The translations under genes and the position numbers were made by a program. A DNA stretch of 37,720 nt, taken from positions 1 through 37,720 of the forward strand of contig CBDUSL010000003.1 of assembly GCA_965370265.1 (NCBI GenBank), read 5' to 3'. The stretch is from an uncultured bacterium. Its GTDB lineage: Bacteria > Patescibacteriota > Patescibacteriia > JAXHNJ01. Of the stretch, positions 1 to 37,720 are shown one piece after another (positions within the stretch are counted from its first letter, which is position 1; the number at the start of each line of letters is the position of its first letter). The notes beneath the pieces are model-generated. The model did not search any database, was not told the DNA's origin, and saw only the letters and a list, made by a program, of their open reading frames with translations.

Positions 1-232
1 TGGCGTGTAAAATTTCTCCCCGGGCGTTAACCGGTCCGGCGAAAGATGCACAAATATTTTTCGCTTTTTGGGGCTCATAAATTTCTATTGATTCTCGAAT
101 ATTTTTTAATAGATATTTAAGACCTTTTTCTTTGGCGTTAAGAATTTTATGACTTTTAAAAACCCGGTTATTTTTAACAATACCGGTGTATATCTTGCTT
201 CCGCCTATGTCAGTGCAAATTGAATAAGACAT
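1..232 (-). CDS. ROK family sugar kinase (glucokinase-like), N-terminal part, runs off window
   Basis: Not in the ORF track. Manual translation from ATG at 232: MSYSICTDIGGSKIYTGIV...ICASFAGPVNARGEILHA; DIGG(S/T)K phosphate loop and the xGPV motif are typical of ROK proteins. Confidence 0.85.
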   Translation of the reverse strand, partial: MSYSICTDIGGSKIYTGIVKNNRVFKSHKILNAKEKGLKYLLKNIRESIEIYEPQKAKNICASFAGPVNARGEILHA

Positions 233-286
233 ATATAATTGGTTTGGATTATTTCCATTATAACAAAAATAAGGTATAATTTCAAT

Positions 287-1471
287 ATGAATAAAGAAGA
301 GAAAATTAAAAAGGTGCTTAGACGAGGAGTGGCTGAGCTTATCAGCGAAAAGAATATTAGGAATAAATTATCCTCGGGTAAGAAATTAAGAGTCAAACTA
401 GGCATCGATGCCACGGGTTATGATCTGCATATTGGTCACGCCGTTCCTCTAAGAAAGCTAAAGGCTTTTCAGGACCTTGGTCATCAGGTGGTGTTAATTA
501 TTGGTGATTATACCACGCGGATCGGTGATCCTTCTGGTTTGGACAAAAGCCGCCCCCAGTTATCTGAAAGTGAGGTTGAAAAACACGCTAAAGATTATGT
601 TGATCAGGCCTCTCTGATTTTAGATAAGGAAAAAACGGAAGTGAGATGGCAGAGTGAATGGTTTGAGGACTTTGATCTTCAAACGGTGATTGATTTAACT
701 TCCAAAGCAACCTTAGCTCAGGTTTTGTCTCACGAAACATTTAAAAACCGCCTGAAAAAAGGACTCCCTCTTTCTACCCATGAAGTTATTTATCCCTTTT
801 TGCAGGGTTATGATTCTGTAGCCGTAAAAGCTGATATTGAAATCGGAGGGATTGATCAAAAGTTTAACCTTCTAATGGGTCGGGAGATTCAAAGATCTTT
901 TAACCAGCCTTCACAGGATATTATGACCTTGAATTATTTAATGGGCTCGGACGGCCGGAAAATGAGCAAAACTTTTAATAATTATATTGCTCTTAAAGAC
1001 TCGCCAAAAGAAATGTATGGCAAAGTTATGTCAATTGCCGATGATTTAATTATTGATTATTTCACTTTAGCCACCGAAGTACCCTTGATTGAGATTGAAG
1101 AAATAAAAAAATCATTAAGCTCCGGTGATAACCCCAGAGACCACAAAGCCAGACTGGCTCGGGAAATAGTTATTCTTTATCATTCAAAAAAGGAAGCCGA
1201 AAAAGCTGAAAAAGAATTTGATAAAGTTTTTAAAAACAAAGAATTGCCCAGCGATATTCCTGTTTTCACCCCCACTAAATCTAAATTACCGATTATGGAT
1301 TTATTGGTTGGTTCAGGAATGACTGATAGCAAAAGCGAGGCACGGCGTTTGATTGAACAGGGAGGAGTTTCCATTAATGAAAAAAGAGTAGAAGACTCCA
1401 AAAAAGAAATAAGTTTTAAAAAAAACGATATTATAAAAGTTGGAAAAAGAAAGTTTTTAAAAATAAAATAA
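287..1471 (+). CDS. tyrS: Tyrosine--tRNA ligase
   Basis: HIGH (LHIGH), IGDPSG, GGIDQKFN, KMSK motifs and a C-terminal S4 domain (SKSEARRLIEQGGV). Start moved to ATG 287 (MNKEE), 6 nt after TATAAT. Confidence 0.98.
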   Translation: MNKEEKIKKVLRRGVAELISEKNIRNKLSSGKKLRVKLGIDATGYDLHIGHAVPLRKLKAFQDLGHQVVLIIGDYTTRIGDPSGLDKSRPQLSESEVEKHAKDYVDQASLILDKEKTEVRWQSEWFEDFDLQTVIDLTSKATLAQVLSHETFKNRLKKGLPLSTHEVIYPFLQGYDSVAVKADIEIGGIDQKFNLLMGREIQRSFNQPSQDIMTLNYLMGSDGRKMSKTFNNYIALKDSPKEMYGKVMSIADDLIIDYFTLATEVPLIEIEEIKKSLSSGDNPRDHKARLAREIVILYHSKKEAEKAEKEFDKVFKNKELPSDIPVFTPTKSKLPIMDLLVGSGMTDSKSEARRLIEQGGVSINEKRVEDSKKEISFKKNDIIKVGKRKFLKIK

Positions 1472-1482
1472 ACATAGATAAT

Positions 1483-1513
1483 AAAAACAAGCTGCTATTT
1501 TAGCTGTTTTTTT
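1483..1513 (+). terminator. Probable intrinsic terminator of tyrS
   Basis: AAAAACAAGCTG-CTATTT-TAGCTGTTTTTTT imperfect hairpin followed by a T run just after the stop codon. Confidence 0.55.
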
Positions 1514-1516
1514 AAT

Positions 1517-1555
1517 AAAAAAAACCAACGCACTTTGGAAAAGACGCGTTGAGGT
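1517..1555 (-). terminator. Probable intrinsic terminator of the glycogen operon
   Basis: Minus strand CAACGCG-T-CTTT-TCC-AAAG-TGCGTTG followed by GTTTTTTTT. Confidence 0.55.
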
Positions 1556-1712
1556 AATATTTTATTACCACCAGAGCAGGCTTTCCAGCCTGCGATGGAA
1601 GTATAAAAAGATTGGAAATGAAATATGAATGGAAATGCGTAGTCGAGGCTGGAAAACCTCGACTAATTTTCGGCAAGGCGTGGAAGTCTTGTCTACAAAT
1701 TTTATGGATAAT

Positions 1713-2660
1713 TTATTTCGCTCGGTAAAATTTAGCCGCCTCTTCCGGTGAAACGGAATTAGCAATCAAGCGGGAACCAAGCTCAAGTCCAGCCCAGACA
1801 TTTCTCCGCGGAGATATTCTTAGATAAAAATGTTCATCATTATAGTGAACAGCCTGATGGAGATAATAATTATAAGGCAGATTATGTTTGTGCAGTTTTT
1901 CCAAAAGTTTATCCAGGATTTTAGCCATGGATTTTATCTCTTTTTTTGTTAAAAGAGAAATATTATCAACATGACGCTTGGGGAAAATCCAAGCTTCATA
2001 ATTATAAGTTGAAGCATAGGGGGTAAAGCAGGAAACATTTTCGTCTTCCCAGACAAAGCGGGGGGTCTTTGGCGACTTGACGATTAAATCACAGTAATAA
2101 CAGGTGCCCATCTGAATTTTATATTCCTGGGCTCGGGTTAGCTTGTCCAAGATATGTGGAGGCAGGAAAGCAGTGGCAAAGACTTGCGAATGAGCGTGGG
2201 TGATAGAAGCGCCCGCTCGCCCGCCGTTATTTTTAAAAATCAGTAAATACTGCATTTTTTTATCTTGGGAGATGACATGGGTGCGCTTTTGATAAACTTC
2301 CAATATTTTTTCAATATGGCTAAGCGGCAGTTCAGCCATTTCTTTGTCGTGATCCGGGGTTTCAATAATTACCTCTTGTTGGCCGTAGGCTTTGGGATTA
2401 TCAGTGGAGACAATAGGAAAAATATTTTTTATCACTTTAATTTGCCATTTTTTTCCTTTTCCCACGGTTAAAATAGCTTTTACTTTATTAACTTTTTCAG
2501 GGCAAAAAACACAATCTTTTTTACTTATTGGTTTGGCACAACCTTCTTCTTTAAAATGATTAGGTCTTTTAGCCCGGCCTGGAGCGATAATAACCGCCCG
2601 ATCGTGGATATAATCCTGCCGGATTTCTGCCTGAAGTTTTTGGGTTTCCTTTTTTAACAT
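1713..2660 (-). CDS. galT: GalT-like HIT-family hexose-1-phosphate nucleotidyltransferase / ADP-glucose phosphorylase-like
   Basis: RAKRP, CVFCP, EVIIETPDH, FKNxGxxAGASxxHAHSQ (HxH active site), CYYC, GLELGS. Confidence 0.88.
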   Translation of the reverse strand: MLKKETQKLQAEIRQDYIHDRAVIIAPGRAKRPNHFKEEGCAKPISKKDCVFCPEKVNKVKAILTVGKGKKWQIKVIKNIFPIVSTDNPKAYGQQEVIIETPDHDKEMAELPLSHIEKILEVYQKRTHVISQDKKMQYLLIFKNNGGRAGASITHAHSQVFATAFLPPHILDKLTRAQEYKIQMGTCYYCDLIVKSPKTPRFVWEDENVSCFTPYASTYNYEAWIFPKRHVDNISLLTKKEIKSMAKILDKLLEKLHKHNLPYNYYLHQAVHYNDEHFYLRISPRRNVWAGLELGSRLIANSVSPEEAAKFYRAK

Positions 2661-2663
2661 TTA

Positions 2664-4142
2664 TTATGAGTTTAATAATTTTTGATAAAGTTTAATATAT
2701 TCTTGAGATGACTTGTCCCAGGAATAATCGCCGGACATCCCGTTTTTAATAATGTTCATCCATTCGCCTTTATTATGGTACATTTTGAGAGCTCTTTCAA
2801 TAGCCGCCAAAAAATCTTTACCGGTAAATTTTTCAAAACTGAAACCGGTGCCTTCTTTTGTTTCAGGATTGTATTCAGGAACCGTGTCTGCCAGACCGCC
2901 CGTCGCCCGGACAATAGGAATATTGCCGTAACGCATAGAAATCATCTGGCCCAAGCCGCAAGGCTCAAAACGTGAGGGCATAAGAAACATATCAGAACCG
3001 GCATATATTTTCTGGGCCAAAGTGGCATCAAAGGCCAGGGTGACGGAAATTTTATTCGGATATTTTTCACCTGATTCTTTCAACTCTTTTTCCAACTTAG
3101 GGTCGCCTGTTCCCAGAATTACCAACTGGAGATTTTCTTTTTCTAATTTAGGTAGTATTTCTACCAGTAAATCAATACCTTTTTGGTCAGCCAATCTTCC
3201 CACTAAGCCCAAAACTGGAATTTTTTCATTAACTTCCAGATTTGATATTTCCTGAAGGTGTTTTTTGTTTTCATTTTTAATTTCTATATTTTCTAAAGAA
3301 TATTTTTTGTAAATTTGGTTATCAACTTCAGGGTTAAAGCTTTCCAAATCAATACCATTCAAGATGCCGGAAATGTCTTTTTTTCGCTTTTTTAAATGTT
3401 TTTCCAAACCACAACCATATTCACGGGTTAAGATTTCTTTAGCATATTTTGGGCTGACCGTATTAAGCAGGTCTGCATCTTTGATCGCCTGTTCAAGATA
3501 TCTTATATTTTCATGGTCAAAGGGTATGAGATTGTGTTTCCGAGCATCTGTTTCGGAAATACCGAGACTTTCAAGGACTTCTTGGTAGTTATAATTACCC
3601 TGATAAGCGAGATTATGGATGGTTAACAGGGTTTTGACCTTGTTTAGTTTTGGTTTTTCCTCTTCCAGGTATTTTTCTAAAAATGGAATAATGCCGACAT
3701 GCCAGTCATGGCAGTGAATTACATCCGGCCAAAACGAAACGGGTTCAAATATTTCAAAAATACTGCGGGCAAAAAAAGTAAAACGGTGAAGTTCTTCAGC
3801 CGAACCGCCGGAAGAAGCGTCTGCCTCCACATAAACCCCGCCCTTGCCCAAATATTTTAAATTATCAATAAAATAAACAGGCACTTCGCTCATAGGCAGG
3901 TTAGCTTGCCAAATGTCTATTAATTCTTCTTTTCCCGCGAAAGGAACTTTTATTTTTTCGGCGATTTTCGTAAGGCCGTATTCTTTTTCGTCAATAACAC
4001 CGTATTTAGGAATAACTATTCTGACATCTATTCCTAGTTTTTTAAGACTTTTGGGCAGGGCCCCAATAACATCACCCAGCCCCCCCACTTTGGCCATAGG
4101 GGTAAGCTCAGCGGCTGTAAATAAAACCTTTATTTCTGGCAT
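2664..4142 (-). CDS. glgA: Glycogen/starch synthase (GT5), copy 2
   Basis: AKVGGLGDV, IHCHDWH, TIHNLAYQG, GILNGID, RLADQKG, MPSRFEPCGLGQ, TGGLADTV. Confidence 0.95.
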   Translation of the reverse strand: MPEIKVLFTAAELTPMAKVGGLGDVIGALPKSLKKLGIDVRIVIPKYGVIDEKEYGLTKIAEKIKVPFAGKEELIDIWQANLPMSEVPVYFIDNLKYLGKGGVYVEADASSGGSAEELHRFTFFARSIFEIFEPVSFWPDVIHCHDWHVGIIPFLEKYLEEEKPKLNKVKTLLTIHNLAYQGNYNYQEVLESLGISETDARKHNLIPFDHENIRYLEQAIKDADLLNTVSPKYAKEILTREYGCGLEKHLKKRKKDISGILNGIDLESFNPEVDNQIYKKYSLENIEIKNENKKHLQEISNLEVNEKIPVLGLVGRLADQKGIDLLVEILPKLEKENLQLVILGTGDPKLEKELKESGEKYPNKISVTLAFDATLAQKIYAGSDMFLMPSRFEPCGLGQMISMRYGNIPIVRATGGLADTVPEYNPETKEGTGFSFEKFTGKDFLAAIERALKMYHNKGEWMNIIKNGMSGDYSWDKSSQEYIKLYQKLLNS

Positions 4143-6154
4143 AATAAATTTTCCTTAATAATATTATTTAATATTTTAACATACTTATGGCGGTTTTTAT
4201 CTTTGGCTCCCATTAAAGTGGCTGTGATGGTCCAGATATCTAAAGCTGCTCTTACCTGGGCTAATTTAACGTTTTTTTCCACTTGCCTGCCTAAAGATTT
4301 TTTAACGGTTTTAAGATAATTGTTGAGAAAAATATTTTGCAGCTGATTAATTTTTTTATGGCTGATTACTCCTTTCAGCATTATTCTTAGATGAACTAAA
4401 AAATTAGCCACGTCAAAAGAGGGGAAGAAAAGGGAAGAGAGAGTAAAGTCGATAAGAGCAATTTCGTTTTTCGGTGTGACAATTATATTAGAAGCTTGTA
4501 AATCATTGTGGGAAAGAACTTTTTTTGACCCTTTAAATTTTATGGAGGCGGTTTTTAAATATTCCCTGGTATAAGAGGATATGACTTTATAGTTAGCCGG
4601 GTCGTACTTTTTTATTTTAGCTCTTACTTCTTTAAAATAGGAAACCTCTTTTATTTTTGTGGTTCTGACTTTTGGCAAAGGCAGATTATGAAGGGTGGCC
4701 AAAGAAATGGCGGTTTTTCGGAGTAAAATTTTAAATAGATTACTCTTAAAGCTTATTTCCCTAAGTCTTTTTCCCGGAGTTTCTTCATAAAGAATATAGG
4801 GAATGCGGGCGAAGTAATGAAGAGGGCGGGGAGAGATAAGATTTTTTTTGTTATTTTCAAAAATAAATTTCATTAACTTGTACGTATCCGCATCGATTGT
4901 ATTTCCACGGACAATTTTTTCTATCTGTTTGTTTTTTTTATTCACCATGGTTAACTTTGTTCTGGTAAGGAAACTTGTTTCCGAGAGAGCCTCCGGATGC
5001 GATATTTTTAAAGAGATAATATGCCTTTCTTCGGGAAAAAGGCGCCGTAGGCTTTTATTAAAAAGCTTTAACATCAGCTTTTCGTCAGTAAAAATTTCTT
5101 TTAAAGAACCAGTTTTTTTATCACTGATTATTTGTTTATCAATTCTAATTTTAAGTTTCCGACACAATTTTTTGGCCTGTTCCATGTTTTTAATAACCGC
5201 CGGCCGGACCACATTTGGATCGCGGGTAGAAACGATATAAGCAATTATTTGCATAATCCACCAAAGTTCATGGATCATTAATCGCCTCTGAATTTTTTTC
5301 AATTTTTGCCCGGTTGCTTTTAGGTAATTATCCAAAAATATTTTTCGGGCATTTCTGATTACTCTGGAATTGGCTGAAAAAAACCAAGTTAGCATATTAA
5401 GCTGGGCCAGATAATTGGCGACATCACTTAAGGGGTCATAGGCGTAGCTTCTTCCCCAGTCAATAATTGCGACTTTATCTTTGTTGATAATGACATTATT
5501 AGGATTGGGGTCTCCGTGAGTAAGGATGAAAGTATTTTTACGATTGAATACCTCATTCTTAAAAAGAGGGAAAATCTGCTCCAAAATAGTGGCGCCGATT
5601 GCATAAACATCGGGAAAATTATTTTTATAGTCGTCTATAAAATAATTTATTTCATTTTTTATCTCCGGCAGTTTTTTCTTGATCCCCTTTTTAATTTTCA
5701 TATTATGAAGCCGGGCCAGCCAGAGGGCTGATTGTTTGACCATATATTTTACATTACCTCTGTTTTTTACAATATAATTCGTCAGAGGTATTCCTGGATA
5801 ATCTTCATAAAGAACCAAGTTTAGGGATTTGTAGTAACCCAGAGGAATGGGCACCTGAAACGGGCCAGAAGCAAAATTATGCTGGAAAAGAATTTTCTTT
5901 GTTTTGTCGGCGACCATGCTTTCCCGCCAGGTATCTTTTGAGGGAACATTTCCACGTATTACTTTTTTAATGATTTTACCCCTTGGAGTTTCTATCGCTA
6001 AATCGTATTTTAGGGCTTTTTTAAAGGTCATTCCGCCCACATCGGTAACTCGTAATTCTTTAAGAATAGAACCTTTGGGAAATTTTTCCTTAATTATCCG
6101 GTTGAAAAATTTACCCATTATCTTTTTATTTTTAGCGTCTTCAAAAGCTTTCAT
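4130..6154 (-). CDS. Tandem two-domain APH/choline-kinase-like phosphotransferase
   Basis: Two homologous halves: LARLH...THGDPNPNNV...IIDWG...DVANYL and LATLH...SHNDLQASNI...LIDFT...DVANFL. TAATG stop-start coupling to the upstream GH57. Confidence 0.8.
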   Translation of the reverse strand: MKAFEDAKNKKIMGKFFNRIIKEKFPKGSILKELRVTDVGGMTFKKALKYDLAIETPRGKIIKKVIRGNVPSKDTWRESMVADKTKKILFQHNFASGPFQVPIPLGYYKSLNLVLYEDYPGIPLTNYIVKNRGNVKYMVKQSALWLARLHNMKIKKGIKKKLPEIKNEINYFIDDYKNNFPDVYAIGATILEQIFPLFKNEVFNRKNTFILTHGDPNPNNVIINKDKVAIIDWGRSYAYDPLSDVANYLAQLNMLTWFFSANSRVIRNARKIFLDNYLKATGQKLKKIQRRLMIHELWWIMQIIAYIVSTRDPNVVRPAVIKNMEQAKKLCRKLKIRIDKQIISDKKTGSLKEIFTDEKLMLKLFNKSLRRLFPEERHIISLKISHPEALSETSFLTRTKLTMVNKKNKQIEKIVRGNTIDADTYKLMKFIFENNKKNLISPRPLHYFARIPYILYEETPGKRLREISFKSNLFKILLRKTAISLATLHNLPLPKVRTTKIKEVSYFKEVRAKIKKYDPANYKVISSYTREYLKTASIKFKGSKKVLSHNDLQASNIIVTPKNEIALIDFTLSSLFFPSFDVANFLVHLRIMLKGVISHKKINQLQNIFLNNYLKTVKKSLGRQVEKNVKLAQVRAALDIWTITATLMGAKDKNRHKYVKILNNIIKENLLCQK

Positions 6155-7512
6155 TATGTTTTTTTATAAGTTTTTAATTCTTTAATGCGGTCTCTTAGCT
6201 GAGCCGCTCTTTCAAATTCTTCTCTCTTCACCATTAATTTTATCTCTTTTTTTAAATTATTGATAATTTTATTAATCTCCTCTTCCGGTAATTCTGGAAT
6301 AGCTTCATCCGTAAGTTGTCTCACTTCTTCATCTTCTTGTTTACTGAGAGTTTCAACTGTTCCATTTCTTTGCCATTCAAAACCGGTAAACACTATATTT
6401 TGATAAAGTTCTCTCGCTTCTTGTTTTGTTTGTTCGGACACTTTTTTTAATAATAAAATAACATCTTTTAGTTCTTTTGCCCCCGCTTCAATCATTTCTA
6501 AACTCCACCAGGGTTTAGCGGAAGCCCACCAGAACTGGTCAGAATGAACGGCCCGATCAAGGCCCGTCCGGGCCTTTTTATAGCCTTTGTCGCTTGGGCC
6601 GCATTTTTTTAAAGTATTGACTGCCAAATGAAAAAGTTTCCACTGCATTTCGTGAATCTTATTGCCCGGATCTTCCCAACGGGAAAAAGGGGCATTTTTT
6701 TCCAGGTCTTTTTCCATTAATGCCCAAGTGGAAGGAAGGGGTTTGACTTTTTCTCTTTCTTTAAACATTTTGTCAAGATCAGACACTAATACAGTTTCTA
6801 ATTTTTTTGATTCATATATTTCAAAAAGCAGTTTTTCCATGCCTGGTCTATGATGGCCGAATGTTTCTCCATCCATGGCTGTGAGGAGAAAGTCCTTTTT
6901 ATCAAGCCGGTCCCCCAGGCTCTCAATAAGAAGGTTGCCGGTGCCAAGTTGGCCGGAGAGTATTTTATAACTCATTCTTCTTTCTCGGAAATATATTTTT
7001 AAATTTTTTATACCTTCAATTTCGTAAATTTTTGAATAGTTAACTTTCCCCTTTTTAGTCGGAAAGGATAATTCATCAACTATAATCCACTCATAACCCA
7101 TTTCACTCACAATTTCTGCCACTTTATCGGAATAGCCCATTTCCGGCGGAAAAAAACCGCGGGGGTTGTAAAGGCCGCCGAAATATTTTCGGTGAGCTTT
7201 ATTATTCAGCTCAATTTGACGAACTATCTCTTCTTTTGGCAATTTAGGAAGAAGGGGGTGATACTTGGCGCTAGCCGTGAGTTCAATTTGGCCTCTTTTA
7301 AGAAGCATTTTAATGTCATCGATGATATCAGTAAGGCCATTTTCCTCAAAAAGTTCTACCAAGATGGCGTTAATATTAAGAGTTACTTTTGCGTGAGGAT
7401 GCTTTTTTAATCCGTCGGTTATTTTTCGGTACGATTCATCCGCGATTTTTTTTACCCAGTAAGATTTTTGGGTGGGGGGTTGATAGATGTGTAAAAAATT
7501 TGCCCAAATCAT
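6154..7512 (-). CDS. Glycoside hydrolase family 57 protein with C-terminal UvrB/UvrC (UVR) motif
   Basis: HIYQP, GQIEL..SAKYHPLLP, GFFPPEMG (nucleophile Glu), MDGETFGHH (acid/base Asp), SDQFWW; tail LKKEIKLMVKREEFERAAQLRDRIKEL. Confidence 0.9.
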   Translation of the reverse strand: MIWANFLHIYQPPTQKSYWVKKIADESYRKITDGLKKHPHAKVTLNINAILVELFEENGLTDIIDDIKMLLKRGQIELTASAKYHPLLPKLPKEEIVRQIELNNKAHRKYFGGLYNPRGFFPPEMGYSDKVAEIVSEMGYEWIIVDELSFPTKKGKVNYSKIYEIEGIKNLKIYFRERRMSYKILSGQLGTGNLLIESLGDRLDKKDFLLTAMDGETFGHHRPGMEKLLFEIYESKKLETVLVSDLDKMFKEREKVKPLPSTWALMEKDLEKNAPFSRWEDPGNKIHEMQWKLFHLAVNTLKKCGPSDKGYKKARTGLDRAVHSDQFWWASAKPWWSLEMIEAGAKELKDVILLLKKVSEQTKQEARELYQNIVFTGFEWQRNGTVETLSKQEDEEVRQLTDEAIPELPEEEINKIINNLKKEIKLMVKREEFERAAQLRDRIKELKTYKKT

Positions 7513-7515
7513 AAA

Positions 7516-8754
7516 TTATTTTTTAATTATTCTTTCTCCGCCGAGATGCGGTATAATGCCAATGCGGGCGAGATATTCTTTTACTATTTTTTCCGCCTTT
7601 CCGGAATTTTGCCAGCTATTAGCGAGATTAATAATATTTTGTAGAATCGTATTTGCTTTTTCTTTTTCCTGGACGGAAATAGATTTTAAAGGGACAAGAA
7701 CACCAAAAAGTTCTTGAGCTTCTCTGATGATTATTAGTTCGTGCCACCAAGGTCTTAGGGAAGCCCACCAAAACTGGTCAGAGGCCAAGGCTTTATCGAG
7801 AAGTTTTTCCGCCTCTGAAATACCTTTGTCTTTTTTTTCTTTAGCTCGGGCGATAAGTTCTAAAATAATTTTAGTTAATTCCCATTGTTTTTGGTGAATC
7901 TCGTTTTTAGGATTTTGCCAAAGGAAATAAGGAATTTTTTCTTCAAAATCTTCTGGTTCAGAAGACCAGCTCGAAGCCAAAGGAGAAATTTCCTCCCATT
8001 TATCATACCTTTCAATAAGTTCTGAAAAATTCACAGTTTCTACTTCAGACCTTTTAATCAGTTTTTCCCAGAAGATATCAATTTTCGGCCGGTGATGGCC
8101 CAAATTCTCTCCGTCCATAGCGGTAATAAGATAAGTGTCACTTCGTCCCTCATTTTTTATTTTTTCAAAAAATTCGTCAGGATTTTCAGGATCAGCTTCA
8201 AAAACAAAGTAATCGCTGATAATACGATTGCGAAATATTATCCGAATATCGGTATTTTTTATTTTATAGCCTTTATTAAAAGTTATTTCGCCAATTTTTT
8301 GGTGATGGGCGATTTCATCAAGAACAACCCATTCCACCTTAAGTTTTTTAAGAAGGGGGGTTAAATTTGTGCCCCAGGCCATTTCCGGCGGGAAAAACCC
8401 TTTCGGTTGATATGATTTACCTAAATACTTTTTATTAACTTTTTCGTTAAGCTTGATTTGCCGCCAGATAATTTCCTTATTATATAGAGGGAGGATAAGG
8501 TGGTATTTAGCCGAGTGAGTAAATTCGATTTGGCCTTTTTCAGCCAGGTATTTGATGTCTTCAATAACATCTTTAAAACTGTGTTCAATAAGTTGTTCGG
8601 TTAAAGAGGCATTAATATTTAGGGTGATTTTAACTTTTGGATTTCTTTTTAAAATATTTAAAAAAGGACGATAGCTTTCTTTAACGACTTTCCGGATTAT
8701 TTTTTTATCCCAATTTGGGGGCTGGTAAATGTGAAAAAAATTGGCCCAGATCAT
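7516..8754 (-). CDS. Glycoside hydrolase family 57 protein
   Basis: HIYQP, GQIEF, GFFPPEMA, MDGENLGHH, SDQFWW; paralogue of the adjacent gene. Confidence 0.9.
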   Translation of the reverse strand: MIWANFFHIYQPPNWDKKIIRKVVKESYRPFLNILKRNPKVKITLNINASLTEQLIEHSFKDVIEDIKYLAEKGQIEFTHSAKYHLILPLYNKEIIWRQIKLNEKVNKKYLGKSYQPKGFFPPEMAWGTNLTPLLKKLKVEWVVLDEIAHHQKIGEITFNKGYKIKNTDIRIIFRNRIISDYFVFEADPENPDEFFEKIKNEGRSDTYLITAMDGENLGHHRPKIDIFWEKLIKRSEVETVNFSELIERYDKWEEISPLASSWSSEPEDFEEKIPYFLWQNPKNEIHQKQWELTKIILELIARAKEKKDKGISEAEKLLDKALASDQFWWASLRPWWHELIIIREAQELFGVLVPLKSISVQEKEKANTILQNIINLANSWQNSGKAEKIVKEYLARIGIIPHLGGERIIKK

Positions 8755-10214
8755 TTATTAGTATTTTTATGTTTTTTAATCGCAAGATGGTATAAATCCA
8801 GATACTTTTGAGCGGGCAATTCCCATGAATATGACATACGCATAGTTTGCCAGGTAAGATGTTCCCAGGTTTTGGGGTGGTTATAGTTTTCCAAAGCCCG
8901 GACGATGGCCATTAAAAGGTCTTCTTTGGTATAGGTTGAAAATTTAAAACCATTGCCTTTTTCTGTTTTTGGACTGAAGTTAGTAATAGTATCAGAAAGA
9001 CCCCCTGTTTCGTGGACGATAGGAATGGACCCGTAACGCATGCTAATCATTTGAGAAATGCCACAAGGTTCATAACGGGAAGGCATTAAGAATATATCAG
9101 AGCCGGCGTAAACCCTTGAGGCCATTTTTTCGGTAAAAGGAGAATAAATTGCAATCTTTTTTGGGTTATTTCTCGCTAATTTTTTAAACGATTTTATATA
9201 ACCCTTATCACCTGAGCCGACAACAACGAATTGAAGATTAAGTTTAAGGAGAAAATCCATTAATTGAAGAATCAAGTCAAAGCCTTTTTGTTCGGTTAAT
9301 CGGTGAACCAGGCCGATGATTGGAATATCGGCTTTGACTTCCAGGCCCACTTCTTTCTGGAGAGAGATTTTATTTTTCTTTTTTCGATCCAGTGAATTCC
9401 AGTCATAATTATAATGGATATTTTTATCAAAGGCGGGGTTATAAACCGTGTAATCAATCCCGTTAATGATGCCATAAATGTCTTTTTTTCTTTCGTTTAA
9501 TATTTTATCAAGCCCCTGGGCGAATTTTGGAGTTAATATTTCTAAGGCATATCTTTCGCTAACCGTGTTAATAATACTGGAGTTTATTAGGGCTCTTTTT
9601 GCGAAATTTATATATTTTATTTTTTCTTTAGAGCTGATATTTGGCAAACCAAGACCTCTATCAATATCTTTTTTCTCTACTTTCCACCAATCCTGTTGAA
9701 ATTGAAAAGGCAGATTATGGATAGTGTAAAGGGTGGCTATTTTGCCGTAAAAATCATCAGTTTTCTTCTTGGCAAGATAATTAGAAATGAGACCGGAGGG
9801 CCAGTCATGGCAGTGAATAATATCCGGCTTAAGGTTTATTTTTTCCAGCATTTTAATGACGGCATGATTAAAAACTAAGAAACGGAGATTGTCATCTGGA
9901 TAACCATAGAGTTTGCTCCGTCCGAATAACTGGCGGTTATAAATTAAATAAAGAGGCGTTTCCGGCGAAAAATCAGTTCGGAAAAAAATAACCGGATAAT
10001 CTTTTTCATTGATGGTAATATTGTCTTTAGCAATTTCTTTTAATTTAAGTCTCTGATTTTTTATAAATTCATAAAAAGGCATTACCAAACTAACATCTTG
10101 CTCCATGTTGATGAGGGCTTTTGGCAAAGCATTAGAAACATCACCCAGACCGCCTGTCTTGGCGTAGGGGGATATCTCCGGTGAAACTATTAAAATTTTT
10201 ATTTTTTTATTCAT
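8751..10214 (-). CDS. glgA: Glycogen/starch synthase (GT5), copy 1
   Basis: AKTGGLGDV, IHCHDW, TIHNL, GIINGID, RLTEQKG, MPSRYEPCGISQ, TGGLSDT. Confidence 0.95.
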   Translation of the reverse strand: MNKKIKILIVSPEISPYAKTGGLGDVSNALPKALINMEQDVSLVMPFYEFIKNQRLKLKEIAKDNITINEKDYPVIFFRTDFSPETPLYLIYNRQLFGRSKLYGYPDDNLRFLVFNHAVIKMLEKINLKPDIIHCHDWPSGLISNYLAKKKTDDFYGKIATLYTIHNLPFQFQQDWWKVEKKDIDRGLGLPNISSKEKIKYINFAKRALINSSIINTVSERYALEILTPKFAQGLDKILNERKKDIYGIINGIDYTVYNPAFDKNIHYNYDWNSLDRKKKNKISLQKEVGLEVKADIPIIGLVHRLTEQKGFDLILQLMDFLLKLNLQFVVVGSGDKGYIKSFKKLARNNPKKIAIYSPFTEKMASRVYAGSDIFLMPSRYEPCGISQMISMRYGSIPIVHETGGLSDTITNFSPKTEKGNGFKFSTYTKEDLLMAIVRALENYNHPKTWEHLTWQTMRMSYSWELPAQKYLDLYHLAIKKHKNTNK

Positions 10215-11287
10215 TTTAAATATCCAAGATGATGACTGGCGATGATGAACATAGCGTGGCTCCAGGCCAGGGGTGAAATACTCTGGCGGAAATCTTTAAA
10301 AACTTGCTCCGGAATATATTTATCCGTTCTTTCTAAAACCCAATTATAATAGGCTTCAGCTTTGCGCTTATTGCCGGCTAGATGCCAGTAGATAGCCAGC
10401 CAAAAATTAAGAATCGGCCAGGCCCCCCCTCCTTCCCAGGCTGTACCCTCGGAATCAAAGTAATCAAACTGGAAACGATGAACGCCGCCGCCAGTCACTA
10501 TATTCTCCTCAATTTTCTGAACGGTTTTTTTTATTCTTTCGTCTTCGGCATCCACTATTTCGAAAGGCCAAACCAAGCCAAGCAGGGAAGCGTCAATGTT
10601 TTTATCGCAAATTTTTCCACAGTTGCGCAAAAAATGGCCGTCTTTTTTACTGTAAGCTTCATCTATTTCGGAAAGCATCTCCATGGCTACTTTTTTCCAA
10701 AGTTTGTTCTGAATAATCTCGTTAGCGAGAAGAAGCCCTTGGGCGCAAGCGGCCAGAGAATAAGTAAAATTATTTTCCATAATGGAAGAGGTTTTGCGAA
10801 ATCCATCTTCCCAAAGATCAAGAGTATTGGGCAAGAAATAGGTTTTATTCCAGGCGGCACAAAGGCCATCAGCCAGCCGGATAATCAATTCTTTGTGTTT
10901 TAGGGCACTGGTTAGATCGTCTTTATAAATAAAATGAATCATCCAAAGAACGGTTCCCATTTGATCGGGTTCAAATTGGGCGCCCATAGAGGCAATGCGG
11001 CCGTTAGTTGAATAATTAGCGTAAAGAAGTTTGTCTTTTTTAAAATCTTCAGGTTTGGTTCTGAGCCACTCTAAAAATTTTTCTTGAATGGGTAGATCAA
11101 GGTATTTAGCGGCGATACAAACAAAAGAAGCGTCTCTCGGCCAGACAAACCGGTAATTTGAGGCTTCACGAGGATAATAAAGCTTATCACTGTTGGCGGC
11201 GACAATCGCCCCGTTTTCTAAAACGACATCGGCAAGAACTTCTCTTGATGTTTTTATTAATTCTTTAATTTTTTTATTCAAAGCCAT
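10211..11287 (-). CDS. GH15-like glucoamylase, catalytic (alpha/alpha)6 domain only
   Basis: YRFVWPRDAS, DLWED, DASLLGL, GGVHRF..D, WPI..WL, PEQ, SPLAWSHAMF. Confidence 0.85.
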   Translation of the reverse strand: MALNKKIKELIKTSREVLADVVLENGAIVAANSDKLYYPREASNYRFVWPRDASFVCIAAKYLDLPIQEKFLEWLRTKPEDFKKDKLLYANYSTNGRIASMGAQFEPDQMGTVLWMIHFIYKDDLTSALKHKELIIRLADGLCAAWNKTYFLPNTLDLWEDGFRKTSSIMENNFTYSLAACAQGLLLANEIIQNKLWKKVAMEMLSEIDEAYSKKDGHFLRNCGKICDKNIDASLLGLVWPFEIVDAEDERIKKTVQKIEENIVTGGGVHRFQFDYFDSEGTAWEGGGAWPILNFWLAIYWHLAGNKRKAEAYYNWVLERTDKYIPEQVFKDFRQSISPLAWSHAMFIIASHHLGYLK

Positions 11288-11289
11288 AA

Positions 11290-11766
11290 TTATTTAAATT
11301 CTTTTGTCCCAAAACAGCAAAAAGCGACCGCCAAAGCATCAGCCGCGTGGTCCGGCTTGGGAATTTTTTTTAGTTTTAAAATACATTTTAGCATTTTTTG
11401 AACCTGTTCTTTATCTGCTTTGCCATATCCGGTGATTGCTTGTTTAATTTGAAGAGGAGTGTATTCGTAAAGAGGGATATTTTTTTCTGCGGCACAAAGG
11501 CAGGTAATACCCAGGGCCTGGCCGACGATTAGAGCCGAACTGACATTCTTGGCGAAAAAAAGCTGCTCCACCGCAATTTTGTCCGGATTATACTTCTTAA
11601 TAATTTTAGAGAGCGCTTGATGAATTTTTAAAATTCTTTTTTCTTTTTTTTCTTCTGAAGAAGTTTCAATACAGCCGTAGGCAATTGATTCTATTTCTTT
11701 TTTTTCGAATTCAATAATGGCGTAACCGGTATTAGCAAGCCCAGGATCAATGCCAAGAATAATCAT
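11290..11766 (-). CDS. ruvC: Holliday junction resolvase RuvC
   Basis: ILGIDPG..TGY, AVEQLFF, EYTPLQIK..ITGYGKADK, DHAADALAVA. Confidence 0.97.
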   Translation of the reverse strand: MIILGIDPGLANTGYAIIEFEKKEIESIAYGCIETSSEEKKEKRILKIHQALSKIIKKYNPDKIAVEQLFFAKNVSSALIVGQALGITCLCAAEKNIPLYEYTPLQIKQAITGYGKADKEQVQKMLKCILKLKKIPKPDHAADALAVAFCCFGTKEFK

Positions 11767-11767
11767 T

Positions 11768-12487
11768 TTATTCCTTTAAATTACTAAAAATATCAGTTGT
11801 ATCTTCATAGTCTTCGAGTTTTTCCAAAAGGTTTTCAATCCGTTTTATTTTTTTAGGATCATTTACTTCAAGGGGATTTTTAGGCAGTGTTTCTATCTCG
11901 GCGCAGTCAATCGGATATTTTTTTTCCAAACCCTCTTTTATTTTTTGAAGATTTTCTTTTTCGGTGATGATACTAACGCCCTCATCGTCTTCCGCAACAT
12001 CTTCTGCTCCAATTTCAATCGCATTTAATATTAATTCTTCCCGTTTTTCTTTTTCCGCTGTGATTCTTATTGTTCCCTTTTCTTCAAAAAGCCAGCGCAC
12101 AGAATTAGTTTCCCCCAACCTCCCCCCGGATTTCGAAAGAATATTTTTTATATCCGAGACAGTCCGGTTTTTATTATCGGTGATAGCCTTAACAATAATG
12201 GCCACTCCGCCAGGGCCGTAAATTTCGTAAAAGACCTCTTCCATTTTCTTTCCTTCAATTTCTCCTGTCCCTTTATTTATGGCTCTTTCAACATTAATCA
12301 AAGGCATGTTAGCTATTTTTGCCCTCTCCATAGCCAGGCGGAGGGTGAAGTTAGTATCAGGATCACTTCCTTTTTCTCTGGCGGCAAGAGTGATAGTTTT
12401 TGAGAGCTTAGAAAAAACCCGGCCCCTTTTCTGATCAGTGGCCCCCTTTTGTCTTTTAATTCGAGACCACTTTGAATGGCCGGACAT
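11768..12487 (-). CDS. yebC: YebC/PmpR family protein
   Basis: MSGHSKW, YEIYGPGGVA, TDNKNRT. Confidence 0.97.
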   Translation of the reverse strand: MSGHSKWSRIKRQKGATDQKRGRVFSKLSKTITLAAREKGSDPDTNFTLRLAMERAKIANMPLINVERAINKGTGEIEGKKMEEVFYEIYGPGGVAIIVKAITDNKNRTVSDIKNILSKSGGRLGETNSVRWLFEEKGTIRITAEKEKREELILNAIEIGAEDVAEDDEGVSIITEKENLQKIKEGLEKKYPIDCAEIETLPKNPLEVNDPKKIKRIENLLEKLEDYEDTTDIFSNLKE

Positions 12488-12527
12488 AACAAAAAAATAA
12501 ATAAAAAATAATGAGATTATTATCCCA

Positions 12528-12556
12528 ACTATAACATTTTTAAGCCTTTTCGTAAA
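12528..12556 (-). promoter_or_regulatory. sigma70-type promoter of the yebC-ruvC-glycogen operon
   Basis: Minus strand TTTACG-N17-TATAGT with extended TG. Confidence 0.55.
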
Positions 12557-12624
12557 GATAAGAACGGCTCTAATTTGCTAAATTTATATTATTTTGATAA
12601 AGTGAAAGCACTAAAATAAAAACG

Positions 12625-13695
12625 ATGAAAAGAAGTTTAGAAAATTTACAAAAAATAAAAAGTTATAATACCGGAAAGATTATTGAATCAATAAAATCCC
12701 TGTCTGAGCAGGGTTTTCAATCGTTAACTGAAGTTTCTAAAATAAAATTTCCTAAAAACTATTATCAAGTTGATAAGGTTGTTGTGGCGGGGATGGGGGG
12801 TTCAAGTATTGGTACCGACCTTATCCGAAAAACCCTTGCAGATAAAATAAGGGTTTTTATTGAAATAAATAATAATTATAATTTACCTAATTTTGCCGAT
12901 AAAAAAACACTGATAATTTCTTCTTCCTACTCTGGTAATACTGAAGAGGTTATTTCTGCAACTAAAGAAGCATTAAAGAAAAAACTTCCTCTCATTATAA
13001 TTACTACCGGCGGAAAACTTGCCCGGCTAGCGAAAAATAAAAAAATTCCGGCTTATATTTTTGAGCCATTTTATAATCCCTCAAATCAGCCAAGAATGGG
13101 ATTAGGTTATTCCATTGCCGGACAAATAGAAATTTTAAGGAAATTAAAATTAATTGATATTTCCAAGAAGGAAATAGTAGCCGCTCTTACTTTTCTAAAT
13201 AAATCGGTGAAAGAATTCTCCAAAGAAAGACCTTTAGCAAAAAACCGGGCCAAAAAAACGGCCCAAAATATTTTTGGGAAAACCCCCGTTTTTTTTACCA
13301 GTAATTATTTTTCCGGCAATGCCCATATTCTCTCAAACCAAATAAATGAAAATTCAAAAAATTTCTCTTCGTACTACTCTTTTCCTGAATTAAATCACCA
13401 TCTTCTTGAAGGCTTGACTCATCCTGAAAAAATGAAAAATTTTATTTTTATTTCTTTAGAATCCGAATTAGATAAACCGTCTATAAAAAAACGCCAGAAA
13501 GTTACCAAAAAAATACTACAAAAGAAAAAACTAAAATATCTTACCCTCAAACTTTCCGGTTCTGATATTTTAAGCCAATCATTTTGGCTTCTCGGATTTG
13601 GCAGTTATTTAAGTTTTTACTTGGCAGTTTTAAATAATGAAAAACCGCACTTAATACCCTGGGTTGATTTATTAAAAAAAGAACTGGCAAAATAA
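12625..13695 (+). CDS. Bifunctional phosphoglucose/phosphomannose isomerase (SIS)
   Basis: GMGGS, SSYSGNTEE, TTGGKL, QPR, NENSK, PELNHH. Confidence 0.92.
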   Translation: MKRSLENLQKIKSYNTGKIIESIKSLSEQGFQSLTEVSKIKFPKNYYQVDKVVVAGMGGSSIGTDLIRKTLADKIRVFIEINNNYNLPNFADKKTLIISSSYSGNTEEVISATKEALKKKLPLIIITTGGKLARLAKNKKIPAYIFEPFYNPSNQPRMGLGYSIAGQIEILRKLKLIDISKKEIVAALTFLNKSVKEFSKERPLAKNRAKKTAQNIFGKTPVFFTSNYFSGNAHILSNQINENSKNFSSYYSFPELNHHLLEGLTHPEKMKNFIFISLESELDKPSIKKRQKVTKKILQKKKLKYLTLKLSGSDILSQSFWLLGFGSYLSFYLAVLNNEKPHLIPWVDLLKKELAK

Positions 13696-13698
13696 TAT

Positions 13699-13737
13699 AA
13701 GACTCCTGTTTGCCATGCTTGAACAGGAGTTTTTTAT
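13699..13737 (+). terminator. Intrinsic terminator after PGI/PMI
   Basis: ACTCCTGTT...AACAGGAGT stem followed by a T run. Confidence 0.75.
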
Positions 13738-13766
13738 TATAGAAAATATAATGTTATAATAAGGTT

Positions 13767-15392
13767 ATGAAAAAAGGTTTTAGAAGATTGGAGATTTGGT
13801 ACAAAGAAAACTGGTCTTGGTTCTCTTTTCTCGTCCTTTTTTTAATTGCTTTTACTATTTTTGCTTATTTACAATATAGCTCGTCTTTTGCTGATCCCGA
13901 CTCTTTCTATCACGCTAAAATGTCGTTATTTATCCGTGATAGAGGGGTAATAGAAGATTTTCCGTGGCTTCAATATACCGTTATAAGTGAAAATTTTACC
14001 AATCAACACTTTTTATATCATGTTTTTTTGATTCCTTTTGTTACTTTTTTTAATCCCTTAATTGGCATCAAATTAGCGACAATTTTCCTGGGTACTTTTT
14101 TGACTCTACTTTTTTATTGGATTTTAAAACATTTTAGGATAAGGTGGGCTTTTATTTACGCTCTTCTTCTTTTGACAATTAATCCTTTTGTTTTCCGGAT
14201 TAGCCTGGCTAAAGCTCCCAGTGTTTCTCTGGTTTTTCTTTTGCTAGGTATCTATTTTATTTTTAATCATAAAATAAAATCACTTTTTTTCCTTTCTTTT
14301 ATTTATGTCTGGTTCTATGGCGGTTTCGTTTTGATTCTGATTACGACAATAATTTTCCTTTTTGTGAACTATATTTACCACCATTTTTTAAAAAGGCCGT
14401 CCAGACATCATTTGTTGGAAAAAATGTATTCCTTAATTGGCCGCCACCGGAGATTTTTGGAAAGGAAAAAGTTATATTTAAAAATATTTTTGGCCAGCAC
14501 TTTGGGTGTTATTTTGGGCCTTATTATAAACCCATACTTTCCCCAAAATTTTAATTTTTATTATCATCAACTGATAAAAATAGGCATAATTAATTATTCA
14601 AAGGTTATCGGAGTGGGTGGTGAATGGTATCATTATGGCTTTTTGGATTTGATTTCCAACACAATCGCTCTTTCTATAGTGCTGGTGATAGCCTTGGTTT
14701 TATTTATTATTTTCTTTAAAAAACAATCTAAACTTTCTTTAACCAGTTTTTTAATTTTTATTCTTTTCTTTATTTTTACTTTAAAGTCAAGAAGGTATGT
14801 TGAATATTATGTTCCCTTTGGTTTGTTTTTTGGGGCGGTGGCAATTAACGATTCTTTACGGGGAATTAATTTAAAAAAATACTTTTTGGATTTTAAAAAA
14901 ATCTACTTTAAAAAAATGGCTCCAAAAATAATAATTACTTTGGTGGTTGTGTATATAATAGTTATTTTTCCAACCGTGGTAATACGTGATTTCCGGACCG
15001 CGAAAAATGATCTATCTTCTGGGATTGCTTTTGATAAGTTTTATTATGTTTCAAAATGGTTGGAAAATAATTCAGAAGAAGGCTCCATTGTTATTCATAG
15101 TGACTGGGATGATTTTCCCACTCTGTTTTATCATAATGACCATAATTATTATATTGTTGGGCTGGATCCTACTTTTATGTATGAATATGATGAAGATTTA
15201 TATTGGAAATGGGTAAACTTAACCACCGGAAAGACAGTAGAAAATCTTTATTTCGTGGTAAAAAATGAATTTAAGGCCTCTTATATTCTGATAGAAAGAG
15301 ACCATACCGGTATGTATAATAATGTTTCAAGAACGGATGGCTTTTCCTTGATTTACGAAGATGAGCAGGTCTATCTTTATTTTGTTAATTAA
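13767..15392 (+). CDS. Polytopic GT-C-fold glycosyltransferase-like membrane protein
   Basis: DPDSFYH after the first TM (acidic loop-1 motif of GT-C/STT3-like enzymes), many TM segments, RRYVEY, soluble C-terminus with SDWDD. Confidence 0.65.
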   Translation: MKKGFRRLEIWYKENWSWFSFLVLFLIAFTIFAYLQYSSSFADPDSFYHAKMSLFIRDRGVIEDFPWLQYTVISENFTNQHFLYHVFLIPFVTFFNPLIGIKLATIFLGTFLTLLFYWILKHFRIRWAFIYALLLLTINPFVFRISLAKAPSVSLVFLLLGIYFIFNHKIKSLFFLSFIYVWFYGGFVLILITTIIFLFVNYIYHHFLKRPSRHHLLEKMYSLIGRHRRFLERKKLYLKIFLASTLGVILGLIINPYFPQNFNFYYHQLIKIGIINYSKVIGVGGEWYHYGFLDLISNTIALSIVLVIALVLFIIFFKKQSKLSLTSFLIFILFFIFTLKSRRYVEYYVPFGLFFGAVAINDSLRGINLKKYFLDFKKIYFKKMAPKIIITLVVVYIIVIFPTVVIRDFRTAKNDLSSGIAFDKFYYVSKWLENNSEEGSIVIHSDWDDFPTLFYHNDHNYYIVGLDPTFMYEYDEDLYWKWVNLTTGKTVENLYFVVKNEFKASYILIERDHTGMYNNVSRTDGFSLIYEDEQVYLYFVN

Positions 15393-16705
15393 TGCTTAAA
15401 ATAATAAAAAAAAGAATAGGTATTGATTTCCTGCTTCTTTTTATTTTAGTTATTAATTACCTTTTTACTATTGAAAGATGGCACCATATTGGTTATATTC
15501 CCTTGCAAGGGCCCCCTGAAAATTTTTATTTTTTCTTTTTTGCGGTTATATTGATAATAATTTATTTTTTAATTTCATTTTCCAGTAAAATAGAAGAAAA
15601 AAGAAAACATTATCTGAAAACAGTTCTTGTCATTGTTACTATTTTTGTTTTTATTTTTTCTGCTATTGCTTATCAAATAGCGTTAAGAAAAATTAGCGAA
15701 AGTTCTGATTTTACTCATGATGGAGTCATAGGGACAGAGGAAGCAATTAAGTTTTTAGATAAAGGGCAAAATCCTTACGCTGTCGATTATAGAAATACCG
15801 CTTTTGGTGTCTTTAACGATAGCTATAGTGATGGATTAAGAGATAACCCGGCCTGGATTCATTATGTTTATTTACCCTTTCTTCCAATTTTCTCATTGCC
15901 CTTTTATAAAATATCGGAGGCATTTTTTTCTTTTTATGATCAGAGGATGGTATATGGTTTATTATTTTTTCTAAGTCTTTTTTTGATTTATAAATTACCC
16001 GAGAAAAAAAATAAAAAAATTATAGGTTTATTAATTTTTGCCTTCAATCCTTTGTTCTTCCCTTATTTTATTCAGGGTTATAATGACATTTTTGTTTTTT
16101 TCTGGATTTTGGCTTCTCTATATTTTTTAAAAATAAGAAAATTATCCTGGTCGTTAGTTTTTTTAGCCTTAGCTTGCGCTTCCAAACAGTCTGCCTGGTT
16201 AATTATACCTTTTTATTTGGCTTACCTTTATCTTAAAGAAGAGACTGTAAAAACATACGGCAGAAAAATAATGGCTGTTTTTAAAAAAATTATACCTTTG
16301 ATTGCTATTTCTCTGGTTATATTTACCCCTTTTCTGGTCTGGGGGTTTAATGATTTTATTGATGACGTCTATCGTTATCCGGCTGGTTCTATTGAATCTA
16401 ACTTTCCCATGGTAGGCTATGGTATTTCCCACCTTATATATAAAATGGGTTTGGTTAATACTATTTGGGATTATTTCCCTTTTTGGATTTTACAGGTAAT
16501 TTTTTGTCTTCCTTTGCTGTATTTTTTAATAAAAAAACAAAAAGAAGACAATGCACTTTCCACTCTTGTTTTTAGTTATGGAATTTTTCTTTTTGTCTTT
16601 TGGTTTTTTTCGAGATTTTTTAATAGTAATTATGTCTCATATTTATCACTATTATTCTTAGTAAGTTACTTGATTGAAGAAAAAGAGTGTAATCAAATTA
16701 AATAA
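15392..16705 (+). CDS. GT-C (GT87/DUF2029-like) membrane glycosyltransferase, paralogue A
   Basis: THDG..EEA..L.KGQNPY, YVYLP, GYND, LACASKQ; multi-TM. Confidence 0.65.
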   Translation: MLKIIKKRIGIDFLLLFILVINYLFTIERWHHIGYIPLQGPPENFYFFFFAVILIIIYFLISFSSKIEEKRKHYLKTVLVIVTIFVFIFSAIAYQIALRKISESSDFTHDGVIGTEEAIKFLDKGQNPYAVDYRNTAFGVFNDSYSDGLRDNPAWIHYVYLPFLPIFSLPFYKISEAFFSFYDQRMVYGLLFFLSLFLIYKLPEKKNKKIIGLLIFAFNPLFFPYFIQGYNDIFVFFWILASLYFLKIRKLSWSLVFLALACASKQSAWLIIPFYLAYLYLKEETVKTYGRKIMAVFKKIIPLIAISLVIFTPFLVWGFNDFIDDVYRYPAGSIESNFPMVGYGISHLIYKMGLVNTIWDYFPFWILQVIFCLPLLYFLIKKQKEDNALSTLVFSYGIFLFVFWFFSRFFNSNYVSYLSLLFLVSYLIEEKECNQIK

Positions 16706-16726
16706 CAAGCAATTTATTAATAAAAT

Positions 16727-16942
16727 ATGAATGATATTTTAAAAAATATTAATAAAAGGGAGTATTTTTTTGTTTTAATAATGGTTTTTGTTTTGATTGT
16801 AATTACCACGGCCCCGACTATTTTTGGTTTTTCTAACCTCTATGTTTTAGTTGAAGATTTTATTTATTATAGTGATCTACAATTTCGAGAAGAACCGGAA
16901 TATATTTATCTCGATCAAAAATATAAAGACGCTTTTGAATGA
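16727..16942 (+). pseudogene. Internally deleted duplicate of the gene at 18261..19901 (71 aa, frame kept)
   Basis: Residues 1-34 match the N-terminus and residues 35-71 match the FSNLYVL...YKDAF segment of the 546-aa protein (52/71 identical, counted by hand). Confidence 0.85.
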
Positions 16943-18252
16943 TTAAAGACTTAAAAGAACTATCTAAATATATTTTTACATATTTTTCTTTTGATTGCTG
17001 GTTGTTATTATTTTTAGCAACATACTCCTCTTATTGTACTAGAATCCATTTTTATACGCCTTATTTTTATGATTTCTTTTTATTTCCAATCACATTAGTA
17101 ATTCTTGGAATCTATTTCTATAAAGATCGTAAATTCCGTTTGGTTAAAGACAAAAAACAAATTTATGAAAAGAAACTAGTATTAGTATTAGCAATAATAG
17201 TTGTGTTTCTAATTGGTTATCTTTATATTACTTTTGATAATTCAAATCATTTGGTTTTTAAATATACTCATGATGAAATAATCGTCAGTGAATATGCAAT
17301 GGAAAATTTACTAGAAGGAAAGAACCCTTACTTTGAAAATTATTATAACACACCACTTGAAGACTGGTTTCCTAATAGACAAATACCAGTACTTGAATTT
17401 AGGTCAATAAGAGTCTTTAATCCTGCTTTTGTTACTTATGCCTATTTACCAACTCAATTTCTAACCCCATTACCTTTTTATTTAATTATAAAAAATTTGT
17501 TTAATTGGTACGATCATCGAATATTTTATTTTTTCTGTTTAGTCGGTATAATACTGATTTTATTTCGGCTGATAAAAAATCCAAAATATCGTCTACTTCT
17601 TTTCATTACTTTATTCTTCGGGATATATTTTATTAAATACTCTTATTATGGATGGAATGATTTATTAGTTTTATTTTTTCTTTTATTGTGTTTATATTTT
17701 TTGAAAAATAGTAAAATATGGTGGTCGGTTCTTTTTCTTGGTCTTGCTGTAACTAGCAAGCAGACAGCCCTGATTATTACCCCATTCTACTTTTTATATC
17801 TTTATCAGGATAATAAATTATATTTTAAAAAAATATTAAAAAAAGTTATTTTACCCGGTCTTGTTTTAACAGGAATTTGTCTTTTGATTGTTCTTCCCTT
17901 CTTTTTTTGGAATAAGGGGGCTTTTATTGAAGACGTCTTAGAGTATCAGACTGGTGAATCGGCATATAGTTATCCTATTAATGGTTTAGGTTTTTCACGT
18001 CTAGTTTATATTGTTAGGGCTGTTAATTCGGTTAATGATTATTACCCTTTTTCCACCTGGCAAATTATTTTTGCGATTCCTCTGGCTATTTTTCTTCTGG
18101 TAAAGCAATTCAAAAATAATACCTTAAAAAGATTGATTCTTAATTATTGCCTTATTCTTTTTATTCTCTGGTTTTTTTCCCGCTCCTTCCTGGACACTCA
18201 CATGACTTATATTGCTTCATTTTTACCTATTGCTTACTTTATAGATGAATAA
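16939..18252 (+). CDS. GT-C (GT87/DUF2029-like) membrane glycosyltransferase, paralogue A'
   Basis: THDE..EYA..LLEGKNPY, YAYLP, GWND, LAVTSKQ; same length (437 aa) and collinear with 15392..16705. Confidence 0.65.
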   Translation: MIKDLKELSKYIFTYFSFDCWLLLFLATYSSYCTRIHFYTPYFYDFFLFPITLVILGIYFYKDRKFRLVKDKKQIYEKKLVLVLAIIVVFLIGYLYITFDNSNHLVFKYTHDEIIVSEYAMENLLEGKNPYFENYYNTPLEDWFPNRQIPVLEFRSIRVFNPAFVTYAYLPTQFLTPLPFYLIIKNLFNWYDHRIFYFFCLVGIILILFRLIKNPKYRLLLFITLFFGIYFIKYSYYGWNDLLVLFFLLLCLYFLKNSKIWWSVLFLGLAVTSKQTALIITPFYFLYLYQDNKLYFKKILKKVILPGLVLTGICLLIVLPFFFWNKGAFIEDVLEYQTGESAYSYPINGLGFSRLVYIVRAVNSVNDYYPFSTWQIIFAIPLAIFLLVKQFKNNTLKRLILNYCLILFILWFFSRSFLDTHMTYIASFLPIAYFIDE

Positions 18253-18260
18253 TTAATTAT

Positions 18261-19901
18261 ATGAAAGAAATTTTACAAAGTATTAACAAAAAAGAATGGC
18301 TATTTGTGTTAATTATGGCCTTCGTTTTGATTTTGGTAACTACCGCCCCAACTATTTTTGGATATTTAATAAAACCAGAAAATAAATTTTTTCCGGCCGT
18401 TCATTCTATGGGAGCTGGTGATTTTAATATTTACTATTCATATATTGATCAAGCTAAGGAGGGCAAACTTATATTTAGCGATTTATTTACTTCAGAAGAC
18501 CACTCTCCTTTTATTTTTAACCCCTTTTGGTTATTAGTGGGGGTGGGGGCCCGTCTTTTTAACCTTTCCAGTATTGCGGCTTATCAGATATCGAGAATAT
18601 TAATGATTATTGTTTTTTCTTTTGTTTTATATTTATTTATTAGTTATTTTATAAAAAAAATTAAGCTTCGGCGTTATTCTTTTTTCTTCCTGATAATTGC
18701 CTCCGGGCTGGGTGGATATGCTATGCCTACGATTAGAAATATATTTAACAATCAAATTAATTTAAAAATTTATCCCATGGATCTTTGGGTCTCAGAGGGA
18801 TTCAGCTTTCTTACTATTTACCATAGCCCCCATTTTATTATGTCTACAATTCTGATTATGTGTTCTCTTCTTTTTATGTACCACTCATTTTATAAAGAAA
18901 GGTGGATTTATACTATTGCCGCCGGGCTTATGGCCAATTTTTTAATTTTTTTCCACCCCTTCCACCTTCCTACTTTATTGGCTGTAGTTTTGATTTATAT
19001 TTTCGTAAAATCATTTAGAGACTGGAAGTTTTACTGGGTCTATATAAAAAAATATATTGTTTTTGTTTTTTTGATGCTTCCTGCTATTCTCTATCATTTT
19101 TTAATTCTTATTTATAATCCAATCGCCGCCGGACGAGCAGTAGGCAATATTTGTTTGACACCGAACTGGTGGGTGGTAATAATTAGTTACGGCCTTATTT
19201 TACCTTTTGCCATATGGGGAATAATAAAAAAAAGAAAAAACGAATCCTATCTTTTTATTATTGTATGGGTTATAGTCCAATTTATATTAATTTTTTCTCC
19301 TCTCACTTTTCAACGTCGGCTGACTCACGGGCTTCAAATTCCTCTGGCCCTTCTAGCTTTTGTTGGTCTTTATAGTTTATATAAATTTATTGATAAAAAA
19401 ATAAAATTAAATAGATGGATTAATAGCCCTTTAATTGTCTTGGTATTAATTTTATTTTTTGGTTTTTCTAACCTCTATGTTTTAGCTGAAGATTTTATTT
19501 ATTTTGGTGATTCTCAATATCGAGAAGAGCCAGAATATATTTATATTGATAAAGAATATAAAGACGCTTTTGATTGGTTAAAACAAAAAACACCTAAAGA
19601 AGCTATTGTTTTAGGTGACCATATTCCCAGTCACTTTACCTCTGGTTTTTCATTAAGAAGGACTTATCTTAGTCATTGGGTAGAAACATTAAATTTTTGG
19701 GAGAAAAGGGATAAAGTAATAATGTTTTATCAGACAGAAACAGGAGATCAATGGCGTAAGGACTTTCTAAAAGCGGAAAAAATAGATTATGTATTTTATA
19801 CGCCATTTGAAAAAAGGCACGGAGAGTATAATCCAGCCTTAAGTAATTATTTATCCCCAGTTTTTAGCAAGGGGGAGGTAATTATTTATGAAGTTTTATA
19901 A
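18261..19901 (+). CDS. Polytopic membrane protein, probable GT-C glycosyltransferase
   Basis: GDFNIYYSYIDQ loop, SPHF, HPF, FQRR, and C-terminal soluble domain (AFDWLK, TYLSHWVET, FLKAEKIDYV) typical of GT-C-like proteins. Confidence 0.6.
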   Translation: MKEILQSINKKEWLFVLIMAFVLILVTTAPTIFGYLIKPENKFFPAVHSMGAGDFNIYYSYIDQAKEGKLIFSDLFTSEDHSPFIFNPFWLLVGVGARLFNLSSIAAYQISRILMIIVFSFVLYLFISYFIKKIKLRRYSFFFLIIASGLGGYAMPTIRNIFNNQINLKIYPMDLWVSEGFSFLTIYHSPHFIMSTILIMCSLLFMYHSFYKERWIYTIAAGLMANFLIFFHPFHLPTLLAVVLIYIFVKSFRDWKFYWVYIKKYIVFVFLMLPAILYHFLILIYNPIAAGRAVGNICLTPNWWVVIISYGLILPFAIWGIIKKRKNESYLFIIVWVIVQFILIFSPLTFQRRLTHGLQIPLALLAFVGLYSLYKFIDKKIKLNRWINSPLIVLVLILFFGFSNLYVLAEDFIYFGDSQYREEPEYIYIDKEYKDAFDWLKQKTPKEAIVLGDHIPSHFTSGFSLRRTYLSHWVETLNFWEKRDKVIMFYQTETGDQWRKDFLKAEKIDYVFYTPFEKRHGEYNPALSNYLSPVFSKGEVIIYEVL

Positions 19902-21902
19902 AGTTATCCACAGGAGCCCTACCTCACCTAATTTTTCTATATTAGTAATGTAAGGTCTAAAAACCTTATTTTTATCCAGTCCCATCTTGCCTTCAGGTCT
20001 ATAAATAGAGAGCTTCACTTCAAAGCTGTTTTTTATTTGGCTGGGAATAAGAAGCTGGAAATTAACTTCAATTTTTTCCCCTACTTTCCAATCATGGGTA
20101 GGGTAAAATGCTGACAAAGGGTAGTTTGTTTCGTAGCTTTCTCCTAAACTTGAAAAAGAAAATTTAACCTGGTAATCAACCTCAGTTTTCTCAAGAGATT
20201 CCCAATAAAGAGAAAGAGGCAGTATTTTGTATTCAATACCATCTAGGACAGTGTTTTTTACTGGACCATTTATAAAACCTTTTAATTTTATGGGAGTATA
20301 GTTTTTATTTATAAGATTAATTTCTTCGGGGAAATTATCTAATTTTTGATAAGGCAAAGGCAAATTATTTTCTGCGTCTTTTTGATAAAGAAGATATTTG
20401 TCTACATAGGTGACCAACCCAAAATTATTTTCTTCAATAAGATTTCTTATTCTACTCGCCCCGGCGATATTTTTTTCATCAAATTCCCGATAGAGAAACT
20501 GGTAATAAAGAAAATCCGTATAATCAAAAAGGAGGTATTCCGTGTCTCCCGGAATTTTATATTCATAATCAGAATATTGTTTGTGGCCAAGGTATTGGTA
20601 GCTTAAAGAGTAAATCTTTTCTCTAGAAGAAAGGTGAGGCAAAAAATGAAAACTCGTCGCGACAGCAACCCCTTCAGGAACTTTTTTAACAAAATAATTG
20701 CGTAAAGAAATTTCCTCTTTTATTTCTGGGTAATTTATAAGATCCTTCACAAAATAAAAAGCAGGGCCTATTACTAGAGTTGAATAAAGGGTGATTAAAA
20801 AAAATATGGTCAGAAAAATCGTTTTTTCTCTTTTTAGAAAATTTAAAATTTTTGATCTATTTTCTTTGTAAAATATTTTTTCAAAAACAAAGATAAGAGA
20901 AATAAAAAGAAAAGGAATAAAAAGCGAAGTGTAATGGATTTCCAGAGCCAAGGCCCCGGCCGAAGAAAGGAAGATAATTTGAAAAAATATCAAAAGAGAG
21001 GGTAAAAGATATTTAGGCCTTAGCAGGGGCAGAAAAGCGAAAGGAATAAATATTCCTATAGTAAAAGAAAGATTATTTAACGAAAGAAAATGCTTAATAA
21101 CTTGCCAAGGGTGGTTCAGTATTCCCAAAATAATTGATTTGATGTCATTACCAAGCCATCCGTAGTAAAGGATAAATTTATATTGGCCATATCCAGATAT
21201 TACTCCGGTCATCTTCATAGAAAATAAAAACCATCCAATGCCTAAAATTAAGGGAGTAATTATCCACTGCCATTTTCTTTTTTCAATTGCCGATAAAACT
21301 CCAAACATAATTATGACCAAAGAAATGTCTTCTCGAACCAGGAGAGAAATTGATAAAAACAGCAAAAACAAGCCAAATTTTTTGTCAAGGTAAAAGTAAA
21401 AAGTAAAGAATAGAAAAAATATGGCTAAAGTAATAATATGAAATTCATAAGCATTAATATTATGAATAAAAACATTCAAAAGATAGAGTGTGCCTATAAA
21501 AAGACTGAGAAAGGGCGACAGTTTTTTGCGGGCGATTAAATAAAGGGGCCAGACAGAAAGACCAAGAATAAAACTTTGAAGTATCAGAAGAATAACAGGA
21601 CTTTTTATAATATAATAAACAGGAAGAAGAAAAGGAAGAATGATGGCAAAATGATCTCCCAAATAAGAATGAGGATGAATAGTTAAACCAAATAAATTGC
21701 CTTGACTGGTATTGTAAAAAACTTGATTAAAAATTGCTAAATCAAGACCGATATAATTAAAAGAGAAATATTTATAAAGACAAAAAATTGAAAAAACAAT
21801 AATATAAGTAATTGTTAAAAATAAAAGAATTTTTTTATCATTCTCCTTGATGTATTTTTTTAATTGAACACTTTTATTGTTCAGTCTGTCAGCTAAAGTC
21901 AT
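19896..21902 (-). CDS. DUF2079-family membrane protein (GT-C-like)
   Basis: DLAIFNQVFYNT..G, SYLGDHF, LLILQS, EFH, LVRED, HY, PHLSSRE; C-terminal YPTHDWKVGE soluble domain. Confidence 0.75.
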   Translation of the reverse strand: MTLADRLNNKSVQLKKYIKENDKKILLFLTITYIIVFSIFCLYKYFSFNYIGLDLAIFNQVFYNTSQGNLFGLTIHPHSYLGDHFAIILPFLLPVYYIIKSPVILLILQSFILGLSVWPLYLIARKKLSPFLSLFIGTLYLLNVFIHNINAYEFHIITLAIFFLFFTFYFYLDKKFGLFLLFLSISLLVREDISLVIIMFGVLSAIEKRKWQWIITPLILGIGWFLFSMKMTGVISGYGQYKFILYYGWLGNDIKSIILGILNHPWQVIKHFLSLNNLSFTIGIFIPFAFLPLLRPKYLLPSLLIFFQIIFLSSAGALALEIHYTSLFIPFLFISLIFVFEKIFYKENRSKILNFLKREKTIFLTIFFLITLYSTLVIGPAFYFVKDLINYPEIKEEISLRNYFVKKVPEGVAVATSFHFLPHLSSREKIYSLSYQYLGHKQYSDYEYKIPGDTEYLLFDYTDFLYYQFLYREFDEKNIAGASRIRNLIEENNFGLVTYVDKYLLYQKDAENNLPLPYQKLDNFPEEINLINKNYTPIKLKGFINGPVKNTVLDGIEYKILPLSLYWESLEKTEVDYQVKFSFSSLGESYETNYPLSAFYPTHDWKVGEKIEVNFQLLIPSQIKNSFEVKLSIYRPEGKMGLDKNKVFRPYITNIEKLGEVGLLWITL

Positions 21903-21951
21903 TAGTTTTTTAGTGTTTATTACTAGTTTATTTTATCTTATATTTTTGAAG

Positions 21952-21985
21952 AAAACAAACCGCCCCCCGCGAAAGCGGGGGGCGG
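21952..21985 (-). terminator. Strong intrinsic terminator of the pilin pair
   Basis: CCGCCCCCCGC-4 nt-GCGGGGGGCGG perfect 11-bp GC stem, followed on the minus strand by TTTGTTTT. Confidence 0.9.
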
Positions 21986-22011
21986 CGTATATCTCAATTA
22001 GAAATTATCCT

Positions 22012-22362
22012 TTAGGTAGTCACATTAGCGGTAGTGCCAGCAACAAAAATGACGATGGCCCAGGCTAACAAGACGATAATCAAGCCAATAACAGCGGCAG
22101 AAATTACTTTTTTGGCTTTTTCTATTCTTTCTTCATTGCCGGCAGCAGTCATCCATTGAAAACCACCAATGATGATCATAACGACAGCGACGAGAGCTAA
22201 GATTCCAAGAACCCATTGGATAATGTTAATGACAGTTTCTTTAAGGTCAGCTGTTCCAAGACCGACTTCAACGGGTTCAATAGAATAACTGGTAGCAGCA
22301 GAAGCAACGAAAGGCATGGCTAAGAGAAGAATAGAACTTGTGATTAAAGCAAATTTTTTCAT
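22012..22362 (-). CDS. VirB2/TrbC-like pilin, copy 2
   Basis: Signal peptide ending ASA|A; two hydrophobic helices separated by GGF.WMTAAGNEERIEKAKK; perfect SD AAAGGAGGTGA upstream. Confidence 0.85.
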   Translation of the reverse strand: MKKFALITSSILLLAMPFVASAATSYSIEPVEVGLGTADLKETVINIIQWVLGILALVAVVMIIIGGFQWMTAAGNEERIEKAKKVISAAVIGLIIVLLAWAIVIFVAGTTANVTT

Positions 22363-22402
22363 TATTTCACCTCCTTTCCAAACTAAGATTAGTTTTTAAG
22401 AA

Positions 22403-22759
22403 TTATTCAGTTACATTAGCGGTAGTGCCAGCAACAAAAATGACAATGGCCCAGGCTAATAAGATGACGATTAAACCAATAACAGCCGCAGAAATAATTT
22501 TTTTCGCTTTTTCAATTCGATCTTCATTGCCGGCAGCAGTCATCCACGTAAACCCACCATAGATAATCATAACGACAGCGACGAGAGCTAAGATGCCAAG
22601 AATCCATTGGATGATGTTTATGACGCTGTCTTTAAGGTCAGCTGTGCCTAGACCAACTTGACTGCCAATGTCTTCGATAGAATAACTGGTAGCAGCGGAA
22701 GCAACGAAAGGTAAAGCCAAAATAAGCAGAGAAGTGGCAATAAGTGTGATTTTCTTCAT
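22403..22759 (-). CDS. VirB2/TrbC-like pilin, copy 1
   Basis: Near-identical paralogue of the adjacent gene; YGGFTWMTAAGNEDRIEKAKK. Confidence 0.85.
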   Translation of the reverse strand: MKKITLIATSLLILALPFVASAATSYSIEDIGSQVGLGTADLKDSVINIIQWILGILALVAVVMIIYGGFTWMTAAGNEDRIEKAKKIISAAVIGLIVILLAWAIVIFVAGTTANVTE

Positions 22760-22810
22760 TTTTTTGTTTTCCCTTTGTTAAATTTCTTAGTATAGAAATT
22801 TCTTTTATTT

Positions 22811-22839
22811 ATTATATCTTAAATCTTCCTATTTGTCAA
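22811..22839 (-). promoter_or_regulatory. Consensus sigma70 promoter for the pilin pair
   Basis: Minus strand TTGACA-N17-TATAAT, exact consensus. Confidence 0.85.
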
Positions 22840-22855
22840 ATTTATTCTAATAAAT

Positions 22856-23197
22856 TTATGTGGTTTCGACCATTGTTTTTAGGAGATATTGAACAATTAC
22901 CCAACTGGCAAGAATAGTAACGATGCCAATCGAGGCCCAGAGCAAAGCATCTTTTGCTTTTTTCACTTGCTCGGCATTACCGCCAGAGGTAAGCATAAGA
23001 AAACCGCCCCATATAAAAATAAACAAAGCAAAAACCCCTACTGCCCCCAAGAGTATTCGAATTATGCCTGTAAAAAGGCAAATCAAATCATTGCATTTTA
23101 ATGGGTTGAAAAGTTCAGAATTACTACCGTTGGCTAAAACAGTCAAGGGAACGAATAAGAAGGTTAGAGAAAATAAAATAATAATCTTTTTTTTCAT
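22856..23197 (-). CDS. VirB2/TrbC-like pilin (divergent)
   Basis: Signal peptide VLA|N, NPL, WGGFLMLTSGGNAEQVKKAK..L.WA.IG. Confidence 0.8.
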   Translation of the reverse strand: MKKKIIILFSLTFLFVPLTVLANGSNSELFNPLKCNDLICLFTGIIRILLGAVGVFALFIFIWGGFLMLTSGGNAEQVKKAKDALLWASIGIVTILASWVIVQYLLKTMVETT

Positions 23198-23233
23198 ATT
23201 GTTTAATTTATTAAAATTAAGATTAGAAGTTAA

Positions 23234-24664
23234 TTAGAAACAGTTGCCTATTCCATCTGGAAGTGTGGGGGGGAGAATAGGCACACGTAATTCCGGGTAA
23301 AAATACGTACCGACTAGCGAAGTATTACATTTTGATTTAGCTATCCAATCGCAGGCATACCAGCCTATAGCAGGGTCATCTTCATCTACATGGGAAAATT
23401 CAGCACAAGTGCCATAATTACAGTCGTCATAATTATTCATTTTAGATAAAGCATCCTCTTCTGTCGAATATATGTAATTTGTTTCATGATTAGTATCCCG
23501 GCATTCACTTCTTTGTACATAACAAGTATTTAGAATTTCTACACAAACATGCCACTGACAGTCTATAAATGTTGCTAATTCGTCATTATTAAATACTTCA
23601 TCGGAGAGGCAGCCTGTATCGGTATAATAACAGGATTTTGACAAATCAGTAGGAAGACAAAAACCAACTTCACATATTTCATGGTCTATACAAGATCCCT
23701 CCACTGCATAATTATAAAGACCTTGTTCATTATAATTTATACAATCTTTTTTTTCTAATACATCCAGGCAGCGAGTTAAAGGATTGTTTGGTGTATCGTC
23801 AGGAATACAACAATATTCATATTCCTCTTTTGGGAGAATGGGTACAGGTTCAAAACTGGCGTTGCAGGTGCCCGATCCTTCAGCAATAATTTTCCAAGTA
23901 TTTTCTCCTACAACTCCGATAGGATCCGCAATTCCTGAGTTGATCTGAAAATTAAAAACACACTCATGAGTCTGTTTGCCAAAACAACCATCTACCGCTC
24001 CGCAATCACAGCCATCCAACTTTCCAATATCTCTTTGTACACGCTGAACATTAATATCGGTAGGAGAACCTCTTTCTCCGCCACAGCCATATTTAAGATT
24101 ATTTTTTTCACAGGCAAGATTGAATTCGGTATGACATTCCTCACCGCCTCCCCACCAAAACATGCCATCTATTCTAGTATCCTCGGCAAAGGCAAAAATA
24201 TAAAAATTTACCATAATCCAGGCCGTTAAAACAATTAACATGCCTACAACAGCTCCTTTTAAAACATTTTTAGCTTTTTGGATATGTTCAGGCCGGCCAG
24301 CGGCAATGATCATGCCAAACCCACCCCAAATAAAGAAAAAGAGGACAGCCACGGCCAATAAAGACAAACCGAAACGATAAGCATTAATAAGAAGGCCCAC
24401 AAAATTGTCAAAACCGCAGGCATTATAATCAAAAACATTTACTATATTACCATTTTTTGCTTTGTCATAATCACTAGCGTAAATGCATTTTACGTTTTTA
24501 CACTTATCTTCATTTAAAGTAGCATCACCGCCGATTTCTACTTGATAAACAGTCACATCACAATCCGGAAGAATTTTAGGTAAACTTATCGCCTGAGCTT
24601 TTAAAGGGACTGTAAAAATGATTAAGAGAATAAGAGTTAAAATAATTTTTTGACTTAGTTTCAT
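23234..24664 (-). CDS. Large pilin-domain protein with peptidoglycan-binding domain and Cys-rich C-terminus
   Basis: Start moved to ATG 24664 (MKLSQK); signal peptide AQA|I; pilin segment WGGFGMIIAAGRPEHIQKAK; PG_binding_1-like VQRVQ..DGCFGKQT..VFNFQ..G..GVVGENTW; many Cys downstream. Confidence 0.75.
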   Translation of the reverse strand: MKLSQKIILTLILLIIFTVPLKAQAISLPKILPDCDVTVYQVEIGGDATLNEDKCKNVKCIYASDYDKAKNGNIVNVFDYNACGFDNFVGLLINAYRFGLSLLAVAVLFFFIWGGFGMIIAAGRPEHIQKAKNVLKGAVVGMLIVLTAWIMVNFYIFAFAEDTRIDGMFWWGGGEECHTEFNLACEKNNLKYGCGGERGSPTDINVQRVQRDIGKLDGCDCGAVDGCFGKQTHECVFNFQINSGIADPIGVVGENTWKIIAEGSGTCNASFEPVPILPKEEYEYCCIPDDTPNNPLTRCLDVLEKKDCINYNEQGLYNYAVEGSCIDHEICEVGFCLPTDLSKSCYYTDTGCLSDEVFNNDELATFIDCQWHVCVEILNTCYVQRSECRDTNHETNYIYSTEEDALSKMNNYDDCNYGTCAEFSHVDEDDPAIGWYACDWIAKSKCNTSLVGTYFYPELRVPILPPTLPDGIGNCF

Positions 24665-24668
24665 AGGT

Positions 24669-26060
24669 TTACAAAGAAAACTCAATTTTTTCTGCTGCCA
24701 AATTAATAGCTTCATAAACACTTTGGTTTTCTAGTGCCACTGAATCTATCATTTTAGCGAAGTAATTTTCAACGGCTGTTGCATCCCGACCTGTGTACCA
24801 GTTCTTGGCGGTAAGGGCCTGATTGGCCCATATTTCAAGCCCCTGATTATTAACCTGGTCTTTAAGAATAGATTTAAGAGGAGATATTTGCCCGGTTTTT
24901 TCGATATATTCTTTATTTCTATTTTCCCGAGCAATGAATTGGACAAGATCCCAGGCTTCTTGGGGAACAGAAGATTTTTTAGCCACAGTATGAACCCAAT
25001 ATTTTCCAAAGTTAATTTGAACAGGATTGCCGGCTTGATTAATAACTCTGTCTAGACCAGGTGTAATATGAAACATACTGGTGATTCCATAATTCAAACC
25101 CCCTGTCCTCTCAATCTCTTTTTTGTCGGCCAGAATGCCGATATAGTAAGCTGATTTACCGCTGTTAAAACTATCTAAGCTTTTTGGCTGAGAAGAATTC
25201 CAAGAATATGTTTCTTTGTTAAAATTAGCAAAAGTAGAATAGAACTCTAATGCTCTTGCACCTAAGCTTTCGGTTTCCACTAAATCATCAAAAGTTATTG
25301 TTTCTCCGTCAGTAGAGATCATACTGGCCCCGTTTTGCATCATGAGAAGAGAGAGAATTTCATAGTAATGATTAATATTGGAAGAAAGCCCAAGGGCAAT
25401 AGCTGACTGAAGAATATTATTTTGGTTGTCAAGAAGAGTAAGTTTTGAAGACTGGCTTACTAATTCATTCCAGGTTTTAGCCGGCTCTACAATAAAAGCA
25501 TTATTTAAGAGGTCTTTGTTATAGTAGAGGGCGAGCGTATCTATACTATAGGGAAGACCATAAATTTGCCTTACTCCAGCCGTATTTGTATAAACAATAT
25601 CATCATAAATGATATCAATATAATCATTTTGAATATCCCGTGTAGTAGGGGAAATTTTGGTCACTTTATTTATTTGAGTAGTGTTTCTAAAAAAAACTTT
25701 TTTTGTCTCATAGTAAGATGTAGTTATTTTACTTGGCATTGGTTTTATAAATTCCTGATATTTTTTTACCCAAGTTGAGGGAAGAGTGAAAATATCCGGA
25801 CCTTGATCACGTGCCCAAGCTTGAATTAATTTTTCTTCATATTCCCCAATCTTTAATTCACGAAAATTAACAGTGACATAAGGATGGTAGCTCTGAAAAG
25901 CAGTTACTATTTCTTTATAGTCATTTTCACTTCCTTCAACGATCCAATAATTTAGAGTAACTGGAACAGGAGTCACGCTTGAGCTGCGCATAAATAAACC
26001 GACAATAATTGGTATTGAAATTAGTAATAGAATAGCGCCGATAATTATATATTTTCTCAT
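24669..26060 (-). CDS. Extracellular solute-binding protein (carbohydrate ABC SBP-like), membrane anchored
   Basis: N-terminal TM, GPDIF, IYGLPYSIDTLALYYNKDLL, PAKTWNEL, F.SGKSA, EAWDLVQF. Confidence 0.85.
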   Translation of the reverse strand: MRKYIIIGAILLLISIPIIVGLFMRSSSVTPVPVTLNYWIVEGSENDYKEIVTAFQSYHPYVTVNFRELKIGEYEEKLIQAWARDQGPDIFTLPSTWVKKYQEFIKPMPSKITTSYYETKKVFFRNTTQINKVTKISPTTRDIQNDYIDIIYDDIVYTNTAGVRQIYGLPYSIDTLALYYNKDLLNNAFIVEPAKTWNELVSQSSKLTLLDNQNNILQSAIALGLSSNINHYYEILSLLMMQNGASMISTDGETITFDDLVETESLGARALEFYSTFANFNKETYSWNSSQPKSLDSFNSGKSAYYIGILADKKEIERTGGLNYGITSMFHITPGLDRVINQAGNPVQINFGKYWVHTVAKKSSVPQEAWDLVQFIARENRNKEYIEKTGQISPLKSILKDQVNNQGLEIWANQALTAKNWYTGRDATAVENYFAKMIDSVALENQSVYEAINLAAEKIEFSL

Positions 26061-26923
26061 TTTTTTCGCTTAAGATATTCTTTAAGTTGTTTTTTTGTTT
26101 CTGGGTGTTTGAGACCAAATTCAATATTAGCTTTTAGGTAACCAAACTTACTGCCCGTGTCGTAATATTTTGCTTTTTTAATAACGCAAGCCATTACCTT
26201 TTCTTCTTTGGCTAATTTATTAATCGCGTCAACCAACCATACCTCTCCGCCTTTGCCGGGCTTTTGTTTTTTTAAATGCCTAAAAATCCCGGGGGTAAGT
26301 AGATAGGCGCCGTGGGCCGCGAGTCTTGAGGGCGCTTCTTTGGCCGAAGGTTTTTCAACGATTTCTTCAATTTGGTGAATATTTCCCTCAACCCTCTTGG
26401 CCTTAGCAATGCCGTATTTACTTACTTCTTCTTTTTCGACTTTAATAGCAGAAATGACCGAACACTTATATTTTTTATAAACATCCAGCATTTGTTTTAC
26501 CCGGGGCGGAGTTGAATAGATAAATTCGTCTCCCCAAATAACCAAAAAAGGTTCATCTCCAATTAGGGGTTCGGCGCATAAAGCGGGGGTGCCGTTACCG
26601 TAAGGCCCTTTTTGGCGGATGAAAATAAAATTCGCTAAATCAGCAATTCTTTTTATTTCTTGAGATTTGCTTTTCTTGCCGGTTTTATTTAATTTTTCTT
26701 CCAATTCTACTGAGTGGTCAAAATGATCTTCAATTGCTTTCTTATTTTTATCGGTAACGATGATAATATCTTTGATACCGGAGGAGGAAAGCTCTTCTAC
26801 CACGAATTGAATGACAGGCTTGTCTACGATAGGCAGCATTTCTTTGGGTAAGGCTTTGGTTGCAGGAAGAAAGCGGGTACCGAGTCCAGCCGCTGGTATT
26901 ACTGCTTTGGTTACTTTGGTCAT
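26057..26923 (-). CDS. galU: UTP--glucose-1-phosphate uridylyltransferase
   Basis: KAVIPAAGLGTRFLPATKALPKEMLPIVDKP, IEDHFD, VEKP, YDTGSK.GYLKA. Confidence 0.95.
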   Translation of the reverse strand: MTKVTKAVIPAAGLGTRFLPATKALPKEMLPIVDKPVIQFVVEELSSSGIKDIIIVTDKNKKAIEDHFDHSVELEEKLNKTGKKSKSQEIKRIADLANFIFIRQKGPYGNGTPALCAEPLIGDEPFLVIWGDEFIYSTPPRVKQMLDVYKKYKCSVISAIKVEKEEVSKYGIAKAKRVEGNIHQIEEIVEKPSAKEAPSRLAAHGAYLLTPGIFRHLKKQKPGKGGEVWLVDAINKLAKEEKVMACVIKKAKYYDTGSKFGYLKANIEFGLKHPETKKQLKEYLKRKK

Positions 26924-26950
26924 CGTAAAAATAAATTAAAAACTGCCCAT

Positions 26951-26979
26951 ATTATAACAAATAAGGGCAGTTCTGTAAA
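26951..26979 (-). promoter_or_regulatory. sigma70 promoter of galU
   Basis: Minus strand TTTACA-N17-TATAAT with extended TG. Confidence 0.65.
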
Positions 26980-27058
26980 ATTTAATTATTCGTTTTGTCT
27001 AGAATTTTACTATTTAACTAAGTCAACCTGAATTTCGTTTAGATTGCCTGGCATTCTA

Positions 27059-28789
27059 CTACTGTACGATGCCATCCTCGACTGTTAAGGTATTACTGCA
27101 AGTAACCTGATTTGCCGTGTCAACAACACATATGGAGTAGAAGTGCGTACCATCTGTCAGGTCCACTTCGGCATCTCGGGTATCGACGTAATTTACGGTA
27201 CTTGCACTAGAGATCGCTTTGAGGTGTCCGTCGGCCGGATAGGTGGGTGTGGCATCAGTTTTTGACCAGACAACTTTATAATACTTAAAATCTAATTCCT
27301 CCGATTTTGTCCATGAAAGGGTGACCTCGCCCGAACTAATTGATCCAGAGAGTGTTACAGCACTGGGTGCATCATTTTCATTGATTGCAGTAAGCTGTAC
27401 AACATTACTGCAGATAGTTTCGTCGCCAACTGCGCAGATCCGGTAGTAATAACTTGTTTCGCTTATCGCTGATGAATCTCGATAACTGGTGCCACTCTTG
27501 CCTATTGCAGCGATGTATCCGTCATCGGGGTACAGAAGATCGGCGTTTGTTTTTGAACGAACCACTTTATAATACTTAAATCCTGCCATAGTTGAAACAT
27601 CTGTCCACCAGATACCAACCCCAGTTTCTTCTGCTTTAGCGGACATTGTAAGAGAGATCTCTGTTGATGATGTGTCTGGAGCCGTTACCGTAATATCATT
27701 TGAATAAACCCCACATTCAGATCCCAGGTATTGGCAAACTCGAAAATGCCAGGTTTTGCCGTCTTTTAATTCCCAGTGGTAGCTCTTGTTTTCCTCTTTG
27801 TTTAAGTAGACATAATATGAACCTGGGTAAACCGGATTTTCTCCCAAGCTTCTTACAACTTTATATCCCTTACTAGTATCAAGACCGGTAGCCGTCCATG
27901 AGAGGCTCACACCTGTGCTACTGGCAGAACCGGTCAAAACAATACTGCCTGTTTCTTCAGTTGAGGTGTTGGTATTTGAATTTGTTTCTTCTCCAGTATT
28001 ATCTTCTTCCTCTTCTTCTTTATTTTCAAAATCAAGAAAGCCTAGCTCTTTCTTACCGGTTTCATCTTGGCCCTTGTTCCACATTACAAATTCTTTATTT
28101 TTTACTTCTTCTTGGGTCATCTCTCTCACTTGCTTAACTTCTTCGGGCCGGTTTTCGTTTTCAACGTAATATTTTTTGCCTTCTTCAACGGTTACTGTTT
28201 CCTGGTTTTGAATCTTTACTTTTACACTACTTTCATAAACCTCTATTCCTTTTTCTGTTTCTTTGTTGATGGTGTTGTAGGCCGTACCCACTGCCTCATA
28301 AGAAGTGTCTTCAGCTTCAACAGTATAGGTTCGGCTTGCTTTAGTTACCCTTGAATAAACCTCTCCGTTTTCGTTTACAATCACGATATCATTGGGGTCC
28401 ATGCTTTTTAGGGTAATTTTTGTGTCATTATTTATTCTTATGGCACTACCGTCATCCAAGTTAATTATAGCCCTACCCTCGCCGACAATTTCTACGGAGT
28501 AGCCTTCGAATAAATCATCGCTTAATTCAGCTTTTATCCATTCTCCGTTTACTTCTTTGTATTCCACGGCTCCTTCCAGATAAGAAAAGGCAGCTCCGAT
28601 ATCAACGGTTTTATCTTCGACAACTGTATTGGTGCTAACGGTCTCTTCCTGAAAATATAGGCGGTATACGGCGTATCCACCCAATAGAATAATAAGAATG
28701 ATCAAAATGATTATGAGAGGTTTATAAGATGTTTTTTTAGTTTCAGGTTTATTGTCCTGAATGGGCGTTGTTTGATTTTGTTCTTCCAT
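27059..28789 (-). CDS. Membrane-anchored surface protein: FecR-like domain plus three FN3-like repeats
   Basis: Start moved to ATG 28789 (MEEQNQ); single TM; GRAIINLDDGSAIRINNDT...AVGTAY...VYESSVKV (FecR-like); three YKVV(R/W)S....P.YP repeats. Confidence 0.7.
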   Translation of the reverse strand: MEEQNQTTPIQDNKPETKKTSYKPLIIILIILIILLGGYAVYRLYFQEETVSTNTVVEDKTVDIGAAFSYLEGAVEYKEVNGEWIKAELSDDLFEGYSVEIVGEGRAIINLDDGSAIRINNDTKITLKSMDPNDIVIVNENGEVYSRVTKASRTYTVEAEDTSYEAVGTAYNTINKETEKGIEVYESSVKVKIQNQETVTVEEGKKYYVENENRPEEVKQVREMTQEEVKNKEFVMWNKGQDETGKKELGFLDFENKEEEEEDNTGEETNSNTNTSTEETGSIVLTGSASSTGVSLSWTATGLDTSKGYKVVRSLGENPVYPGSYYVYLNKEENKSYHWELKDGKTWHFRVCQYLGSECGVYSNDITVTAPDTSSTEISLTMSAKAEETGVGIWWTDVSTMAGFKYYKVVRSKTNADLLYPDDGYIAAIGKSGTSYRDSSAISETSYYYRICAVGDETICSNVVQLTAINENDAPSAVTLSGSISSGEVTLSWTKSEELDFKYYKVVWSKTDATPTYPADGHLKAISSASTVNYVDTRDAEVDLTDGTHFYSICVVDTANQVTCSNTLTVEDGIVQ

Positions 28790-28877
28790 AATAATTGTTT
28801 TAGTTAATAAAAAGAGGCGCAAAATTTACCTCCTTATTTAATTCTATAATAAAAATGTTTATTTGGCAATTTATTCT

Positions 28878-29342
28878 TCAATCAATTTTCCACTGATATT
28901 TTTTTTCTTTTTTCTTGAGTTTATTAATGTCACATTTAAAACATAAACCATTATGACAGCAAATAAAAGAGCCGCATTTTTGGCAGGTCCATTTTTTCTT
29001 TTGCCAAGTAATAAATTTCTTTAATCCGTGTTTTTTTATGTATTTGTTATTTTCTATCATACTCATATGGAATTTTTCCTGATAGCGTTTATCAAGTTTT
29101 TCAAGAGCTAGGCAAGGCATTTTTTTACACTTAAAACAAGAATCCAATTTTTTATTTTTATAGAAAGAACACCTTTTCTTAATAAAAGCACAATTTTTAT
29201 TTCTTATCCGACAACCAGAACAGTAGGGCATCTTCACTCCTTTGGTTTTTACGTTATGTTTTTTGGCCAAGTAACCAGAACAAAGGGCGCAAAACATGCC
29301 ACAGGGAGCAACAAGGATTTTTTCTAACTTTTTTTTCATCAT
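28878..29342 (-). CDS. DUF3795-like Cys-rich (Fe-S/Zn) protein
   Basis: APCGMFCALC, CSGCR, CFKCKKMPC..L, C-terminal CQKC..CCH..CFKC. Confidence 0.75.
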   Translation of the reverse strand: MMKKKLEKILVAPCGMFCALCSGYLAKKHNVKTKGVKMPYCSGCRIRNKNCAFIKKRCSFYKNKKLDSCFKCKKMPCLALEKLDKRYQEKFHMSMIENNKYIKKHGLKKFITWQKKKWTCQKCGSFICCHNGLCFKCDINKLKKKEKKYQWKID

Positions 29343-29402
29343 TATTATTATACCAAAAAACCTAAAAAGAAATTTTCTCTAAGGGTGGTTTATAGTATTT
29401 GT

Positions 29403-29765
29403 TTATTTACCTATTACTGTATTAATTTTTTCTAACAGTTCTGTTAGGTGAATATCGTCTTTTCTGACAAAATCACTGGCTCCGAGAAGCCTGGCTTTCT
29501 TTTCCACGTCTTCTTGGTTTAGGCTAGTTAAGACAATAACCGGAATTTCCACTGTAGGCTTTAAATTTTTTAATACCTCATAGCCGTCCATAACCGGCAG
29601 CATTATATCGAGTAAAATAAGATCAGGCTGGAATTTATCCACCATATCTAATCCAGTCTGGCCGTCCTCAGCGGTTTCAACCTCAAAATTTGCCTTCTCA
29701 AGCATAGATTTAAACATAAAAAGAAGAGATTTTTCATCTTCGATAACTAATACTTTGGTGGCCAT
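29403..29765 (-). CDS. Single-domain response regulator (CheY-like)
   Basis: VLVIEDE, PDLILLDIMLP.MDG (phospho-Asp), VLTS, conserved Lys; no output domain. Confidence 0.93.
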   Translation of the reverse strand: MATKVLVIEDEKSLLFMFKSMLEKANFEVETAEDGQTGLDMVDKFQPDLILLDIMLPVMDGYEVLKNLKPTVEIPVIVLTSLNQEDVEKKARLLGASDFVRKDDIHLTELLEKINTVIGK

Positions 29766-29902
29766 AGGTTTTATTTATAATTATTAGGTATTTATATCTT
29801 AATACTTTCAACAAAAAATGGCAAGATGAGTAATAATTTCCGGTAATTACTTAAGATTTGCTAATTTCCTTGGTTACTTTTTGTGTGTTACCGAATTTGG
29901 AA

Positions 29903-30451
29903 TCAAAAACGATCAGTATTTTTATATTTTTTGCATTTTATAGGCAAAAACATAGGTACTTTTTTGATATATTCTTCATATTCTTGCCCGAATCTGGCAA
30001 TAAGCAATTTTTCTTCAAATTTTGATATTTTGTAATAAAAGATAATTATTATCACCCAGATTAAAATTGAATAAAATGAAAAAGTGAAAATTATTAATCC
30101 CAAGTCAAGAAGAATCACGCTTAAATATATAGGATGTCGGATAATAGAAAAAACACCTGTGTTAATAATTTTTGGCTCTTCTATTTTTCCTCCAAAAACT
30201 GTTTTTAAACCGGAGTAAGCCAAATATCCGGAAATAATGAGAAACAAACCAGCCAAAGAGATTCTTATTATTGGAGAAATATTATTAGTTAAAAAGGATG
30301 ACCATTTAAAAATAAATGAATCCATAATCCAAACTGTTAGAAAAATGATCAATAAAATAAGTTGCCCCATGTCACCCCATTTATGTTCACCGGTTAGGTC
30401 TTTCCGGTGCCGGTGAGCGTGGGATTTTCTTAGGTAATTTTGGTTATCCAT
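29903..30451 (-). CDS. Isoprenylcysteine carboxyl methyltransferase / PEMT family membrane protein
   Basis: TGVFSIIRHPIY, EEKLLIARFGQEYEEY..KVPMFLP. Confidence 0.88.
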   Translation of the reverse strand: MDNQNYLRKSHAHRHRKDLTGEHKWGDMGQLILLIIFLTVWIMDSFIFKWSSFLTNNISPIIRISLAGLFLIISGYLAYSGLKTVFGGKIEEPKIINTGVFSIIRHPIYLSVILLDLGLIIFTFSFYSILIWVIIIIFYYKISKFEEKLLIARFGQEYEEYIKKVPMFLPIKCKKYKNTDRF

Positions 30452-30462
30452 TTTTTTTATAA

Positions 30463-30726
30463 TTATTTATCTTTCCAAGCCCACCAGTATAAAAGTTCAG
30501 GATTATGGACTTTATGTGAGGCGTAATAAATAGCCATTCGGAGAACATAAAGAAAACAACGATCAATTTTTTCTCCTTTGGCATTACATATTTTTACGTA
30601 TAACTTATCTGGATCTTTATTTTTTAAATCTTTTACAGAGTGAATACCAGTGGCGTATAAATAGGGAGCAGACCTTTTTCCAATAAAGGGAATTGTTTGT
30701 AGTTCCTTTAAGCTTTCTTTTTTCAT
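30463..30726 (-). CDS. Helix-hairpin-helix protein, Cdd1 / 'pathogenicity locus' family
   Basis: LQTIPFIG, GI.SVKDLKNKDP..LY, DRC.LYVLR.A.YYA, WWAWKD. Start moved to ATG 30726 because the longer ORF overlaps the tRNA. Confidence 0.8.
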   Translation of the reverse strand: MKKESLKELQTIPFIGKRSAPYLYATGIHSVKDLKNKDPDKLYVKICNAKGEKIDRCFLYVLRMAIYYASHKVHNPELLYWWAWKDK

Positions 30727-30732
30727 AAGATT

Positions 30733-30821
30733 TGGCGGTGGGTGCAGGACTCGAACCTGCAAGCCCCGTGAGGGGCGCCGCTTTTCGAGAGCGGTGCCTT
30801 ACCAATTCGGCGCAACCCACC
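30733..30821 (-). tRNA. tRNA-Ser(CGA)
   Basis: Acceptor GGTGGGT/ACCCACC, G73, encoded CCA; anticodon arm CCGCT-CTCGAAA-AGCGG; long variable arm GCCCC-TCAC-GGGGC; T arm GCAGG-TTCGAGT-CCTGC. Confidence 0.96.
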
Positions 30822-30876
30822 TAAACATGCTAACTATAATAAGTTAATGTTATCATCAGAACGATATTTTCTCAAA

Positions 30877-30922
30877 TAAAAAAAGGTCGCGCTAAACGAG
30901 CTGAGCTCGATGAGGCGCGACC
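30877..30922 (-). terminator. Intrinsic terminator of pfkB
   Basis: GGTCGCGC...GCGCGACC stem with inner CGAGC/GCTCG, followed by a T run on the minus strand. Confidence 0.7.
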
Positions 30923-30927
30923 ATATT

Positions 30928-31905
30928 TTAAGTAACAGACTTGAGTCCGTTTTGGAACTCTTCGTAAGTAGGAAGATTTGATCCTCCGGGTTTAGTCACT
31001 TTAAGTCCGGCAAAAACCCGAGCCCAAAGGAGACATTCTTCCAGGTCTAGGCCGTTAAGTACGGCGGCCACGAAAGCGCTGGTGAAGGCATCCCCGGTAC
31101 CGGTGGAACTAACCGGTTTGCCTAAGGTGATTGCTTCTCTTCTAGAGTTAATGTCTGCCCCAGAAAAAATCATACCATGGAGGTTTAAAGTAACAATAAC
31201 GAAAGGAATGCCAATTTCATGCAGGAAAAGAACATCTTCTCGGCGAATATCCCCTTCTTTCATTCCTTTTCCCATACAAAGAGCCAACTCCTCGTGATTA
31301 ATAATCAGTAGATCAATTCCTTTAATTGTTTTTAAAGGAATATTTTTGATCAACTCTGGCCTTGGGTTAAGGATGCGGAAAGACGATTTCGCTTCAAATA
31401 AAGCGTGGACCAAAGGCAGGTCTTTATCAGTGACACCACTGGCGATAACAATCTGTGGCTGACATAAACTAACCTGTTTTTTAAGGTCTTCTGTGGCTTC
31501 ATCTGTTTTTATCAGAGTTCCTTTGGTTGAAAGAGTTAGGTTACCGCCCTCATCTTTTCCCTCTGAATCGATAATTAAGGTAGAGACTGAAGTATCATCA
31601 TAAACAGGAAGGGGGTGAAAATCAATCCCAAGACCAGAAACATGAGACTGAAGATAGGCGTTGTGGGGCTCATTAGGATTTTCTGAAACACAGCCCAGAA
31701 GTTTAACTGTCTTCTCAAATACATTGGTCAGAGCAAGGGCGATATTTAATGAAGTTCCTGAAACCCTTCTTTTTAGGGAAACGGGAGTTTTTGAAAGCCC
31801 ACTGTTAATTGGGCCAATCTTAGTTTCTTCAATACAGACCGAGGGGGCGACTAATACATCCCATCCGTTATGTCCGTCTATACCAAAAAGCTGCCTAACG
31901 TTCAT
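30928..31905 (-). CDS. PfkB/ribokinase family carbohydrate kinase
   Basis: GTSLNIALAL, ILNP, INHEE, VTL..HG, SSTGTGDAF. SD GGAGG 7 nt before ATG 31905; TTGACA-N17-TAAGGT at 31951..31979. Confidence 0.88.
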   Translation of the reverse strand: MNVRQLFGIDGHNGWDVLVAPSVCIEETKIGPINSGLSKTPVSLKRRVSGTSLNIALALTNVFEKTVKLLGCVSENPNEPHNAYLQSHVSGLGIDFHPLPVYDDTSVSTLIIDSEGKDEGGNLTLSTKGTLIKTDEATEDLKKQVSLCQPQIVIASGVTDKDLPLVHALFEAKSSFRILNPRPELIKNIPLKTIKGIDLLIINHEELALCMGKGMKEGDIRREDVLFLHEIGIPFVIVTLNLHGMIFSGADINSRREAITLGKPVSSTGTGDAFTSAFVAAVLNGLDLEECLLWARVFAGLKVTKPGGSNLPTYEEFQNGLKSVT

Positions 31906-32067
31906 CAAAATACCTCCATTTTTTGCTACAAGTTAAAAGAACATAAAATCACCTTAATGAATAAATGCCATCTTGTCAACAAAATTATCACCAGTTATTA
32001 ATAGTTGTCTATTGTTTGGTTTAGTGATAGAATAATTCTACCTAAATATTTAAATATTTTAATAATA

Positions 32068-33225
32068 ATGAGTGAATTGAAGGGAAAAAGAGTTTTAATA
32101 TTTACCGGCGGGGGACTGGCACCAGCTTTAAACCCCACTCTTTATGGTATTATTAGGGAAGCCCAAAGACAGAGAATGAAAATATTAGGCGGTCTTTTTG
32201 GCTGGGCTTGTTTGAAGGAGAATGGTAAAGCAATTAATTTAACTAACTTTAACCCCCTTCCTCTTAAAGATATCGGCGGGACTTTTTTACGCTCTAGCCG
32301 GACAAATCCAATGGGCGAAAAAAACGGCCTTAAGATAGTTAAAGAGAAATTAAAAGAGTACAAAGCGGATTATGTAATCGCCATCGGTGGTGATGACACT
32401 CTTGGAGCAGCCAATAAATTATTTAAAAAGGAAGGTATAAAAATTGTTGGCGTGCCAAAAACAATTGATAATGATTTACACGGCACTTACTGGTCTCCGG
32501 GCTTTCCTTCGGCGGCTTATTACACGGCTAAATTTTGTGAGGAAATAAAGATAGATGCAGCTTATACTCTTTCTCGGGTATTTATAATTGAAGTACTGGG
32601 GCGCAAATCAGGCTGGCTAGCAGCCGCTTCTTGCTATGGTTCTGCGGATGTTATTATTCCTCCGGAGAAGAAAGTAAAGGTTAATGACGTTTTAAACTTA
32701 ATTGAAAAAAGATATAGAGAGAACGGAAATTTTGCTACTGTCGTTCTTTCAGAAGAGGCAAATTTTGATAAAATTAATGGCCTAAATCAAAATCAGAATG
32801 ATACCTTTAAAGTAAAGAGAAAAAGCTATGTTGCTCTTGGGTTAAAGAATGAAGTGACAGAAAAACTAGGATTAAATTGTAAGGCATTATTCCCGGGTAA
32901 TTTTATGCAGACGGGATCGCCTATTAAGATAGATGCCACTACCGCCTGCAGTCTTGGCCATCATACTGTTAGTATGTTAAAGGAAGAAAAGTTTGGTCAA
33001 ATGGCCAGAATTGAAAGAAGAAAAAATCCGGATTCAATCCAGATTTCTGACATACCTTTAGAAAAAGCAGTTGATAAAGTTAAGCTATTGAATGATAATT
33101 ATTTTAATTTTGAAAAATATCGGGTAAAAAATAAATTTCTTGATTATATGGCCCCTATTCTTGGAAAGTTTAAAGAGAAACATCATCGCTATCATAAACT
33201 AATGCAGAAAATTGCAAAGTATTAA
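32068..33225 (+). CDS. PfkA-family 6-phosphofructokinase, PPi-type signature, divergent
   Basis: TGGG..P.LN, GGT.L.SSRTNP, IGGDDTL, GVPKTIDND, EVLGRKSGW. Start moved to ATG 32068. Confidence 0.88.
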   Translation: MSELKGKRVLIFTGGGLAPALNPTLYGIIREAQRQRMKILGGLFGWACLKENGKAINLTNFNPLPLKDIGGTFLRSSRTNPMGEKNGLKIVKEKLKEYKADYVIAIGGDDTLGAANKLFKKEGIKIVGVPKTIDNDLHGTYWSPGFPSAAYYTAKFCEEIKIDAAYTLSRVFIIEVLGRKSGWLAAASCYGSADVIIPPEKKVKVNDVLNLIEKRYRENGNFATVVLSEEANFDKINGLNQNQNDTFKVKRKSYVALGLKNEVTEKLGLNCKALFPGNFMQTGSPIKIDATTACSLGHHTVSMLKEEKFGQMARIERRKNPDSIQISDIPLEKAVDKVKLLNDNYFNFEKYRVKNKFLDYMAPILGKFKEKHHRYHKLMQKIAKY

Positions 33226-33234
33226 TTAAAAAAA

Positions 33235-33314
33235 TCCCTGGTTATTGAGTTGGGGTCCCGGTCACGTAGTGACCAGGGATAAAAAAATAAGGCGCTTCGT
33301 AGTCAAAGCGCCTT
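33235..33314. terminator. Two hairpins between convergent genes
   Basis: ATCCCTGGTTATTG...TAGTGACCAGGGAT and AAGGCGCTT-N8-AAGCGCCTT, each preceded by an A run. Confidence 0.6.
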
Positions 33315-33321
33315 TAAGGTA

Positions 33322-34323
33322 CTAGGAGACGGCTTTTAAAAGCCGGGATTTAAGTTCGGCTATCACCTTTTTGGGAAGAGGTTTGTCCTGAAAGTGTGAA
33401 TCAGCGAAGAAATCCCTGAGCTCGTCTTTGGTTATCAGACCTTTATAGCCGTAAAAACAGGCAATTTCTCTAAGGTCATAAACGTCGGTAAATTCGAGTT
33501 TTTTGATAATGGGAATATCTTCATTGGTAGCGGTAATGAAAGTTCTAACCAGTCGGTTTTTGAACTTTTCGAGAGTGCTTTCCAGCTTGATTCTTTTCAG
33601 GTAGCGGATGATTTCGTTTTCGTAGACCTTGTAGTACTGCGGTTTAAGCCGGCAAAGCTGAACAAGGAAGACGATCATGACACCGAGTTTGGAGTAATGG
33701 CGAAAAATGCCGATTTTGCGGGTAATAGGGTCTTCTGGTTCAGGAATTTCGAGCAGGTAGTGCGAGCCCACCTTGATTTTCGGGGGGACAAGATCCACAT
33801 AAATAGCCTTCTGGCCATCCGAGCTTACGAAATTCCTGGGAATCAGATCAATGCCGACCGACATTCGGTCGCCTTTGTCAGCCTTCATAAGGTTGCCTAG
33901 ACAGTGAAACGAGAGTCTCATATTCTCGACAATTTCCTTCTCGGACTTAGCGCCTCGCACACTTCTTTCCAGACTCTCGCCCATAAAAGGACTAATGTGG
34001 ATGACAAGAAGTCGGCCGTCAAAAGGCAGAAGAACAAATCCCTTGTCGGGAGGAAGACAGACATTTAGCTTGCGAAGTTTTTCACAGTAAGCAAGAACAT
34101 GTCCGACAAAGGTAGTTGCTTCTCCAGTCGGGAGCTTTCTTTTCTCGAAGTAAATTTTAAGTACCTGAGAAGAACCATCAGGGTGTTTTGCTTGAAAAAC
34201 ATAGCTGTTGTGTGAATCAAGAAAAGTTCTCTGAGTAATGTAGCGGATGCCAAGAATTTCTACTTCCATACCTTCTTCAATTTTTCCAAAGAAACTGTTT
34301 TTTTTCTTTTTATTCTTAGTCAT
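33322..34323 (-). CDS. Hypothetical protein with protein-kinase-like fold motifs
   Basis: QVLKIY (beta3 Lys), GIDLIPRNF (DxxxxN), YVDLVPP (DFG-equivalent Asp); SD-like GGGGGA upstream. Confidence 0.6.
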   Translation of the reverse strand: MTKNKKKKNSFFGKIEEGMEVEILGIRYITQRTFLDSHNSYVFQAKHPDGSSQVLKIYFEKRKLPTGEATTFVGHVLAYCEKLRKLNVCLPPDKGFVLLPFDGRLLVIHISPFMGESLERSVRGAKSEKEIVENMRLSFHCLGNLMKADKGDRMSVGIDLIPRNFVSSDGQKAIYVDLVPPKIKVGSHYLLEIPEPEDPITRKIGIFRHYSKLGVMIVFLVQLCRLKPQYYKVYENEIIRYLKRIKLESTLEKFKNRLVRTFITATNEDIPIIKKLEFTDVYDLREIACFYGYKGLITKDELRDFFADSHFQDKPLPKKVIAELKSRLLKAVS

Positions 34324-34431
34324 TGTTTGATCCCCCGTGATTGTAGTTTGATAATTGTGCCAATGAAATAATGAAAGGAACTTATATATTTTTCAATAAT
34401 TTCCATAATTGAAAAATACATTTTTCCCTTA

Positions 34432-35268
34432 TTATTTATTCCATTCTTTAAGAACTTCCTTATAAATCTCCGGCGTAGAAACATCAAACCATTGGCCCTC
34501 AAAGAGATAGCCATAAAGCCTACCTTCTTCAACTAATTTCGGAAAAACATCTTTTTCCAGCATGGAATATCCTTTTTTAGGAATGTAGTTTAAAATTTGC
34601 GGATCACAAATAAAAAGTCCGGCATTAATAAGATGTGAGATTCTTTTTCCTTTTTCCGGTTTTTCTGTAAACTTTACAATCTTGTTACCATGTAGTCTGA
34701 CTACACCGAATTCATAAGGCTTGTCGCAGGAAGTTAAGGCCATGGTGGTCAAGCCGTTATGAGTTTGATGAAAATCAATTAAATCAAACAGGTCTATTTC
34801 AATCAATGTGTCTCCATACAAAAGAATAAAAGTTTTATTATTGATAAAATCTTTGGCTCGAAGCAGGGCGGTTCCTGTACCATTTTCTTTTCTTTCTTCT
34901 GTGTATGATATGTTTACCCCGAAACGAGAGCCATTTCCAAAATGGGATTTAATTTTTTCGCCCAAATATCCAATCACAATATGAATTTCCCTAATATTAT
35001 TTTCTTTTAAAAGTTCAATAGTGTATTCGAGAATTGGTTTATTTTTAACAGGAATCAGGGTTTTTGGCATTTCATAAGTAAACGGACGCATCTTTATGCC
35101 TCGTCCTCCCGCTAAAATAACCGCCTTTTTAATTTTAGGGGAGAGGGTCTGGGAGAGAAGATATTCAATAGCGTGGGAACGATTACGGATTCTTGCGCCA
35201 TCAACCACCTTATCGATTTCCAGCAATAATTCTTTTTTTAGAGTAATGGTAAGTCTTTTTCTATCCAT
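34432..35268 (-). CDS. NikR/CopG-type ribbon-helix-helix domain fused to sugar-phosphate nucleotidyltransferase domain
   Basis: N-term RKRLTITLKKELL.EID......NRSHAIEYLL; then AVILAGGRGIKMRPFT..PK.L, GTG.AL, YGD, FTEKP, INAG, WFDVSTPE. Confidence 0.88.
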   Translation of the reverse strand: MDRKRLTITLKKELLLEIDKVVDGARIRNRSHAIEYLLSQTLSPKIKKAVILAGGRGIKMRPFTYEMPKTLIPVKNKPILEYTIELLKENNIREIHIVIGYLGEKIKSHFGNGSRFGVNISYTEERKENGTGTALLRAKDFINNKTFILLYGDTLIEIDLFDLIDFHQTHNGLTTMALTSCDKPYEFGVVRLHGNKIVKFTEKPEKGKRISHLINAGLFICDPQILNYIPKKGYSMLEKDVFPKLVEEGRLYGYLFEGQWFDVSTPEIYKEVLKEWNK

Positions 35269-35304
35269 ATATTAAAATAAATAAAATAAGTAAATAGTCA
35301 ATTA

Positions 35305-35350
35305 ATCATACATTGTCATATATTGTATGATAATATTAATATTTAGTCAA
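35305..35350 (-). promoter_or_regulatory. sigma70 promoter overlapped by a palindromic candidate operator
   Basis: Minus strand TTGACT(35345-50)-N17-TACAAT(35322-27); inverted repeat ATCATACA(35305-12)-N11-TGTATGAT(35324-31). Confidence 0.75.
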
Positions 35351-35583
35351 TAGTTATATGTGGATAAAAAAATGGCTAATATCAGGTAAAAAAGTATAAC
35401 AAATAAGTCAAAAAGAGTATTTTATGTTATTATATTATTGTTATACAAGTAAAAAGACAAAAAATATTTCTTACAAGCAGGAAAAGGGTTACGCAATTCC
35501 TTCTGAACTGCCGACTTTAAGTGGTTCAGTAATGATTATTTGAAGAAAGAGTTTAGGAAAAAATAAATTGATTTATTAAAAAC

Positions 35584-37056
35584 GTGCGGAATAACCAAAT
35601 ATTTTTTATCTATAAAAATTACCTGAATATAATTTTTGGGATTTTTTTGATTTCAATCCCTTTTACTATTGGGTCAGCATTAAATTGGCGCCTATCTTAT
35701 TTTTATGAATACGAATGGGCATTTTTATATTTTGGTGATATTATTCTTGTGCTATTTTTAGGTTTAGGAATTTTTATGTCTATTAAATTTAGGAAAATTC
35801 ATGAGAGTGATGTGATAGAGGTTATTAAAAAGCCTGTTGTTTATAGTTTATTTATTTTTTTATTTTTTGCTTTCTTTTCCTTAACTTTTTCTTTCTTATT
35901 TAGTGTGAGCGTTTACAATTTCATTAGACTCGCAATAACAGTTTTTTTTATACTATTATTGGCTGTATTAATTAAGAGAAAATGGATTAATTTAAAATTA
36001 ATACTAGCGGTCATTGGTTTTTCTGCCGTATTTCAGGCCGTGATCGGTTTTGTGCAATTTATTAAACAATCGGGGCTAGGTTTAAATTTGCTAGGGGAAC
36101 AACTTTTAGCAGCTGGTTACATGGGTAATGTGGCGGATCATTTGGGTCTGGCGGTAGTAGGAATACAAAAACAAATTTACATTCGGGCGTATGGGACTTT
36201 TCCTCATCCGAATGTCTTAGCTGGTTTTTTGGTCATAGGTTTATTTTGCCTTTATTATTTTTATTTTGAAAGTGAAAAAAACCGTATTAATTATATTCAT
36301 AACTCCAAAAATAATTTTTTCGTTTATATAAAAACTATTTCTTTTTGGAAAAGAATAGTGATAATAATTGGTATTTTTTTAATTCTTGTTGGTTTAATTT
36401 TTACGTTTTCTCGTACGGCTCTTTTTATCGCTTTAATTTTGACGATTTTACTATCCCTTATCTTGTTATTAAGATTTAGAAACGAGCGGTCATTAATTTT
36501 GCGGTGGTTAAGTGTAGTGACTATTATTTTTACTATAGTATTTTCTTTTTTCCACTGGACTATTTTTTCCCGCCCGGCGTTGAACAAAGATGAAGCAGCT
36601 GTATACGAACGCGTTATTTATAATAAGATAGCTTTAGATATTATAAAACAACCGAAGAATTTTTTTGTCGGTGTGGGTTTAGGCGATCAAGTAGTATACA
36701 GTTTAGATCAGCGCTTGTATCAAGTTCATGGCTTAAATCAATATTTACAATGGCAACCAATCCATAATATTTATCTTCTCACTTTTTCGGAAATAGGTGT
36801 TTTTGGTTTTTTAGCCTTGATTATTTTTCTTGTTTTTTTAATATATTTTTGTTTAAAAAAACTAAGGGGGATAAAAAATTTATGTGCCACTGAAAGTGGA
36901 CTATTTATTCTTATGATGTTAATTAGTCTGATTTTATTTGGTTTTTTTGATCATTTTATGTGGACGCACCAACCGGGTAAACTTATGTTTTGGTTGGTGG
37001 TTGGCTTACTTTTAGGTTTTATTTTAAGCCAAAAAGAAACTCTTTCTAAAACATAA
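35584..37056 (+). CDS. O-antigen ligase / O-oligosaccharyltransferase family (Wzy_C) membrane protein
   Basis: RAYGTFPHPNVLAG, TFSRTA, ER, GVGLG, QPIHNIYL...EIG, FDH. GTG start uncertain. Confidence 0.85.
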   Translation: MRNNQIFFIYKNYLNIIFGIFLISIPFTIGSALNWRLSYFYEYEWAFLYFGDIILVLFLGLGIFMSIKFRKIHESDVIEVIKKPVVYSLFIFLFFAFFSLTFSFLFSVSVYNFIRLAITVFFILLLAVLIKRKWINLKLILAVIGFSAVFQAVIGFVQFIKQSGLGLNLLGEQLLAAGYMGNVADHLGLAVVGIQKQIYIRAYGTFPHPNVLAGFLVIGLFCLYYFYFESEKNRINYIHNSKNNFFVYIKTISFWKRIVIIIGIFLILVGLIFTFSRTALFIALILTILLSLILLLRFRNERSLILRWLSVVTIIFTIVFSFFHWTIFSRPALNKDEAAVYERVIYNKIALDIIKQPKNFFVGVGLGDQVVYSLDQRLYQVHGLNQYLQWQPIHNIYLLTFSEIGVFGFLALIIFLVFLIYFCLKKLRGIKNLCATESGLFILMMLISLILFGFFDHFMWTHQPGKLMFWLVVGLLLGFILSQKETLSKT

Positions 37057-37091
37057 AGTAAAATTTTTAGCAAAAAAAAAGAGAGACAAAG

Positions 37092-37208
37092 TCCTGGCGA
37101 TGACCTACTTTCCCACGAGGAAAGCCTCAAGTATCATCGGCGCGGAAGGGCTTAACGACCGTGTTCGGAATGGAAACGGGTGTGGCTCCTTCGCTAGAAT
37201 CACCAGGA
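37092..37208 (-). rRNA. rrf: 5S rRNA
   Basis: Reverse complement contains CACACCCGTTTCCATTCCGAACACGGTCGTTAAG and AAAGTAGGTCATCGCCAGG; terminal TCCTGG/CCAGGA stem. Confidence 0.97.
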
Positions 37209-37366
37209 TTCTATCTCTCTTTTTATTATTCAACCGCGATAGTGGCGGGTGAGATATAAAGAATTATTCCGAAGAAAATGGTAATAAAGAGAAAAAGAAA
37301 TAAAAATTTAATAGTTGATTTGTATTTTTTCATTTATGTTTTTTGCTACTTATAACTTTATAATTA

Positions 37367-37720
<354 letters not shown>

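Follow-up and report, generated by a model that had tools for sequence, protein, structure and literature searches.

How could a bacterium build and use an alpha-glucan store without the textbook glycogen enzymes? This question is raised by seven co-directional minus-strand open reading frames (ORFs), which in the ORF list of the window, a stretch of DNA of 37,720 nucleotides analysed as a whole, filled positions 1713-11287 (Table 1). An earlier note on this DNA had described a tightly packed glycogen operon in a probable CPR bacterium, with gaps of 3 nt or less, or overlaps, between the genes. The bounds proved exact, with successive junctions of +3, -13, -1, +3, -4 and -4 nt, and the organism was borne out as a Patescibacteria bacterium with a genome of 0.79 Mb (assembly 94.09% complete, 87 contigs).

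Table 1 Positions of the cluster genes and of neighbouring features in the window.
Feature	Positions	Strand	Length (aa)	Profile matches
tyrS (convergent boundary, downstream)	239-1471	+		tRNA-synt_1b 4.1e-70
GalT-like class-I HIT nucleotidyltransferase	1713-2660	-	315	PF01087 4.9e-19; HIT match
GlgA1, GT5 glycogen/starch synthase	2664-4142	-	492	TIGR02095 539.1 bits
Tandem APH/choline-kinase-fold kinase	4130-6154	-	674	Choline_kinase 7.6e-21; APH 2.4e-20
Kinase C-domain	4130-5131	-		
Kinase N-domain	5132-6154	-		
GH57a	6154-7512	-	452	PF03065 1e-38; UVR 3.7e-8
GH57b, GH57a paralogue without UVR tail	7516-8754	-	412	PF03065 3.3e-34
GlgA2, second GT5 synthase	8751-10214	-	487	TIGR02095 506.8 bits
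GH15, glucoamylase-family, catalytic domain only	10211-11287	-	358	PF00723 5.7e-12
ruvC (cluster boundary, upstream)	11290-11766	-		Pfam RuvC 2.3e-54
yebC (cluster boundary, upstream)	11768-12487	-		TACO1/YebC match
Bifunctional phosphoglucose/phosphomannose isomerase (PGI/PMI)	12625-13695	+		PF10432 6.6e-31; NF006425 4.9e-76
GalU, UTP-glucose-1-phosphate uridylyltransferase	26057-26923	-		TIGR01099 342.1 bits (cut-off 326.8)
PfkB (sugar-kinase-like)	30928-31908			
PFK (sugar-kinase-like)	32005-33225			

Genome-wide inventory of glycogen enzymes

The absence of GlgC, GlgB, GlgX and GlgP, noted before for the operon, held genome-wide and in relatives. Neither PF00128 (GH13) nor PF00343 (GT35) was found in the 94.09%-complete assembly, and in a genome-wide profile search GlgC was not among the five NTP_transferases. 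GlgC above the cut-off was found in none of 401 sampled genomes of the class, seven of which had a GlgC-like gene at E<=1e-30, and GH13 and GT35 were each found in 0 of 30 near-complete relatives. The only recognisable glucose NDP-glucose pyrophosphorylase in the genome was GalU, which was confirmed at the place given before and belongs to a conserved neighbourhood, a GalU-like gene being present in 28 of the 30 near-complete relatives, as a rule on the contig of galT and 15-30 kb away from it. The PGI/PMI gene was likewise confirmed, and the genome also had one PGM/PMM gene. The ROK kinase that had been placed in the pathway was not found in the window, where PfkB and PFK were the sugar-kinase-like genes, and the sole PF00480 match of the genome was partial and located on another contig (C17).

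Enzymes encoded in the cluster

Both GlgA proteins, which were 39% identical to each other, lay well above the TIGR02095 cut-off of 328.45 bits. The translations confirmed that the catalytic motifs were intact in both GT5 copies (KVGGLGDV and SRFEPCG in GlgA1, KTGGLGDV and SRYEPCG in GlgA2) and in both GH57 copies (HIYQP, GQIE, PPEM, DGE(T/N) and SDQFWW). E. coli glycogen synthase was the best solved relative of GlgA1 (2QZS/3D1J, ~275 bits, full length) and of GlgA2 (244.7 bits), and both proteins were closest over their full length to the ADP-glucose-type synthases of E. coli, Agrobacterium and plants, which use ADP-glucose. The archaeal type from P. abyssi reached 88 bits at most and aligned with the C-terminal half only; the two synthases are of bacterial/plant type and not of the archaeal type.

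The GalT-like HIT enzyme barely exceeded the TIGR00209 (galT) cut-off (103.8 vs 102.1 bits). Its translation contained the motifs HAHSQ and CVFC, and H155, H157 and Q159 (HxHxQ) were invariant in 42 orthologues. The closest solved relative was At5g18200 of Arabidopsis (1Z84/2H39; 1.2e-42, 147 bits, residues 10-313), an ADP-glucose phosphorylase, which has the HxHxQ motif and the CxxC zinc site in common with the HIT enzyme, at limited sequence identity. A Pyrobaculum protein deposited as a true GalT came second (118 bits), and E. coli GalT scored 70 bits (1.2e-18), placing the enzyme much nearer to At5g18200 than to E. coli or human GalT. We regard it as a candidate NDP-glucose:phosphate nucleotidyltransferase resembling ADP-glucose phosphorylase; which nucleotide it uses, ADP or UDP, and which way the reaction runs are inferred. 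The earlier note had this enzyme interconvert NDP-glucose fed by GalU. The closeness to At5g18200 agrees with action on NDP-glucose, but a supply of ADP-glucose from GalU is mechanistically impossible: in the ping-pong reaction of GalT-type enzymes the NMP stays on the histidine and only the phosphate-bearing partner is exchanged, so UDP-glucose from GalU could not be converted to ADP-glucose. No GHMP galactokinase was found in the genome, which leaves the HIT enzyme without a Leloir partner.

GH57a, the universal GH57 of the cluster, carried a C-terminal UVR helical hairpin (~6157-6285; UVR match at residues 415-447), and its AF2 model (pLDDT 90.7) placed helices at 410-429 and 433-451; E124 and D214 were invariant in 44 sequences. 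Its closest fold was the Aquifex GH57 amylopullulanase 9JLR (Z 34.1, rmsd 2.4 A, 326 aligned), the S. marinus enzyme gave Z 32.8, and the T. thermophilus branching enzyme 1UFA stood behind the amylopullulanases (Z 30.1, rmsd 4.2 A). The Aquifex aeolicus enzyme (PMC12106739), with 477 aa, is similar in size to GH57a. Like the amylopullulanases, GH57a ends conserved region 5 with two tryptophans; it differs from 9JLR in its UVR hairpin and shares only 20% identity with it, and its position-23 residue is Thr, as in the alpha-amylase group. GH57b was 38% identical to GH57a. In conserved-region fingerprinting the branching-enzyme fingerprint fitted neither protein, so that, of the earlier proposal that the GH57s remodel or branch the glucan, the branching part did not stand, and branching is unaccounted for; in appearance the GH57s are nearer to amylopullulanases than to branching enzymes. 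For GH15, the TIGR01577 match covered only model positions 272-609 of 616, and the closest solved relative was the single-domain GH15 isomaltose glucohydrolase 5Z3A (2.3e-10).

The kinase matched the Choline_kinase and APH profiles in two stretches each. Its halves were 25% identical, one with HGDPNPNN and IDW and the other with HNDLQASN and IDF, and both kept HxDxxxxN and the metal-binding Asp. Fold matches of the C-domain model (AF2, pLDDT 93.3) formed a plateau at Z 20-23.6 over small-molecule kinases that singled out no substrate class; mycobacterial maltokinase 4U94 was among them (Z 20.5, rmsd 4.2 A, 305 aligned). Signal-peptide-like N-termini were absent from the cluster translations, read by eye, which suggests that the products of the cluster are intracellular.

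Synteny and gene fusions across Patescibacteria

The synteny check across Patescibacteria showed that the alpha-glucan cluster was conserved and widespread, with the order pgi, yebC-ruvC-(gh15)-glgA2-(gh57b)-gh57a-kinase-glgA1-galT, tyrS in 19 of 20 kinase-anchored loci. The ruvC and yebC genes bordered the cluster on its upstream side in most of the fetched loci, and in many loci PGI/PMI kept its position as the divergent neighbour and tyrS adjoined galT. Of 40 GalT-anchored loci sampled from 39 families, 25 had GT5 genes beside galT. Among these 25, the kinase was detected with our queries in 18 and missing from 7, a second GH57 was present in 12, and GH15 in 6. Two GlgA proteins, a single GH57 and the HIT enzyme form the core of the cluster, and the kinase, GH15 and the second GH57 count as accessory, so the tandem kinase listed before is present here without being a constant part of the operon. 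The glgA1-galT order was conserved, the GlgA1 copy always being located just upstream of the HIT gene. In at least 13 fetched loci, a gene for a PHP phosphoesterase separated the kinase from glgA1; the closest relatives of these proteins were 3',5'-nucleoside bisphosphate phosphatase and RNase AM. No such PHP protein was found in the window's genome, whose sole PF02811 match was DnaE.

The HIT gene was also found apart from the cluster. A GalT-like gene was present in 190 of the 401 genomes of the class, and a HIT gene in 180 of 401 genomes of the phylum sample (a count that takes in one unpublished genome, G548, on which no conclusion here depends), mostly not beside GT5; beyond the class, GT5 was seen within the 1.5-kb flanks of just 1 of 25 HIT loci. 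In 7 of the 40 sampled families the HIT gene persisted next to ruvC without glucan genes at the locus, so the self-contained pathway supposed before does not strictly hold around this enzyme. A search of five of these genomes for GT5 and GH57 gave no real copy of either in three (G179, G060 and G174), a GT5 elsewhere in one, and a short synthase and a GH57 elsewhere in one. In the tree, the solitary HIT genes were interspersed among the clustered ones. In some relatives, the kinase and the HIT enzyme occupied the same slot together with GT4-type transferases.

Natural fusions linked the cluster products further. Among 25 database proteins of at least 454 aa with this HIT domain, counted as protein clusters, 17 contained PF08323 (GlgA) and four contained PF03065 (GH57). 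GlgA-HIT fusions were encoded as single, stop-free ORFs in two genomes (G478, 827 aa; G768, 803 aa) and kept both KxGGL and HxHxQ. The HIT domain was fused to a GT4-type transferase in G228, GH57 to the kinase in G329 (741 aa), and the kinase to PHP in G044 (664 aa).

Proposed pathway and alternatives

The cluster is very probably an alpha-glucan storage operon that operates without the textbook enzymes. A partnership between the HIT enzyme and GlgA1 via NDP-glucose, glucose-1-phosphate and phosphate is somewhat probable. Acting like the Arabidopsis enzyme, the HIT enzyme would interconvert NDP-glucose plus phosphate with glucose-1-phosphate plus NDP through a nucleotidyl-histidine intermediate. 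NDP released by GlgA1 would be recharged by the HIT enzyme with glucose-1-phosphate, so that chain growth would cost no NTP, and in reverse the pair could release glucose-1-phosphate; coupling in both directions would thus make up for the lack of GlgC and possibly for that of GlgP. GlgA2 would serve as a second synthase, elongating or priming; GH57a, with its amylopullulanase-like fold, GH57b and GH15 would trim or mobilise the polymer into oligosaccharides and glucose; and the kinase may phosphorylate a sugar that GH57a produces or consumes. The best explanation of the whole, which we hold with moderate confidence, is that the cluster is this lineage's form of a conserved Patescibacteria operon for an intracellular, glycogen-like alpha-1,4-glucan store in which HIT-GlgA1 coupling takes the place of GlgC, and possibly of GlgP.

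Synthesis might instead be fed by UDP-glucose made by GalU and used by both GlgAs, with the HIT enzyme a mere neighbour that exchanges hexose-1-phosphate and UDP-hexose in Leloir fashion. GalU is at hand in the window and, at a conserved position, in most relatives, and would feed the GlgAs if they accept UDP-glucose; the HIT enzyme just passes the galT cut-off, has a deposited GalT as its second-closest solved relative, and persists in genomes that lack glucan genes. We consider this route rather unlikely, since a galactose enzyme would leave the recurrent HIT-GlgA and HIT-GH57 fusions unexplained, the genome lacks a galactokinase, both GlgAs are closest to ADP-glucose-type synthases, and At5g18200 is by a wide margin a nearer relative of the HIT enzyme than the GalT of E. 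coli or of humans. More doubtful is a glucose salvage in which the kinase would make glucose-1-phosphate and ADP from glucose and ATP, and the HIT enzyme would turn them into ADP-glucose. Both products of such a kinase would serve the HIT enzyme as substrates, so glucose derived from GH15/GH57 or from the host could be re-stored without PGM or GlgC. Two C1-kinases, MTR kinase and maltokinase, were among the fold matches, APH-fold anomeric sugar kinases pair with nucleotidyltransferases in known salvage routes (for example NahK with GalT2), and the slot shared with GT4-type transferases in some relatives points the same way. The fold plateau gives no specificity, the kinase is accessory, and with one PGM/PMM gene in the genome glucose-1-phosphate need not come from the kinase; moreover, we know of no natural APH-fold glucose 1-kinase.

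Two further readings start from the kinase and its partners. As a maltokinase analogue, it could form alpha-maltose-1-phosphate or another oligosaccharide-1-phosphate, which GH57a, a retaining enzyme, would transfer onto the glucan in a GlgE-like route. The constant adjacency of GH57a and the kinase (with a 1-nt overlap here), their fusion in G329, the maltokinase among the fold matches and the lack of GH13, hence of GlgE, fit such a route. We judge it very unlikely, given that maltokinase ties with many unrelated small-molecule kinases, that the seven GT5-bearing loci without the kinase retain GH57 and both GlgAs, that the nearest folds of GH57a are hydrolytic amylopullulanases, and that two full GT5 synthases already supply elongation. 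Least probable is a reversible phosphorylation of the glucan, in which the kinase would add phosphate to the polymer or oligosaccharides and the PHP phosphoesterase of relatives would strip it; by analogy with starch, a poorly branched and poorly soluble glucan might thereby be opened to GH57 and GH15. No branching-type GH57 or GH13 was recognised, and the placement of PHP between kinase and glgA1, the kinase-PHP fusion and the kinase-GH57 fusion are consistent with this. Against it, the window's genome has PF02811 only in DnaE, the PHP proteins are related to nucleotide enzymes rather than to glucan phosphatases, and to our knowledge there is no APH-fold polysaccharide kinase.

Relation to known glycogen systems

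With E. coli glgBXCAP the window shares GT5 synthases, whose nearest solved relative is E. coli glycogen synthase. It differs in having two of them, with GH57 and GH15 replacing GH13 and with the HIT enzyme and the kinase in addition; GlgC, GH13 (GlgB, GlgX) and GT35 (GlgP) are lacking from its genome and from 30 near-complete relatives. The actinobacterial GlgE pathway (TreS-Mak-GlgE) resembles the cluster in placing an APH-fold sugar kinase among alpha-glucan genes, but the kinase here is not specifically maltokinase-like, and the genome has no GH13 and therefore no GlgE or TreS. The HIT gene is coupled to GlgA in the window and fused to it elsewhere, whereas we know of no link between At5g18200 and a synthase gene in the plant.

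The glg cluster described for Sulfolobus acidocaldarius comprises glgX, gaa/GH15, glgC, amyA and glgA (PMC8158581), and thus also joins a synthase to a glucoamylase-family gene, together with an alpha-amylase gene. Sulfolobus has GlgC, GlgX and GlgP according to that account, whereas the window's genome is without GlgC, GH13 and GT35; the synthases of the window are of bacterial/plant type, and the N-terminal domain is missing from its GH15.

Within Patescibacteria, a glycogen operon was noted in one sentence for the WWE3 genome RAAC2 (Kantor et al. 2013, mBio, PMC3812714), a cluster of this kind from a different lineage; the window's cluster has the tandem kinase, the second GH57 and GH15 in addition. 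The paper offers no mechanism and is silent on the missing GlgC, GlgB and GlgP, on the kinase, on the resemblance to ADP-glucose phosphorylase and on the fusions. The HIT, GH57-kinase and kinase-PHP fusions, the resemblance of the HIT enzyme to ADP-glucose phosphorylase and the closeness of both GlgAs to ADP-glucose-using synthases add evidence beyond this earlier published mention of the operon.

Operon organization and genomic context

The ORF listing of the minus strand returned seven genes whose coordinates match exactly those that an earlier note had given for a glucan operon, and direct reading of the translations confirmed that their catalytic motifs are intact. The successive junctions, in gene order, are +3, -13, -1, +3, -4, and -4 nt. 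GlgA1 and GlgA2 are 39% identical, GH57a and GH57b 38%, and the two halves of the tandem kinase 25%, which indicates old duplications. The ruvC and yebC genes lie upstream on the same strand, and the operon is flanked by a divergent PGI/PMI gene and a convergent tyrS gene. No signal-peptide-like N-terminus was seen in the translations of the seven proteins; on this absence and the presence of two synthases, an extracellular starch-degrading locus was rejected. Over window positions 1-14000, neither promoter-like sites (48 versus 39.8 ± 5.8 in shuffles) nor terminator-like sites (20 versus 15.3 ± 3.9) were in excess.

Table. Genes of the operon and of its neighborhood in the window.
Feature	Position	Strand	Evidence or remark
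HIT enzyme, GalT-like (galT)	1713-2660	minus	PF01087 4.9e-19; TIGR00209 103.8 bits (cut-off 102.1)
GlgA1	2664-4142	minus	TIGR02095 'ADP-glucose type' 539.1 bits (cut-off 328.45)
Tandem kinase, 674 aa	4130-6154	minus	two APH/choline-kinase stretches (Pfam)
GH57a	6154-7512	minus	PF03065 1e-38; UVR motif at residues 415-447
GH57b	7516-8754	minus	PF03065 3.3e-34
GlgA2	8751-10214	minus	TIGR02095 506.8 bits (cut-off 328.45)
GH15, 358 aa	10211-11287	minus	catalytic part only of the 616-position oligosaccharide-amylase model
Five large genes in a row	13767-21902		weak PMT_2-like, EpsG-like, and DUF2079 matches, two genes without any; probably membrane glycosyltransferases or polymerases
Three T4SS_pilin-domain genes	22012-22759 and 23234-24721		two of about 117 aa, one of 495 aa
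Sugar-type ABC solute-binding protein	24669-26060		follows the T4SS_pilin genes, overlaps galU
Further sugar-activation genes	30928-35268		PfkB-family kinase, phosphofructokinase, short sugar-1-phosphate nucleotidyltransferase; also a 333-aa protein with a weak DUF6206 match only

The textbook glycogen enzymes are missing

Profile searches of the whole source genome (788 kb, 87 contigs, 94% complete) found no GlgC, GH13, or GT35 enzyme, in agreement with the earlier claim that the operon has no GlgC, GlgB, GlgX, or GlgP. GH13 (PF00128) and GT35 glycogen phosphorylase (PF00343) had zero matches in this genome and in all 30 near-complete relatives of the same class. These relatives were picked for a strong GalT-like match and include several single-contig genomes; at least two of them (G052 and G060) carry no glucan genes next to the GalT-like gene. 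The five NTP_transferases of the source genome are RmlA-like, ManC-like, GalU, and two short ones, with no GlgC among them. None of the 401 genomes sampled from the class exceeded the GlgC cut-off (TIGR02091). Seven of the 401 have a full-length gene resembling GlgC (E ≤ 1e-30; 190-309 bits, thus under the cut-off), and all seven genomes (G018, G049, G120, G205, G229, G269, and G307) also have a GalT-like gene. The absence of GlgC, GH13, and GT35 is not an artefact of the draft assembly. One PGM/PMM gene is present in the source genome. Its sole ROK match is partial and located on another contig, so the ROK kinase previously assigned to the pathway is not in the window.

The HIT enzyme is related to ADP-glucose phosphorylase

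The HIT enzyme carries the HxHxQ motif of class-I GalT proteins (HAHSQ, residues 155-159) and the zinc-binding cysteines (CVFC, residues 50-53). H155, H157, and Q159 do not vary among 42 orthologues, some of them solitary or from outside the class, and C50 and C53 are nearly invariant. The closest solved relative is At5g18200, the Arabidopsis ADP-glucose phosphorylase (PDB 1Z84/2H39; 1.2e-42, 147 bits, residues 10-313), compared with 118 bits for a Pyrobaculum protein deposited as GalT (6K5Z) and 70 bits for E. coli GalT (1HXP). With regard to a possible UDP-glucose:galactose-1-phosphate exchange within a Leloir pathway, the cut-off of the galT model TIGR00209 is barely exceeded, and a GHMP galactokinase, the Leloir partner GalK, was not found in the source genome. 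The function of the ADP-glucose phosphorylase family has been unclear ever since the plant enzyme was described; the equilibrium of the plant enzyme lies several-fold towards phosphorolysis, and its Km for ADP-glucose is micromolar.

According to the accessible part of a 2026 preprint, At5g18200 is an ADP-glucose phosphorylase that has the fold of class-I GalT and works by a ping-pong mechanism via a nucleotidyl-histidine. Such an enzyme retains the NMP and exchanges only the phosphate-bearing partner, so the UDP-glucose made by GalU cannot become ADP-glucose through it. On this mechanism, the interconversion of GalU-fed NDP-glucose that the earlier note had ascribed to the GalT-like enzyme is not supported.

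E. coli glycogen synthase was the best solved match of both GlgA1 and GlgA2. Over their full length, both are nearest to the synthases of E. coli, Agrobacterium, and plants and distant from the archaeal type of P. abyssi. The E. coli, Agrobacterium, and plant synthases use ADP-glucose.

Natural fusions join the synthase and the HIT enzyme

In two genomes from different families, one uninterrupted ORF was observed to encode a complete GlgA1-like synthase and, downstream of it, the HIT enzyme (G478, 827 aa, L141:2421-4904; G768, 803 aa, L142:1517-3928), with both KxGGL and HxHxQ retained. When a collection of 5.8 billion proteins was searched with the HIT part as the query, 25 proteins of at least 454 aa were returned, 17 with a GT5 domain, four with GH57, and four with neither; the fusions, 17 GT5-HIT and four GH57-HIT, are counted as clusters at 90% identity (P0003-P0024). 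Two of the long proteins, one from WWE3 and one from a Patescibacteria MAG, are named 'glycogen/starch synthase' by NCBI. Such fusions join enzymes of adjacent steps, and the natural GlgA-HIT fusions are the decisive new observation of this analysis.

Other fusions were found to connect a GT4-type transferase with the HIT enzyme (G228), GH57 with an APH kinase (741 aa; G329, L090:11763-13988), and an APH kinase with a PHP phosphoesterase (664 aa; G044, L082:5426-7420). A 529-aa RuvC-GalT open frame without a stop in G695 (L144:2127-3716), which may be a real fusion or reflect a lost stop codon, was not counted.

Conservation of the cluster and solitary HIT genes

Relatives of the kinase were found in 88 of the 401 class genomes. 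Nineteen of 20 regions around the best kinase matches had the order pgi / yebC-ruvC-(gh15)-glgA2-(gh57b)-gh57a-kinase-glgA1-galT / tyrS. Because this sample had been selected via the kinase, the HIT gene, found in 190 of the 401 class genomes, was taken as the anchor for a second sample. In the 40 loci of this sample, from 39 families, GT5 genes adjoin galT in 25, galT comes immediately after ruvC with no glucan genes at the locus in seven, and GT4-type transferases, some with APH-like kinases, fill the slot instead in four; the remaining four were uninformative. Of the 25 GT5-bearing loci, 18 had a detected kinase, 12 a second GH57 gene, seven a PHP phosphoesterase, and six GH15. The smallest versions consist of glgA2-gh57-glgA1-galT (e.g., L084 and L105), which sets the invariant core at a pair of synthases, a single GH57, and the HIT enzyme; the tandem kinase, GH57b, and GH15 of the window are accessory.

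Variants of the cluster were also observed. Three Patescibacteria loci (L061, L062, and L063) represent a second, more divergent type with a GalT-like gene, a short GT5/GT4-like synthase (about 405 aa), a 398-aa GH57, and small ORFs; in L061, the one locus covered by a Pfam search for it, a GDE_C-type amylo-alpha-1,6-glucosidase is also encoded. A polysaccharide pyruvyl transferase replaces glgA1 in G329 (L090:13992-15011), and a radical SAM/SPASM gene lies between two GH57 genes in G296 (L052:12135-13421).

The HIT gene was found in 180 of the 401 genomes sampled across the phylum (including one unpublished genome, G548, on which no claim rests), and at loci outside the class, GT5 lay inside the short flanks in only 1 of 25. 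A search for GT5 and GH57 in five genomes with galT directly after ruvC gave neither in three, one of them closed, a true GT5 elsewhere in one, and a short synthase and GH57 elsewhere in one. A quick tree built from 87 HIT proteins scattered the solitary sequences among those from clusters, with 11 changes for 12 rows, which is no better than with shuffled labels. In this tree, the solitary genes resemble orthologues left behind after the cluster had been lost repeatedly. As the HIT gene is retained without glucan genes and GT5 is rare beside it outside the class, the HIT enzyme must have a further function; judging by the GT4-HIT fusion and the slots rich in GT4, it may supply other glycosyltransferases likewise.

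Both GH57 copies lack the branching-enzyme fingerprint

The five conserved regions of GH57, with the catalytic Glu in region 3 and Asp in region 4, were read in both GH57a and GH57b, and the catalytic pair (E124 and D214) is strictly conserved across 44 GH57 sequences of such clusters. The accessible part of PMC6037648 gives the fingerprint of GH57 branching enzymes as Leu at logo position 23, Trp at 12, and Phe plus a non-aromatic residue at 35-36, with a length of about 520-546 aa. At position 23, GH57a has Thr, as do alpha-amylases in that source, and GH57b has Asn; both have Phe at position 12, where most groups have Trp or another aromatic residue, and Trp-Trp at 35-36, as in amylopullulanases. 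GH57a (452 aa) and GH57b (412 aa) are also about 100 aa below branching enzymes in length. The AF2 model of GH57a (pLDDT 90.7) was nearest to the Aquifex GH57 amylopullulanase (Z 34.1, rmsd 2.4 Å, 326 aligned), followed by the Staphylothermus GH57 amylopullulanase (Z 32.8), the T. thermophilus branching enzyme (1UFA; Z 30.1, rmsd 4.2 Å), and a 4-alpha-glucanotransferase (Z 29.9). The branching role proposed earlier for the GH57 enzymes finds no support in the residues of both copies or in the fold of GH57a, which is nearer to amylopullulanases than to 1UFA. Nothing in this cluster identifies a branching enzyme, and a common fold does not prove function.

The C-terminus of GH57a (about residues 410-451; window 6157-6285) forms a UvrB/UvrC-type UVR helical hairpin that is conserved in orthologues, a putative docking motif. 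GH15 aligns to positions 272-609 of 616 in TIGR01577 and represents the catalytic domain alone; the N-terminal beta-sandwich of GH15 glucoamylases and glucodextranases is absent from it, and its nearest solved relative is a single-domain isomaltose glucohydrolase (2.3e-10).

The kinase and the PHP phosphoesterase

Both halves of the tandem kinase retain HxDxxxxN and the metal-binding Asp. The model of the C-domain (pLDDT 93.3) has a bilobal APH/choline-kinase fold with Z up to 23.6. Its matches formed a plateau at Z 20-23.6 that comprised homoserine kinase II, choline kinases, MTR kinase, maltokinase, and glucosamine kinase (Foldseek, VIA), and maltokinase 4U94 (Z 20.5) fell inside this plateau of unrelated kinases. 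The PDB sequence search returned choline kinases only, and weakly (E about 0.003), and a word-index search with the N-domain returned only two proteins. Across families, the kinases encoded between gh57a and glgA1 belong to at least three paralogous types. An alignment of the full tandem kinase with single-domain kinases split the N-like singles over both halves, and a separate alignment, A2, was used instead. In A2, a subgroup (L072, L077, L088, L094, L100, L109, and L043:10560-11555) carries HQEPYASH in place of HGDxxxxN, with the catalytic Asp changed to Glu and Asn to His, and may consist of pseudokinases or of enzymes with altered chemistry.

In many families, a PHP phosphoesterase gene separates glgA1 from the kinase gene (L053:7542-8429, L100:12669-13541, and 11 other loci); no PHP phosphoesterase of the cluster type was found in the source genome. 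These proteins are nearest to 3',5'-nucleoside-bisphosphate phosphatase, RNase AM, and cyclic-phosphate diesterase.

The flat fold plateau allows no substrate to be assigned to the kinase, and the fusions with GH57 and with the PHP phosphoesterase tie it to the substrate or product of GH57a. An anomeric glucose or maltose kinase supplying the HIT enzyme, a partner of GH57 in an analogue of maltokinase plus GlgE, and a kinase phosphorylating the glucan itself are each put forward here with low confidence.

A possible route for glucan synthesis and mobilization

The ordinary explanation for sugar supply is that GalU makes UDP-glucose for the synthases. The window encodes GalU, as do 28 of the 30 relatives, usually 15-30 kb from galT, and if the synthases accepted UDP-glucose, a special supplier would be unnecessary. 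The GlgAs are nearest to synthases that use ADP-glucose, GlgC is missing, and a homologue of ADP-glucose phosphorylase is translationally coupled, or in other genomes fused, to one of the synthases; most simply, the NDP would be recharged by the HIT enzyme. A complex prediction for GlgA1 and the HIT enzyme, run without controls, scored 0.00 and weighs neither for nor against binding.

With recharging by the HIT enzyme, the NDP released by GlgA1 would be charged with glucose-1-phosphate and phosphate would be freed, giving the net reaction glucose-1-phosphate + glucan(n) -> glucan(n+1) + phosphate. The reverse run of the two enzymes would free glucose-1-phosphate, which would also account for the missing GT35. 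If the kinetics of the plant enzyme hold here, the direction would be set by the ratio of glucose-1-phosphate to phosphate and by the pull of the synthase. A bolder and, in our judgement, rather doubtful proposal is that GlgA1 acts together with the HIT enzyme as a 'split alpha-glucan phosphorylase', and that the GH57a-kinase(-PHP) module performs a second phosphorylation, not described to date, of the glucan or its oligosaccharides. A catalytic NDP would then shuttle between the two active sites, allowing polymerization at no NTP cost; the same couple in reverse would mobilize the store, and it would take the place of both GlgC and GlgP across a large share of the Patescibacteria.

Discussion

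The window shares a GT5 ADP-glucose-type synthase with the classical GlgC/GlgA/GlgB/GlgP pathway but not GlgC, GH13, or GT35. A glycogen operon was noted in a single sentence in the accessible part of Kantor et al. 2013 (PMC3812714). HIT enzymes, CPR, and Patescibacteria are not mentioned in the accessible part of a 2024 Chem Rev review of prokaryotic alpha-glucan enzymes. No mechanistic treatment of the cluster was found in the literature searched, in which other CPR papers cite glycogen genes generally. The existence of the operon is thus already in print. Published work is not known to explain its logic: GlgC, GH13, and GT35 are absent, and a homologue of ADP-glucose phosphorylase is coupled, and sometimes fused, to the synthase, alongside accessory kinases. 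Overall, the earlier note was right in its observation of the operon and only partly right in its interpretation.

Glycogen metabolism is held to need an NTP-consuming pyrophosphorylase for building and a GT35 phosphorylase for draining. A radiation of ultra-small, energy-poor, host-dependent bacteria has kept two synthases and neither of these enzymes; the HIT enzyme is kept instead, and evolution has repeatedly fused it to the synthase. All parts are small, soluble, expressible, and assayable proteins, and with the GlgA-HIT fusions the central hypothesis is directly testable using few recombinant proteins. If the GlgA1-HIT pair does cycle NDP, these bacteria would have a cheaper and reversible form of sugar storage that explains carbon buffering between host contacts, and the ADP-glucose phosphorylase family would gain a physiological role.

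What the first reader, a model, noticed from the sequence alone, without database searches (positions are those of the whole stretch)
34432..35350. NikR-like RHH fused to a sugar nucleotidyltransferase, with NikR-type half-sites over its own promoter
Seen: N-terminus RLTITL...NRSHAI joined to an NTP-transferase domain with slightly altered motifs (GRGIKMRP for GxGTRLRP; DVST for DIGT). Upstream, TTGACT-N17-TACAAT is overlapped at the -10 and start site by ATCATACA-N11-TGTATGAT, with hexamers TCATAC (35306), TCATAT (35316) and GTATGA (35325). Known: E. coli NikR begins MQRVTITL...NRSEAI and binds GTATGA-N16-TCATAC through that beta strand. Inference: the same reading head and half-site in a different orientation and spacing, i.e. 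an autorepressing one-component regulator or trigger enzyme that senses sugar-1-phosphate or NDP-sugar, and a candidate controller of the surrounding carbohydrate genes. I saw no second intergenic copy of the palindrome in this window.
Basis: partly seen in the sequence, partly recalled or inferred. Interest (0 to 1): 0.8.

Follow-up and report, generated by a model that had tools for sequence, protein, structure and literature searches.

The report
Sugar-enzyme-derived RHH repressor in Patescibacteria
A small DNA-binding head like that of the nickel repressor NikR is fused to a sugar-nucleotide-enzyme-like domain and most likely switches off its own promoter by sitting on GTATGAT words repeated every 10 bases, a regulator type I found no description of.

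Summary

The palindrome alone is not above chance (343 of 1000 shuffles). What orthologues conserve is a tandem direct repeat, GTATGAT-N3-GTATGAT (the NikR half-site word, 10-bp period), on the gene's strand at or just after the -10. It is perfect in 20 of 79 upstream regions and within 2 mismatches in 32 of 79. The window carries three heptads in 10-bp phase (35331-35305), and they hold the best-scoring site of the whole 788-kb genome.

In 401 Patescibacteria genomes, 21 of the 22 with a perfect site encode this RHH head. Sites exceed the control only in genomes that have the head.

Best reading: an autorepressing one-component regulator whose enzyme-derived domain senses a sugar phosphate or nucleotide sugar. 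DNA binding, ligand and catalysis are untested. It is a new variant of a known kind (RHH-enzyme fusions such as PutA).

The parts
34432..35268 (-). Gene for the 278-aa RHH + nucleotidyltransferase-like protein
   Evidence: ORF list. Of 3452 homologues, the best 120 span 270-307 aa and cover 96-100% of the query.
35128..35268 (-). RHH DNA-binding head (residues 1-47): strand R5-L-T-I-T-L10, helix 14-24, turn, helix 30-42 starting at N29-R-S-H-A-I-E35
   Evidence: Profile versus PDB: NikR E 5.4e-5, CopG 5.9e-3. Pfam RHH_1 in 77 of 79 heads at E<=1, best 2e-6. AF2 helices. IRNRSHAIE is invariant in A1.
34450..35127 (-). Sugar-1-phosphate nucleotidyltransferase-like domain (residues 48-273), the proposed ligand sensor
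   Evidence: Pfam PF00483, 147.8 bits. Foldseek top hits: tlr0611 8x7s, VTC1/GMPPB, MurU, RmlA.
35083..35106 (-). Altered signature loop G55-R-G-I-K-M-R-P62 (canonical G-x-G-T-R-x-x-P)
   Evidence: The four unfused paralogues of the same genome all keep T-R. Only 9 of 79 orthologues keep T-R.
35345..35350 (-). -35-like hexamer TTGACT
   Evidence: A TTGAC-type hexamer (TTGAC/TTGAT/TTGCA/TTGCC) lies within 45 nt upstream of the site in 31 of 32 tandem-site promoters.
35322..35327 (-). -10-like hexamer TACAAT (17-nt spacer)
   Evidence: The same TTGACT-N17-TACAAT is in the closest relative L157.
35325..35331 (+). Heptad A, GTATGAT on the + strand (inverted relative to the gene); overlaps the -10.
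   Evidence: An in-phase inverted heptad is also in L157, L158 and L001, and in 5 of 32 tandem sites.
35315..35321 (-). Heptad B, ATATGAC (direct, 2 mismatches to the consensus); covers the expected start site
35305..35311 (-). Heptad C, GTATGAT (direct, consensus); ends 36 nt before the ATG.
33322..34323 (-). Downstream same-strand gene, a DUF6206-like protein (333 aa); possible co-transcript or regulon member
   Evidence: Weak Pfam DUF6206 hit, E 1.8e-5, below the cut-off. ESM Atlas neighbours are DUF6206 clusters. Homologues lie downstream on the same strand in 11 of 78 loci. In G108 (L120) a perfect tandem site lies 241 nt upstream of the 344-aa same-strand ORF that follows the gene, the size of the c2 DUF6206-like gene that one search places next to the gene in L020; I matched the two by length only.

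Best explanation
The gene encodes a one-component transcription factor. Its N-terminal 45 residues form a NikR/CopG-type ribbon-helix-helix. This presumably pairs with a second chain and inserts an R-x-T-x-T two-stranded sheet into the major groove.

Each dimer is inferred to read one heptad, GTATGAT, which contains the half-site word of E. coli NikR. Heptads are set one helical turn (10 bp) apart, so neighbouring dimers sit on the same face of the DNA. They can then touch through their C-terminal domains.

In this window three heptads (35331-35305) cover the -10 and the start site of the gene's own promoter. Occupancy should therefore block RNA polymerase, giving autorepression.

The C-terminal domain derives from a sugar-1-phosphate nucleotidyltransferase. 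It keeps the sugar-phosphate and metal residues but has lost the canonical G-x-G-T-R catalytic loop. Its most likely job is to bind a sugar-1-phosphate, an NTP or an NDP-sugar and thereby change cooperative DNA binding.

Shown: the domain architecture, its conservation, the motif, the motif's position, and its genome-level co-occurrence with the protein. Inferred: the protein-DNA contact, the sign of regulation, the ligand, and the loss of catalysis.
For: 1. RHH head. A profile of 79 heads hits NikR (1q5v/2hzv, E 5.4e-5), CopG (5.9e-3) and P. horikoshii NikR (0.058) as the only 4 distinct PDB sequences at E<=10. 77 of 79 heads match Pfam RHH_1 at E<=1. AF2 gives an extended N-terminus plus two helices. 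The head is the most conserved part of the protein: R3, R5, L-T-I-T and IRNRSHAIE are invariant in 40 sequences that are 55-78% identical overall.

2. Operator. GTATGAT-N3-GTATGAT lies on the sense strand within 300 nt upstream in 20 of 79 regions (perfect), 9 of 79 (1 mismatch) and 3 of 79 (2 mismatches). In the 78 loci (479 kb), 44 of 46 sites with <=1 mismatch are on the gene's strand.

3. Own genome. The window's site is the best match to a profile built from 31 other orthologues (18.1 versus 11.2 bits). No other intergenic site exists.

4. Closest relative. L157 (86% identical) has TTGACT-N17-TACAAT followed directly by a perfect tandem, with an in-phase inverted heptad before it.

5. Co-occurrence in 401 Patescibacteria genomes. 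There are 28 perfect sites against 1 control site. 21 of the 22 genomes with a perfect site encode the head, against 53 of 401 overall. At <=1 mismatch, genomes with the head have 83 sites against 26 control, with 42 of 53 genomes hit. Genomes without it have 69 against 73, with 57 of 348 hit (my hand tally). Within families: f30, 2 of 3 versus 0 of 10; f36, 4 of 12 versus 0 of 8.

6. Position. A 9-nt gap after a TTGAC-type hexamer occurs in 13 of 32 sites. By my reading of the sequences, this and the other registers (4-6, 15-16 and 28-29 nt) place the tandem on the -10 or just after it.

7. NikR's operator is GTATGA-N16-TCATAC (PMC7055735, passage in section 2.1).

8. Sensor trend. T-R is kept in 4 of 4 unfused paralogues but in only 9 of 79 fused orthologues. 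Short 208-223-aa paralogues delete the phosphate loop and the EKP segment. Six further representatives show degenerate or replaced loops; one other fragment keeps the G-x-G-V-K-M-R-P form.
Against: No experiment exists. In the window's own protein RHH_1 stays below Pfam's cut-off (16.8 versus 20.5 bits).

47 of 79 upstream regions have no tandem within 2 mismatches in 300 nt. Some of these sit in operons or have sites 330-1033 nt upstream. The archaeal loci carry a different element.

The heptad contains a -10-like TATGAT, so part of its conservation may be promoter function.

Genomes with the head also have more control hits per genome (26 in 53 versus 73 in 348). Related genomes are not independent.

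Only 8 of 27 unique perfect sites in the random sample precede the gene or its operon. The other targets are heterogeneous: glutaredoxin plus MscS, an aminotransferase, a GH63/trehalase-like hydrolase, and unknown small ORFs. By their sequence context, several 1-mismatch sites in 'large regulon' genomes appear to lie inside coding sequence (my reading, not tested).

The window's site is degenerate (2 mismatches). K59 might still support catalysis, and the EKP lysine is conserved (79 of 79), as are D153 and D262 in A1. Loss of enzyme activity is therefore not shown.
Confidence: 0.65

Rival explanations
1. Trigger enzyme. The protein is a fully active NDP-sugar pyrophosphorylase that also represses its own gene, as PutA or BirA do. 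The enzyme domain is not a mere sensor, and substrate turnover controls DNA binding.
For: The Pfam NTP_transferase match is strong. The EKP lysine is present in 79 of 79 orthologues, R61 in 75 of 78, and D153 and D262 are invariant in A1. K59 is chemically close to Arg. The eight archaeal loci and L016 keep the canonical G-x-G-T-R. In 7 loci, all archaeal by record title, a PGM/PMM gene is the next gene downstream.
Against: The Arg position is K, N, Q, H, A or D in 66 of 78 orthologues and the Thr position is V, L or I in 61 of 78. The genome has four canonical paralogues to do the chemistry. Loop-deleted paralogues keep the same head.
Confidence: 0.25
2. The operator is the inverted repeat ATCATACA-N11-TGTATGAT, bound NikR-style by two heads held apart by an oligomeric core.
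For: The palindrome is exact and unique in the window. TCATAC-N13-GTATGA is kept in L157 and partly in L001/L160. An inverted heptad sits at the in-phase position in 5 of 32 tandem sites, against 0-2 at other offsets.
Against: Palindromes of this size arise in 343 of 1000 shuffles. 27 of the 29 two-or-more-heptad arrays found upstream of orthologues are purely direct. In the window and its family relatives the left arm overlaps the -10 hexamer, which alone could conserve it.
Confidence: 0.12
3. The tandem TATGAT words are promoter elements (duplicated -10 boxes for the housekeeping or an alternative sigma factor), and the RHH head binds something else or only serves oligomerisation.
For: TATGAT is a good -10. 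In different loci one or the other copy sits 16-17 nt from a -35-like hexamer. Some extra sites precede unrelated genes such as prfB-like.
Against: The G before each TATGAT is kept in 29 and 30 of 32 sites and the 10-bp period is invariant. In L019, L022, L027, L157 and the window, the tandem lies downstream of a separate, complete -10. Sites exceed the control only in genomes that encode the head. The word equals the half-site of the nearest solved RHH relative.
Confidence: 0.08

Closest known systems
NikR (nickel-responsive RHH repressor, E. coli; PDB 1q5v, 2hzv)
   Same: It is the best solved relative of the head (E 5.4e-5). It shares the R-x-T-x-T strand and the N-R-S-x-A-I start of helix 2. 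Its operator is built from the word GTATGA (PMC7055735, section 2.1). Its operator overlaps its target promoter (recalled).
   Different: This protein has no NikR C-terminal nickel-binding domain; its C-terminus is NTP_transferase. Its half-sites are mostly direct repeats 10 bp apart, not inverted repeats 16 bp apart. The effector cannot be nickel.
PutA (trifunctional proline utilisation A: RHH + PRODH + P5CDH)
   Same: An N-terminal RHH is fused to a metabolic enzyme, and the protein acts as an autogenous repressor (abstract of PMC5293562, seen in the listing).
   Different: The enzyme domains are unrelated. PutA is catalytically active and is switched by redox state and membrane binding (recalled). 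Here the catalytic loop is degenerate and the regulator is small (278 aa).
Omega repressor (pSM19035), CopG and MetJ: RHH proteins that bind repeated short units
   Same: One RHH dimer binds per short unit. Units occur as direct or inverted repeats and binding is cooperative (recalled). CopG is the second PDB hit.
   Different: Omega heptads abut every 7 bp and met-boxes every 8 bp (recalled). Here heptads are spaced at 10 bp, and each chain carries a 230-aa extra domain.
GMPPA, the non-catalytic paralogue of GDP-mannose pyrophosphorylase (PDB 7d72-7d74)
   Same: It is a nucleotidyltransferase-fold protein used as a sensor of the nucleotide sugar (function recalled). GMPPA/GMPPB chains are among the sequence and fold matches.
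   Different: GMPPA regulates an enzyme by protein-protein contact. It has no DNA-binding domain.
Enzyme-regulator fusions BirA, NadR and archaeal RbkR
   Same: A metabolic enzyme domain is fused to a DNA-binding domain that controls the same pathway (RbkR: abstract of PMC5397151 in the listing; BirA and NadR recalled).
   Different: Those use (winged) helix-turn-helix heads and active enzymes. None uses an RHH head or a sugar nucleotidyltransferase.

Membership tests
Ribbon-helix-helix superfamily (Pfam RHH_1 / CopG-Arc-MetJ) | Sequence profile match to RHH families | tested here: met
   77 of 79 heads match RHH_1 at E<=1, best 2e-6. The window's own head scores 16.8 bits, below the 20.5 cut-off. 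A family profile hits NikR at 5.4e-5 and CopG at 5.9e-3.
Ribbon-helix-helix superfamily (Pfam RHH_1 / CopG-Arc-MetJ) | Strand-helix-helix topology in about 45 residues | tested here: inconclusive
   AF2 gives helices 14-24 and 30-42 (full length) or 12-21 and 30-42 (head alone). In both, the N-terminus is extended but not called as a strand, as expected for a monomer. Foldseek of the head alone gave nothing significant.
Ribbon-helix-helix superfamily (Pfam RHH_1 / CopG-Arc-MetJ) | Intertwined dimer forming a two-stranded antiparallel sheet | not testable with these tools
   Needs solution or crystal data.
NikR family | RHH head with the R-x-T-x-T reading strand | tested here: met
   Aligned residue by residue to NikR. 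R.T.T is present in 71 of 79 orthologues.
NikR family | C-terminal ACT-like nickel-binding tetramerisation domain | tested here: not met
   The Pfam scan shows only NTP_transferase-type domains after residue 47. PDB matches to NikR stop at residue 45.
NikR family | Operator of two inverted half-sites about two turns apart (GTATGA-N16-TCATAC) | tested here: not met
   The word is the same, but the conserved arrangement is direct repeats with a 10-bp period.
Sugar-1-phosphate nucleotidyltransferases (Pfam PF00483) | Domain match above the curated cut-off, and the fold | tested here: met
   147.8 bits against a cut-off of 21.2. Foldseek to 8x7s, E 2.6e-23, TM 0.73.
Sugar-1-phosphate nucleotidyltransferases (Pfam PF00483) | Signature loop G-x-G-T-R-x-x-P with the catalytic Arg (role recalled) | tested here: not met
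   The window reads G-R-G-I-K-M-R-P. T-R is kept in 9 of 79 orthologues and in 4 of 4 unfused paralogues of the genome.
Sugar-1-phosphate nucleotidyltransferases (Pfam PF00483) | (E)KP lysine and acidic metal ligands (roles recalled) | tested here: met
   EKP in 79 of 79. K203, D153 and D262 are invariant in A1.
Sugar-1-phosphate nucleotidyltransferases (Pfam PF00483) | Pyrophosphorylase activity | not testable with these tools
   Needs an enzyme assay.
RHH-enzyme autogenous repressors (PutA type, 'trigger enzymes') | RHH and enzyme-type domain in one chain, with an operator at its own promoter | tested here: met
   Architecture. The operator at its own promoter is inferred from conservation and the genome-wide best score.
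RHH-enzyme autogenous repressors (PutA type, 'trigger enzymes') | Homology of the enzyme part to PutA | tested here: not met
   The enzyme part is NTP_transferase.

The most novel reading that the evidence does not exclude
This is one member of a family of transcription factors spread over Patescibacteria and Altiarchaeota. In it, a NikR-type RHH head captured an NDP-sugar pyrophosphorylase and turned it stepwise into a non-catalytic nucleotide-sugar sensor. The steps would be an intact G-x-G-T-R loop in the archaeal forms, I/V/L-K/N in most bacterial forms, and a deleted loop in the 210-aa forms. The protein would polymerise on 10-bp-phased GTATGAT heptads, and ligand binding to the ex-enzyme domains would set the cooperativity. 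To my knowledge this would be the first transcription factor / operator / effector system defined for Patescibacteria, tied to sugar-phosphate metabolism.
Probability: 0.35. Interest if true: 0.75.

Novelty: new variant of a known kind. Interest (0 to 1): 0.62.

Why it matters
To my knowledge, Patescibacteria have tiny genomes and few recognisable regulators, and no transcription factor with a defined operator is described for them. The four full-text searches named under Tried and rejected found no description of this fusion.

Here the protein, a 17-bp operator and its position on the promoter can all be written down. The protein is annotated in public records only as an NDP-sugar synthase. 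All of this can be tested with a gel shift and a reporter in E. coli.

The head occurs in 53 of 401 sampled Patescibacteria genomes, 7 of them with only the short form. At least 598 stretches in the species-genome collection encode a relative, including archaeal bins.

The family also gives a graded natural series, from an apparently intact enzyme to a loop-deleted remnant on the same DNA-binding head. That makes it a useful case of an enzyme becoming a sensor. If the ligand is a nucleotide sugar, the protein would link cell-envelope or storage sugar supply to transcription in organisms that cannot be cultured alone.

Tried and rejected
- **Homodimer prediction of the head** (complex prediction): no verdict, score 0.32 against a mark of 0.42. 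I do not use it either way.
- **Foldseek of the head-only AF2 model against the PDB**: nothing at E<=0.001. The best rows are TCP-domain transcription factors at E 1.7. Uninformative for a 48-residue monomer.
- **RNA explanations.** Rfam found no family at E<=1 in 34200-35700. The 57-nt leader folds no better than shuffles (z +1.5, 192 of 200 shuffles fold at least as well). I rejected a riboswitch or hairpin reading.
- **Toxin-antitoxin reading** (RHH antitoxin plus nucleotidyltransferase toxin): rejected. The C-terminal domain is a sugar-1-phosphate nucleotidyltransferase, not a Pol-beta/MNT type, and the two parts are one chain.
- **A failed control.** In one search I ran the array finder on reversed sequences. 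The heptad read backwards still contains GTATG, so the control found 18 arrays. It is invalid and I do not use it.
- **Regulon reconstruction in three genomes with many 1-mismatch sites** (G317, G330, G150). Several sites appear, by their sequence context, to lie inside coding sequence, and no coherent function emerged. One exception is a PfkB-like ORF (my reading of its sequence) between a site and the RHH gene in G330 (L150).
- **Pfam of the ORFs after ten perfect sites elsewhere** gave a heterogeneous set.
- **The downstream 333-aa protein.** No PDB relative. Only DUF6206 by weak Pfam and ESM Atlas. Its function stays unknown.
- **Covariation between strand variants and heptad variants** (R-I-S-I-T, R-I-T-I-S): too few cases, so I make no claim.
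- **Literature.** Searches for an RHH + sugar nucleotidyltransferase fusion or a Patescibacteria regulon found nothing on this protein. One search (terms 'RHH' and 'NTP_transferase') returned no paper at all. Subscription journals and supplements are not covered. I opened no supplement.
Full report
**What is in the window.** The ORF 34432..35268 on the minus strand encodes 278 residues. Pfam places NTP_transferase on residues 48-273 (E 5.1e-43). It gives only a sub-threshold RHH_1 match on residues 5-40 (E 0.16 in the full protein; 16.8 bits against a 20.5 cut-off on the isolated head). NCBIfam matches are all below the equivalog cut-offs. They spread over archaeal GlmU-like, long RmlA, mannose-1-P guanylyltransferase and MurU models, so the sugar and nucleotide cannot be named. 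The promoter-like pair TTGACT-N17-TACAAT (35350->35322) is the best of the region.

**Is the head an RHH?** The homologue search returned 3452 proteins. The best 120 are 270-307 aa and cover 96-100% of the query, so the N-terminal extension is part of the family. Public names call them only nucleotidyltransferases or NDP-sugar synthases, and the precomputed Pfam lists show no RHH. In an alignment of 40 homologues that are 55-78% identical overall, the head is the most conserved part. R3, R5, L-T-I-T, D19, D23 and I-R-N-R-S-H-A-I-E are invariant.

A profile of 79 heads (window plus 78 loci) matches only 4 distinct PDB sequences at E<=10. These are E. coli NikR (E 5.4e-5, aligned over 42 residues), CopG (two sequences, 5.9e-3) and P. 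horikoshii NikR (0.058). 77 of the 79 heads match Pfam RHH_1 at E<=1, best 2e-6. AF2 gives an extended N-terminus followed by two helices, at 14-24 and 30-42 in the full-length model, then the nucleotidyltransferase fold (pLDDT 85.6). The head alone gives the same pattern.

The strand R-L-T-I-T-L aligns with NikR's R-V-T-I-T-L. That these Arg and Thr side chains read the bases in the NikR-DNA complex is recalled, not checked here.

**What is conserved upstream.** I took 300 nt upstream of the start codon in 78 of the 80 orthologous loci (two lacked the marker peptide). The recurrent element is a direct tandem, GTATGAT-N3-GTATGAT, always on the gene's strand. It is perfect in 20 of 79 regions, has one mismatch in 9 and two mismatches in 3, the window among the last.

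Over the whole loci (479 kb, both strands) there are 46 sites with at most one mismatch, and 44 of them lie on the gene's strand. 29 loci carry such a site within 300 nt upstream (32 when two-mismatch sites and the window are counted). Six loci have a site 330-1033 nt upstream, often ahead of an upstream same-strand gene. Five loci have one just behind the gene, in front of the next gene.

In the 32 aligned sites, the G and the T-A-T-G-A of both copies are kept in 29-32 of 32, and the 10-bp period never varies.

The closest relative, in the same family (L157, 86% identical), has the same TTGACT-N17-TACAAT. It is followed directly by a perfect GTATGAT-AAA-GTATGAT, with an inverted TTCATAC one period upstream. 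L158 shows the same inverted-direct-direct order.

**The window's site.** Read on the gene's strand, the window has ATCATAC (35331-35325), ATATGAC (35321-35315) and GTATGAT (35311-35305). These are three heptads whose starts are exactly 10 bp apart. This is the only such cluster in the 788-kb genome.

A weight matrix built from 31 orthologous sites, leaving out the window and L001, scores ATATGACAATGTATGAT at 18.1 bits. That is the best 17-mer of the whole genome on either strand; the next scores 11.2. With up to two mismatches the genome has four matches, and by the flanking sequence only this one looks intergenic (my reading).

The palindrome alone is weak evidence. 343 of 1000 dinucleotide shuffles of the intergenic region contain a perfect inverted repeat of this class, and single hexamers are at the chance level. 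An in-phase inverted heptad accompanies 5 of 32 tandem sites, against 0-2 at neighbouring offsets. L018, G013 and G041 show four heptads in the order direct, direct, inverted, inverted.

**Does the motif belong to the protein?**
- In five genomes that carry the gene, perfect sites number one or two per genome, and one of them always precedes the gene.
- In an even sample of 401 Patescibacteria genomes there are 28 perfect sites in 22 genomes, against 1 hit of the reversed control pattern.
- The head profile finds the protein in 53 of the same 401 genomes. In seven of these only a shorter form is present, judged by open-frame length.
- 21 of the 22 genomes with a perfect site are among the 53. 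The exception is 76% complete and belongs to a family whose three other sampled members have the protein.
- With one mismatch allowed (my hand tally), genomes with the protein hold 83 sites against 26 control hits, with 42 of 53 genomes hit. Genomes without it hold 69 sites against 73 control hits, with 57 of 348 hit.
- Within families the contrast holds: f30, 2 of 3 against 0 of 10; f36, 4 of 12 against 0 of 8.

Two caveats apply. Relatives are not independent, and the control is also higher in the genomes with the protein.

**Position and sign.** In 13 of 32 promoters the tandem starts 9 nt after a TTGAC-type hexamer. By my reading of the sequences, a TAGTAT -10 then straddles the spacer and the second heptad. 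With gaps of 4-6 nt the second heptad's TATGAT is the -10, and with 15-16 nt the first one is. With 28-29 nt, and 23 nt in the window, a separate -10 precedes the tandem, which then covers the start site. All these registers put the protein where RNA polymerase must bind or open the DNA. This argues for repression, but nothing here measures it.

**The enzyme-like domain.**
- The fold matches a cyanobacterial UDP-glucose pyrophosphorylase-type protein (8x7s), GDP-mannose pyrophosphorylases, MurU and RmlA.
- The genome has four other NTP_transferase genes, and all four keep G-x-G-T-R. The fused one reads G-R-G-I-K.
- Among 78 of the 79 orthologues in which the loop could be parsed, the Thr position is V, L or I in 61 and T in 12. 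The Arg position is K in 42, N in 14 and R in 12. T-R together is kept in 9: the eight archaeal loci and L016.
- None of those nine has the tandem motif within two mismatches. All 32 loci with the motif have a non-canonical loop.
- The Arg two residues later (75 of 78) and the EKP lysine (79 of 79) are kept, as are two acidic residues in A1.
- A paralogous set of 208-223-aa proteins has the same head. Their domain has lost the phosphate loop, the EKP segment and the C-terminal W-F-D motif (31% identity, E 2e-36 to the window protein).
- A search of 1.84 billion representatives with the head profile finds 198 clusters at E<=1e-10. Their lengths group near 255-290 and 200-225 aa, plus fragments. 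The eight I read all carry nucleotidyltransferase-like sequence after the head. Six show degenerate or replaced loops, one fragment keeps the G-x-G-V-K-M-R-P form, and one breaks off within the loop.

This series suggests a domain drifting from enzyme to ligand sensor. It does not prove that the window protein is inactive.

**Context.** In 35 of 78 loci the 3-kb flanks hold at least one gene whose cluster representative Pfam assigns to sugar-phosphate metabolism. These are PfkB, PFK, GAPDH, PGK, glpX FBPase, PGM/PMM or ROK. TrmB-type regulators occur in 12 loci and DUF6206-like genes in 13-15. The window itself has a DUF6206-like gene, PFK and PfkB next to the gene. No operator precedes them here, so control of the neighbours is not supported for this genome.

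In the unbiased sample, 8 of 27 unique perfect sites precede the gene or its operon and one precedes the next gene. The other 18 lie elsewhere, before a glutaredoxin-MscS pair, an aminotransferase, a GH63/trehalase-like hydrolase, a MurJ-like protein (my reading) and small unknown ORFs. Three of them lie inside long opposite-strand ORFs.

**Comparison and novelty.** The protein works like NikR at the DNA end, with the same head and the same word. It works like PutA in design, as an RHH fused to a metabolic enzyme with its own promoter as target. It is a member of neither family: it has no nickel domain, a different half-site arrangement and an unrelated enzyme. Arrays of short units bound by one dimer each recall the omega repressor and MetJ, and an ex-enzyme used as a nucleotide-sugar sensor recalls GMPPA (both recalled). 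Five full-text searches found no description of this fusion or of a Patescibacteria operator of this kind. I class it as a new variant of a known kind.

**Distribution.** At least 598 stretches in the genome collection encode a relative. The head occurs in 53 of 401 sampled Patescibacteria genomes. It occurs in 8 of 31 genomes in the search of close relatives, which includes the window's own, and in 2 of the 3 other members of the window's family. It also occurs in bins labelled Altiarchaeota or archaeon.

**Verdict.** Interest 0.62.

Noticed in passing
window 35359-35367 (+ strand TGTGGATAA), 8 nt upstream of the -35; also L001-L004, L010, L018, L019, L038, L051, L053 and others: A DnaA-box-like 9-mer (TTATCCACA; the name is recalled) sits just upstream of the -35 of this promoter. 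It is present with <=1 mismatch in 27 of 79 orthologous upstream regions and exactly in 11 (about 0.2 expected by chance). It also precedes other tandem-heptad promoters (L107-L109, L120). The own genome has only 18 exact copies, several followed by TTGAC 9-10 nt later. It may be a second regulator site or a general promoter-upstream element of these bacteria.
   Followed up: partly
L126-L135 (for example L130:519-1157:+, L127:524-1162:+): A paralogous family of 208-223-aa proteins has the same RHH head and a truncated nucleotidyltransferase remnant that lacks the phosphate loop, the EKP segment and the C-terminal motif. Their upstream regions carry TTATGAT- or ATATGAT-like heptad pairs, some inverted and upstream of the -35.
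   Followed up: partly
L047, L049, L056, L057, L067, L072, L073, L074 (archaeal bins): The archaeal orthologues keep the canonical G-x-G-T-R loop. In 7 of the 8 the next gene is a phosphoglucomutase/phosphomannomutase. Five of the 8 have TTCATATAT-type words (an inverted heptad) 6-8 nt after a TATA-like box instead of the bacterial tandem.
   Followed up: partly
window 33322-34323 (-): The downstream 333-aa gene is DUF6206-like and has no solved relative. Homologues follow the RHH gene on the same strand in 11 of 78 loci. In G108 (L120) a perfect tandem site lies 241 nt upstream of the 344-aa ORF that follows the gene, which I matched by length to the DUF6206-like c2 gene of L020.
   Followed up: partly
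L101-L103, L116 (genomes G117, G158, G176): Two or three perfect heptads in tandem (GTATGAT-TAT-GTATGAT, with a third copy in G117) lie next to a divergent gene start. No ORF of 60 aa or more starts within 700 nt downstream. The RHH gene is elsewhere in these genomes. The target may be a small RNA or a small ORF.
   Followed up: no
L026, L032, L037 (between the operator and the start codon): Leaders of 100-150 nt begin with a conserved hairpin-like ATGACAAG-N-CTTGTCATCC right after the tandem site.
   Followed up: no
L025, L040, L045, L046, L059, L063 (Gottesmanbacteria-type loci): Here the gene follows mevalonate-pathway genes (a GHMP kinase and a diphosphomevalonate decarboxylase-like gene) and undecaprenyl-diphosphate synthase on the same strand. 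No tandem motif lies within 300 nt, which suggests a different operon context.
   Followed up: no
window 26057-26923 (-) and contigs C9, C56, C6 of the genome: Four further NTP_transferase genes have canonical loops. By their motifs they look GalU-, RmlA- and ManC-like (my reading). The organism therefore does not depend on the fused protein for nucleotide-sugar synthesis.
   Followed up: partly
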